In this document: positions 1-64,000 of the stretch, in pieces | How the letters are laid out: every line of letters begins with the position of its first letter | How positions within the stretch are numbered: position 1 is the first letter of the stretch | Assembly (NCBI GenBank): GCA_043228905.1 | Contig: JBHGNT010000011.1 | Span: forward strand, 14,446,001-14,510,000 | Reading direction: 5' to 3' | DNA length: 64,000 nt | From: Azolla caroliniana | Taxonomy: Eukaryota; Plantae; Polypodiophyta | Made by a program: the position numbers and the translations under genes | Notes under the pieces: generated by a model | Databases searched by the model: none | What the model saw: the letters and a program-made list of their open reading frames with translations, nothing else | Told to the model about the DNA's origin: nothing

Positions 1-582
1 GTATCCTTTTATTGAGTCGATTGAAAGGGATAACCGGGTTCATCTCCCTCGGTTCCATTTCTATATATCCCATTATATAATTTCAGTCTCAAAATCTCCC
101 CATTCTTAAGCCTTTGGTCCATCCATAATACAGTGGATAGATGTTGATTGATCTACCTCACAACAAACAATAAAATCTCCTATCAATAAACCTGTTCTTC
201 CATGATCAAGCATTGAATTTAGAGGTCTCCATAACAAATTTCGTTCTTGTGAAACGTTTGATGCATACACACCAACTAACCAAAGAACTTGCCCTTCATA
301 ACATATCTTAACCACTATAAATCTTCCAAATTCATATGAAACAATTACTTTTTGGTAAAATTTATCTCTTATAAACATGACAATCCTAGGATAATCCCCA
401 TCAACATTGCTAGAATAACATAGTGTATAACCCTTAGAATAATAAATTAATCTAGCATTACAATGATCTTTATGCTCTACTACACATAAAACTTCCAATT
501 TCTAACTTTACACAATTCTCCAAACCTCATGTATTCTAAATCTACAACATAATCCCCTCACATTCCATGCGGTGATCTTCAT
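1..582 (-). pseudogene. LINE ORF2 N-terminus (APE-type endonuclease), degenerate
   Basis: Minus strand from ATG at 582 reads MKITAWNVRGL; ORF 106..498 contains LVGVYASN and LIGDF endonuclease motifs. Confidence 0.85.
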
Positions 583-1505
583 GTTGGGATTTCGGTCCCT
601 CCGGATGGGATGTCCGGAGATGAATGACGGCAAGCCCGGTTGCGGTTACGGAATCGGAGGATGAAGAGTACCCGGCATGAAGCCGGATGAAGAGTACCCG
701 GCTACGGAGTCGGATGATGAAGACCCCGGTTACGGAGCCGGATGACGAATGTACCCGGAGAGAGATCCGGATGCGGGGACATATTTGTGAATATGTTTGC
801 CAAGGGCCCTTGAGGCTATATTTGTAAATAGCCCGAAAGTCATATGTGTATAAATATGACTTAGGGCAAACAGTTGTTGTTGTTACTCATTTTTCTGTTT
901 TCCACTAAGAGGGAGCTAAGTGAGCAGCCGAGAGAGAGAGAGAGAGAGAGAGACGAAGAGGTCGTTGCCTCTGTGTATTACCGCCGCCTGTGGCGAAGAC
1001 AGTGAGCTCAAGGTTGTTGCCTTGTAGCTTCACCATTGTACATCTCTGTTTATAGTGATAGTTGGAGTTTGAGGACTCCCGTGGTTTTTCCCATTTAGGG
1101 AATTTCCACGTAAAACATCCTGTGTACTCCTCTCTCTATTGTCTTCGTGCATTTTGTATTTCCTGTTTTCTGCGAGTTGATCCTATTCCTCGGTTGTGGC
1201 CGAGCACTGTGTTTAATACTTCATACTTTATTTTTTCCTTTAATTTAAGAAATCTTCAGATGTCTTTCTCTTCTTAGAATGAGATCTTGATGGTTGTCAT
1301 TTAGAAGATTTCTATCCGACAGAAATCTTGAGTTTACCTCATGTATTCTAAATCTACAACATAATCCCCTCACATTCCATGCGGTGATCTTCATACTTTA
1401 TTTTTTCCTTTAATTTAATAAATCTTCAGATGTCTTTCTCTTCTTAGAATGAGATCTTGATGGTTGTCGTTTAGAAGATTTCTATTCGACAGAAGTCTTG
1501 AGTTT
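524..1505. repeat. 170-bp tandem duplication, first copy interrupted by the solo LTR
   Basis: Copy 1 = 524-581 + 1224-1335; copy 2 = 1336-1505; near-identical. Confidence 0.9.
582..1218 (+). mobile_element. Solo LTR, Copia family A-related (637 bp)
   Basis: TG start, TA end (probably decayed CA); TSD CTTCA at 577-581 and 1219-1223; same layout as the LTRs of 35904-46705 (CCGG-rich U3 repeats, TATA, GA tract). Confidence 0.9.
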
Positions 1506-1661
1506 GTTCCAGAGATCTGTCTAGCTTGAGGTCTTCAAGGGGGTGAAAGCAGGAATGTTGTTGTAGACAAATGACATTTGGCAAAATATTAGCAAGCTTT
1601 GCTCTGATACCAAATCTTCGAGATGAGGCCGTCGGTGCGGAATAGAAAATAGCATTTTGGG

Positions 1662-1954
1662 TGATAAAGATCACCAAGTTGACCAATTAAATCAAGATCA
1701 AAGAGATAGGACAGGGTATATGAGTGAGAGAGAGAGAGAGAGAGATCGTCAGAGGCACACAAGAAGTAATTGTATTATTCAAAAGAGATAGTTACAACAA
1801 ATGGAGGCAACAACCTTATGAACTAGGTTACAATGCCAGTTATATACTAGGTGGGTTAGGGCAACTACCCTTACACATATTTACATAAATGTCCTAAACC
1901 TAGTCTATCCAAAGGGACAGTGTGAATACGGTCATTATACACCCGTTTTTTACA
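1662..1954 (-). mobile_element. LTR remnant related to Copia family B
   Basis: Reverse complement shares GTGTATAATG..CGTATTCACACT, AAGGGTAGTTGCCCTAA and a CT tract with family B LTRs; Met PBS at 1601-1612 is ~50 bp away; no TSD. Confidence 0.6.
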
Positions 1955-1961
1955 CTTAAGT

Positions 1962-2700
1962 GGGACCACTGAGGACTTGAACTAGAGAGGATGGGATGTT
2001 AGGTGGCTCTAAGGCTCGTGGAAGTCGAAAGATAGTTAGATTCAAACGCTCCTAAGAGTCGAAAGATCATTAGACATGAAAGCTCATAAGAGTCAAAAGA
2101 TCTTCAAAGTCGAAAGCTCCTAGGAGTCAAAAGATAGTTAGACTCGAAGGCTCGTCAAAGTCGAAACCTCCTAGGAATTGAAAGGTCATTAGAGTTGAAA
2201 GCTCCTAGGACTTAAAAGATCGTTAGACTTGAAGGCTAGTAAGAGTCGAAGGCTTATCAGATTCGAAGGCTCGTCAGAGTCGAAGGTTTTTAAGAGTCAA
2301 ACATTCCTTAAAGTGGAAGGCAACTTAGAGTCCAAGATTATGCAGAGTCGAAGGTAAGCCAAAGTCGAAAATAAGTCAGAGTCGAAAGTTGTGCAGAATC
2401 GTAGGTAACTTATAGTAGAAGACTCTACAAAGTCGAAGGTAACTCGGAGTTGAAGGCTCTATAGAGTAGAAAGTAAGTCATAGTCGAGCGCTCCGTAGAG
2501 TTGAAGGTAGGTCAAAGTCAAAGACTCTTCAGACCCGAAGCCTTCTTAGACTCGAAGACTCATCACAGTTGAAGGCTCCTCAGAGTCGAAGTTAACAACG
2601 AGCTTAACAACAAATTGTGCACAAGATTAAGATTGAAACACGTAATTAACCCAAAGAGCACGAGATTACGAATGGATTTTACAAAAAAATAATAATTCCA
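1962..2700. repeat. Degenerate ~19-20-bp tandem array (AGAGTCGAAGG core) within a dispersed repeat
   Basis: Many AGTCGAAG variants; flanks (CTTGAACTAGAGAGGATGG; TAATTAACCCAAAGAGC..GAGATTACGAATG) recur at 59585-59975. Confidence 0.75.
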
Positions 2701-3201
2701 AAAACATATTCTTCATTCGTAGAAATTCTGCATACATGACAAAATGATTAGTCTAACAACCTTATAAAGGATGTAGCCGTGATAGGCCAATAAATAAATA
2801 AAAACCTCAAAGACTCATAGTATAAAACTACAAAGAATGGTGAACACATACATGAATCTTCTTTCCATCTCATGTGATCATTGTCTTAAACATTGAACTG
2901 TGGTTTCTCATTGTTCATCCATGTAATTATCCATATGTGGATAGATAATACGTCATTATTCTTCTGTTCTCACATGCTCATCAACATATGTAATAATTGC
3001 TCATCACCATGGCTTCACATGTTATTTGACCTTTATCTACCATGGTTGTATGACTACAAGCATTTCCAACCGGCTTTGGTAAAACTCCATTTCCTCTCAT
3101 CTGGTCAAATATAGAAAACACATTTTCAATTTCTCCAACTTGACCATATCTTGTAATGAGAACATTGCAAGAGACTATCTTTCGAAGTTGGAAGCATATC
3201 A

Positions 3202-3778
3202 TGAAAGGAATACGGCTTCCTAAGCTATGCTCGGCCACAACCGAGACGTCGGATCAAGCACAGAAAAAACAGGGATATGGTGAGATGTATTTATGCACGA
3301 AACAGTAAAGAAGAGAGTGCACTGGATGTTAACGTGGAAAACACAAATATGGGAAAAACCACGGCAGCCCTCAGACTGCAAAATAACACTATATCAAGAT
3401 TACAACAATGGGGCACAGAGGCAACGACCTCTTCCTCTCTCTCTCTCTCTTCTCTGTACATACTTACACTCTGAATTATCGCCACAATGATAATAACACA
3501 ACCAACTCTACATCATACATTATTAAGTTTGCCCTAGGTCATATTTATACTAATATGAATTTCAGGCTATTTACAAATATAGCCCTAGTGGGCTCTCTAG
3601 AACATATTTACATATATGTCCCTTCCATCCGATTGAGAGGTTCTCACCAGGCCTGCAACATCCGGTTCTCACCGGGTCTTCCGTTGCCGGGTACTCGTCA
3701 TCCGGTTTCGGCCTCGGCCGAGTTGCTCATCAACACTGTTCTTCTCACTTCCCATCTGGAGGGACCTGTTTCCTAACA
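3202..3778 (-). mobile_element. Solo LTR, Copia family A-related (577 bp)
   Basis: TG..CA; TSD TATCA at 3197-3201 and 3779-3783; interrupts PPR at ELFD/M. Confidence 0.92.
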
Positions 3779-5073
3779 TATCAAACAGTTCACGTACTTT
3801 CTCTAAGACTCCACACTTAGCATATAGATCAAGCAATGCATTGCCAACAACCTGGTTTCTCTTCAGCCCACCCATCTCCTCAATCTTTACATGCATTTCT
3901 CTGCCCTTTTCTATTGCTCCATTGCTAGCAGAAGCTTTTAGAGTACCTACAAATGTGATAGAATTAGAAGAGATTCTCTTCTTTTGCATCTTCTCAAAAG
4001 CATTAAAGGCCTCCTCGTCATTCTCATAGTGCACATAACCTGTGAACAATGTATTCCATGTCACTGTATCACATATGGGAAGTTTGTTAAACATTTCCTT
4101 TGCTTTTGTTACCATGTCACATTTCGAATCATCTCTACTAGTGCATTTCCAGCAAGTTGGCTTTTTCTGAAAAGCCCTTTCCTCTCAACATCGAAATGTA
4201 TCTCGTTGCCTTTGTTTGTGGATCTAATACACCCACAAGCTTTCAAAATGCATGCACATGTGACTTCATCTCCAGAAATTCGTTGAAGTTGCATCTTCTT
4301 GACTTGATCAACACGTCCTCACCTTGCTCCTCTTTTGCTTTTTCAAGTGAGCCAACATGTCAACTATTCATCTGGGATGATCCCTTGGCATTGCATATGC
4401 TCAAAACCTTCCAACGCTTCCTGGTATCAATCATGAGGACCATGTTGTGCTATTAATGCCTTCCATGACACCACATCACGAACTGAGATCTTATCGAATA
4501 CATCTCTGCCTTGATCTATCATACCACATTTTGAATGTACATGTCCATTAAATAAAAAACATTACTTTCCATTGCCCTATTCCCACAAATATGTACAAGT
4601 ATTTGTTGGCCATTTTCCACAACTTTCAACTAAGTACAAGCTTTCGAAAGCACAGAAACAACATAGTCGTTGGGTGCTGCATTTGTAAACACCAAACTTT
4701 CCATGCTGCCCCTGCAGCTGTTTCCTTCAACATGTGTGTACTTGCATTACGTTCAAGTTCTAAATCGCAAACTTCTGGATATATTAATTCGGAATATACT
4801 TTTTTTACCAAAACCGAAATATCCTTCCATTAGTTTTTAGAAAAGTCATAACAACTGCAACATACAAAATATTTTTTCCAACTCATCTTTATAAGACAAT
4901 GGTTAAGGAAACAAATCTATGTACTCCAAAATAGAGGAAAAACTAATCTGGAAGTTATTCTATATACACATTCCAAGCTATTCCATTGACAACAACAAAA
5001 GTAGTTGCATCCAGAGACAAGCCCTCGTAGCTCATAGATATGAACCATTTCAATGCTTCTTCAATCTGCTCTT

Positions 5074-5213
5074 GTTCAACATAATTTGTAATCAATACAT
5101 TCCAAGCTATTCCATAAACAGAAACAAAAAGAGACAAACCCTCGTTCAACATAATTTGTAATCAATACATTCCAAGCTATTCCATAAACAGAAACAAAAA
5201 GAGACAAACCCTC
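5074..5213. repeat. 70-bp tandem duplication
   Basis: 5074-5143 repeated at 5144-5213. Confidence 0.9.
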
Positions 5214-5684
5214 ACAACTCATAGATTGGAATAATTAGAATGATTTTTCAGCATGCTATATCCACCAATGCAATTCCAATAAATCTTCCTTTACCCTAAA
5301 AAACAAATGCTACCACAAGCTTCCAAGGTAGAAAACAATGTATTCCATGCCTCTACATCTCGGTTTTGAAGGCGATCAAATACATCATGTGCTTCTTCAA
5401 GACAACCACATTTCATATGCACGTCTGTAAACACAAAAAGAATGCTTCCTCTTTCCACATCAATCATCTTGTTGGTTACCACCAAATTCCTGGTTCTATA
5501 CTCCCTCCATTCTCTTGAAACTACCTCGTATACATGAAGACAATGAACCAGTTGTATGCTCACACATTTTCGGAGAACCATAGCATGCAGACCATTCTTC
5601 AAATTACATCATTCTGCCACATCCAATCCTTGTTATATGATCACCAAGTAAACCACAAAAATCTTTGTTGAACCATGATCCACC

Positions 5685-6086
5685 TGTTGGGAGACAGGTC
5701 CCTCCGGATGGGAAGGGAGAAGAACAATGCCGATGAACAAACTCGGCCGAGGCCGAAACCAGATGAGGAGTACCCGGCTACGGAGAGCCGGATGGTACAG
5801 ACCCGGTGAAGACCGGATGAGGAGTGCCCGGCTATAGAGAGCCAGATGGTGCAGACTCGGTGAGGACCGGAAGAGGAGTGCCCGGCTACGGAGAGCCGGA
5901 TGGTGCAGACCCGGTGAGGAGTGCTCACCAGATGAAGAGACATATTCGTAAATATGTTTCTGAGAGTCCATCATGGCTATATTTGTAAATAGCCGAAAAG
6001 TCATATTAGTATAAATATGACTTAGGGCAAACTTTTAGTTGTTGTTGTCATTCTTGTTTTGCACGAGATTAGAGCGCGTAACAGTG

Positions 6087-6151
<65 letters not shown>

Positions 6152-6419
6152 TCGTTGCCTCAGTTGTAACCGCCGCCTGTGGCGGAGATCGTGAGCACGA
6201 GGTCGTTGCCTCCGTGAACTCACTGTTGTACATTCTTACATAGTGATAGTTTGCAGCCTGTGGGCTGCCGTGGTTTTTTCCCTAGTTTGGGGTTTTCCAC
6301 GTAAACCTCCTGTGTACTCGTCTCTTCTTCGTGTCATTCATTACTTCCCGTTTTCTGTGTATGATTCTAAGCTCGGTTGTGGCCGAGCGTTGCGTATAAG
6401 GAGCGTGCAGTTCCTGTCA
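5685..6419 (+). mobile_element. Solo LTR, Copia family A (735 bp)
   Basis: TG..CA; TSD CCACC at 5680-5684 and 6420-6424; long (GA)n tract. Confidence 0.95.
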
Positions 6420-6779
6420 CCACCTAGCCACATATAGCATATGTCCAACAAAGCCTTTCCAAGCTCAATGTTGTCTTTTAGTAGTCTAATACTCATGATT
6501 CCATTGCAAGTTTCCATACCTATTAACCACTGCTATAGTTCCACCTGGTAGTGCATTTTTAGAAGCCATAGCCCGAACCGGAAGTCCCTCTTTCCTCATA
6601 GGTAAAGCACAGAAGATGAGGGTCATATGGCGACCTTCTAGTGTCTTCCATTACTTTGTCTCGACACAAAGAAGTTGCATTGTGAAACACCATCCTTCTT
6701 GAACCTGCTCATATTAATTCGGAATATACTTTGCCAAATATAGCAATCACTTGCAAAAGAAAATGTTTCTATTTTCCTC

Positions 6780-7790
6780 GTCCCCTCATGAAAGTATGCT
6801 TCAACCCCCAATAATGTCATGATCACTCATCCTTATCAAACAAAGAAAATATGCTTCCTTTTCCCCAACCAACATGTTGCCGATTACCACCAACGTCCAC
6901 ATTAGCAAATCCTGTACATACCAAACAAAAACATAATGACACTACTCTCTTAATCCCCTCATGAAATTCCGCTTCTTCCCCCGACACCATTGTCACTCAT
7001 CCTTTACCAAAATAGACAAGGTTCTTCATTTTCCACATCAACCGTCTGTTCGTTTGCCACTAAAGTCCTATACAAACAAAAATAGAGTGAATGTGTTATC
7101 CTCATCCCCTCATAAAAACATAGCTTCATCCCCCAATACCACTGTGATTCACTCATCCTTAAAAAATAGACAATTTGCAGAAATGACCACAACAACCATC
7201 TCGATTTATACCACCGAGAACCTATACCAAAAAACATAGTGACATTGTTCTCTTGATTCCCTCATGAAATTTCGCTTCTTCACACGACACCATCGTCACT
7301 CATATTTTGCCAAAATAGACAATATTCTTCGTTTTCCACATCAACCGTCTGTTTGTTTACCGCCCAAGTCCATGGTTCCCTCATCCTTAAAAAAATGAAA
7401 TATGCAAATTTGCTTCAATGACCACAACAACCATCTCGTTGTATACCACCAAGGACCTATACTTACAAAACCAGAATGAGATTACTCCACTAATCCCCTC
7501 ATGAAATTATGCTTCATCCCCCTACACCATCGTCACTCATCCTATACAAAAATAAAATGTGCTTCATTTTCCACATCAACCATCTATTTATTCACCACAA
7601 AAATATTGTACAAACAAAATTAGAGTGAATGTGTTGTCCTCATCCCCTCATAAAAATCTGCTTCAGCCCCCGACAACACCATCACTCATCCTTACCAAAT
7701 AGAAATGCTTCATGACCACATCACCATCTCGTTGTATACCACCAAAGTCTTGTATCTACAAAAAACTTAATGAAACTACTATCCTAACAA
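6780..7790. repeat. Degenerate ~150-bp tandem repeat with ~300-bp higher-order period
   Basis: CCCTCAT(G/A)AAA..CACTCATCCT recurs near 6783, 6956, 7106, 7258, 7495 and 7644; alternate units share CCACATCAACC or ATGACCACA. Confidence 0.7.
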
Positions 7791-9547
7791 AAAATTAATG
7801 TGGACTTCCTATTAAGTCATGTTGTATGCAGTATGAATGGCGCCGATGGCGGAAACAACCAACGAGGTGGAACATAGTTCCACTTAACGTCCTCACCTGC
7901 ACCCAAGATAATAGGAATAGCTGACCAGATTCTTCTAATTCTCTTTCTTTTCCGGTTAGCCATATTTCCAAAACCCTTATAACTATCATATTCACCTTTA
8001 ACCGTATTTACCAATAATTCCCAGAAAGACTTAACCTGATCCACAACATTAGTTTGTTCATCATTAAATATTTTAGAACACCTCACTTTCCAAATAATCC
8101 ATAAGGCCAAAGAGGAGATAATGTTCCAAACATAACACCAGGAAAAGAACTTGACTCCCTTCAAGGAGCTTGATGTAACATACACCTGAAATTTTTCACA
8201 TGTAAAGTCAATGATGAATTATGATGATGATAAAAAATCGTTTGTTGAGTCAACGTTCCCCAAAAGACCGTACCCCACGTGAATATAGCCCCCCTATACT
8301 TACGACCTAAAAGCCTAAGAATACAAGACCAAATACATTTGGCCATATACCACATTCCCAAAAAGCATGATGCAATGTCTCAGATACAAAACCACCTACC
8401 ACATGATCGATAAGGTATTGTTCCCCTCAATAAAGCTCCTACTGGCAATGCATAATGAATCATTAACCATCGAAAATGCAATACCTTGTTCATACATTTA
8501 AGTGACCAAAACTGTTTCCAGAACTTCAACATATACGAAGATGACACATTACCTTCCTCCCAATATTTTTTCCCCGCAAGTATCAACTCTATCTCATTTA
8601 ACAAAACATTTCTACCCAACGCCACAAAATATCTGAAAAATGGAAAAACTTTCGTTTGCGACTGTCAGACCTCTTGACGAGAACTCAACGCTCCCCTATA
8701 CGCAACGCTCGGCCAGAACCAAGCTTAGATTCATGCACAGAAAATGGGAAATGAAAGCACGACACAAAGAGGAGAAGAGTACACAGGATGTTTACATGGA
8801 AAACCCAAAGAGGGAAAAAAACCACGGCAGCCCACAGGCTGCAAACTATCACTATGCTAGAATGTACAACAGTGAGTTCACGGAGGCAACGACCTCGTGC
8901 TCACGATCCTCGCCACAGGCAGCGGTTACAACAGAGGCAACTACCTCTTGCTCTCTCTCTCTCTGTACACAGTTACGCGCTCACTCTATTCTTGCACCAA
9001 CAAGAATAACAACAACAACAACAGCCATTAAAAAAAAGTTTGCCCTAAGTCATATTTATACTAATATGACTTTTCGGCTATTTACAAATATAGCCACAAT
9101 GGACTCTCAAAAACATATTTACAAATATGTCTCTTCATCCGGAGAGCACTCCTCACCGGGCCTGCATCATCCGGATCTTCCCGGGGACTCCTCATCCGGT
9201 TCTTCACCGGGTCTATACCATCCGGCTCTCCGTAGCCGGGTACTCCTCATCCGGTTCTCACCGGGTCTGCACCATCCGGTTCTCCGTAGCCGTGTCTGCA
9301 CCATCCAGCTCTCCGTGGCCGGGTCTGCACCATCCGGTTCTCCGTAGCCGGGTCTGCACCATCCGGCTTTCCGTAGCCAGGTACTCCTCATCCGGTTCTC
9401 ACCGGGTCTGTACCATCCGGCTCTCCGTAGCCAGGTACTCCTCATCCGGTTTTGGCCTCGGCCTATCGGCCTCGGCCAAGTTTGCTTATCAACACTGTTC
9501 TTCTCCCTTCCCATCCGGAGGGACCTGTCTCCCAACAAACTCCCCCT

Positions 9548-12086
9548 TCACTCCAGCATGGGGTGTCTTACTAGACCGATCCTCTTCCGGCATGCATCCA
9601 GCTTGTCGGGTATCAACACTTTGGTCAGCATATCTGACCCGTTCTCGGCCGTGTGGATCTTCGTCAGTGCGAACTCCTGGTCATCTACTCTTTCCCGGAT
9701 CCAGTGATATCTTCGCTGGATATGCATCGTCCGGGAATGGTAGGCACTTTGACTGTCGCAATAGAGCCGGTATTCATCTTGCCGGATACCGAGCTCTCCG
9801 ATGAAGTCCTTCATCCATAAGATTTCCTTGCCGGCTTCCATAACCGCCATGTACTCCGCCTCTGTGGTTGACAACACAACCGTCTTTTGCAGCCTCGATT
9901 GCCACGAAACAGCTCCCCCTGCATATGTCATTACACACTCGGATGTAGACCGGCTGGTATCCACATTAGCCGACATGTCCGAATTGGTGAAACCGTCCAG
10001 TTGAGGTTTTCCGGAGCCGAATCGGAGACACATATTTGAAGTGCCCTTCAAATACCGGAGTATCCATTTGACCGCGTTCCAGTGCTCCTTGCCGGGATTG
10101 CTCATGAACCGGCTAACCACTCCGAATGCGTATCCTATATCCGGTCGGGTACAAACCATTGCGTACATTAAGCTCCCGACGGCAGAGGCATATGGAATCT
10201 TCAACATATCCACCTTCTCTGCTTTCGTCTTCGGGATTTGCTTACCGGATAACCTGCAGTTTGCCAGAAGTGTCGATCTGACCGGTTTCGCATTTGACAT
10301 GTTGAACTGGTGAAGCACCTTTGTCACGTATTTCTCTTGTGACAGCCATAATTGCTTCGCTGACCGGTTCCGGATAATATGCATCCCCAACATTTGTCTT
10401 GCCGCACCCAAGTCTTTCATTGAGAAGGTCCGGTTGAGAGCCTTCTTCAACATCCGTATTTTGACTTGGTCCCGTCCGACGATCAACATGTCGTCCACGT
10501 ACAGAAGGAGTATCAAGAAGTCACCTCCTTCGAACTTCTTCACAAACACACAGTGATCGGCCTGTGTCTTGAGGTACCCTTGATCGGTCATGAAGGAATC
10601 GAACTTCCGGTACCATTGCCGGGGGGCCTGCTTCAACCCGTAGAGGCTCTTCTTCAACCGGCAAACCAGGTGCTCCTTCCCTTTCTCCACAAATCCTTCC
10701 GGTTGCTGCATGTAGATCTCCTCTTCGAGGTCGCCGTGAAGGAATGCCGTCAACTTCAGATGCCGGTAGGATACTTCCTTACCGGTCCATACTCTCTATG
10801 GCATGTCTCCGTCCAAGGGTACTGAGGGTGATCTATTTATCACATATGTCGCCGTCGACAATGCCTCAGCCCAAAACTTCTTGGGTAGTTTTGCATGCGC
10901 TAGCATACTCCGGACCCTCTCCATTATGGTCCGGTTCATCCTCTCGGCCAATCCATTTAGTTCCGGCGTCTTCGACACGGTAAATTCGGGCCGGATTCCC
11001 TTCGAGCGGCAGTACTCCTCGAATTGCCCCCGGTATTCTCCTCCGTTATCAGCTCGAACCGCCTTCAGCTTCCGGCCGGTTTCTCTTTCCACTCTCGCGT
11101 GGAGCTCTTTGAAGACGGATAACACTTGATCCTTCGTCTTCAATGGTGTGGCCCACAGCTTCCGGCTGTGGTCATCTATGAACGTCACGAAGTACTACGC
11201 TCCAGCATGTGACTTCATGTCTACTTGACACACATCAGTATGCATCAACTCCAGTGGTGCATTACGTCTCATCGGTGGCCTTGGTCGGAAGGAGGTTCGG
11301 TTCTGCTTACCGGCCAGACAATCAGTGGACTTTTCTAAGTGCACGTTCTTCACTGGAATGAGGTTGTCGTCTACAAGCCTCTTCATCCCCTTCTCGCTCA
11401 TATGACACAGTCTCTTGTGCCACAGCTCACCGACAGTGTCGGATGCCACGTTCACTTCTTCCGGACATAACCGGGCATGCATCAAGTAAAATGTGTTTAC
11501 CTTCTGGGCCCGAGCCACAATCAGGCTCCCTTTGCTGAACTTCATGACACCGTTCCGGATGCTACCCGTGTAGCCCTCATCATCTAGCCGACCGGCTGAT
11601 ATCAGGTTCAGTCGAACCTCCGGAACGTGACGGACATCCCTCAGCAGCAACTTGCATACGGTTGGTGTCAACAGCCACACGTCTCCTATGCCGACAATTC
11701 AGCATGTACCTTCATTCCCCATCCGGACACAGACGTGATCACCGGCTGAGTAGGATGAGAAGCATTTCCGGTCCGGGGTAAGGTGGAACGACGCTCCGGA
11801 GTCTACCACCCAGGTCATCTCGTCGCCGGCAAGGTTTATCTCACTCTCCTTGGTGATGAGCATCAACTCCTCTTCACTTGCCGTGATTGCCGTCATTCCT
11901 TTCCGGTCCGGTGTCCGCTTCGAATCGGTGCCGTCGGTTTCCTTGTCTTTACGCAAGTGCCGACAGTTCTTCTGGAAGTGTCCCGGCTTGCCGCAATAGA
12001 AGCAAGTAGGCCTCCCCCTTGACTTTGACCGTGTCCCCGACTTCTCCCAGTTCTGGGGACTACGGTTTCTATGTCTTCCGCGTTCC
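9548..12086 (-). pseudogene. Zinc knuckle-PR-IN-(deletion)-RT-RNase H of outer family A element
   Basis: CFYCGKPGHFQKNC, WVVDSGAS, LWHKRLCH, RADNGGEY, LLYVDDML, LSTTEAEY; stops at 11699 and 11195. Confidence 0.92.
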
Positions 12087-12088
12087 CT

Positions 12089-15000
12089 TAAAGAGAACTG
12101 GACGTTCTTTATGCGCAAGACTCGGCCACAACCGAGATTCTTTTCATACACAGAAAATAGGTAATGAAACGCGACACAAAGAAGAGAAATGGTACACAGG
12201 AGGTTTACGTGGAAAACCCCAAACTAGGGGAAAAACCACGGCAGCCCATAGGCTGCAAACTGTCACTATGTATGAATGTACAAAACAGCGAGTTCACGGA
12301 GGCAATGATCTCGGACTCACGCTCTTCGCCACAGGCGGCGGTTACAACAGAGGCAACGACCTCTTTCTCTCTCTCTCTCTCTGTACAACGTTACGCACAC
12401 TAATCTCTTCTTCTTGCACCAACAAGAAATATGACAACAACAACTATTCCTAAAAGTTTGCCCTAAGTCATATTTATACTAATATGACTTTTTGGCTATT
12501 TACAAATGTAGCCTCGATAGGCTCTCAGAAACATATTTACGAATATGTCTCTTCATCCGGTTCATACCGGGCCTGCACCATCCGGCTCTCTGTAGCCGGG
12601 TACTCCTCATCCGGTTCATACCGGGCCTGCACCATCCGACTCTCCGTAGCCGGGTACTCCTCATCCGGTTCATACCGGGCCTGCACCATCCGGCTCTCCG
12701 TACCCGGGTACTCCTCATCCGGTTGATACTCGGCCTATCGGCATCGGCCGAGTTCGTTCATCGGCACTGGTCTTCTCCCTTCCCATCCGGAGGGACTTAT
12801 TTCCCAACAAACTCCCCCTTCACTCCGGCATGGGGTGTTTTACCAGCCCGATCCTCTTCCGGCATGCGTCCTGCTTGTCGGGTGTCAGCACTTTGGTCAA
12901 CATATCTGACCCATTCTCGGTCGTGTGGATCTTCGTCAATGCGAACTCCTGGTCATCTACTCTTTCCCGGATCCAGTGATACCTCCACTGGATATGCTTC
13001 GTCCGGGAATGGTAGGCCGCATTCTTAGCAAGGTGGATGGCACTTTGACTGTCGCAGTAGAGTCGGTATTCCTCTTGCCGGATACCGAGCTCTCCGATGA
13101 AGTCCTTCATCCATAATATCTCCTTGCCGGCTTCAACAGCCGCCATGTACTCCGCCTTTGTGGTTGACAATGCAACCGTCTTCTGCAGCCTCAACTGCCA
13201 CGAAACAGCTCCCCCTGCATATGTTATCACATACCCGGATGTAGACCGGCTGGTATCCACATAAGCCGACATGTCCGAAGCAGTGAAACCGTCCAGTTGA
13301 GGTTTTCTGGAGCCGAATCGGAGACACATATTTGAAGTGCCCTTCAAATACCGGAGTATCCACTTGACCGCGTTCTAGTGCTCCTTGCCTGGATTGCTCA
13401 GAAACCGGCTCACCACTCCGACTGCGTATCCTATATCCGGTCGGGTACACACCATTGCGTACATCAAGCTGCCGACGGCAGAGGCATATGGGATCTTCAT
13501 CATTTCCGCCTTCTCTGCCTTCGTCTTCGGGCTTTGTTTGCTGGATAGCCTGCAGTTTGCTGGAAGTGTCGATCCGACCGGTTTCGCATTTGACATGTTG
13601 AACTGGTGAAGCACCTTTGTCACATACTTCTCCTGTGACAGCCATAGTTGCTTCTTTAACCGGTCCCGAATGATGTGCATCCCCAACATCTGTCTTGCCG
13701 GACCCAAGTCTTTCATTGAGAAGGTCCGATTGAGAGCCTTCTTCAACATCCGTATTTTGACTTGGTCACGTCCGATGATCAACATGTCATCCACGTATAG
13801 GAGGAGTATTCGGAAGTCCCCTCCTTCGAACTTCTTCACAAACACACAGTGATCGGCCTGCGTCTTGTGGTACCCTTGATCGGTCATGAAGGAGTCGAAC
13901 TTCCGGTACCATTGCCGGGGAGCCTGCTTCAGTCCGTACAGGCTCTTCTTCAACCGGCATACCAGGTGCTCCTTCCCTTTCTCCACAAATCCTTCCGGTT
14001 GCTGCATGTAGATCTCCTCTTCGAGGTCGCCGTGAAGGAATGCCGTCTTCACGTCCAGCTGCTCTACCTCGAGGTCCATGCTTGCTGCTATACTCAGCAC
14101 CGTCCGGATGGAGGTCATCTTTACTACCGGGGCAAATATCTCGTCGAAATCCACGCCCTTCTTTTGCTGGAACCCCTTCACCACGATCCTGGCTTTGTAT
14201 CTCGGGGGGTTGCCGGCATCTCCCGGTTTCAACTTGTACACCCACTTGTTTCGCAGTGCCCGCTTTCCTTTCGGCAACTCCACCAATTTGTATGTATGGT
14301 TCTCATGCAGGGAATCCATCTCGTCCTGCATGGCACTTAACCATTTTCGGCTGTGGGTGTCCTCCTTCGCTTCTTCGAAGCTTTCCGGCTCCCCCTTATC
14401 GGTCAGCAGAACATGCTTTGCATCCGGAAATCTCCGGGGGGGCCTTCTCTCTCGGAGAGGATATCTTCGTCTTCGGGCTTCGGTATCCGGCTCCTCCATT
14501 TGCTCTTCATCCGAATCCAATTCGGGGTCTTGGCCGGTTCTAGTTTCAGCTTCCTCTACTTCTTCTTCTACTGGTTCGGTATCCTCACCGTAACCGGCTG
14601 GTTCCTCGAGTGCTAACCGGTCTCTTGCCTGTTGGGTCTGCTCATCGTAGAGTCGATCCTTACCGGTCGACTCGGAGTTCATTATCTTCTTCTCCGACTC
14701 CCAGTCGGCAAGCTTCTTGTCCTCCATAAAGATAATATCTCGACTCCGGAATACCTTCTTGGTGACCGGGTCCCACACTCGGTAGCCGAACTCATCGTCA
14801 CCGTAACCGAGGAATATGCATGGCCGGGTCTTTGGATCTAACTTTCCTCTCCGGTCCTTTGCTACATGCACGTACGCGAGACACCCGAACACCCTCAGAT
14901 GCCGGTAGGACACTTCCTTACCGGTCCATACTCTCTGTGGCGTGTCTCCATCCAAGGGTACTGAGGGTGATCTGTTTATCATGTATGTCGCCGTCAATAG

Positions 15001-17508
15001 TGCCTCAGCCCAAAACTTCTTGGGTAGTTTTGCATGTGCTAGCATACTCTGGACCCTGTCCATTATGGTCCGGTTCATCCTCTCGGCCAGTCCGTTTAGT
15101 TCCGGCGTCTTCGGCATGGTAAATTCGAGCCGGATTCCCTTCGAGCGGCAGTACTCCTCGAATTGCCCCCGGTATTCTCCTCCGTTGTCTGCTCGAACCG
15201 CCTTCAGCTTCCGGCCGGTTTCTCTTTCCACTCTCGCGTGGAGCTCTTTGAAGACGGATAGCACCTGATCCTTCGTCTTTAGTGGTGTGGCCCACAGCTT
15301 CCGGGTGTGGTCATCTATGAACGTCACGAAGTACTACGCTCCGGCATGTGACTTCGTGTCTACTTGACACACATCCGTATGCACCAGCTCCAGTGGTGCA
15401 TTACGTCTCATCGGTCGCCTTGGTTGGAAGGAGGTCCGGTTCTGCTTACCGGCCAGATAATCAGTGCACTTCTGTAAGTGCACGTTCTTCACCGCAATGA
15501 GGTTGTCGTCTGCAAGCCTCTTCATCCCCTTCTCGCTCATATGACACAGTCTCTTGTGCCACAGCTCACCGGCAGTGTCAGATGCCACGTTCACTTCTTC
15601 CGGACATAACCGGGCATTCATCAGGTACAATGTGTTTACCTTCCGGGCCCGAGCCACAATCAGGCTCCCTTTGCTAAACTTCATGACACCATTCTGGATG
15701 CTACCCGTGTAGCCTTCATAATCTAGCCGACCGGCTGATATCAGGTTCAGACGAACTTCCGAAACGTGTCGGACATCCTTCAGCAGCAACTTGCATCCGG
15801 TTGGTGTTGTCAGCCACACGTCTCCTATGCCGACAATTCGGCATGTACCTTCATTCGCCATCCGGACACAGCCGTGATCACCGGTTGAGTAGGATGAGAA
15901 GCATTTCCGGTCCGGGGTAAGGTGGAACGACTCTCTGGAGTCTACCACCCAGGTCATCTCGTCGTCGGCAAGGTTTATCTCAGTCTCCTCGGTGATGAGC
16001 ATCAACTCTTTTTCACTTGCTGCGATTGCCATCGTTCCCTTCTGGTCCGTCCCCTTCCGGTCTTTACCGTTCCGGTCCGGGGTTCGCTTCGAATCGGTAC
16101 CGTCGGTTTCCTTGTCTTTACGGAAATGCAGACAGTTCTTTTGGAAGTGTCCCGGCTTGCCGCAATAGAAGCAAGTAGGTCTCCCCCTTGACTTTGACCG
16201 TGTCCCCTACTTCTCCCGGTTCTGGGGACTACGGTTTCTATGTCTTCCGCGTTCCGTTTCGGTAAGGAGCGCTTTGGAGTCGGAGCTCGTATCTTTGTCT
16301 TTCCGACGCGCCTCCTCATCTAGCAAGCTCGACTTTACTCTTGCTAGGGATAACCGTTTTCCTTCCGGCCCGGCGTTGCCCAAAGTGACAACCAACGTCT
16401 CCCAGCTATCCGGGAGGGAACCGAGCAGGAGTAGCGCTAATACCTCATCGGCAAGAGGTACTTCCAATGACATTGCCTGGTGTATCAGCCCCTAGAAGGG
16501 ATTCATATGCTCCGCCATGCTGGAGCCATCTTGGTACCGGAGTCTTACTAGCTTCCGGAATACCGAAACCTGATTGACAACATTTTTGTTCTTCTCCCAG
16601 AGCTCATGAGCCTTGCTCTCTTCATTGAAGTTGTTGTATAGGCTCATGTCGATGAAGCACCGTACGTACGTCGTTGTCTTCATGTGCATCACCTCCCATA
16701 TCGCGGCGTCGATTTTGTCCGGTCTCTTGTCCCCGAACTGAACCGGCAGCCAGAGGTCTTTAACCACGAGCATGTCCCTCATCTTCGACTTCCACACTGA
16801 ATAGTTGGAGCCGGTGAGCTTGAACATGCCGCCAAGCGATTAGTCCATTTTCTGTGTCGATTTCGCTCTGATACCACTTGAAGAGAACTGGACGTTCTTT
16901 ATGCGCAAGACTCGGCCACAACCGAGATTCTTTTCATACACAGAAAACAGGTAATGAAACGCGACACAAAGAAGAGAAATGGTACACAGGAGGTTTACGT
17001 GGAAAACCCCAAACTAGGGGAAAAACCACGGCAGCCCATAGGCTGCAAACTGTCACTATGTATGAATGTACAAAACAACGAGTTCACGGAGGCAATGACC
17101 TCGGACTCACGCTCTTCGCCACAGGCGGCGGTTACAACAGAGGCAACGACCTCTTTCTCTCTCTCTCTCTCTGTACAACGTTACGCACACTAATCTCTTC
17201 TTCTTGCACCAACAAGAAATATGACAACAACAACTATTCCTAAAAGTTTGCCCTAAGTCATATTTATACTAATATGACTTTTCGGCTATTTACAAATGTG
17301 GCCTCGATAGGCTCTCAGAAACATATTTACGAATATGTCTCTTCATCCGGTTCATACCGGGCCTGCACCATCCGGCTCTCTGTAGCCGGGTACTCCTCAT
17401 CCAGTTCATACCGGGCCTGCACCATCCGGCTCTCCGTAGCCGGGTACTCCTCATCCGGTTCATACCGGGCCTGCACCATCCGGCTCTCCGTAGCCGGGTA
17501 CTCCTCAT
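12089..17508 (-). mobile_element. Copia family A element, inner copy nested in gag of the outer copy
   Basis: 3' LTR 12089-12809 (721 bp); 5' LTR 16879-17508 lacks the first 91 bp; Met PBS 16865-16876; PPT 12810-12819; 28-bp flanking direct repeat. Confidence 0.92.
12820..16847 (-). pseudogene. gag-pol of inner family A element with several stops and frameshifts
   Basis: ORF pieces 16492..16827, 16207..16473, 15334..16032, 13375..15327 (IN-RT) and 12820..13347 (RNase H). Confidence 0.92.
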
Positions 17509-18147
17509 ACTACGGTTTCTATGTCTTCCGCGTTCCGATTCGGTAAGGAGCACTTTGGAGTCGGAGCTCGTATCTTTATCTTTCCGACGCGCCTCCTCAT
17601 CTAGCAAGGTCGACTTTACTCTTGCTAGGGATAACCATTTTCCTTCCGGCCCAGCGTTGCCCAAAGTGACAACCAACGTCTCCCAGCTATCCGGGAGGGA
17701 ACCGAGCAGGAGTAGCGCTAGTACCTTATCGGCGAGAGATACTTCCTATGACGTTGCCTGGTGTATCAGCCCCTGGAAGGCATTCATGTGCTCCGCCATG
17801 CTGGAGCCATCTTGGTACCGGAGTCTTACTAGCTTCCGGAATACCGAAACTTGATTAACAACATTTTTGTTTTGGAACATAATACCGATCTTCTCCCAGA
17901 GCTCGTGAGCCTTGCTCTCTTCATTGAAGTTGTTGTACAGGCTCACGTCGATGAAGCACCGTATGTACGCCGTTGTCTTCATGTGCATCACCTCCCATAT
18001 CGCGGCGTCGATTTTGTCCGGTCTCTTGTCCCCGAACTGAACCGGCAGCCAGAGGTCTTTAACCACGAGCATGTCCCTCATCTTCGACTTCCACACTGAA
18101 TAGTTGGAGCCGGTGAGCTTGAACATGCCACCAAACGATTCGTCCAT
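17509..18147 (-). pseudogene. gag N-terminus of outer family A element
   Basis: MDESFGGMFKLTGSNYSVWKSKM, LPDSWETLVVTL; continues into 12086 across the nested copy. Confidence 0.9.
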
Positions 18148-19366
18148 TTTCTATGTCGTTTTGCTCTGATACCACTTGACGAGAACTCAACGCTCCCCTA
18201 TACGCAACGCTCGGCCAGAACCAAGCTTAGATTCATGCATAGAAAACGGGAAATGAAAGCACGACACAAAGAGGAGAAGAGTACACAGGATGTTTACGTG
18301 GAAAACCCAAAGAGGGAAAAAAACCACGGCAACCCACAGGTTGCAAACTATCACTATGCTAGAATGTACAACAGTGAGTTCACGGAGGAAACGACCTCAT
18401 GCTCACGATCCTCGCCACAGGCGGCGGTTACAACAGAGGCAACGACCTCTTGCTCTCTCTCTCTCTGTACACAGTTATGCGCTCACTCTATTCTTGCACC
18501 AACAAGAATAACAACAACAACAACAGCCATTAAAAAAAAGTTTGCCCTAAGTCATATTTATACTAATATGACTTTTCGGCTATTTACAAATATAGCCACG
18601 ATGGACTCTCAGAAACATATTTACAAATATGTCTCTTCATCCGGAGAGCACTCCTCACCGGGCCTACATCATCCGGATCTTGCCGGGTACTCCTCATCCG
18701 GTTCTTCACCAGGTCTGTACCATTCGGCTCTCCGTAGCCGGGTACTCCTCATCCGGTTTCGGCCTCAGCCTATCGGCCTCGGCCGAGTTTGCTTATCAGC
18801 ACTGTTCTTCTCCCTTCCCATCCGGAGGGACCTGTCTCCCAACAACCTAGTCACCTTCCAACCATAATCCGATGGATCCCACTGCAGATAAGCAATTGAC
18901 CTAGAGCGTAAAACCCACATATGAGATGAGTACTTAGCAATTACTCTCACTAGCAGCAGCTTGGCAGAAGACATAATTGAAGACTCCTCCTCCACTAAAA
19001 TCAACCTACCATTATCCAGACCTTCATAAAAATAGAGGGTGCCATTTTGATGATATAAACAAGCTCCTATAAGTATATTCAATGTCGAAAACATACCATA
19101 CCAATTCTGAAAATGATCAAATTGCAAAGTTGGCAATGTTACCTGATACACCGTTGAGACTAGAGAGAGCATAATGTTTGCAAAAGTCTAGTCTTTTGGT
19201 CCTGCACTGAAGTCTGCAGAAAATTTGCCCAATCCGCAATTGTACGAGCTGGGCCACTATCCATTGCAGCCCAAGATTGTCGAATACATGTGTATAATGG
19301 ACGTATTCATACTATCCCGCTTTTGGCCATTTATGTAATTAGCATAAAGGGTAGTTGCCCTAAGTC

Positions 19367-19386
19367 GGTCACTATATATAGTGACC
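19367..19386. promoter_or_regulatory. Candidate TATA box inside a perfect 20-bp palindrome
   Basis: GGTCACTATATATAGTGACC, present in all four family B LTRs. Confidence 0.7.
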
Positions 19387-20226
19387 TTGCAACCTTTTTG
19401 TAAGGTTGGTTATTGTATTGTCTCTTTGTGAAATAAGAAAGTCTTTTGTGTCTCTCTCTCTCTCTCTCTCTCTGTGCACGACCTACAATCTGTCATACGC
19501 AGGTACTCAGAAGAAATCGAATGCTTCTTGATCTTCCGCACAGACGACTTCGTCTACAACATCTGGTATCAGAGCTTGCACAGCATTCGGTCCTTCAATC
19601 CGCTGTCGGCCGTCGTCACCGCCTGCACAGCATTCGGTTCTTCACTTCATCACGGCCTGCACAGTATTCGCGTCATTCGAAGAAAGAGAGAAGAAGAACA
19701 AAAACGAGGTTTGCACCTCATCGCGTTAGATCCTCTTGCTTGGAGTAAGCCATCAGGTTGTACTCTGTTCCTTGTGATCGTAACCGCTCGAGGTGAAATC
19801 CCCTTGTGCATCATTGACACGATCGTGCTCCATTCGGTTAAACGGCATCCGAAAAGGTCATTAAACGCTGCTCGCTGCTCGTTGTAACCACTCGGTGCAG
19901 ATCGGTCTCAAGACAACAACCCCAATTCGCGCTTCATCCGGCTGATCGACATTCGAGAGGATCAGTTGGATCTGTCTCTCTCGTCGCTGCAGCCACCCGA
20001 AGCAGAATCGGTCCAGATAATCTGTTTCAATAATCGGTATTCGGCAACATTCGGGAAGACCAGTCGGTTCTGTCCCTCAAGCTACCGAAGTCAATTCGAG
20101 CAAGTTCCGAAGCCGAACCGACTCGGGTTCAAATCCGACTAGAACGATATCGGGTGAGCCAACCGGCTGCACCCCAACAAGGTTCGTAGTCAACTCCGAA
20201 CCGAGCTTCGTCAACCGAAACCGAAT

Positions 20227-23200
20227 TTGATGGCATCAACATCCGGCTCGTCAGAAATGAGTCTACGAAAGTTCGATGGATCGAACTTCAACTTCTGGAA
20301 GGAGCAAATGCAGGACTATCTCATAGTCAAGGGGCAAATCGATCCCATCGAAAATGAAGAACCTCCAGAAGGATACAAACCAATTGAGTGGCAGAAGCTG
20401 GACAGAATTGTCCGCGCCACGATTCGGATGCACCTATCGGAATCGGTATACTTTACGGTGCAATCGTGTACGACAGCATTCGAACTGTGGAAAACACTGT
20501 CGGACACTTACGAAAAGAAGGTCGCCGCAACGAAGATGTTTCTGATCCGGCGCCTCTACAACTTGCGGATGAAAGAATCCGATTCGGTTCAAGCACACCT
20601 CAATGAGTACGAAAGCATAAGCTCCCAAATCTCGTCACAGGGGATGGCAATCGAGGATGAACTCAGAGCAATGATACTCATGAGCAGCCTTCCCTCATCA
20701 TGGGAAACTTTCGTCACAACCGTGTGCAACGCGTCAACCACAGCTGTTAAATACTCCGAAGTCACGAGCGCAATCCTGACCGAAGCAGCTCGGAGAAAGT
20801 CTTTCGCCAAAGACTCAACAGACGACGCTTACGTAGTGCAAGGTTCGACAGACCGATCGAACATACGAGGAAGAGATTCCTCACGGCCGCCGAACAATCA
20901 GCGAAGACGGAGCCAGTCACGGGATAACCGAATCTGCAACTATTGCAAGAAACCCGGACACATCAAAGCCGACTGCCGCGCACTCAAGAACAAGAACAAC
21001 AAGAAGAGTGGCCGGCATGAGGAGATCAATTACGTCAGCTTCTCAGCTGATGTACTACCGGACGACCCGAATATACTATCAATCGAAAATCCAGTCGGAT
21101 CAGAAGTTCTACTCACGACTGAAGAATCGAGCACATGGCTCTTAGATTCGGGCGCGTCATTTCACGTGACCCCTCATCGATCCCAATTTCGGCAATATAC
21201 GATCCGTCACTCCGACTCAGTTCGAGTCGGTAACTCGCAACACTGTGACATCATCGGAATCGGCACAGTAGAGCTCAACCTTGCAGGTGGCTCTACACTT
21301 GTACTCCACAATGTCCGACATGTACCCGAGCTCTCAAGGCCATTGATCTCAGTCGGACAACTAGATGAAGACGGCATTCGTGCCGGTTTTTCTTCGGGAG
21401 GGTGGACACTCCACAGGGGGAACCTCCTGCTTGCTAGAGGACCCAAGATACACTCCCTGTATCCGTTACATGTTACGCTCAGAGAGGGTAACCTGTTTTT
21501 GGTGGATATTCCTGTGTCATCACTATGGCACCGAAGATTAGGACACCTCAGCAAGGCCGGCATCACGCACCTATCTAGAGCCGGATACATCCCCAAACTC
21601 TCCTTCTCGGACCATCAATTCTGCGAGCATTGCCAGTATGGCAAACAAGCAGCCGCATCACACCCGACATCAGCACCCAGAGAAACGAGACCTCTTGATT
21701 TGGTCCACTCGGACGTCTGTGGCCCAATGCCGCATCAGTCTCTCGGCGGTGCCTCTTACTTCGTCACTTTTATTGACGATTCGACTCGAAAGGTGTGGGC
21801 TTATCCGATTCGCACCAAAGATCGGGTCTTCTCGATCTTCTCAGATTGGCTCGCTATGGTAGAAAATCAAACCGACCGAAAACTGAAATGCTTTCGGACC
21901 GACAATGGGGGAGAGTTCAAATCAGAAGAATTCGTCAAATTCTGCCGACAACGCGGCATCCGACGTGAATTTACGGCACCACACAGTCCGGAGCAAAACG
22001 GGATTGCCGAACGCATGAATCGGACAATCCAAGAACGGATAGTTTCCATGCTCCAACACTCCGGACTGTCGGATGGCTTCTGGGCAGAGGCTCTACTCTC
22101 GGCAGTTCACATAATCAATATGTCGCCAAGTAGACCTCTAGGACTTCAAATTCCTCAGGAACTATGGATCGGCAGTAAGCCGAATTACGACAAGCTGAGG
22201 ATCTTCGGATGCGAGGCGTACGCCCTTATTCCGAAAGATGATCGCCGAAAACTTGCACCTCGGTCCAGGAAATGCATTTTCCTTGGATATGGATCCGACG
22301 GCGAAATGGGATACCGACTCTGGGACCCCGAACGCAGGCAAATCGTTCGAAGTTCGGACGTTGTGTTCAACGAGTCGGCTATGAATCCATCAGTCGAAAA
22401 ACCGATCGAAGTCCGAAGGGTAACGTTTTCCGATGTGCCGACCCTTCAAGAAGGCCCCTCTCTCAACACACGGTCAGCTTCACGGGTAGCTGAACCTTAC
22501 ATCACCGACTCGGACAACTCCGACTCGGCACAGCAGAACAATCCGCTTTCGGACCATCCGACTTCGATACCCGATGCGACCAGTCCAATCATACCTCGAC
22601 GATCCGAGAGACTGTCGCAACCTCCGGAGAGGTACTCTCCTGGAATTTTCTTCACCGACGCCGGCGAACCGACGTCTTACGAAGAAGCATCGACATCTGT
22701 CGATTCCGCCACCTGGCATCTGGCGATGGAGTCGGAAATGCACTCCATTCGGGCAAACAAGACTTGGGATCTGGTCGAATTACCTAGGAACCGACGTGCT
22801 CTTCCTTGCAAGTGGGTTTATCGACTAAAAGAGACGTCTGATTCGACCACCCCAAAGTACAAGGCCAGATTAGTTGCGAAGGGCTTCCGACAAGAATATG
22901 GCGTCGACTTCGACGAGATTTTTTCACCAGTGGTGAAAATGACAACCCTTCGTTTTCTGCTCGGCGTCGTGGCAGCCGACAACTTGGAGCTGATTCAGCT
23001 AGATGTCAAAACAGCATTCCTCCATGGTGATCTTGACGAGGAAATTTATATGGAGCAGCCAAAAGGCTTCGTTGCTACTGGCCAAGAACATCTAGTCTGC
23101 CGACTCAGGAAGAGTCTATACGGCCTCAAACAGGCACCACGACAATGGTACAAGAAGTTCGACGACTTCATCCAATCGATCGGCTTCTCAAAAAGCGATG

Positions 23201-24243
23201 AGGACCATTGTCTCTTCACCAACACAGCTCGAGATGGATCACCCATCTTCCTCATCATCTACGTGGACGACATGCTCATTTCTGGACGCCACGCGGGCGA
23301 ACTTGCCGATCTCGTTCGGCAACTGCGGTTGAAGTTTGCCATGAAGGACCTCGGTCCGGCACGACACATCCTTGGCATGAAAATTAGTCGGCATCGCGAT
23401 AAACGACATCTTTTTTTGTCTCAGACCGACTATATCGGACGTGTCTTGGAACGCTTCAACATGCAATCAGCCAAAACTGCTTCAACCCCGCTCCCCATGA
23501 ATCTTCGGCTCTCTCAGCGAGACTGCCCGACGTCCGGTTCGGAGGGGGAAGATATGAAGTCGGTACCGTATGCACCGGCAGTCGGCTCCCTTATGTACCT
23601 GATGGTCGCGACACGGCCTGATATTTCTCACGCCGTAGGAGTCATTAGCAGATTTATGCACAATCCTGGCCGATCGCATTGGAACGCAGTCAAGCATGTG
23701 TTCAGATATTTGGCTGGCACAAAAGATCACGGCATTCTTTTCGGTCCGAACCGAACCTCAGGCGTAGTCGGTTACACCGACTCGGACTTCGCCGGCTGTA
23801 TAGACAGTCGGAAATCAACAACCGGATACTGCTTCAAATTCGGCAATGGAGCAATCTCGTGGAAGTCGAAACTTCAGGAGTGCACAGCGACCTCAACGAC
23901 CGAAGCAGAATATGTAGCTGCGTCCGACGCAGCAAAAGAAGCTTTGTGGCTCGGTCGGCTGGCGCACACGTTTCGACAAGTCGATCATGACTCGGCTCCA
24001 GTTGTCTACAGCGACAGTCAAGGTGTTGTTGCCCTGTCGAAAAACCCGGTTCACCACAACGCCTCCAAACATATCGACGTTCGATATCACTTCGTTCGGG
24101 ACTACGTCATTTCAGGGAAAATCGGTCTAGAGAAAATATCCACAACCGACAATGTCGCAGATGGAATGACCAAGTGTCTTTCGGCAGACCGTTTTCGGTC
24201 TCTTCGGCATCAGATGGGCGTAACGACAAACCAGTCCGGTTAG
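20227..24243 (+). CDS. Copia Gag-Pol polyprotein (1338 aa), uninterrupted
   Basis: CNYCKKPGHIKADC, WLLDSGAS, LWHRRLGH..CEHC, VHSDVCGP/RTDNGGEF/IAERMNRT, IYVDDML, YTDSDFAG, STTEAEY. Confidence 0.97.
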   Translation: MMASTSGSSEMSLRKFDGSNFNFWKEQMQDYLIVKGQIDPIENEEPPEGYKPIEWQKLDRIVRATIRMHLSESVYFTVQSCTTAFELWKTLSDTYEKKVAATKMFLIRRLYNLRMKESDSVQAHLNEYESISSQISSQGMAIEDELRAMILMSSLPSSWETFVTTVCNASTTAVKYSEVTSAILTEAARRKSFAKDSTDDAYVVQGSTDRSNIRGRDSSRPPNNQRRRSQSRDNRICNYCKKPGHIKADCRALKNKNNKKSGRHEEINYVSFSADVLPDDPNILSIENPVGSEVLLTTEESSTWLLDSGASFHVTPHRSQFRQYTIRHSDSVRVGNSQHCDIIGIGTVELNLAGGSTLVLHNVRHVPELSRPLISVGQLDEDGIRAGFSSGGWTLHRGNLLLARGPKIHSLYPLHVTLREGNLFLVDIPVSSLWHRRLGHLSKAGITHLSRAGYIPKLSFSDHQFCEHCQYGKQAAASHPTSAPRETRPLDLVHSDVCGPMPHQSLGGASYFVTFIDDSTRKVWAYPIRTKDRVFSIFSDWLAMVENQTDRKLKCFRTDNGGEFKSEEFVKFCRQRGIRREFTAPHSPEQNGIAERMNRTIQERIVSMLQHSGLSDGFWAEALLSAVHIINMSPSRPLGLQIPQELWIGSKPNYDKLRIFGCEAYALIPKDDRRKLAPRSRKCIFLGYGSDGEMGYRLWDPERRQIVRSSDVVFNESAMNPSVEKPIEVRRVTFSDVPTLQEGPSLNTRSASRVAEPYITDSDNSDSAQQNNPLSDHPTSIPDATSPIIPRRSERLSQPPERYSPGIFFTDAGEPTSYEEASTSVDSATWHLAMESEMHSIRANKTWDLVELPRNRRALPCKWVYRLKETSDSTTPKYKARLVAKGFRQEYGVDFDEIFSPVVKMTTLRFLLGVVAADNLELIQLDVKTAFLHGDLDEEIYMEQPKGFVATGQEHLVCRLRKSLYGLKQAPRQWYKKFDDFIQSIGFSKSDEDHCLFTNTARDGSPIFLIIYVDDMLISGRHAGELADLVRQLRLKFAMKDLGPARHILGMKISRHRDKRHLFLSQTDYIGRVLERFNMQSAKTASTPLPMNLRLSQRDCPTSGSEGEDMKSVPYAPAVGSLMYLMVATRPDISHAVGVISRFMHNPGRSHWNAVKHVFRYLAGTKDHGILFGPNRTSGVVGYTDSDFAGCIDSRKSTTGYCFKFGNGAISWKSKLQECTATSTTEAEYVAASDAAKEALWLGRLAHTFRQVDHDSAPVVYSDSQGVVALSKNPVHHNASKHIDVRYHFVRDYVISGKIGLEKISTTDNVADGMTKCLSADRFRSLRHQMGVTTNQSG

Positions 24244-25803
24244 ACCCGGACACAGAGCAGGATGGTTCCCGACAACCGACATCAGTTCCTTAATGATCGG
24301 CTTCAACTGTCCCGACCCGACCAGTTCGGTCTTCTGCCTTCGGACCCTGCCGACTCGAACAAAGCTGATATGTCCGAGAACCTAAGTCTATACCTGTAAT
24401 CTTAGATAACCCATGTATACGCCCATTACGGGGAAGTGTCGAATACATGTGTATAATGGACGTATTCATACTATCCCGCTTTTGGCCATTTATGTAATTA
24501 GCATAAAGGGTAGTTGCCCTAAGTCGGTCACTATATATAGTGACCTTGCAACCTTTTTGTAAGGTTGGTTGTTGTATTGTCTCTTTGTGAAATAAGAAAG
24601 TCTTTTGTGTCTCTCTCTCTCTCTCTCTCTCTGTGCACGACCTACAATCTGTCATACGCAGGTACTCAGAAGAAATCGAATGCTTCTTGATCTTCCGCAC
24701 AGACGACTTCGTCTACAACAAAGATAACCTAGGCCGTAAACCCAAAACACATGCAACTTCATCAATAAATAAAGGATTCCATAACAACGATTGACGCATG
24801 AATTGATTGTTTTTTTTGGTGGCACGAAAACAAGTGCTTGACGAATACTTTCCCATGCCCTTAGAATTCCATTAAAAAAACATAAAGATCCAACAGTCGA
24901 CTTAGGCAACGAAAAATCTATGTTAAAGAACCATCTAAGACTATCACGCCATTGACCACCAACCGATGGCTTAATGTTATATAAATGACAAATCCATAAC
25001 TTTTTCCATAACTCCTCTCATGGCAATAAACTCCTAACAACATGTTTAGCATGTAATGCTTTACTTTGAAAAGGATCAATCAAACCTAAACCACCTTTTT
25101 GTTTGGGTTGTATAAGAACCGAACAAGCTACCTTTGCTATAGTATTGTCTACAATAGCATTCCCCCAAATAAAATTCTGCACTAGCCTGTGAACTTTAAG
25201 CATTATTGACCTAGAAAACAACCATGTAGACGTTATATACCAAATGGAGGACAAAAGCACGGAATTAGCAACAACTACACGTCCTACTAGGGATAACTTT
25301 CCCTTCTTCCAGTATATTAGCTTATTCCTTAACCTTTAACAACAAGGGCGCAATCATATCTTCTACCTTTAATCCTAACCCCACTTTACATCCTAAATAC
25401 CTAATGGATTGCCCTTTAGGGATCCACGTGAATCCTGCCCTAGGTACATTAAATGACGGATCTCCCGAAGCCACCCAAAAACCTGATGATCCCAATTAAT
25501 CAGTGCACCCGATGCATCTGAGAAGTCATCCACATCTTTTTGAACCTACAACAAGTTAAATTGTGAGGCTTGAACATAAAGATTTGTATCATCAACAAAC
25601 TCATTGTCGACGCCAACATCTACAAATGGTAATGCTAAACCTTTGATATTAACATGCCAAGAATTTAAGGGTACAGAAAATGCTTTAGATACTAATAAAA
25701 ACAAAAAAGGAGCAAGTGGGCATCCTTGTCTTACTAATCTTGAAATAGAGAAATGCCTACCAACATCCCCTACAAATAAATGCGAACTATGTGCATTACG
25801 ATA

Positions 25804-26189
25804 TGTAGAAAATAACGTGCAGAAGCAAGTATGAAGACCGAACAGAAGAGAGGAAACTCAGGTTTAATGGAGAGCTTGAGCTTACACGGTATACGCAGGA
25901 GAGACAGAGAGAGAAACACAAGAAATTATATTCAACAATAATACTCAGTCTGTACATGAGACGTGCTCAGTGAGCACTTTTATACAAGTCCTAGAAGGAC
26001 TGACCGAAGTACTGACAGTACTTCAATGCTCATCAAGAGCTCCTACACTAACTCCCAAATATATTCCTCATGGAATATCTTTCCTAACGGCCTCCCGGTT
26101 GATGCACTCGGCCTAACCGATCGGTCCCAACCGATCTGGTCCTCGGCTTCTTCAGCCGATCCGGCCGATGTTGAGCTTGTCTCTCAACA
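25804..26189. mobile_element. Solo LTR of an unclassified family (386 bp) in LINE RT
   Basis: TG..CA; TSD CGATA at 25799-25803 and 26190-26194. Confidence 0.88.
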
Positions 26190-29100
26190 CGATATAATGT
26201 TGAAACACCTCGTATCCATCTGTTTGGAAACCCCATCTTGAGCAAAGTGCCCTCCATGAAATCCCAATGCACTCTATCATAAGCTTTTTCAAAATCCAGA
26301 AATACCACTACCAACTCTTGTTTCTGCACTTCAGCAAAAGCTACCATTTCCCAAAAAAGAATAATATTATAAAAAATACTTCGCTCTTGTATAAAACCCG
26401 TTTGAGAATCATGAATTAGTTCAGATGAGGTTGTAAACGTCTAGCTAACATTTTGGCTAATATCTTATAAATAACGTTCAACAAAGAAATTGACCTCCAA
26501 TGCCGAAGCTCCTCTAACTTACCACTTGATTTGGGAATCATGTAGATTAAACCGTCATTCCATTCTTGCGGCATATTTCCAGAATCTAAAACTTGTTGAT
26601 AAGCTTTGGTCAATCCCTCACCTATCAAATCCCAATATTGTATATACCACTGAAACCCCAGGCCATCCAATCCAGGACAAACATCCTATGCTAAGGCCTT
26701 TGCTACTTTAAAAATCTCTTTAGAACTTAGTGGTTGCAAAAGACATTCGGAAATTTTAACAGACACTCTATGGAATCCTCGACCATATAATATCCCGTTT
26801 AGACAAATCCTCATGAGAAAAGGGTCGAGCCTTCAACAAATTATCATAATATTCAGAGGCTATTTGCCGCATCTGACTGGATCATTGGTATAAGAGCCAT
26901 CAGGATTATTTTAAATGGGAAATCCTAGTAGTCGACTTATGGTGATTATGCATTTTAAAGAACAGTTTATTTACTTTATCTCCCGACTCTGCCCATTTAG
27001 AAGCTATATTGTGGTAAGTAATTCAGTAGAAACATTTTGTGAGTCCAATATCTTATTCTCTACTTGTATCACTCTAGAACTTATATAAGTCGAATAGGGC
27101 CTTCTCTCTTGCAAGTGCTGCAAGGACCTCAACCCCCTACAAAGTCTTCCTATTTTAGTGAAAGACGCATGACATATTTATTTGGCCTTATAGTAAAAGA
27201 ATTGTTGTATTTCAATAATAGCCTTTTGAACACTAGATATTGCATAGTCATAAGAATAGTCGTACTTATTCCAAATATTATACATAAAAGGAACACAATC
27301 TTGTCTAAGAAACACATGATTCGGAATTCGAAATCTAGAAGTTTTATAGTGCTCCTTTAAGACTATAACTAAACAAAGTGGTGCATGATCAGAAAAGGAA
27401 AATGAAGGTAAAATTGCAATGCAGCCTCCTTTGTCCCATAGAAACTTATCAGCATAGAATCTATCTAACCTAGACAAATGGGTATGTAACTCTCTTTTAT
27501 CTGATCTGGAGTATGCTAAAGAATCTTGTAGCCTTACAAAAGAAGACACATGCCCTCAACCACATGACAAGACTCCATAACGTAAGAAGGAGAACAACCA
27601 GGTATCGTTTATTGCTATACAAAGTCCAACTTTTAGACTATTATCACCAATTGCAGGCACCAAGAGCTACCTCCATTGACCTGGCAACAAGTTTTCATAT
27701 TTCTGAATCCTTTGTTCATTTAAATGGTGCTCTTGAATCAAAAGAACATTAATCCTACCTACCAAGAACTTCCTCAACTAGTGACGGAAAACACTCCTTA
27801 CTTTACAACAATTTCTACCTCCTAGACCCCGAACATTCCACGATATAATATTTAACCTATCCAACATTCATATTTTTTCCTCCTATTCTTCTTTCGGCAA
27901 GTGCAACATCTCTACCCTTTCTTCCATCCTTTGAGGCCCATAATTGTCTCTTATTAGATTAGAGGTCTTTCACTACCAACTTAAGTGATCACATTGGCAT
28001 GTGCTTATCTACTATATGAACCCTATCTGAAGACCTATCCAATGAAGTGAAAGCAACTATAGCCTCACAATTCATGTCAACATGTGCAAGATTTACCTTG
28101 CCCACTTCAGTTTGTTGAATGTCAGTCATGAGTAGGGGCATATCAGATTGTTGTACATGATCAAAAACATGTTGTTTACCCTTATTAAGTTGATTATTAA
28201 CTTTATTAACAAATTACAAAGGTTGTACATGTGAAAGGATGTCCTTGGACTTATGTGCCACACGATGTTCCTTTGTAAAAACTGATGGAGAAAATCCGCT
28301 ATCCATTTTAAAATTACTCGCATCCTTTTCCACTTCTTGCAAAGAGTGATAAGGGTTAGCTTCAAGTAATAAGACTGGATTAATCATTGTATTAGTCGGT
28401 TTAAAAACATGTTTTGCTTAAACTGTAGACCAACCATCATTATTAACCACTGCTCAATTAGGCATATGGGCTTCTACATTCCGACGTCGCTTCTGACAAT
28501 CTCGACCTAAATGACAAAATTGATAGCACACAAAACATTGATAAGGAAAACCTTGATAATACACCTCTTATAGCACCAGAGGTTTATTAATAAGTAAATT
28601 AGGTAAAGATATAGTTGTTGGCAACCGAACATTTCTTGGTGCAATCAACCGAACTGTTGGAACCCCGCCCACTCTATCTAACGCAGAAGCCTATCCATCG
28701 CGTTGTCGTGAAGAAAACCGTCCATAAGCGGAATCGATGCAGAGGAGCGTAGGAACCGGCTCTTCTTGAATGTTGTCCATAGAAGATCCTAGGTGGGTAG
28801 GGAGTAAAGGGGAAACGGCTCCTTCCTCGCCTATAAAAGGAGGGAGACGAGGAGGGAAAAGGGATCGCGGAGAGTCGAGGACGAAGTGCTGCCGGTTTGC
28901 GTGCGAAGGCTTCCCTCTCTCTCTCTGGTTCGCAAACTCCATAGCTTCCTTCTGTGCAGGTTTCGGGAGGCTCGCGCTGCTCTAAGGAATGCCCGAGTGC
29001 TTCTGGCAGCACCTCCAACCTGCTCCTGTCTTTCTGTGCGTTTACGAACAGGCATCGGCATCTGTTCGCCGGCCTGTTCGGTTGTAACCGACTTCGTGGT

Positions 29101-29323
29101 TTTGTTGTCTTCGTATTCTTGTTGTTTGTCTTTGTTAATACATACATACATTCGTGTCTTTCTGTGTCGCTGTCCCACTTGCGTCTTTGCGTCGAAGGGC
29201 CGTGTCCCTGTGGATCTACGCTCGCACGAAGAGGGTCTCTTCTCCTTCCTCTCTTGCTCTTTGGTACAGGACCCCCGAGGTTCCGCCTCATTCCATGCAT
29301 CCGCGAGGAAACCCTCGACATCT

Positions 29324-29341
29324 TGGTGAACCCGACGTGAA
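29324..29341 (+). other. Primer-binding site, tRNA-Trp
   Basis: TGGTGAACCCGACGTGAA, complementary to the recalled plant tRNA-Trp 3' end TTCACGTCGGGTTCACCA; 3 nt after the LTR. Confidence 0.85.
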
Positions 29342-29363
29342 GGAGGCGGAAGAAGAGCAGAAG

Positions 29364-31489
29364 ATGAAAGGGTCGGATCTTGCAGAGCCCATGTCTTCGG
29401 CCGTCGATCGGATATTGAGTGCACGCGAGGGCACCGGCGCCCTCGACAAAGCCATTGAGGCGGTCGTCGGTACGATCGGCCGGTTCAGCGGGAAGGATGC
29501 CATGAAGTATTTGGCGTCCTACGGGGCAGAAATGCTGATGTGGGACATTTCGGAAGAGAGGCGTCTTGCCGGGTTTCCTCGAGTGGCGATGCCGAGCATC
29601 CATGCGGAGGTGCTCGAGGTGCGGGCGGAGAGCCGTACCTGGGAGGAGTTCGAAGGCCGACTCCTAGAAAAATACGGGCTGGACGACGCGCTCCGGCTTT
29701 CGAAAAGGGACTTCATGGAATGGGTGGAGTTCCCCGGCAAGGGAAGGAACGCGACGGCACTCCTCCGGGAGTTCGAAGAACGCTTTGCGCGCCTTTCGGC
29801 GCTTGACCGAACCGTTCTGGATACAAGCCGGGTCCTATTGTTCGTCAAGTCGGTGGACGAGCGGGACCGGGACCAAGTCGGCTCCTTGCTGGAAACCGAG
29901 GACGGGCTGACAACCGACTGGGCTGCGGTTAAGAGAGTCTGTGGCCGTTTCGATAAACGGCGGGAATGGGCCGACAACGGGGCAGCCGGTGCGGGGTCTG
30001 TCACAGCAAGGAGGCTTGAACCGGCACTGCAAGTACAAAGGGAAGAAACCCGGGAATGGCTCGAAACCGGTCCGGCTTCGACCGGCATGGTCAATGGCTC
30101 GTCCGGAGGAGCAGCGCTGGAGGAGTTGACGCAGGCGATAAAGGATCTCCAGATCGCCCAGTCTCGAAGGGAAGGCGGCGAACCGGTTCGTGACCGACGG
30201 CCGGCAGCAGGGAACAGGTGCATGTGGTGCGAGGAGGTCGGCCACATCCGGAAGGACTGCGGCGATTTCGCAGAAGCGTTGAGGAACCGGGTGGTGTACC
30301 TGTGGGAAGGCCGGGTGCAAGCCGGCGACACCAGGAGGGCCCTGAACCGAAACGACGGGCGAGGAGGTATGAAGAGACTGATGGAAGAGGCCACAGCCCG
30401 ACACTTAGAAGCCATCCACTACTCGGCGTCGGCCGGAATTCGGGTTGGGGGCAGTGAGGCCCGAAAGGAGGGCAAAGACGGATTCTGGTGGCAATGCGGG
30501 AAGGTCTTGCCGGCGCACGGTTGAAGAAGGATGAAACGGACCGCGCTGAGAGACGGGTCCGGGAAATAATCGGGTGGAGCGATCCGGTCGAGGAGAAGAC
30601 GGGCTTCGTAGAAGCCGCCTGCCAGAACTACGAGGCTCTGGTAGAAGACAAACGAGTGGGGAAAGCCGGAGCGGCCGGGCCTTCACAAAGGTACGAGACC
30701 TGATTCGGGCAACGACGGAACGATGTCGGCGGACCCAGCTCGCAAGATAACCCCAGGAAGGGCGGATACCCACTGGGGACGGAAATAGAAAGGACTACGG
30801 ACCTACGGAAGGTCCTAGAGGAACGGATCCTCGACAACAAGGTGGAGCTGTCATTGCGGGAGGTGCTAGGGATCGCCAAGAAGGAGTTCCACGACTCCAT
30901 TGTAGACTTGGTGAAACGGAAGAGGCTGTCGACGGAGACGGATCTGGAAAGACCGGTAGAGGTGCGGACGACGCACATCGACGACTCGGCGCTGGCAGAT
31001 GAGTGGGTGCAGAGCCACTATTCGAGGCCACACTGGGCCCGAGCGACCACGGAGACCCCGGTAAAGATCGGAGATGTTCGGGAACCGATGGTGGCGTTGG
31101 TGGACCACGGTTCGGAAATAAACCTGATGTCCATGGACTTCTATAAGAAGGGGAAGTGGCCGATCAACACCAAGCACGGGTGGAAGATACGGGCGGCGAC
31201 GCGCGCCACCGAGGAACTGCATGGGGCCTGCCCGAACATGCGAGTCAAGATCGGCGACGTCGAGATTGACCAGCACTTCTTCGTACAGGAGACGTCCTCG
31301 CACCCGGTCATATTAGGTGAACCATACATCACGGCGGCGCGGATGGAGACCAAAGTGCTGGACAACGGTTCGGCCTACGCGAGGGTCAAAAGCCAGGACG
31401 GGCGCCATTCGGTCCAATTTCTGACGGTGCGGCCGAACCACGAGCGGAACCGCGAATCCCTCGATGGCGAGAACCGGGAGGATTTTTAG
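29364..31489 (+). pseudogene. Gypsy gag-protease
   Basis: CMWCEEVGHIRKDC knuckle; ALVDHGSEIN and VILGEPY protease motifs; frameshift near 30490, stop at 30701. Confidence 0.88.
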
Positions 31490-34400
31490 AGAGGGCTGCC
31501 AAGGCGTGGGGCCGAGACAGTCCGGACACTCGGGAAAGACCCCACAGCTGTACGATAGAACCGAAACCGAAGAAACCTTGTACGATAGGTAGAAAATTCT
31601 GCTTCTCCGGCAACGGAGGGTGTATGATAGTCGGCATCGTTGGCCGAGAAAGGGCAAGGGCGAAGGAGCGACTTCGAGCGTGCGGAGTTCTCGGCCCGGA
31701 CGAGGAAATCAGCGGGGCCGTGGAGGCAGTCTTCTTCGACGACACCTTGGGGATGTTGAGGAAGGTAGCCGGAGAAGACCTTAATGAAGACCGGACGATA
31801 CCGGTATGTTCCGAAGAGATGTACGGAGTCATCGCGAATTTCAGTCGGGGGCTCGGGTTGGATCGGACAGCCCGAGTTAACACGAAGTACAAGACTGTGG
31901 ACCGGAAGGTAAGGCTAGTCGCGGCACCCTTACCGGAGGGCAGCGAGTCCCAAATCAGAGGGGTTGCGTCGGACCCCAGTTTACGAGATCCGGCCTGCAT
32001 AGGACACACCTTCACCGACGGGACGCTCCGGGAGCTCAAGATCGGTGGGGGCGGGTTCCTACTGCCGGCGGAGGAAGACCGGTTTCGGAGAATGCTCGGA
32101 AGGCACGGGAAAGCCTTCGCATTCTCACCGGACGAGATCGGGTGCGCAGACCTGACGATCGTGGAGCCGATGGTGATATTCACGGTACCGCATGTGCCGT
32201 GGAATCTCAAGCCGATTCCAGTACCGAGAGCTCACATCCCGAAGTTGATGGAGCTATTGAGGCAGAAAGTAGATATGGGCATTCTCGAACCGTCGAGTGC
32301 CCCATACTCGAACCGATGGTTTACCGTACCAAAGAAAAACGGAACGATGCGCTTCATTCAAGACCTGCAGCCAGTCAACAGAGTGACCATTCGGAACGCA
32401 GGAATCGGACCGACCATAGACGAGTTCGCGGAGGCCTTCGCTGGAAGGTCGATTTACTCGGTCGGTGATCTGTACTCAGGGTACGACCAGTTCCAGCTAG
32501 CCGTGGAGAGCAGAGACATTACGACGATGCGAACTCCCCTTGGCCTAGTGCGAATGTGTAACCTGCCACAAGGAGGGACCAACTCGGTGGCCCACATGGT
32601 GAATGCAATGAACAAGGTACTGAGGGATTGCATCCCAGACATCACCATGCCGTTTCTAGACGACATTCCGATCAAGGGGTGCCCGGTGGAGGAGAAGGAC
32701 GAGACAGTCGGACCGGACGGATGCCGGTGATTCGTGGCGAAACACATCGACGACTGCGAGAAGGTGCTACAAAGGCTAGAGGATGCGAGGCTCACCTTCT
32801 CCGGGGAGAAATCGGCCTTCGGGCAATCGGAAATCCTGGTAGTCGGACACCTATGTGGGCCATATGGCTGGAAGCTGTCTCCGGCAAAGGTAGAAGCCAT
32901 CTCCGCGATGAAGACCGACTGTAGCTCGGTTACGGAAGTTCGGAGGTTCCTGGGGGCATGCGCATTCTACCACATATGGATCCCGCATTACGCCCACGTT
33001 GCGGAGCCGCTATACGGGTTGCTGAAGAAAGGGCGAAAATTCGAATGGCAAGACGAGCACACGGAGTCGGTCCGGAAGCTAAAGGAAGCTCTTGCGGCAG
33101 CACCGGCGCTTCGGAAGGCTGTCTACGGGAAGGGTACCCTGGTGTACATAACGGTGGATACGAGTCCGACCGGGATCGGATGGGTCGTCAACCAAGAAGA
33201 CGAGGACGGCATTCAGTTCCTGATCCGATTCGGCGCGAAGGTCCTCAGTGAGCGACAGCGAGGGTACGCCCAGGTTAAACGCGAACTCTGGGGTATCGTT
33301 TCGGCAGTAAAGGCCGACAAAGACTACCTGATCGGGGCAGAAGTGATTATCGAGACGGATTGCCTGCCAATTCTCGGCATGGTTTCCGGATGCGCAACAC
33401 CGGACCTGGCGATGCTCAGGTGGATAGCGTACATCAAGTCCCTGGACCCGGAAATACGACACATTTCCGGAAAAGACAACGCCATGGCCGACATGCTTTC
33501 GAGGGCGAGGTTTGATGACGAGGGCAGCATGGTTTCGGAGGATGAAGAAGTCGGCGTGGACTTCTTCAAGGCGGCATACGTAACAACCAACGGGACGAGC
33601 ACTCCGGCACTTAACGACTTCGACGAGACCAGGTACGAAGGCGAGTGGCTACAGATCGGAGGATTTTTGAGGACAATGACGCCGGATGCGTCATGGACGA
33701 GGGACGAGGCCAACCAGATCCGGAAGAAAGCTTACCGATTCTTTCTCCGGGACGGATACTTATGGAAGCACCCGAAGAAGAGGAACGGCATCCCGCTCCG
33801 GGTGGTGGCGATGAAGGAAGAACAGGAGGAGCTGTTGACGGCCTACCATGACAGCCCTTGGGCTGGACACCGTGGAACGTGGGCCACGTTCGAGAAGATA
33901 AAGGGGAAATACTAGTGGTCGGGACTGTACCGGGACGTGCATCAGTTCGTGACGACTTGCGAGAGCTGTCAGATGCACTCCGTAGTCCGACATCGGGACG
34001 AGCTTCACCCTACGTACCCTCTGACCATCCACTTCAAATGGATGGTAGACCTGGTGACGATGCCGATGGGAGTAGGACAGATGCGGTATCTGGTCCTGGC
34101 TCGGGAAGATCTGACGAACCAGGTAGAAGGTTGGGCCCTTCAGAACAAAACGACCGCGGCCGTATGTCGGTTCCTGATCGAGGATGTGATATGCCGGTAC
34201 GGGTGCGTCGGGAAAATCGTGGCTGATCGCGGGGAGTTGGACGCCGAAGAGGCCGAGGAGCTGTTCGACCGGCTAGGAGTCAAGCTCTCGCTTACCACTG
34301 CGTACAATTCGGAGGCAAATGGAAAGGTGGAGCGCGGACACGGACTGATCGTCAAGGCGTTAGTTCGGGCATGCGGAGGTCAAGTCGGGAACTGGCCGCG

Positions 34401-34983
34401 GCTGTTGCCTTACGCGTTGTGGGCGGACCGAACTACGCACAGTTCGGTAACCGGATTCATGCCGGCAGAACTCATGTTTGGGCAGAAGCCGGTCATGCCG
34501 ATGGAACGTACGATCTCCTCATGGGCAACCGTGGACTGGAGAGACGAGATGAGCTGGGAGGAACTGTTGGCGGCGCGCATACGACAGCTCGAGCGAAGAC
34601 CGGAGGACGTGGAGCAGGCTGCGGAAAAGCTCCGGGAAGCAAGGATGAGGAACAAAGCCCGGTTCGACCGAACGCACCGGCTCCGGCCGAAGAAGATCGA
34701 GGAAGACGACTGGGTGCTAGTCTACGACAGCAGCCTTGACAACCAGCACCGAGCGACACGGAAGTTCGCAAGAAGGTGGTTCGGGCCTTACGTGGTACAA
34801 AGCGCCAACGACAACGGGACGTACCATCTGGCGGAGCCCGACGGCACGAGAATGGCGATACCGGTAGCTGGGAAGCGGATCAAAACGTACAAGAAGCGTC
34901 ACGACGACGAGCCGGATCCGGTAAGCCTGGACCGCGACGACGAACGATCCGAAACCGAGGAAGAACCGACGGGCGGGGAATGA
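31480..34983 (+). pseudogene. Gypsy RT-RNase H-integrase, -1 frame relative to protease
   Basis: GDLYSGYDQF, PFLDDIP, TVDTSPTG, H..H..C..C and NGKVERG; one frame with stops at 32728 and 33913. Confidence 0.92.
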
Positions 34984-37592
34984 AGGCTGGACCAATTTTC
35001 TCCGTCCCAACTCAATTGGCGCATGCCGGTGGATGCGCGGTTAGGTGGGGGCGGATGTCGTGAAGAAAACCGTCCATAAGCGGAATCGATGCAGAGGAGC
35101 GTAGGAACCGGCTCTTCTCGAATGTTGTCCATAGAAGATCTTAGGTGGGTAGGGAGTAAAGGGGAAACGACTTCTTCCTCGCCTATAAAAGGAGGGAGAC
35201 GAGGAGGGAAAAGGGATCGCGGAGAGTCGAGGACGAAGTGCTGCCGATTTGCGTGCGAAGGCTTCCCTCTCTCTCTCTGGTTCGCAAACTCCATAGCTTC
35301 CTTCTGTGCAGGTTTCGGGAGGCTCGCGCTGCTCTAAGGAATGCCCGAGTGCTTCCGGCAGCACCTCCAACCTGCTCCTGTCTTTCTGTGCGTTTACGAA
35401 CAGGCATCGGCATCTGTTCGCCGGCCTGTTCGGTTGTAACCGACTTCGTGGTTTTGTTGTCTTCGTATTCTTGTTGTTTGTCTTTGTTAATACATACATA
35501 CATTCATGTCTTTCTGTGTCGTTGTCCCACTTGCGTCTTTGCGTCGAAGGGCCGTGTCCTTGTGGATCTACGCTCGCACGAAGAGGGTCTCTTCTCCTTC
35601 CTCTCTTGCTCTTTGGTACAGGACCCCCGAGGTTCCGCCTCATTCCACGCATCCGCGAGGAAACCCTCGACAGCATGTAGCAATGACTTTACCTAGTAAA
35701 GCCCCAATGCGAGGAAGAACGTTCCTCCACTTCTTCCTCAAACCAAGGAATGCAGCCGAAAAAACCATGTTAGATTCCTAATCCTGTAAAATGTCATCCA
35801 CCTTAACATTATGCGACCATTTGTGAAAGGAAATTCACGCACCTTCCACACCTGCCTCCTTAATCGCCAAAAGCTTGTTGACAGACTCCTCATCTGCCAA
35901 TTCTGTTGGGAATCGACGCTTCGATTCACCTTCTTCACTCGGCCACAACCAAGTAATCTTCGAATCAATGCAGCAGAAAATAGGAACCACAGAGAGAAAC
36001 ACACGAATACACAGGGATTAACGTGGAAAACCCTAGATGGGAAAAACCACGGGAGTACAAGACTCCAAACCAACACTATACAAAGAGAAGTATACAATGG
36101 CGAGCTGCAAGGTGACGACCTTGAGCTCGCTGTCCTCGCCACAGGCGGCGGAAATATACAGAGGCGTCGTCCTCTTCCTCTCTCTCACGCTCTATCTCTC
36201 TCTCTCTCTCTCTCTCTCACGGCTGCTCCCTCTTCACTCCTCTTGAGTGGAAAAACAGAAAAATGATCAGCAGCACTAAAACAGTTTGCCCTAAGTCATA
36301 TTTATACATATATGACTTTGGGGCTATTTACAACTGTAGCCTCAGGGGCCCATAGCAAACATATTCACGGATATGTCCCTTCATCCGGATCGCTCTCCGG
36401 GTACATTCGTCATCCGGCTCCGAAGCCGGGGTCTTCATCATCCGGTTCCGAAACCGAAACCGGGCTCGTCGGCATTCATCTCCGACATCCGACCATCCCA
36501 TCCGAAGGGACTATAATCCCGACAAACTCCCCCTTCACTTCGGCATGGGATGTCTTTCCAATCCGATCCTCTTCCGGCATGCTTCCAGCTTGTCGAGTGT
36601 GAGCACCTTGGTCAGCATATCCGACCCGTTCTCGTCCGTGTGGATCTTTGTCAGCACGAACTCCTTGTCTTCTATCCTTTCCCAGATCCAGTGATATCTT
36701 CGCTGGATGTGCTTCGTCCGGGAGTGATAGGCCGCGTTCTTCGCAAGGTGGATTGCACTCTGACTGTCGCAGTAGAGTCGGTACTCCTCCTGCCGGATAC
36801 CGAGCTCTCTAATGAAGTCCTTCATCCATATTATTTCCTTGCCGGCTTCAACAGCTGCCATGTACTCCGCCTCCGTGGTTGACAACGCAACCGTCTTCTG
36901 CAGCCTCGACTGCCACGAAACGGCTCCCCCTGCATACGTCATCACATACCCTGATGTGGACCGGCTGGTATCTGCATCAGCCGACATATCCGAATCGGTG
37001 AAGCCGTCGAGTTCGGGCTTACCGGAGTCGAATCGGAGGCACACGTTTGCCGTGCCTTTCAGGTATCGGAGTATCCACTTGGCCGCGTTCCAATGCTCTT
37101 TGCCGGGATTGCTCATGTACCGGCTCACCACTCCGACTGCATATCCTATGTCCGGTCTCGTACACACCATGGCGTACATCAAGCTCCCGACGGCTGAGGC
37201 ATACGGCACTTTCATCATATCCTCCTTTTCAGCCTTTGTCTTGGGACTTTGCTTGCTGGACAGCTTGCAGTTTGTCGGGAGGGTCGATCCGACCGGTCTT
37301 GCTTCCGACATGTTGAACCGGTGAAGCACCTTCGTCACGTACTTCTCCTGTGACAGCCACAACTGCTTCTTCTTCCGGTCCCGGATGATGTGCATCCCTA
37401 GTATTTGCCTCGCCGGACCCAGGTCCTTCATTGAGAAGGTTCGGTGAAGAGCCTTCTTCAGCATCCATATCTTGACCTGGTCCCGTCCGACGATCAACAT
37501 GTCGTCCACGTACAGGAGGAGTATTAGAAAGTCTCCTCCTTCGAACTTCTTCACAAACACGCAGTGGTCGGACTGCGTTTTGAGGTACCCTT

Positions 37593-40500
37593 TGTTGGGG
37601 ACAAGGTCGTCAATGCGGAAGATCAAGGAGCATTCGATTGCTGTTGAATACCTGCGTATGACAGTTTCTAGGTCGTTGCACAGAGAGAGAGAGAGAGAGA
37701 GACACAAAAGACTCTTTATTCATAAAGCAAGAATACAACATCCAACCTTACAACAAGGTTACAAGGTCACTATATATAGTGACCGACTTAGGGCAACTAC
37801 CCTTTATGCTAATTACGTAAATGGCCAAAACGGGATAGTGTGAATACGTCCATTATACACATGTATTCGACACTCCCCCGTAATGGGCGTATACATGGGT
37901 TATCTTAGATTACAGGTATAGACTTAGGTTCTCGGACATATCAGCTTTGTTCGAGTCGGCAGGGTCCGAAGGCAGAAGACCGAACTGGTCGGGTCGGAAC
38001 AGTTGAAGCCGATCATTAAGCAACTGATGTCGGTTGTCGGGAACCATCCTGCTCTGTGTCCGGCTCTAACCGGACTGGTTTGTCGTTACGCCCATCTGAT
38101 GCCGAAGAGACCGAAAACGGTCTGCCGAAAGACACTTGGTCATTCCATCTGCGACATTGTCGGTTGTGGATATTTTCTCTAGACCGATTTTCCCTGAAAT
38201 GACGCAGTCCCGAACGAAGTGATATCGAACGTCGATATGTTTGGAGGCGTTGTGGTGAACCGGATTTTTCGACAAGGCAACAGCACCTTGACTGTCGCTG
38301 TAGACAACTGGAGCTGAGTCATGGTCGACTTGTCGAAACGTGTGTGCCAGCCGACCGAGCCACAAAGCTTCTTTTGCTGCGTCGGACGCAGCTACATATT
38401 CTGCTTCGGTCGTTGAGGTCGTTGTGCACTCCTGAAGTTTCGACTTCCACGAGATTGTTCCATTGCCGAATTTGAAGCAGTATCCGGTTGTTGATTTCCG
38501 ACTGTCTATACAGCCGGCGAAATCCGAGTCGGTCTAACCGACTACGCCTGAGGTTCGGTTCGGACCGAAAAGAATGCCGTGGTCTTTTGTGCCAGCCAGA
38601 TATCTGAACACATGCTTGACTGCGTTCCAATGCGATCGGCCAGGATTGTGCATAAATCTGCTAACGACTCCTACGGCGTGAGAAATATCAGGCCGTGTCG
38701 CGACCATCAGGTACATAAGGGAGCCGACTGCCGGTGCATACGGTACCGACTTCATATCTTCCCCCTCCGAACCGGATGTCGGGCAGTCTCGCTGAGAGAG
38801 CCGAAGATTCATGGGGAGCGGGGTTGAAGCAGATTTGGCTGATTGCATGTTGAAGCGTTCCAAGACACGTCCGATATAGTCGGTCTGAGACAAAAAAAGA
38901 TGTCGTTTATCGCGATGCCGACTAATCTTCATGCCAAGGATGTGTCGTGCCGGACCGAGGTCCTTCATGGCAAACTTCAACCGCAGTTGCCGAACGAGAT
39001 CGGCAAGTTCGCCCGCGTGGCGTCCAGAAATTAGCATGTCGTCCACGTAAATGATGAGGAAGATGGGTGATCCATCTTGAGCTGTGTTGGTGAAGAGACA
39101 ATGGTCCTCATCGCTTTTGGAGAAGCCGATCGATTGGATGAAGTCGTCGAACTTCTTGTACCATTGTCGTGGTGCCTGTTTGAGGCCGTATAGACTCTTC
39201 CTGAGTCGGCAGACTAGATGTTCTTGGCCAGTTGCCACGAAGCCTTTTGGCTGCTCCATATAAATTTCCTCTTCAAGATCACCATGGAGGAAGGCTGTTT
39301 TGACATCTAGCTGAATCAGCTCCAAGTTGTCGGCTGCCACTACGCCGAGTAGGAAACGAAGGGTTGTCATTTTCACCACTGGTGAAAAAATCTCGTCGAA
39401 GTCGACGCCATATTCTTGTCGGAAGCCCTTCGCAACTAATCTGGCCTTGTACTTTGGGGTGGTCGAATCAGACGTCTCTTTTAGTCGATAAACCCACTTG
39501 CAAGGAAGAGCACGTCGGTTCCTAGGTAATTCGACCAGATCCCAAGTCTTGTTCGCCCGAATGGAGTGCATTTCCGACTCCATCGCCAGATGCCAGGTGG
39601 CGGAATCGACAGATGTCGATGCTTCTTCGTAAGACGTCGGTTCGCCGGCGTCGGTGAAGAAAATTCCAGGAGAATACCTCTCCGGAGGTTGCGACAGTCT
39701 CTCGGATCGTCGAGGTATGATTGGACTGGTCGCATCGGGTATCGAGGTCAGATGGTCCGAAAGCGGATTGTTCTGTTGTGCCGAGTCGGAGTTGTCCGAG
39801 TCGGTAGTGTAAGGTTCAGCTACCCGTGAAGCTGACCGTGTGTTGAGAGCGGGGCCTTCTTGAAGGGTCGGCACATCGGAAAATGTTACCCTTCGGACTT
39901 CGATTGGTTTTTCGACTGATGGAGTCATAGCCGACTCGTTGAACACAACGTCCGAACTTCGGACGATTTGTCTGCGTTCGGGATCCCAGAGTCGGTATCC
40001 CATTTCGCCGTCGGATCCATATCCGAGGAAAATGCATTTCCTGGACCGAGGTGCAAGTTTTCGGCGATCATCTTTCGGAATAAGGGCGTACGCCTCGCAT
40101 CCGAAGATCCTCAGCTTGTCGTAATTCGGCTTACTGCCGATCCATAGTTCTTGAGGAATTTGAAGTCCTAGAGGTCTACTTGGCGACATATTGATTATGT
40201 GTACTGCCGTGAGTAGAGCCTCTGCCCAGAAGCCATCCGACAGTCCGGAGTGTTGGAGCATGGAAACTATCCTTTCTTGGATTGTCCGATTCATTCGTTC
40301 GGCAATCCCGTTTTGCTCCGGACTGTGTGGTGCCGTAAATTCACGTCGGATGCCGCGTTGTCGGCAGAATTTGACGAATTCATCGGATTTGAACTCTCCC
40401 CCATTGTCTGTCCGAAAGCATTTCAGCTTTCGGTCGGTTTGATTTTCTACCATAGCGAGCCAATCGGAGAAGATCGAGAAGACACGATCTTTGGTGCGAA

Positions 40501-43033
40501 TTGGATAAGCCCACACCTTTCGAGTCGAATCGTCAATAAAACTGACGAAGTAAGAGGCACCGCCTAGAGACTGATGCGGCATTGGGCCACAGACGTCCGA
40601 ATGGACTAAATCGAGAGGTCTCGTTTCTCTTGGTGCTGATGTCGGGTGTGATGCGGCTGCTTGTTTGCCATACTGACAATGCTCGCAGAATTGATGGTCG
40701 GAGAAGGAGAGTTTGGGGATGTATCCGGCTCTAGATAGATGCGTAATGCCGGCCTTGCTGAGGTGTCCTAATCTGCGGTGCCATAGTGATGACACAGGAA
40801 TGTCCACCAAAAACAGGTTACCCTCTCTGAGCGTAACATGTAACGGATACAGTGAGTGTATCTTGGGTCCTCTAGCAAGCAGGAGGTTCCCCCTGTGGAG
40901 TGTCCACCCTCCCGAAGAAAAACCGGCACGAATGCCGTCTTCATCTAGTTGTCCGACTGAGATCAATGGCCTTGAGAGCTCGGGTACATGTCGGACATTG
41001 TGAAGTACAAGTGTAGAGCCACCTGCAAGGTTGAGCTCTACTGTGCCGATTCCGATGATGTCACAGTGTTGTGAGTTGCCGACTCGAACTGAGTCGGAGT
41101 GACGGATCGTATATTGCCGAAATTGGGATCGATGAGGAGTCACGTGAAATGACGCACCCGAATCCAAGAGCCATGTGCTCGATTCTTCAGTCGTGAGCAG
41201 AACTTCTGATCCGACTGGATTTTCGATTGATAGTATATTCGGGTCGTCCGGTAGTACATCAGCCGAGAAGCTGACGTAATTGATCTCCTCATGCCGGCCA
41301 CTCTTCTTGTTGTTCTTGTTCTTGAGTGCGCGGCAGTCGGCTTTGATGTGTCCGGGTTTCTTGCAATAGTTGCAGATTCGGTTATCCCGTGACTGGCTCC
41401 GTCTTCGCTGATTGTTCGGCGGCCGTGAGGAATCTCTTCCTCGTATGTTCGATCGATCTGTCGAACCTTGTACTACATAAGCGTCGTCTGTTGAGTCTTT
41501 GGCGAAAGACTTTCTCCGAGCTGGTTCGGTCAGGATTGCGCTCGTGACTTCGGAGTATTTAACAGCCGTGGTTGACGCGTTGCACACGGTTGTGACGAAA
41601 GTTTCCCATGATGAGGGAAGGCTGCTCATGAGTATCATTGCTCTGAGTTCATCCTCGATTGCCATCCCCTGTGACGAGATTTGGGAGCTTATGCTTTCGT
41701 ACTCATTGAGGTGTGCTTGAACCGAATCGGATTCATTCATCCGCAAGTTGTAGAGGCGCCGGATCAGAAACATCTTCGTTGCGGCGACCTTCTTTTCGTA
41801 AGTGTCCGACAGTGTTTTCCACAGTTCGAATGCTGTCGTACACGATTGCACCGTAAAATATACCGTTTCCGATAGGTGCATCCGAATCGTGGCGCGGACG
41901 ATTCTGTCCAGCTTCTGCCACTCAATTGGTTTGTATCCTTCTGGAGGTTCTTCATTTTCGATGGGATCGATTTGTCCCTTGACTATGAGATAGTCCTGCA
42001 TTTGCTCTTTCCAGAAGTTGAAGTTCGATCCATCGAACTTTCGTAGACTCATTTCTGACGAGCCGGATGTTGATGCCATCAAATTCGGTTTCGGTTGACG
42101 AAGCTCGGTTCGGAGTTGACTACGAACCTTGTTGGAGTGCAGCCGGTTGGCTCACCCGATATCGTTCTAGTCGGATTTGAACCCGAGTCGGTTCGGCTTC
42201 GGAACTTGCTCGAGTTGACTCCGGTAGCTTGAGGGACAGAACCGACTGGTCTTCCCGAATGTTGCCGAGTCGGAGTGAGCCCGGTTCGCTTCGGATATAT
42301 ATGCCGAATACCGATTATTGAAACCGATTATCTGGACCGATTCTGCTTCGGTTGACTGCAGCGACGAGAGAGACGGATCCAACTGATCCTCTCGAATGTC
42401 GATCAGCCAGATGAAGCACGAATTTGGGGTTGTTGTCTTGAGACCGATCTGCACCGAGTGGTTACAACGAGCGGCGAGCAGCGTTTAATGACCTTTTCGG
42501 ATGCCGTTTAACCGAATGGAGCACGATCGTGTCAATGATGCACAAGGAGATTTCACCTCGAGCGGTTACGATCCCAAGGAACAGAGTACAACCTGATGGC
42601 TTACTCCAAGCAAGAGGATCTAACGCGATGAGGTGCAAACCTCGTTTTTGTTCTTCTTCTCTCTTTCTTCGAATGACGCGAGGAAACCGAATGCTGAGAC
42701 GACGGCCGACAGCGGATTGAAGGACCGACTACTGTGCAGGCTCTGATACCAGATGTTGGGGACAAGGTCGTCAATGCGGAAGATCAAGGAGCATTCGATT
42801 GCTGTTGAATACCTGCGTATGACAGTTTCTAGGTCGTTGCACAGAGAGAGAGAGAGAGAGAGACACAAAAGACTCTTTATTCATAAAGCAAGAATACAAC
42901 ATCCAACCTTACAACAAGGTTACAAGGTCACTATATATAGTGACCGACTTAGGGCAACTACCCTTTATGCTAATTACGTAAATGGCCAAAACGGGATAGT
43001 GTGAATACGTCCATTATACACATGTATTCGACA
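37593..43033 (-). mobile_element. Copia family B element, second copy
   Basis: LTRs 37593-37872 and 42754-43033 (280 bp, no difference seen); TSD CCCTT; Met PBS 42740-42751; PPT 37873-37880. Confidence 0.97.
38066..42082 (-). pseudogene. Family B Gag-Pol with one premature stop at the start of RNase H
   Basis: 1182-aa ORF nearly identical to 20227..24243; TAC to TAG at 38534-38536. Confidence 0.93.
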
Positions 43034-46000
43034 CCCTTCGTCGGTCATGAAGGAGTCGAACTTCCGGTACCATTGCCGGGGAGCCTGCTTCAGTCCATAA
43101 AGGCTCTTCTTCAACCGGCATACCAGGTGCTCCTTCCCTTTCTTCTCGAATCCTTCCGGTTGCTGCATGTAGATCTCTTCATCGAGGTCACCGTGAAGAA
43201 ATGCCGTCTTCACGTCCATCTGTTCTACCTCGAGGTCCATGCTTGCCGCTATGCTCAGCACCGTCCGGATGGAGGTCATCTTCACTACCGGGGCAAATAT
43301 CTCGTCGAAGTCGACGCCCTTCTTCTGCTGAAACCCCTTCACCACGATCCTGGCTTTGTATCTCGGGGGGTTTCCGGCATCTCCCGGTTTCAGCTTGAAC
43401 ACCCACTTGTTTCGAAGTGCCCGCTTTCCTTTCGGCAACTCCACAAGTTCATATGTGTGGTTCTCATGCAGGGAATCCATCTCGTCCTGCATGGCACTCA
43501 ACCACCTACGGCTCTGGGTGTCATGTTTTGCTTCTTCAAAGCTCTCCGGCTCCCCCTCGTCGGTTAGCAGCACGTGCTCTGGTTCCGGAAATCTCCGGGG
43601 GGGCCTTCTCTCTCTTAGAGGATATCTCCGTTCCGGAGCTTCGGTAACTGGTTCTTCCGATTCTTCTTCATCCGAATCCATTTCGGGATCGGGGCCAGTT
43701 CCGGTATCATTTTCATCTTCTTCGGCCGGTTCTGTTTCTACACCGTCTTCGGCCGGATCCTCGAGTGCTAACCGGTCCCTTGCCGGTCGGGACTGCTCCT
43801 CGTAGAGTTGATCCTCACCGGTCGACTTGGAGCTCTTCATCTTCTTCTCCGATTCCCAGTCGGCGAGTGTCTTGTTCTCCATGAAGATGATGTCTCGACT
43901 CCTGAATATCTTCTTGTCGACCGGGTCCCATACTCGGTAGCCGAACTCGTCGTCGCCGTAACCGAGGAATATGCATGGCCGGGTCTTTGGATCTAGCTTT
44001 CCTCTCCGGTCCTTTGCCACATGCACGTATGCGAGACACCCGAACACCTTCAGATGCCGGTAGGACACTTCCTTACCGGTCCACACTTTCTGCGGCGTGT
44101 CTCCGTCCAAAGGTACTGAGGGTGATCTGTTTATCACGTATGTCGCCGTCGACATTGCCTCAGCCCAAAACCCCTTGGGTAATTTCGCATGCGCCAGCAT
44201 ACTCCGGACCCTCTCCATTATGGTCCGGTTCATCCTCTCGGCCAGCCCGTTTAGTTCCGGCGTCTTCGGCACAGTAAACTCGAGCCGGATTCCCTTCGAG
44301 CGACAGTACTCCTGGAACTGCCCCCGGTATTCCCCTCCGTTATCCGCTCGTATCGCTTTCAGCTTCTTGCCGGATTCCCTTTCCACTCTCGCGTGGAGTT
44401 CTTTGAAGACGCACAACACTTGGTCCTTTATCTTCAGCGGTGCCGTCCACAGCTTTCGGCTGTGATCATCAATGAATGTTACGAAGTACTGGGCTCCGCC
44501 ATGTGACTTCGTTTCTACCTGACACACATCAGTGTGCACCAACTCCAATGGTGCGCTACGTCTCGTCGGTGGCCTTGAGTGGAAGGAGGTTCGGTTCTGC
44601 TTACCGGCCAGGCAATCGGTGCACTTCTCCAGGTGCACATGCTTCACTGGAATAAGGTTGTCTTCTGCAAGCCTCTTCATCCCCTTCTCACTCATGTGAC
44701 ACAGTCTTTTGTGCCACAGCTCACCGGCAGTGTCGGCTGCCACATTCAGCTCTTCAGGACATAACCGGGCATTCATCAGGTACAGTGTGTTGTCTTTCCG
44801 GGCCCGAGCCACTATCAGGCTCCCCTTGCTGAACTTCATTACGCCGTTTCGGATGCTACCTGTGTAGCCTTCATCGTCTAGCCTCCCGGCCGAAATCAGG
44901 TTCAATCGAACCTCCGGAACGTGTCGGACATCCTTCAGCAGCATTTTGCATCCGGTCGGGGTTGTCAACCACACGTCTCCTATGCCGGCAATCCGGCACG
45001 TACCTTCATTTCCCATCCGAACACAGCCATGCTCACCGGTTGTGTAGGATGAGAAGTATCTTCTCTCCGGGGTCAGGTGGAACGATGCTCCTGAATCGAC
45101 CACCTAGGTCGTCTCATCGCCGGCAATGTTTAGTTCACCTTCTTCGGTGATGAGCATGATTTCTTCCTCACTTGCCGCGAGTGCCGTTGTTCCTTTCCGG
45201 TCCTGCCCTCGCCGATCCGAACCTCTCCGGTCCGTGGCTCCCCGGTATGCACCGTTTCTTTCCGGTGACTTCTTCGAATCGGTGTCGTCGGCTCCGTTGT
45301 CTTTTCGGTAATGCCGACAATTCTTTCGGAAGTGCCCCGGCTTCCCACAGTGGAAGCATGTGGGCCTTCCTCTTGACTGCGACCGGGTCCCCGACTTTTC
45401 CCGTCTTTGCGGACTCCGGTTCCATTGTCTTCCCCGATCCGATTCGGTAAGCAGCGCCTTCGTGTCGGAGGCCGGTTCTTTATCTCTCCGACGCGCTTCT
45501 TCGTTCAAAATACTTGTCTTTACCGTTTGTAAGGACAAGTTATCTTCGGTGCAGGAGGTGCTGAGAGTCACCACCAAGTTCTCCCAGCTTTCCGGCAATG
45601 TACACATCAGGATGATGGCTTGCATTGCATCCTCCAACGGGAACTTGATCGCCGCAAGCTGATTCACGAATCCCATGAACGTGGTTACGTGTTCCACCAT
45701 ACTCTCGCCGTCCCGGTACTTGAGATTCACTATCTTCCTCATCAGGGAGGTCCGGTTCAACGCATTCTTCCTCTCATAGAGGCCCGACAGCTTCCGCCAC
45801 ATCTCATATGCGTTGGTGTCGTTCGCCACATGTTGTAGAACGCTCACGTCGACGTATTGCCGAATGGTTGCAACGGCTTTCCGGTTCAGAAGCCTCCATT
45901 CCGACTCAAGTACCCCCTTCGGTATTTCCGACCTGTCAATCGGTTCGTACAGGTCCCGAACAATCAGAAGATCCTCCATCTTGATCTTCCAGTCGGCGTA

Positions 46001-46953
46001 ATTCTGCGCATTCAGCACCATCATCCCCGGCTGCCCGCTGCCGCCGCCTTCCATTTTCTGCAGCAGCTCGCTCTGATACCAGTTTGTTGGGAATCGACGC
46101 TTCGATTCACCTTCTTCACTCGGCCACAACCAAGTAATCTTCGAATCAATGCAGCAGAAAATAGGAACCACAGAGAGAAACACACGAATACACAGGGATT
46201 AACGTGGAAAACCCTAGATGGGAAAAACCACGGGAGTACAAGACTCCAAACCAACACTATACAAAGAGAAGTATACAATGGCGAGCTGCAAGGCGACGAC
46301 CTTGAGCTCGCTGTCCTCGCCACAGGCGGCGGAAATATACAGAGGCGTCGTCCTCTTCCTCTCTCTCACGCTCTATCTCTCTCTCTCTCTCTCTCTCTCA
46401 CGGCTGCTCCCTCTTCACTCCTCTTGAGTGGAAAAACAGAAAAATGATCAGCAGCACTAAAACAGTTTGCCCTAAGTCATATTTATACATATATGACTTT
46501 GGGGCTATTTACAACTGTAGCCTCAGGGGCCCATAGCAAACATATTCACGGATATGTCCCTGCATCCGGATCGCTCTCCGGGTACATTCGTCATCCGGCT
46601 CCGAAGCCGGGGTCTTCATCATCCGGTTCCGAAACCGAAACCGGGCTCGTCGGCATTCATCTCCGACATCCGACCATCCCATCCGAAGGGACTATAATCC
46701 CGACAAATTCCACATGGTCATAAATTGAATGTCAAGGATATTAGCCACTTCCTCCGAAAAAGCAGCATATAAAATATGATGGAGTTCCGATCGATATGGT
46801 CTTGAACCCTGCACCTGCACAACCAAGGAAAATGCCTCCAACCTATGTACCTCACTTACCGCTGTGAGTTTATCCTCCTCTGACAACACGAGGTCGATTG
46901 TCTCATCACATAGATGAGGCAATGATTGGGGGGGTGCATTGGACTCCCCTGCT

Positions 46954-47625
46954 TGTTACGGGCATGACCATATAATATCCCGTGGTGAGAATTTGCCGTA
47001 GTATTCTATACGTGTGGATAAGTGTGAGGGTTAAATGAGAGTGTAAAGAAGGGGAGGATTACTTTTAATTCTCGGGATTGAGACAACCCATTAGGCCAAG
47101 TGTGAACTTGCCTGGGGGCCTTGGGTATCACTATAAATAAGAGGCCTAGCTACCCTCATTAGATCATATCTCTAATATCTTTTGACTACGTCGAGACTTT
47201 GTTTCGCCAGCACCAGGTACGACTCGATGCCACGGTGGTGGTATGGGACGTCGATCGAGGCTCGAGTCCATCTCGATCCCTTCGCTCGTGGGTGGTCGGG
47301 TGGATCGGCGCCCTTCTTTCTCTCTCTCCTTTCTATCTATCTATCTATCATTCTTTTCTCCTTATCATACGCTTACATTAAATCATAGCTCTGATACCAA
47401 CTATTAGAGATATGATCTAATGAGGGTAGCTAGGCCTCTTATTTATAGCGATACCCAAGGCCCCCAAGCAAGTTCACACTTGGCCTAATGGGTTGTCTCA
47501 ATCCCGAGGATTAAAAGTATTCCTCCCCTTCTTTACACTCTCGTTTAACCTTCACACTTATACATGTGTATAGAATACTACGGTAAATTCTCACCACGGG
47601 ATATTATATGGTCATGCCCGTAACA
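46954..47625. mobile_element. 672-bp non-coding element with 224-bp inverted LTR-like arms and a Met PBS
   Basis: Arms 46954-47177 and 47402-47625 (~11 mismatches); TG..CA outer ends; TSD CTGCT/TTGCT; minus-strand TGGTATCAGAGC at 47388-47399. Confidence 0.88.
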
Positions 47626-48324
47626 TTGCTCGTATGTACAGTCCAGCCGCAGATGACGTATGTGGTTGTTCTATAGCCGACCTCTTGTTCGTTTGATATG
47701 TACCTGACACGGTTGTTGCATTGTTCGCGCCTCCCGCGACTTGTTTTGTAGTTGTCGATGCCTTCTGGATTTTACAATATTATGTTCAAACTGTCCACTT
47801 TATAGATTGAAAATGCTAGACTAAGAAATAATTTCCCTTTATATAGTAGGATTTACAAGATTTTTGTTACCCATTCCTTTGGGTGAACACCTTCGATAGA
47901 TCTGCGGCTATCGGTATTCAAGGGCGTGGTACGTGAAGGCTCGTAACAGAGGCGTCGAGAGAGAGACAGGGCTCAGAGAGAAAACACTAGCGAGGTCTTG
48001 ATAGGCGTGGGCGGCGTTGAAATCATAGGTATGAATCAAAGCACAGACACATGGAGCAAAATGGGCACAAATCAGATATATTATTGCGACAGAAAAAGAT
48101 TACAGAACACGGCCTACGGCCGGTGACCTTACCAGATTATCTAGTTACGAGAGACTAAGCTAGTGCTTCCGCCTATATTTTTCTTCTCTCCCTCCTCTGA
48201 GGTACTGGTCCTCATTTAAATAACTTTTCCCCTAATACACAGCTGAGCCGTCGGTGGCCCATGATACTCGGACTCAGCGTTTGCTAATTTCCTAATTTTA
48301 CATTTCTGTCCTCCGAACAACACC

Positions 48325-48370
48325 TGGCACGCCCGTGGGACAGGACCTTGTCCGTCGGACCCACGACTTA
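48325..48370 (-). other. tRNA-Arg 3'-half-like sequence at the PPT position
   Basis: Minus strand AAGTCGTGGGTCCGA-CGGACAAGGTCCT-GTCCCACGGGCGTGCCA, ending 2 nt before the 3' LTR. Confidence 0.8.
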
Positions 48371-51139
48371 CAAAAATACTAACAATATTACAAAAATTGC
48401 CTTTTAGGCGTGATCCTCGTTTCATTCCTCTTTTAAGATGTCGAGGATGTTTTCGGGGTCTGGGGTGGTGGCAGGGTGGTCTGGTTGGACTGTCGATGCA
48501 GGGGGTTGAGTTTGGTCCAGGGGTGTCATATCTTCTCGGGCGTCCGCCTCAGGTGCGGCCGATTCTTCTGGTGGGGGTGTGGGTTCGAGGGCGTTGACCT
48601 CTACTTCGACTGGATCTGGTACCGTGTGGGCGTCCATTGGATGTCTGTTGGCCGGGGCAAGTTCCTCCTGTGCCGTGTCCGTGATCCCCTTGCTGGAAGG
48701 TTCTTCCTTCTACTCTGTGGCCGTTGGAGGGCTGGTTGGGATGGCTGCGAGTCGTTCTCGTTCGAAGGCTTCTGCTTCCAAGCGAAACATCATCTGCCCG
48801 TCATTGAAGTCCTCCATTATTTGCTCAATTGCCGCGGTGTGAGATTTTGCCAAGGACTGGTAATCCTCGGTTAAATCTGCACGCAGGTTTTGTATGCTGG
48901 CTTCGTCCATTTTGTAGAAGCCGCGGCCCTCCTTCCGTCGGTTCTCGGCGTCGGCGCGTAAAATATGCAATTCGGTAGCTTGGGCTTCCCATTCGTCTCC
49001 TGCGCGACTTAATGTTTCCTCGACCTTTTTGGTAAGGTGTTGGCGCTGTTTCTCGATCAGTATTCTGATGCGTGTCTCATCCATGCCGGGTTGTGCTCGG
49101 ATGGCTGCTAATTCCTGTTTTAAGCCGTCGACCTCGGCATGAAGCTTCTTTGCTCGTAGTTCATAGGTGGCTTGAGTGTTCTTTGCATCCGCGGTTACGA
49201 GCTGGATAGCCTGCTCATAACACTTGGTTAGTTCTTCGGTGGCTTTCTCCCGTTCTTTTTGACACGCGGCCCGGACTTGTTCCCATTCGACGATTCTCTC
49301 TTCTTGTAGGGCGAAGTAGGAATCCGATAATTCGTCTTTTTGTTCCGAAAGTAGCCTGCATTTGATGAAAAACTCGTCAGCCATTTCTTTAAGGGTCGTA
49401 CGCTGACTCTGCAGCTCAGCATTCTCCGCGATCATTCTCTCCTCCCGTTGGCGATTTCTTTCCTCCTGCTGGTGGTTGCAGTCTTTCGCATTGTCGAGCG
49501 CGGCCTGCAAGTCTAGGACCTCCTTCTCTTTCTTTGCCACTGTGGCTGCGTATTCCTCCAGCTTGCTTTTGAGTTCGGCTTCTTTGCCCGCGGCTTGCGC
49601 TTGTACCTGGCCCAGTGCTTCATTCTGCTCGTGTATCCTTTGGTCGGCCTGGGCTCTAATCTCAGCCATCTGCTTGGAAGCTTCTTCTTTTAGGCAAGCC
49701 ATCGCCTCCTAATGCCTTTGTTCGTGTCTCTCGGTTCGCCGTTGTTCTTCTTTAAGCTCCGCGCGGTAATCCCGGAGCGGGGGTTCTGTCTAGGTTGCCA
49801 CCTCCTTGGATGCACGAGGGGGTGGTATCTCGGTCTTCTCCATGGGCGTGGCCGCCTCGGTTGTTGTGCAGGCAACGACCATTTGTAACGAGTCCGTTTG
49901 TGTACTAGCCTGCATCGTCAGGATTGAATCTGTGACGGTGCTTTCATTCATCATTGTTATGCGTGGAGGGGCTGGGAGGGCCTCGGTGGTCGTGGTCGGA
50001 AGGCTCAAGAGTTGTTGTTCCAGCCGGTTTTGCTCCCAGGCTCCCAACTTCTGTTTCGCAGCGTGCCATAATTCTATAGCCATCTTAGCCTGCTTTTGGG
50101 CTAGTTTTATCTTTCGGGCCATGTCTTTGGCTGCACGCGTAGTGCGATCCAGGTCCCTATATGCCTCGATAAGGGTCGTGTTCAACTCGGGGACCTCCAT
50201 GAGGAGAGCGGCCTATTTTGCCTGCTTCTTTCTCCTGATTTTTTTGTAAAGCCCTGACGTCCTGGGGCTCAATTTCACCTAATAGCGCGCGTTGAATCAT
50301 TTTTGTTTCGGTGTGCTCTTCCGCCATTCGAGCGGCTGCCGCGCCTTGGGCTCTGGCGAGGAAGTCGACCAGCTAGAATGTCGTACCGAGGCGTAGGAGC
50401 GCACTAAATTCGTAAGCCTCTGCGGGGAGGTCCTTATACCCGAGGACTTCATCCTTCGAGATCTGTGTTGTCTGCCCATGCTCGATCTTTCCCTGGTTCA
50501 GCGATGCCTCCTCAGGGATCATGGCCAGGTTGCTCTGACTAACAACTAAGGCTTGGTCTTGTTGTGGCTCTTTCTGTTCTGCCGAGAACTCGCGGTTGAG
50601 TCGTCTTCTCTTGCTCGGCTGTGTTTGGGGTTCCGGGGCCGGTAGTGTCTTTTCCTCCGCCTACTTCCTTTTCTGGGGTCGTGGTGGTGCTGCCTGCTGT
50701 GTGTTGGGGCGTGGGCTAGACCCTGGGGAAGTTACCGAGGGGCGCGACGTTGGCTGTCGAATGGTGACATCATCTGCCGTGTTGTCCTCTACGGCTACCT
50801 CCTCCCATTCTTGGCAGGTCTCGGAAACTGCCCTTTTCTGTTGGGGTTGGGTGGGTGGTGGTGCAGATGCGGGGTTATGGTCGGCGGTAGGAGGTGAAGG
50901 CGATGTGGGCTCCTCCCATGCTTCATGGCTGATGGCAACGAATTTCTCTTTCTGCCTTCGTGGTGGTGGTGGGGACGTGAGTGTGCGAGGGGAAGGAATA
51001 GAAGAGGGTGGGTATAGAACCATCAAAAAGTGGGTAAGAACAGACAACATCTTCTTACCCGACCGAATTAAAGCTAAGGCGGCGCGGAGTTCTTCGCTTG
51101 TGATGATTCCCCAATCGATTCTATTTCCTTCATACGCGC

Positions 51140-52110
51140 TGTCGTGAAGATCCGTCACTACGCGCGGATCGTGAGGCGGAACCGTCGGGGTTCTGGACCA
51201 GAAGGATTTAGAGTCGATACAAGCTTTGGCGAGAAAGTACTTAAGATAGATTGGGAAAGAGAGAAGTTGAGATTACACGATTGATTTGAAAACGAATTTC
51301 TTCCTCTTAATTTTCATAAAAAAAATACCGTGTTTTTTCTCCTCCCCCTTCCCTCTTTTATAGATGCTCTCATGCATATGATGCATGCGAGGGTACAAGA
51401 CATGCATAAATTGCATGTTTGCCATTTGGCGCTTATGTATTACATGTGGTGCATGATAACCATGTCACTCATTTTAGTTCTCATGTATGAGAATTTACAT
51501 GTAAAAGTGCAATGATAGAAATATAATTTCAACTAAATAGCATGGCTTAATGGCAAGCCATTTGACTCCTAACTTGGAGGTGCAAGGTTCAAATCCTTAC
51601 TTGCCCTCCTTGTATATGTAAATATGTATATATATTAATATATTTATTTATCTAGTCGCCGGATACCGGTGCCGCCGTCGGATGCCGTCGGATGCCGCCG
51701 GATCATCGGCTCCATCGCCGGTCCGGTTTTGGTTGGCCAAAACCCTTTACGAGTAGCTAGCCCACCTCCACTCTTAGTTCAAGTTACCTTGAACTCTCTA
51801 TGCTCCACACATAGACACAAAGATAATATCTTTTGCTCCACCTTATATATGATGAGAGCTGTATTTGTTGTGCCTATGTGGGATATCTCACAATTTTCTC
51901 CTTTCCTTTTACAAACTTTATACCCTCATATCTTGACATTTAGTTGTCCGTTTCTCGTGTAATAAAGTGCATTCGAAACCTCCATCATTTTGTACTTAGA
52001 TATTAAATCTATTTAAAATGTTATCTTCACAATTATTGTACTACGTGATTCATACTCGATTTCGTACGTTTTATAGGATTTTCACACTATTGCCGAAAAT
52101 CTTCACGACA
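51140..52110 (-). mobile_element. Solo LTR (971 bp) related to the tRNA-Trp Gypsy family
   Basis: 12-bp terminal inverted repeat TGTCGTGAAGAT; TSD GCGC; shares the TGTCGTGAAGA start, CTATAAAAG and GGTTCCGCCTCA with LTR 28704-29320. Confidence 0.88.
51538..51606 (+). other. tRNA-derived (Arg-like) sequence with Pol III A and B boxes; not a canonical tRNA gene
   Basis: A box TGGCTTAATGG 51543-51553; loop CT-CCT-AA; B box GGTTCAAATCC 51586-51596; acceptor and anticodon stems do not pair well. Confidence 0.7.
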
Positions 52111-53013
52111 GCGCTGATGATGATGGTTGCCTTGTTCTGCGGCATGCTCGTTGGGTTCGTATGCACGAACACATACTCCATTAATATACGAGCAATCTCC
52201 CCGAAAGCTCTGTTCGGACCGCCATACGTGCGATATGCCTTCCCTGAGGCTGAGTGCTCACCGAAGTACGCTTTCATCTTCGATGCCGGGGGTATGTCGA
52301 CCTCATGGTCCCCTTCCCGTTGCAGGTCCAAAACAACCCGAAGCACGTTGTTGGTGATGGCTTCGGGACCTATATGTTTAGCCACACCTTGGGCATCTGG
52401 GTGCGTGGGGGCATCGATGATCTTCAGGTAATCGCCCATTCCTCGTTCCTGGAGCCAGGCGCGGGTTTCTGTTGAAGCGGTAAGAGGCATGGTGGAGATG
52501 GAGACGGGGTTCAACTGTGTGGAAGCGTGAAGAAGAGTGATGAGGCGAGGGCGAGACAGAGAAGGAACAGCAGGAAGGGGAAGTTCAGCATAGGGGTTAT
52601 GAGAGCAAAAGAGGGCTTGAGAGCAAAGAGCGTTTAGCGCGATGAGAGCGAGACGGGGTTTCTGAGCTTGAGAGCGATGGAGATTGGGAGCGATAATGAA
52701 CTTCTGTGTTTGTGTTGCGTTTTGGAAACGGTTTTAGTAACTTACTCCTAGGGTTTTGTGCCTGAAGCGAATCCTGAAGATTCTGAGTCGTGGGTGCCAT
52801 AATAAGTGACTAACACCACGTGTCCTGAAGGTGAGTGGGGTGCTTCTAATGCTTTGCATGTGCTTAAATAGGTACTAAATGAGTGGTGGCGAGGGGTGCT
52901 CCTAAATTTGTGGGTGCGTAGGTGGGTGGTGTAGGTGTAGCTAATCGGTGGCTAAACTATGGTTAATCCTACCTACTACTACTTTTATTAATTTCACAAA
53001 GGTGGGTGAGTCC

Positions 53014-56000
53014 TTATTCAGGGGGACACGTGGCCTCCTCCGTGGTGGTTTCCCGAAACGGGTTGGGTGGTGTAGTGCCTCGATATGGTCGAAGTTGGAA
53101 ACCATTGACCCAGCTTTTGACAGTGTCGCCGGCGAGTGTGCCGAGCTGGAACGTCCCATTGAACTCGTCGATAATCCAGAATGGACCGGTCCACCGAAAT
53201 CTTAATTTTCCCGGCATAGACCCGAGTCGTGTTTGAAAAAGAAGAACCGGTTTGCCGATGGTGAGCTCTTTTTCCAGCCCCTGTTGATGTCGATCCACGA
53301 AAGCCTTGCGTTGTCGTTGGCGTTGTTCGAGTTGGGCCATACTCTCTATCCTATCTTTGCCGAGTTCGAGGAGTTGTTCCAGCCGGTATTGCTCGGATTG
53401 GGCCTCGAGGAGCCGTGCTTTGATTTGAACTCAGAGGCTCGGGACTTGGAACTCGACGGGCATTACGGCTTCTAACCCGAACGCCATTCGAAAGGGGGTT
53501 GATTGGATGCTTGTTTTGAAAGTCGTACGATACGCCCACAGCGCGCTCTGGAGTTTGTCATCCCAATCGGTCCTGTTTTCATTGACGATCTTCTTCAGTA
53601 TGGTTTGGAGGATTTTATTGGTCGATTCCGCCAAGCCGTTCGCCTGCGGGTAGTATGGTGTGCTTTTCTTGTGCACCATCGCGTAGTGGTGTGTAAGTTC
53701 ACGTATTATATGATTGATGAAGTGCCCACCTTGATCACTAACGAGCTCGATTGGGCATCCGTAATCGCACCAGAGGTGCTCGTACACGAATTTAGTCGTG
53801 GATGCCGTCGTGTTGTCTCGGAGTGCCTTAGCCTCGACCCATTTGGTGCAGTAATCCGTGGCAACGATAATATACCTATTCCCTGTACGGGCCGCGAGTG
53901 GTTTGAAAGGGCCTACAAAATCCAAACCCCATTTTTGAAATGGGTCCAACGGAAGAATCGGCTGGTGTGGCATCCGTGACTATTCCATTGGTTGCCCCAG
54001 TCGTTGGCACAAATCGCACTGCCGGCAAAACTCGTGAGCGTCTTTCTTTGTTGTCGGCCACCACAATCCACTTTGCCAAATTTTCCTTGCCGTGGAATCC
54101 CCGGCGTAGTGCCCCCCAGCTACTCCCTGGTGGGCTTCCTGAAGAACGACGTTCTTCTCGAATTGCCAAATCGCTCGGCGCCATATGCCGTCCGAGCCTT
54201 TGTGGTAGAGAATCTCCGAGATGAGGCAAAAATTCCGACTACGCACTGCTAGGCATTTTCTCGTGTCAAGGTGCATGTGCTCGGGAGGTACACCGGTAGT
54301 GAGAAAATGGGTCATCTCCGTGATCCATTCATCTCCGTTATCGTCTGGTATCGTGGTCAAGTTAAATAGGCTGGTGTCTGGTAGCTCGTCGTACGTTGTT
54401 TTCGCCGGTTCCCCTGACTCAAGACGACTCAAGTAGTCGGCGACGGCATGTTGTACCCCGGGTCGATGCTGAATCTGGAAATCAAACTCTTGTAGTAGGA
54501 GCATCCACCGAGCCAACCGTCCGGTGAGGGCTTGTTTATTGACCAAATAAAGAAGGGTCGAGTGATCCACGTGAAAGGTAAATTTTCGGCCCAAGAGGTA
54601 ATGCCGAAATTTATTGATGCTATAAATCATACCGAGGGCCTCCCGCTCGGTGGTGGAGTAATTCTTTTCCGCGATCGAGAGCTGTCGGCTGGCGTAGTAC
54701 ACGGGCCTATACCAATTCGGGGGTGTGCATTGCATCAGGGCACTTCCGATGGCGATGTCTGAAGCATCTACGAAGACATGAAACGGTTCGGACCAAACCG
54801 GAGACTGGACCACCAGGGCATGTGACAGCATTCGTTTCAAGGTCTGATAGGCCGTGTCCTCGATTGACGTCCATTGGAAAGGAAGGCGATGGATTGTCGC
54901 GTGTAAAGGTGTCGCGAAATCGGCCAGGTGTCGTATCATTCGGTTGTGCCACCGGATCTGTCCCAAAAAACGGCTTAGTGCCTTAGCGTTCGAGGGTGCG
55001 GTAGCGGTCAGGATTGCCTTTACTTTATCCGGGTCCATAGCGATGCCTTCTTGACTGACAATGTGGCCGAGAAGGTTGCCGCTGGTGACTAAGAACGCGC
55101 ATTTCGCCGGGTTTAAACTCAATCGAGCTTGGCGACATTGGTCCAGGCAAAGTCGTAACTGGGTCATGTGTTCCCGTCGATGGCCATACACGGTGAAATC
55201 GTCGAGAAAGACTTGCATGAACGACGGGATGTAGTCATGAAAGATTTCGGTGATGATGCGTTGGAACGTAGCCGGCGCCGTTTTTAGACCGAACATCATT
55301 ACTTCTGCTACAAAAACACCCCATTCCGTGACGAAAGCGGTTTTCTCCTGATCCTCCGGGTGCATTCTTATTTGGTTATAGCTGCTGAACCTGTTGAGGA
55401 AACTGTAGCATTCGTGGCCGGCTACCGTGTCGAGGATGTTGTCCGTGAATGGGAGAGGGAAACTGTCGGTGACTGTTGCCGCGTTAAGCTTCCGATAGTC
55501 GACGCAGACACGGATTTTTCCGTTCTTCTTTGGGACTACTACGATCGGGCTCAACCACGTGGCCCGTTTAACAGGGCGAATGAAGCCCACTCGGAGTAGT
55601 TTGTCGATTTCCTCTTTGACTTTAGCGGCGTAGTTGGGGTTCATCCTGTAGCGCCTCTGTTGAACCGGCCGAGTGTCAGGTAAGATGTGAATTTGATGTT
55701 GGTAGTATTGAGGATCCAGCCCCTTCATATCGGTGTAAGACCAAGCGAAAACATCCTAGTAGTCGGTGAGCAATCTTACGAGGCATGCCCGTTCTCCGGT
55801 TGGTAGATTATTGGCAATTTGTAACGTACGGGGATTCTCGTCCGCACCGAGGTTTATTGTTTCCAGGGTTGATGCTTTCACTCGTTGTGAAATGGCGAGT
55901 TCGCATTCGAAAGCCTCCCGAGCATGACGTAACTCAGCAACTGTGATTGGATCTGGTTCATCTTGGGGTGGTGACTCCTCCGTGACTTCCTCGTCTTTAG

Positions 56001-58219
56001 GTGACTCGATGGTTGGTAAGGCATTGATTTCGAAGAGAGGGATGATCGTGGGATGATCATCTAGGAAGTCATCGACCTCCTCATCGGCCAAACCGTCAAG
56101 CATATGGACCCCTTCCGCGTATAACGGCGAAGTGTTGAGGGTGACAGGGACTCGTTCTTCAGTGATGATCCGGACTTTTGTCTTGCCTCTTCGGAACGAG
56201 ATCATGTTGCGTTGCCAATGTTGCTTGATATTCGCTGTACGCAACCATGGTCGACCTAGTAACATTGGGTAGGCGCCTTGTGTCTCCAGTCTTAGCACGA
56301 CGGCCAAGATCGTGAACATGTAGCCTCCGAGTGTGAAGTCGAGATGGCGGATTAAACCAAAAGGGGCATGGTTCCCATTGATTCAGGCCAAGATTGAGAC
56401 ACGTTGACTCGCTAATAACGTTTACGCCGGATACGCCGTCGATGATGCATCCGTGCAGGTCTTGTCCCTTAATGATGATTCGCACGGCTGGGTTCTGAGA
56501 ATCCATGAGTGGTGGACCGGTTCCTGCTTCGGTGAGGTGTACCGGTGGCGTCACGGGCTTAGTATTGGCCTGGAGTGCCGCCAAGGTGTCCCGAAATCTC
56601 GGCATGAGTGGTAACAATTTATGTAGGGGCAGCGAGATGCGGGAGTTGGTAAGAACATCCCATAGTTGGTCGTCCTCCTCCGACGTGGACGATGCCGAGG
56701 TTTGTGGTGCTTCACTAGGCCCGTCTCTCATGTCAGTTTGCATGCGTACGGCATTATTTTTATTGGCCGTGTCGACCCATTCTTTTGCTGCCTGACGGAT
56801 ATCATCCTGGATTTGCCACTGAGTAGTCTGCGCTTTACTCCGGGTAGTGACCGTTTCAACATCGGCCATGATACTGTTCACCGCGGGTGCCTTGCCACGG
56901 TTGGTTGTTGGACATTGTGTGGCGTAGTGGCCTGGTTGGTTACATTTAAAACATGTCACGTTGGCCGAGCTGCTAGGGTCCACTCGGTCTGTGTGTGGAA
57001 GCTGTTGTTGTTGATTCTCAGTCTCGTTTGGTGGTGGGTTGTTCCGAGGTGCGTTGGAGTTGCGCTGGTCATTTTGAGGAGCGTCCTGTCGGCGGTTGTC
57101 GTTAGGTCTTCTATTGTTGCGTGTGTTGCGGTTGCCGTTTCGCCGATCAATGCGTGAGTTCCGTCGGTCATACCGGTCATCGCGATCGTCATCATATCGA
57201 GCATAATCGTCGTGTCGTTCATCGCGATAATGATCACGGCGGTCATCATGTCGGTAGTCGTCGTCTCGGCGCCGTCGATCCGAGGATCACGGTCGGTCGT
57301 TATCCTGGTCTCGGTAGACATATCGCTCGTCCTGCCGAGAGTATGTATTTCGTGGCTCGATCTGGTGGACCGGTGCCGCCGTTGTGCGGTTCAGCATATT
57401 ATATTCGCACTGCTCGACCGTGTGAGCTCAAGACTGACAGATCGGACACTGTGTTCAGTGGGGACATTCGAGGGCCAGGTGCCCTGATCCTGAACACACC
57501 GTGCATTGGAGGGCTTGGCGAAAGCGATTTTCCTCTTGGGGACGAGCGTTTTGCAAGGATGTCATCGAGAAGGCCGCGCCGTGCTTGGTCCGATCGAGGG
57601 CGAGAACCCGCGTTATGACTTGTTCGATAGTATGGTTGGCGAAATTTGTAAGTGCGAGAGTCGTTCGGAGAGGCTCTCGTAAACTGGATAGGAAAGTGTC
57701 CAGTATATGTTGTGCCGAGACATCATCGGCCACTTGTCTGTAGAGATCCTGGAACCGGATCGTGAACTGCGCGACCGTTTCGTGCGGTTCCTAGCATATA
57801 GAGAAGAATTGTCGGAGCAGTTCCCGTTTAGGCACCTCGCGATGAAAAAGTTCAAGGAACTTTGTGCGCACGATTTGGAAAGTGGTGGCCTCTCCTATTT
57901 CGAGGCGAGAGTACCAACGTGCGGCCGGTCCATCGAGGGAGAGTGTGAACTCGGCAATCTTTGAGGCATCGATTTCGGCCAGCGTGAGGCGGTGCGTTGA
58001 GTGGTTGGCCTGCCACGTGGATATGAAGGCACGGATGTGTGACTCCGCGTCTGGTCCGTCGGTGTATCGTGGGTATGGGTACGGCATGATGTCGTACTGT
58101 GGGTCTTCTAGTAGCACCGGAAAAGGGTTTAGTTCCGGTTGATTGACCTCCGGAGGGCTCGACGGGGGTTTTGGTGGTGAATCAACTCGCGATCGAGTGT
58201 CCAATGGCGAGGATTGCAC
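53014..58219 (-). pseudogene. Gypsy gag-PR-RT-RNase H-integrase, fragmented
   Basis: CFKCNQPGHYATQC, IIDGVSG and LLGRPWL, FGLKTAPATFQR, FLDDF, VDASDIAIG, WGLDFVGP, SDQGGHF, YYPQANGLAE, RWTGPF. Confidence 0.93.
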
Positions 58220-58392
58220 TGGGGAAGCCTCTGATTGATCGGGAAAGGATTGGTCAGTGACCGCCGAGTCGGAAGTTCCTTCGATTGGCTCAGGGCATCA
58301 GGAGGGTGGCCGAGACCTCGTGGTGCGAGAGGGCGTCGTAACGGCGGCTCGTGGTTACCTTCAACGAAGTTCGCTGTGCACTCACTGTTGTA

Positions 58393-58405
58393 ACCGGGCG
58401 TGCCA
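58393..58405 (-). other. Primer-binding site, tRNA-Arg(UCU)-like
   Basis: TGGCACGCCCGGT, 5 nt downstream of the 5' LTR on the coding strand. Confidence 0.75.
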
Positions 58406-58873
58406 AATTGTGTTACCCATTCCTTTGGGTGAACACCTTCGATAGATCTGCGGCTATCGGTATTGAAGGGCGTGGTACGTGAAGGCTCGTAACAGAGGCG
58501 TTGAGAGAGAGACAGGGCTCAGAGAGAAAACACTAGCGAGGTCTTGATAGGCGTGGGCGGCATTGAAATCATAGGTATGAATCAAAGCACAGACACATGG
58601 AGCAAAATGGGCACAAATCAGATATATTACTGCGACAGAAAAAGATTACAGAACACGGCCTACGGCCGGTGACCTTACCAGATTATCTAGTTACGAGGGA
58701 CTAAGCTAGTGCTTCCGCCTATATTTTTCTTCTCTCCCTCCTCTAAGGTACTGGTCCTCGTTTAAATAACTTTTCCCCTAATACACAGCCGAGCCGTCGG
58801 TGGCCTGTGATACTCGGACTCGGCGTTTGCTAATTTCCTAATTTTACATTTCTGTCCTCTGGACAACAATTTT

Positions 58874-60350
58874 GAGGTAAATTATTAAAACGATGGTAAC
58901 TTTCAAAAATAAAACAAGACCAAGGACTTTGAATTTCGCAAAGAAGTAGAAAGTAAAACCCTAAGAAAACAAGTACTCTGAGGAGAAGAATAACAACAAA
59001 ACGAAGGAAAGAATAATTGGGAAAGATATTATGTTCATGAGTGGAGCTTGAGTGGAAATCCTTGAGTTTCGGTGCAACGTCCCAACAATCAACGACCACA
59101 TCGCCTCTTGTCGATGTTGGTCTCAGATGCCCTCTTGAATTATTACCCTAGCTTCTTCGCTTCTCAATCTAGTAGAGCTTATGCGTCCTTCCACTTACTA
59201 GTCTCTCCCAGAATCTCATGCTTTAGTTCGAAGGCCTCTTGGTGTCCTTCTTCCATCTTCCTTCCTTGCCAACCCAACTTGGTGGAATTCACCTCGAGCT
59301 TGGCCTCTTCTTCCCATCAAGCCATTTCCTCAATTATGTTACCTTGCTTGTCCAAAGTGGTCAACCAATCTCTATCAAAGTCATCTTGTCTTAAATAGTT
59401 TGCTATTCTTCTACTTGTCCATCGAGCGCCACTTGAGCTCTTGTCTCTCCACGGGAAACCCTTTCTCGCATAGGGTTTTCTTGTTGGGTGACCTCCCAAT
59501 CACCCACTTGTTCCGTGATTTGGATCGTCTTCTCCCAAGTTTTCAATGTCACGAAGTTACGCGCGTACATGTGCTACTTGAACAGGACCACCGAGGGCTT
59601 GAACTAGAGAGGATGGATGACTTGAAGGCTTGCCATAATCAAATGTTAGTTAGAGTTAAAAGCTCCGAGGAGTCTAAAGATCGTTAGACTCGAAGGCTCT
59701 ATAGAGTCAAAGGTAATCCAAAGTCAAAGATTAGTGGAAGTCGAATGTAATCTAGAGTCAAAGATTAGCCAGAGTCGAATGTACTCTAGAGTCGAAGATT
59801 ACAGCCGAATGAAACTCAATGTCAAAGATTCTTGAGAGTTGAAGGCTCTACAGAGTCAAAAGTTCCTCAAAGTTGAAGGTAGCAATGATCCGAACAATGA
59901 ATTATGCTTGAGATTAATACGTAATTAACCCAAAGAGCTTGAGATTACGAATGAATGTTACAATATTAATTCCAAATTGTCAACTTTATAGGCTGGAAAT
60001 GTTGGAGTTTGAAAGAAATTCCTTCATAAAATAGGATTTACAAATATTTTGAATATTTTGATTACAACAATGGTAAATTTCAAAAATTAAACTTTAACTA
60101 AGAACTCTAAATTTCACGGAGAAGAATAAAATTAAACCCTAAGACAGTAAGTATTCTTTGGAGAAGAAGAAGATGACACGAATAATTGGAGAAGATAAGT
60201 TCTAGAGTGGATCATAAGGGGAAAATCCTTGAGTTTCAATGCAACATCCCAACGATCGATAGTCATGTCCCTCTTGTCAATGCTAGTCTTATACACCCTC
60301 TTGATTCACTACCTTAGCTTCTTCGCTTTTCAATCCGATAGAGCTTCCAC
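58874..60350. repeat. Old diverged repeat, two partial copies, including the AGTCGAAG array
   Basis: 47770-47864 + 58874-59190 resembles 59955-60350; 59585-59975 resembles 1962-2700. Confidence 0.6.
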
Positions 60351-61634
60351 ATCTTTTTCTTTCTTTCCCCCAAATATAAGTTCTCTTCACCCCTTTTATA
60401 GGATGAAAGAGGCTTTCTTCCAAATAAAAAAGTAGGTGCTTTTTTATTTTAGCACATGCCATGCCTTTTCTTTCCCAATTGAATGTCCTATTTTTCCCCT
60501 CTCACTCATATTACAAACTCTTAATGATTGAGCTAAGACTTCTTTATTATTTTTAAATGCAACATTTTACTTGTCCTTCATACCACACCTTAGCTTTATC
60601 ATTCAACTTATTTCCTCCTATGTGCTCCCCACATCACATCGGTTCCCATTTCTTGACCTCCTCCAATTCAAAGGTTGCAAGTTGTTGAGAAAATTGTGTA
60701 ACCTATCAAAATCTTCTATATCAATCAAATATTTCATTAGTTCTTTATACTTAGAAATGTGTAAATCGAGTTTTCCCGTCGCTTGAAGAAAAATTCTCCA
60801 TCCATCCTTTAGCCTTGAAAGCTCATCCCTTCGGGATAAAATGTTTTTGCAATTGTCACTTGAAATCTTCCTAACTCTTAAAGGGCCTTCTCCACCCTTC
60901 CCGAAGGTACAATCCTCCCAGTCATCCTCGAGAAAGGCATTTGTTACATCCACCCATGCCTGTGGCATCATCTGACATTATTCTAAATGGCATTCCATGT
61001 CATTGATCCACCTATTTAGTACCAAGAACTTCCTTGTCCCTACGTACTAACATGGGAGGGCTACCTTGTAGCCTCCTTGGTGTGATTCCTTCTCCTCAAC
61101 CTGTTTTTTGGTCCTCTTCATGCATTGCTCCTTCACTTGTCCTTCCAAGATTTTTGCTTGTTGTGCCATTGTTATCTCCACATGGCTTGATTTCTCCCAT
61201 GGCTTCTTTATTGTGGTTAATTCCCATTCATCTCCCTTTCCATCTCTTTCTCTTCCCTCAATAATTTTTTACTTCTTTGGCATCATGTCCACTCCCCGCT
61301 CACATTCCTACTTTGATACCAAGTGTTACGCCCCTTATTTTATAGGGTTCCTTAAAACTAAAAGAAAATGTGATTGGGAAACATGTCGGGACACAAAACA
61401 TGCTTATATATTTATATTATCAATACAAAAGCTACAACCATCCCAAATTGGGACAAATACAAAATCCTGAGTTGGGATGAGTTGGGACAACTCCCATATC
61501 CACCAAGGGAGAGAAAAAGTACCTCCACATTCTTTAGACCGAAGATTACGAAACTCAGAGTATGAGACTATGGGAATGATGGAATGAATTACAAATTAGG
61601 AATGATCATTCTTATATAGGCCAAAGATGGCCAT

Positions 61635-62821
61635 TGTCACTGACACACCAACCGCGGACTACGACGGAGCACGGAGGACGAGGCTACGAACGTGGAACTA
61701 GAAGTGACAAGTTAGGAACTCTAGAAGTTGTGAGCGACATGAGAGCATGAAGATAGAGATGACGAAGGAGACAATATGGAATTAAACGAGAATACTAGAT
61801 GGATATGTCAACAATTGGTGTTGAATCCTTTCAAAGGAACCAAGGAGGTTACAAGTATTTATACAAGTCCTGAGATGGAATATCTCTAGAATATACTCGA
61901 GAAATATCTCTAGAATATATCCAAAAAATATCTCTAGAATATACCTATTTAGAATACACTATAGAATATTTCTAGAATATACTAAAGACTAGAATATTCT
62001 GGATTGTACTATATGCTAGAATATATAGTACTAAACTATTATATATAAATACATGCTCACATCCAAATGGTTAGACATTATGTCTTGTTGAAGTGAGGTT
62101 GTAGGTTCAATCCTCACCAACTAAGTATTTGATGCCACTGTATCGTGACATTATCCTCCCCTTTACGACCGCCTTTTCGTCAGCGTGGTGCAAGGGTGAG
62201 CGGGAATTGGAGCACCAACAGACGTGAGCGACCATGTGTGGTCCTCACTGAAGACGGGAACACCGAAGAGCGTGTGCGACCATGTGCGGTCCTCATCAGG
62301 AACACGAATGGGCGTGAGCGACCATGCGGCCCTCACCGGGAACTCGAACACGAACAGTAGTGAGCGACCATGCCGTCTTCACTGAGAACTGGAACATGAA
62401 CGACCATGTGTGGTCCTCTTGAACTCTTGACCTCTTGTATTATAGTCAAATTATGTTCTAACCAATACATCCAAATACAAGGTCGTATTAGGTATATCTT
62501 AGTAGATTATTAGTATATTATCTATTTCAAGTTCTAGGAGTTTTTAGAAGGTTCTAGAACTAGAGGGTTCTAGAATATTCTCCCAAACATTCTAATGCAT
62601 GTACTTCGACTCATAGTATAAATACTTGTAACCTCCTTGGTTCCTTTCCATGGATTCAACACCAGTCATTGACACATCAATCTAGTCTTCTCGTTTCGCC
62701 CCATCTGGTCTCCTTCTTCATCTCTGTCTTCATGGCACTCTCATGTTGCTCACAACTTCTAAAGTTTTGCGGTTGGTCATCCATGCTCCATCGTAGTTTT
62801 GCGGTTGTTGTGTTTGTGACA
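61635..62821. mobile_element. 1187-bp insertion bounded by two related LTR ends in inverted orientation
   Basis: LTR 61635-62150 (minus, TGTCAC..GTGACA) with PPT AAAGGGGAGGATAA 62151-62164; 62616-62821 is a diverged inverse of 61635-61864; flanks GCCAT/ACCAT. Confidence 0.65.
62223..62418. repeat. About five degenerate 40-50-bp tandem units
   Basis: GTGAGCGACCATG..GTCCTCA..GAACAC recurs. Confidence 0.75.
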
Positions 62822-63855
62822 ACCATTGGGAGTAACCATTGGGGTGGCTAGCCATTGGGACTATCTATTGGGACTAAGTTGTCCTGACCTAGGGTGGCGC
62901 CTTCTTTGAGATTGGATTGGGCTCCCTCGTGAGTCCCAATCCATTTTGGATTGTGTTCCAGTTGGGACATATTAGGGACACCACATAGTGAATCATATGC
63001 CAATGGTATGCATTGATGGATCAAATTGCTAAATTGGAACAAAGAATAAGAATGCATGTCTATTGTGAAACAAAATCCACTTCATACGTTCTAAGGACAA
63101 ATCCATAAATGGTTTAAAAAATCACTCATGAATACATGGGTATGCAATTGTCCAAACAAGAATATACGGAAATTAGATATTTGTACTTTCTAAACAAGGG
63201 GGGCGGGGATCACATTTCAAAATTGCAAGGGGGTAATGATTTTATCCTGATAGTTTATTGTAGGATGAGTAATACAACACGATAACTTATTGTAGGATGA
63301 GTAAAACAACATTGTTACGTGCAAATGCACAATATGATGCATTGGTTGTTCTTATGTGTTGAACTATGGATTAAGTTACAAGGTGGAGGGACAAAAAGAG
63401 AAGTAAAATAGTAATTCACATAAAAAAGATGCACTTTTAAATAATAAAAATTGACAAACCCAACCAAACTCGCTAGAAAGCCAAGTCATTTATAAGGATC
63501 AAAGCTCCTTTTAAGGTTCCCCAAAAACAACAGAGTGAACTTTCAATTATTGTTATCGAGTCATGATATGGCCATGTGGATTGAAAACCCCATAGAAAGA
63601 CCATGATATCGAACACATTATTAACATATGAATGTATCCCTTAGCTATATGTGATTCGAACATCAATATTTGCACTTTAGAGCTGCTATATGGGCTCCAT
63701 CTCCCATGTTATGTACCAATATCTATTCCTCATATTGGAATATCTATTGCCTATTTCGATAGCATATGAAAGTTAATTGGTGATGGATCTAGACCTTATG
63801 GCAAGATCTTATTCAATGTTGGTGAACATTTTCCTTGACACTAGTACCATGATTG

Positions 63856-64000
63856 TGTTGGGATCGGGACCGTCCACAACTGGTTGACGTATACGTGTTC
63901 AGGTGCAAAGACAGAGATAAATTTGCACAAACACACAGAAAACGAAATAGATACAAAGACACAGATGTTTACGTGAAAAGCCCGAAAGGGAAAAAGCCAC
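63856..64000 (-). mobile_element. Copia family A-like LTR end, cut by the window edge
   Basis: TGTTGGGA start; TTTACGTGAAAAG..GGGAAAAAGCCAC matches the conserved family A LTR motif. Confidence 0.6.

Follow-up and report, generated by a model that had tools for sequence, protein, structure and literature searches.

A 672-bp element at positions 46954–47625 of the window (the whole 64-kb stretch of DNA analysed here) is, judging from its sequence, an asymmetric tail-to-tail LTR palindrome centred on a PBS loop at 47397–47401, and it entered its site in one step with a 5-bp duplication. We consider it most probable, at roughly 0.6, that it originated as aberrant LTR-region DNA of a Ty3/gypsy chromovirus, which carried a U3 terminus at both ends and was inserted by integrase as a single unit.

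A repeat search and a pairwise alignment delimited two inverted arms of 224 nt each (46954–47177 and 47402–47625), which are themselves 224 nt apart and differ from each other at 11 positions without any gap (95.1% identity). This identity has its limits precisely at TGTTAC on the outer side and at TAATA on the inner side; the outer end of both arms reads TGTTACGGGC and the inner end ATCTCTAATA, and CTATAAATA faces inward in each of them, at 47131–47139 on the plus strand and at 47440–47448 on the minus strand. The sequence TGGTATCAGAGC, a perfect PBS for the initiator tRNA-Met (iMet), lies 2 nt (GT) inside the right arm, no purine tract or PPT adjoins either arm, and both U3 starts point into the flanks. 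A preliminary description of this DNA had already reported the inverted arms of about 95% identity around a 224-bp spacer, the PBS 2 nt from the right arm, the CTGCT/TTGCT flanks, the TAATA inner ends and the missing PPT, and all of these were present. The description had called the whole an inverted-LTR mini-element and had suggested a Copia element as the source; this source, and a reading of the arms as complete short LTRs of a TRIM with the spacer as its internal domain, gave way to the assignments below, in which arms and spacer are parts of one and the same LTR of about 500 bp. The features of the element and its two neighbours, in window positions, are as follows.

35904–46705, minus strand: left neighbouring LTR retrotransposon, with LTRs of about 620 bp that are 99.5% identical and the duplication AATTC
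46949–46953, no strand: left copy of the target-site duplication, CTGCT; one CTGCT is kept in the paralogous empty site
46954–47167, plus strand: U3 (214 nt) of the left LTR copy, as aligned to the canonical LTRs in contigs L012, L019, L034, L035 and L030
47163–47177, plus strand: first 15-nt direct repeat, ATCAT followed by ATCTCTAATA, marked by an alignment gap relative to the canonical LTRs (columns 238–248)
47178–47381, plus strand: R-U5 body of the same LTR, continuous with the left arm, in the same order and orientation as in related contigs
47382–47396, plus strand: second 15-nt direct repeat, at the position of the U5 end, identical to the first at 13 of 15 positions
47388–47399, minus strand: PBS for the initiator tRNA-Met; canonical contig L012 has the same U5 end, 2 nt and PBS
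47397–47401, no strand: palindrome centre CCAAC (GT plus TGG on the minus strand), whose flanking 15-nt arms match at 13 of 15 positions
47402–47625, minus strand: right arm, the same LTR in which U3 passes straight into the final 10 nt of U5, as given by the repeat search and pairwise alignment
47626–47630, no strand: right copy of the target-site duplication, TTGCT, with one C>T change, from the flank comparison and the empty site
47865–58868, strand not given: right neighbouring LTR retrotransposon, with LTRs of about 460 bp that are 97% identical and the duplication ATTTT

Since the spacer corresponds to the R-U5 body and is continuous with the left arm, we place the centre of the palindrome at 47397–47401, with a left copy of 443 nt and a right copy of 224 nt. 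In a global alignment the right copy lacked 219 nt (gap from 221 to 440), and the missing nucleotides are the stretch between the two 15-nt direct repeats. The left U3 terminates in GATCAT, 34 nt past the first T of TATAAATA (47133) and thus approximately where transcription is expected to start. The last 10 nt of the first 15-nt repeat are a copy of the U5 end and form, together with the following T, an 11-nt insert at the U3/R border, while the two deviating bases of the second repeat, both G, are the complement bases of the PBS. Relative to related contigs, the R-U5 body carries a 26-nt deletion and a short TCTA repeat. All inner joints fall at functional borders of the LTR (U3/R, the U5 end and the PBS), each with microhomology. 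Folded as RNA, the 672-bp unit gave one long hairpin (−468.6 kcal/mol, z = −46), in agreement with the folding potential that had been suggested from reading the sequence. Its longest ORF spans 68 codons, exact look-up of five of its ORFs in a collection of 15 billion proteins returned none of them, and an Rfam search of the window gave no match.

To identify the source of the arms, we scanned metagenome contigs for the 27-nt arm terminus, which yielded 45 loci in plant-associated ENA assemblies. The arm was 92–96% identical to LTRs in L012, L019, L034, L030 and L035, and in all seven contigs that reached far enough (L012, L019, L030, L034, L035, L017 and L014) the window spacer sequence came next after the arm, with unchanged orientation, an arrangement that we refer to as canonical. 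Given this contiguity, the family LTR should be about 500 bp long and end in ...CTCTAATA. Judging from these alignments, each arm is U3 (214 nt) plus the last 10 nt of U5 and not a whole LTR. Both copies in the window share the U3-to-U5-end junction and a ...CATTAGATCAT variant, neither of which was present in the canonical contigs; within the window and the related contigs, the junction occurred in the window only, once per arm, and the 11-nt insert at the U3/R border was found in none of the seven canonical contigs. A loose contig end at 47412, considered as a multi-copy left inner junction, turned out on alignment to be the canonical R/U3 junction lacking the 11-nt insert.

Contig L012 carries, in this order, an integrase-chromodomain ORF, a purine tract, the LTR, 2 nt and the PBS, and the canonical PPT-LTR-PBS order was also supported by L009 and L035. 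The ORF, which lies just upstream of the PPT and LTR, contains Integrase_H2C2, rve, SH3_Tf2-1 and Chromo domains, and its nearest named homologues, from the ferns Ceratopteris richardii and Adiantum nelumboides, are of the Ty3 type. This combination of integrase and chromodomain ORF, PPT, LTR of about 500 bp and iMet PBS identifies the source, on sequence grounds, as a very abundant Ty3/gypsy chromovirus and neither a Copia element nor a TRIM; the gene order, with the integrase-chromodomain ORF preceding the PPT and LTR, is that of gypsy elements, and the Copia origin was rejected for this reason together with the Ty3-type homologues. Exact look-up of the canonical integrase ORF, as delimited here, returned no record, and the best cluster representative led to a single contig of 2 kb, which breaks off after 190 nt of the LTR.

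Several further copies of this LTR were seen among the related contigs. Deletion derivatives are common: in L032 (1489–1620) an internal deletion joins approximately position 46 to the R-U5 body, and L007 (1139–1287) carries two partial U3 ends in tandem. L017 (1660–2140) holds a probable solo LTR of a diverged subfamily, which ends in ...TCTAACA, with a proper CA, versus ...TAATA in the main subfamily, and which is flanked by CCCAAC on both sides, the left one offset by one base. In L019 (3075–3581), a cytochrome-P450-like N-terminal ORF is found at a distance of 1.3 kb downstream from a family LTR copy, which suggests that the chromovirus family is also located near genes.

The window itself is a stack of nested LTR retrotransposons, and the 672-bp element occupies part of the 1.15 kb between two complete-looking ones, both of which also have 5-bp duplications. 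The left neighbour carries an iMet PBS at 46070–46081 on the minus strand. The window contains eight iMet-type PBS, seven of them perfect, compared to 0.19 expected per 64 kb, and its copia-like and gypsy-like elements seem to use this same primer. An element body of 4.4 kb is present twice, at 20041–24482 and 37827–42268, in opposite orientation, 98% identical and 13 kb apart; both bodies have LTRs of about 285 bp and an iMet PBS, and their arrangement could invert the intervening DNA. Arrays of a 17-bp tandem repeat lie near both ends of the window (1989–2629 and 59603–59801). An 18-nt match at 26781–26798 proved to be unrelated sequence.

To examine how the element entered this site, contigs of four public runs were aligned to window positions 46500–48000. 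In two of these runs (X1 and X3), a contig joined 46953 to 47651 with 20 letters in between; these letters align to 47631–47650, and CTGCT is present only once. This empty site, which is a diverged paralogue of the flank (about 86% identity over 117 nt) and not an allele, lacks exactly 46954–47630, that is, the 672 bp plus one pentamer, and the element therefore entered as one unit with a 5-bp duplication, as the preliminary description had proposed for a DNA with two U3-type ends. The flanks CTGCT and TTGCT match at four of five positions, for which (or for a better match) the calculated chance is about 0.016, and the single CTGCT of the empty site indicates that the right copy later underwent one C>T change. 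Precisely at 46953 and at 47625/47626, dozens of contigs pass from the arms into unrelated sequence, so that these positions represent the true termini of the element. Summed contig depth, which is not a copy number, reached 1e5–6e5 in the arms and in 47214–47315 compared to 20–280 in the flanks, so the arms and this segment are part of a repeat of very high abundance. Contigs from three studies and two coded organisms crossed one or both outer junctions without mismatch (spans 46750–46979, 47599–47893, 47600–47894 and 47600–47893), while for coded organism C (X7) the aligned contigs were all diverged.

Nine of the 11 differences between the arms are transitions and two are transversions, and at 10 of the 11 sites one of the arms holds the majority letter of the family, with six private changes on the left and four on the right, which argues that the arms were alike when the element formed. 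In relative terms the arms, at 95.1% identity, are older than the LTR pairs of the two neighbours (97.0% and 99.5%).

The origin that we favour would start from plus-strand strong-stop DNA (U3-R-U5-GT-PBS) that halted at its natural stop. The normal second jump would have failed to take place, and the last 9 nt of this DNA (TATCAGAGC) would instead have paired with the near-complementary U5 end (7–8 of 9 positions) of a plus-sense LTR strand, either its own or a sister strand, and copying back to U3 position 1 would then have produced a tail-to-tail LTR palindrome. Such a palindrome would have ...GTAACA-3', the terminus joined by integrase on the U3 side in a normal integration, at both ends, and could thus have undergone concerted insertion. 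Long perfect palindromes are unstable, and slippage from one 15-nt repeat to the other, at the stage of reverse transcription or afterwards, may have removed the R-U5 body of one arm; this scheme assumes that the source LTR already carried the 11-nt insert seen at the U3/R border of the long arm. A stable U5/PBS hairpin that drives the fold-back was discarded: as DNA, the U5-end/PBS hairpin has −0.7 kcal/mol, no better than shuffled sequences, and given this marginal energy the switch point appears to be only a microhomology. Self-priming of strong-stop DNA by retroviral reverse transcriptase is documented (PMC6088434), as is template switching that leads to complex plant LTR insertions (PMC1950507).

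The same end product, with an identical 5-bp duplication, would result if two incomplete cDNA ends, an LTR-only fragment and an LTR plus PBS, had been co-inserted via their U3 ends and their inner ends joined by host MMEJ with the help of the 8/9 match of the U5 end to the PBS complement. The inner joint indeed lies inside 9 nt of near-identity, as is typical of end joining, and the marginal energy of the hairpin is no argument against such a joining. We nevertheless consider this origin unlikely, given that both arms share the rare U3-to-U5-end junction as well as the sequence variant, a combination more readily explained by copying of one arm from the other, or of both from a single template. 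The present data would fit a strand switch and co-insertion followed by end joining alike.

The question whether the 672-bp form is unique or belongs to a family was addressed by searching for its diagnostic junctions. No second copy of the inner junctions was found in the window, in the 45 related contigs, a sample both small and biased, in IMG/VR or in prokaryote genomes, and scanning IMG/VR and the prokaryote genomes for the arm terminus returned nothing. A one-off is therefore likelier than a replicating class, and of the two options that the preliminary description had left side by side, the one-off aberrant strand-transfer product fits better than an undescribed non-autonomous class, against which stand the restriction of the junction to the window, among the DNA searched, and the canonical order in seven of seven contigs.

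Smaller palindromes of the same LTR were present in the related contigs. L043 (817–936) contains a 120-bp U3-U3 hairpin flanked by GGCGA and CATGG, that is, with no duplication, and L045 (796–925) one of 130 bp flanked by GAATA and AAATA, a 4/5 match and the only duplication-like flank among the small hairpins; these two share their inner breakpoints and lie at different loci. In L029, the region 2081–2134 consists of LTR positions 1–39 followed by the reverse complement of 55–1, which, as far as its sequence goes, is what one would expect of a strand that folded back at the AGAAT/ATTCT inverted repeat within the LTR, and L027 (1–107) holds a partial fourth hairpin. In these four, one arm starts at LTR position 54–58 and the other ends at 39, about 68 or about 105. 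Given that such hairpins of the same LTR exist in related contigs, the accident of U3-U3 palindrome formation seems recurrent. As an observation apart, L022 (1037–1260) contains a purine tract and, on the minus strand, a partial family LTR, followed by an inverted copy of LTR positions 1–58. This has the appearance of a full element that terminates at its 3' end in a U3-U3 fold-back, although the contig could be chimeric.

These hairpins also bear on the possibility that the 672-bp element belongs to a replicating non-autonomous family with inverted LTR ends, MITE-like and moved by the integrase of a retrotransposon. L043 and L045, with the same inner breakpoints at different loci and the GAATA/AAATA flanks of the latter, speak for such a family, and the ...CA-3' that integrase requires is offered at both ends of the 672-bp element. 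Against this speak the diagnostic junction, which occurred nowhere else in the window and related contigs, and the ORFs of the element, none of which is in the protein collection; the lack of both a PPT and a direct R repeat; and the lack of a duplication at L043. In addition, the arms of L043 and of L045 each carry the subfamily variants of their own copy, which favours repeated independent formation over the spread of one founder. We know of no copying route for such inverted-LTR DNA, nor of its excision by integrase, and regard a replicating family as improbable. We also consider rather unlikely a broader proposal, namely that plus-strand synthesis in the chromoviruses of this plant regularly yields U3-U3 palindromes, from hairpins of about 94–130 bp up to the 672-bp form and beyond, that these are efficiently integrated, and that some of the small ones are by now MITE-like families, spread by the integrase of retrotransposons and giving rise to hairpin small RNAs directed against their parent.

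A canonical element or solo LTR could also have been rearranged in place by inversion and deletion, or two nested insertions might mimic a unit. The densely nested surroundings (35904–46705 and 47865–58868) and the common internal deletions in this LTR family, such as that of L032, would be compatible with such a history. For this, however, an inversion would have to break precisely where the duplication meets the LTR terminus; a normal insertion has one U5 end beside the duplication, whereas both ends are U3 here; neither arm has a duplication of its own, the left arm being followed by TCTTT; and all inner joints coincide with functional LTR borders. We therefore judge a rearrangement in place to be very improbable. 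An assembly or sequencing artefact in the form of a fold-back chimera is scarcely credible: although the junctions supported by independent reads are the outer ones, a chimeric read would give identical arms, whereas these differ at 11 sites with a transition bias, and mismatch-free outer junctions came from three studies.

Taken as an integrated aberrant chromovirus DNA, the 672-bp locus is a fossil of failed reverse transcription, well preserved and mechanistically informative. With its inner joints at functional borders, it would record where chromovirus DNA synthesis failed, and it implies that integrase accepts DNA with two U3 ends in vivo. With neither a PPT nor a direct R repeat, the usual LTR route of replication is closed to the element; we consider it a decaying insertion, of which a hairpin transcript is the only plausible activity. 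As far as present evidence goes, this copy is a single decayed insertion in a nest of repeats and shows no sign of function; it would gain weight if such palindromes were frequent or mobile genome-wide. If they were frequent, they would lead directly from an active retrotransposon to a hairpin locus that could trigger silencing of that retrotransposon, and could explain some 'MITE-like' repeats that have no transposase.

Compared to known systems, the element resembles TRIMs in its size below 1 kb, its LTR-derived ends, its iMet PBS, its 5-bp duplication and its lack of coding capacity. It differs from them in that its repeats are inverted and not direct, no PPT is present, its arms are U3-only parts of a 500-bp chromovirus LTR and what would be the internal domain is the R-U5 of that LTR, and there is no family evidence. 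In maize, a Zma-SMART TRIM array has been pictured, without analysis, as 'two inverted TRIMs' within one duplication (PMC4717578, Fig. 2C), and shares with our element the inverted arrangement inside a single duplication. With MITEs and foldback elements it has in common the long terminal inverted repeats, the small size, the target duplication and the hairpin transcript; here, however, the inverted ends are retrotransposon LTR sequence, not DNA-transposon sequence, and the element contains a tRNA primer site. A 5-bp duplication matches LTR integrases and not the plant DNA-transposon superfamilies, and to our knowledge no transposase is related to the element. Ginger DNA transposons have inverted ends that start with TGT, a gypsy-related integrase of their own and 4-bp duplications, while DIRS are retroelements with inverted terminal repeats and a tyrosine recombinase that produce no duplication. 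Neither takes its ends from a resident LTR family, and the 5-bp duplication and the longest ORF of only 68 codons do not agree with DIRS. Its ends are homologous to the LTR of a family with integrase and chromodomain, as expected for a derivative of a Ty3/gypsy chromovirus LTR. The element also resembles snap-back strong-stop and template-switch products, in which stopped nascent DNA continues on a wrong template of the same sense and joints lie at U3/R, the U5 end and the PBS with microhomology (PMC6088434; PMC1950507). The described cases are minus-strand in vitro products regarded as dead ends, or tandem (direct) complex elements (PMC6088434; PMC1950507), whereas the product in our case appears to be of the plus-strand type, has two U3 ends and became integrated and fixed. 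By analogy, the 672-bp element is likely a cDNA of this snap-back or template-switch kind that became integrated.
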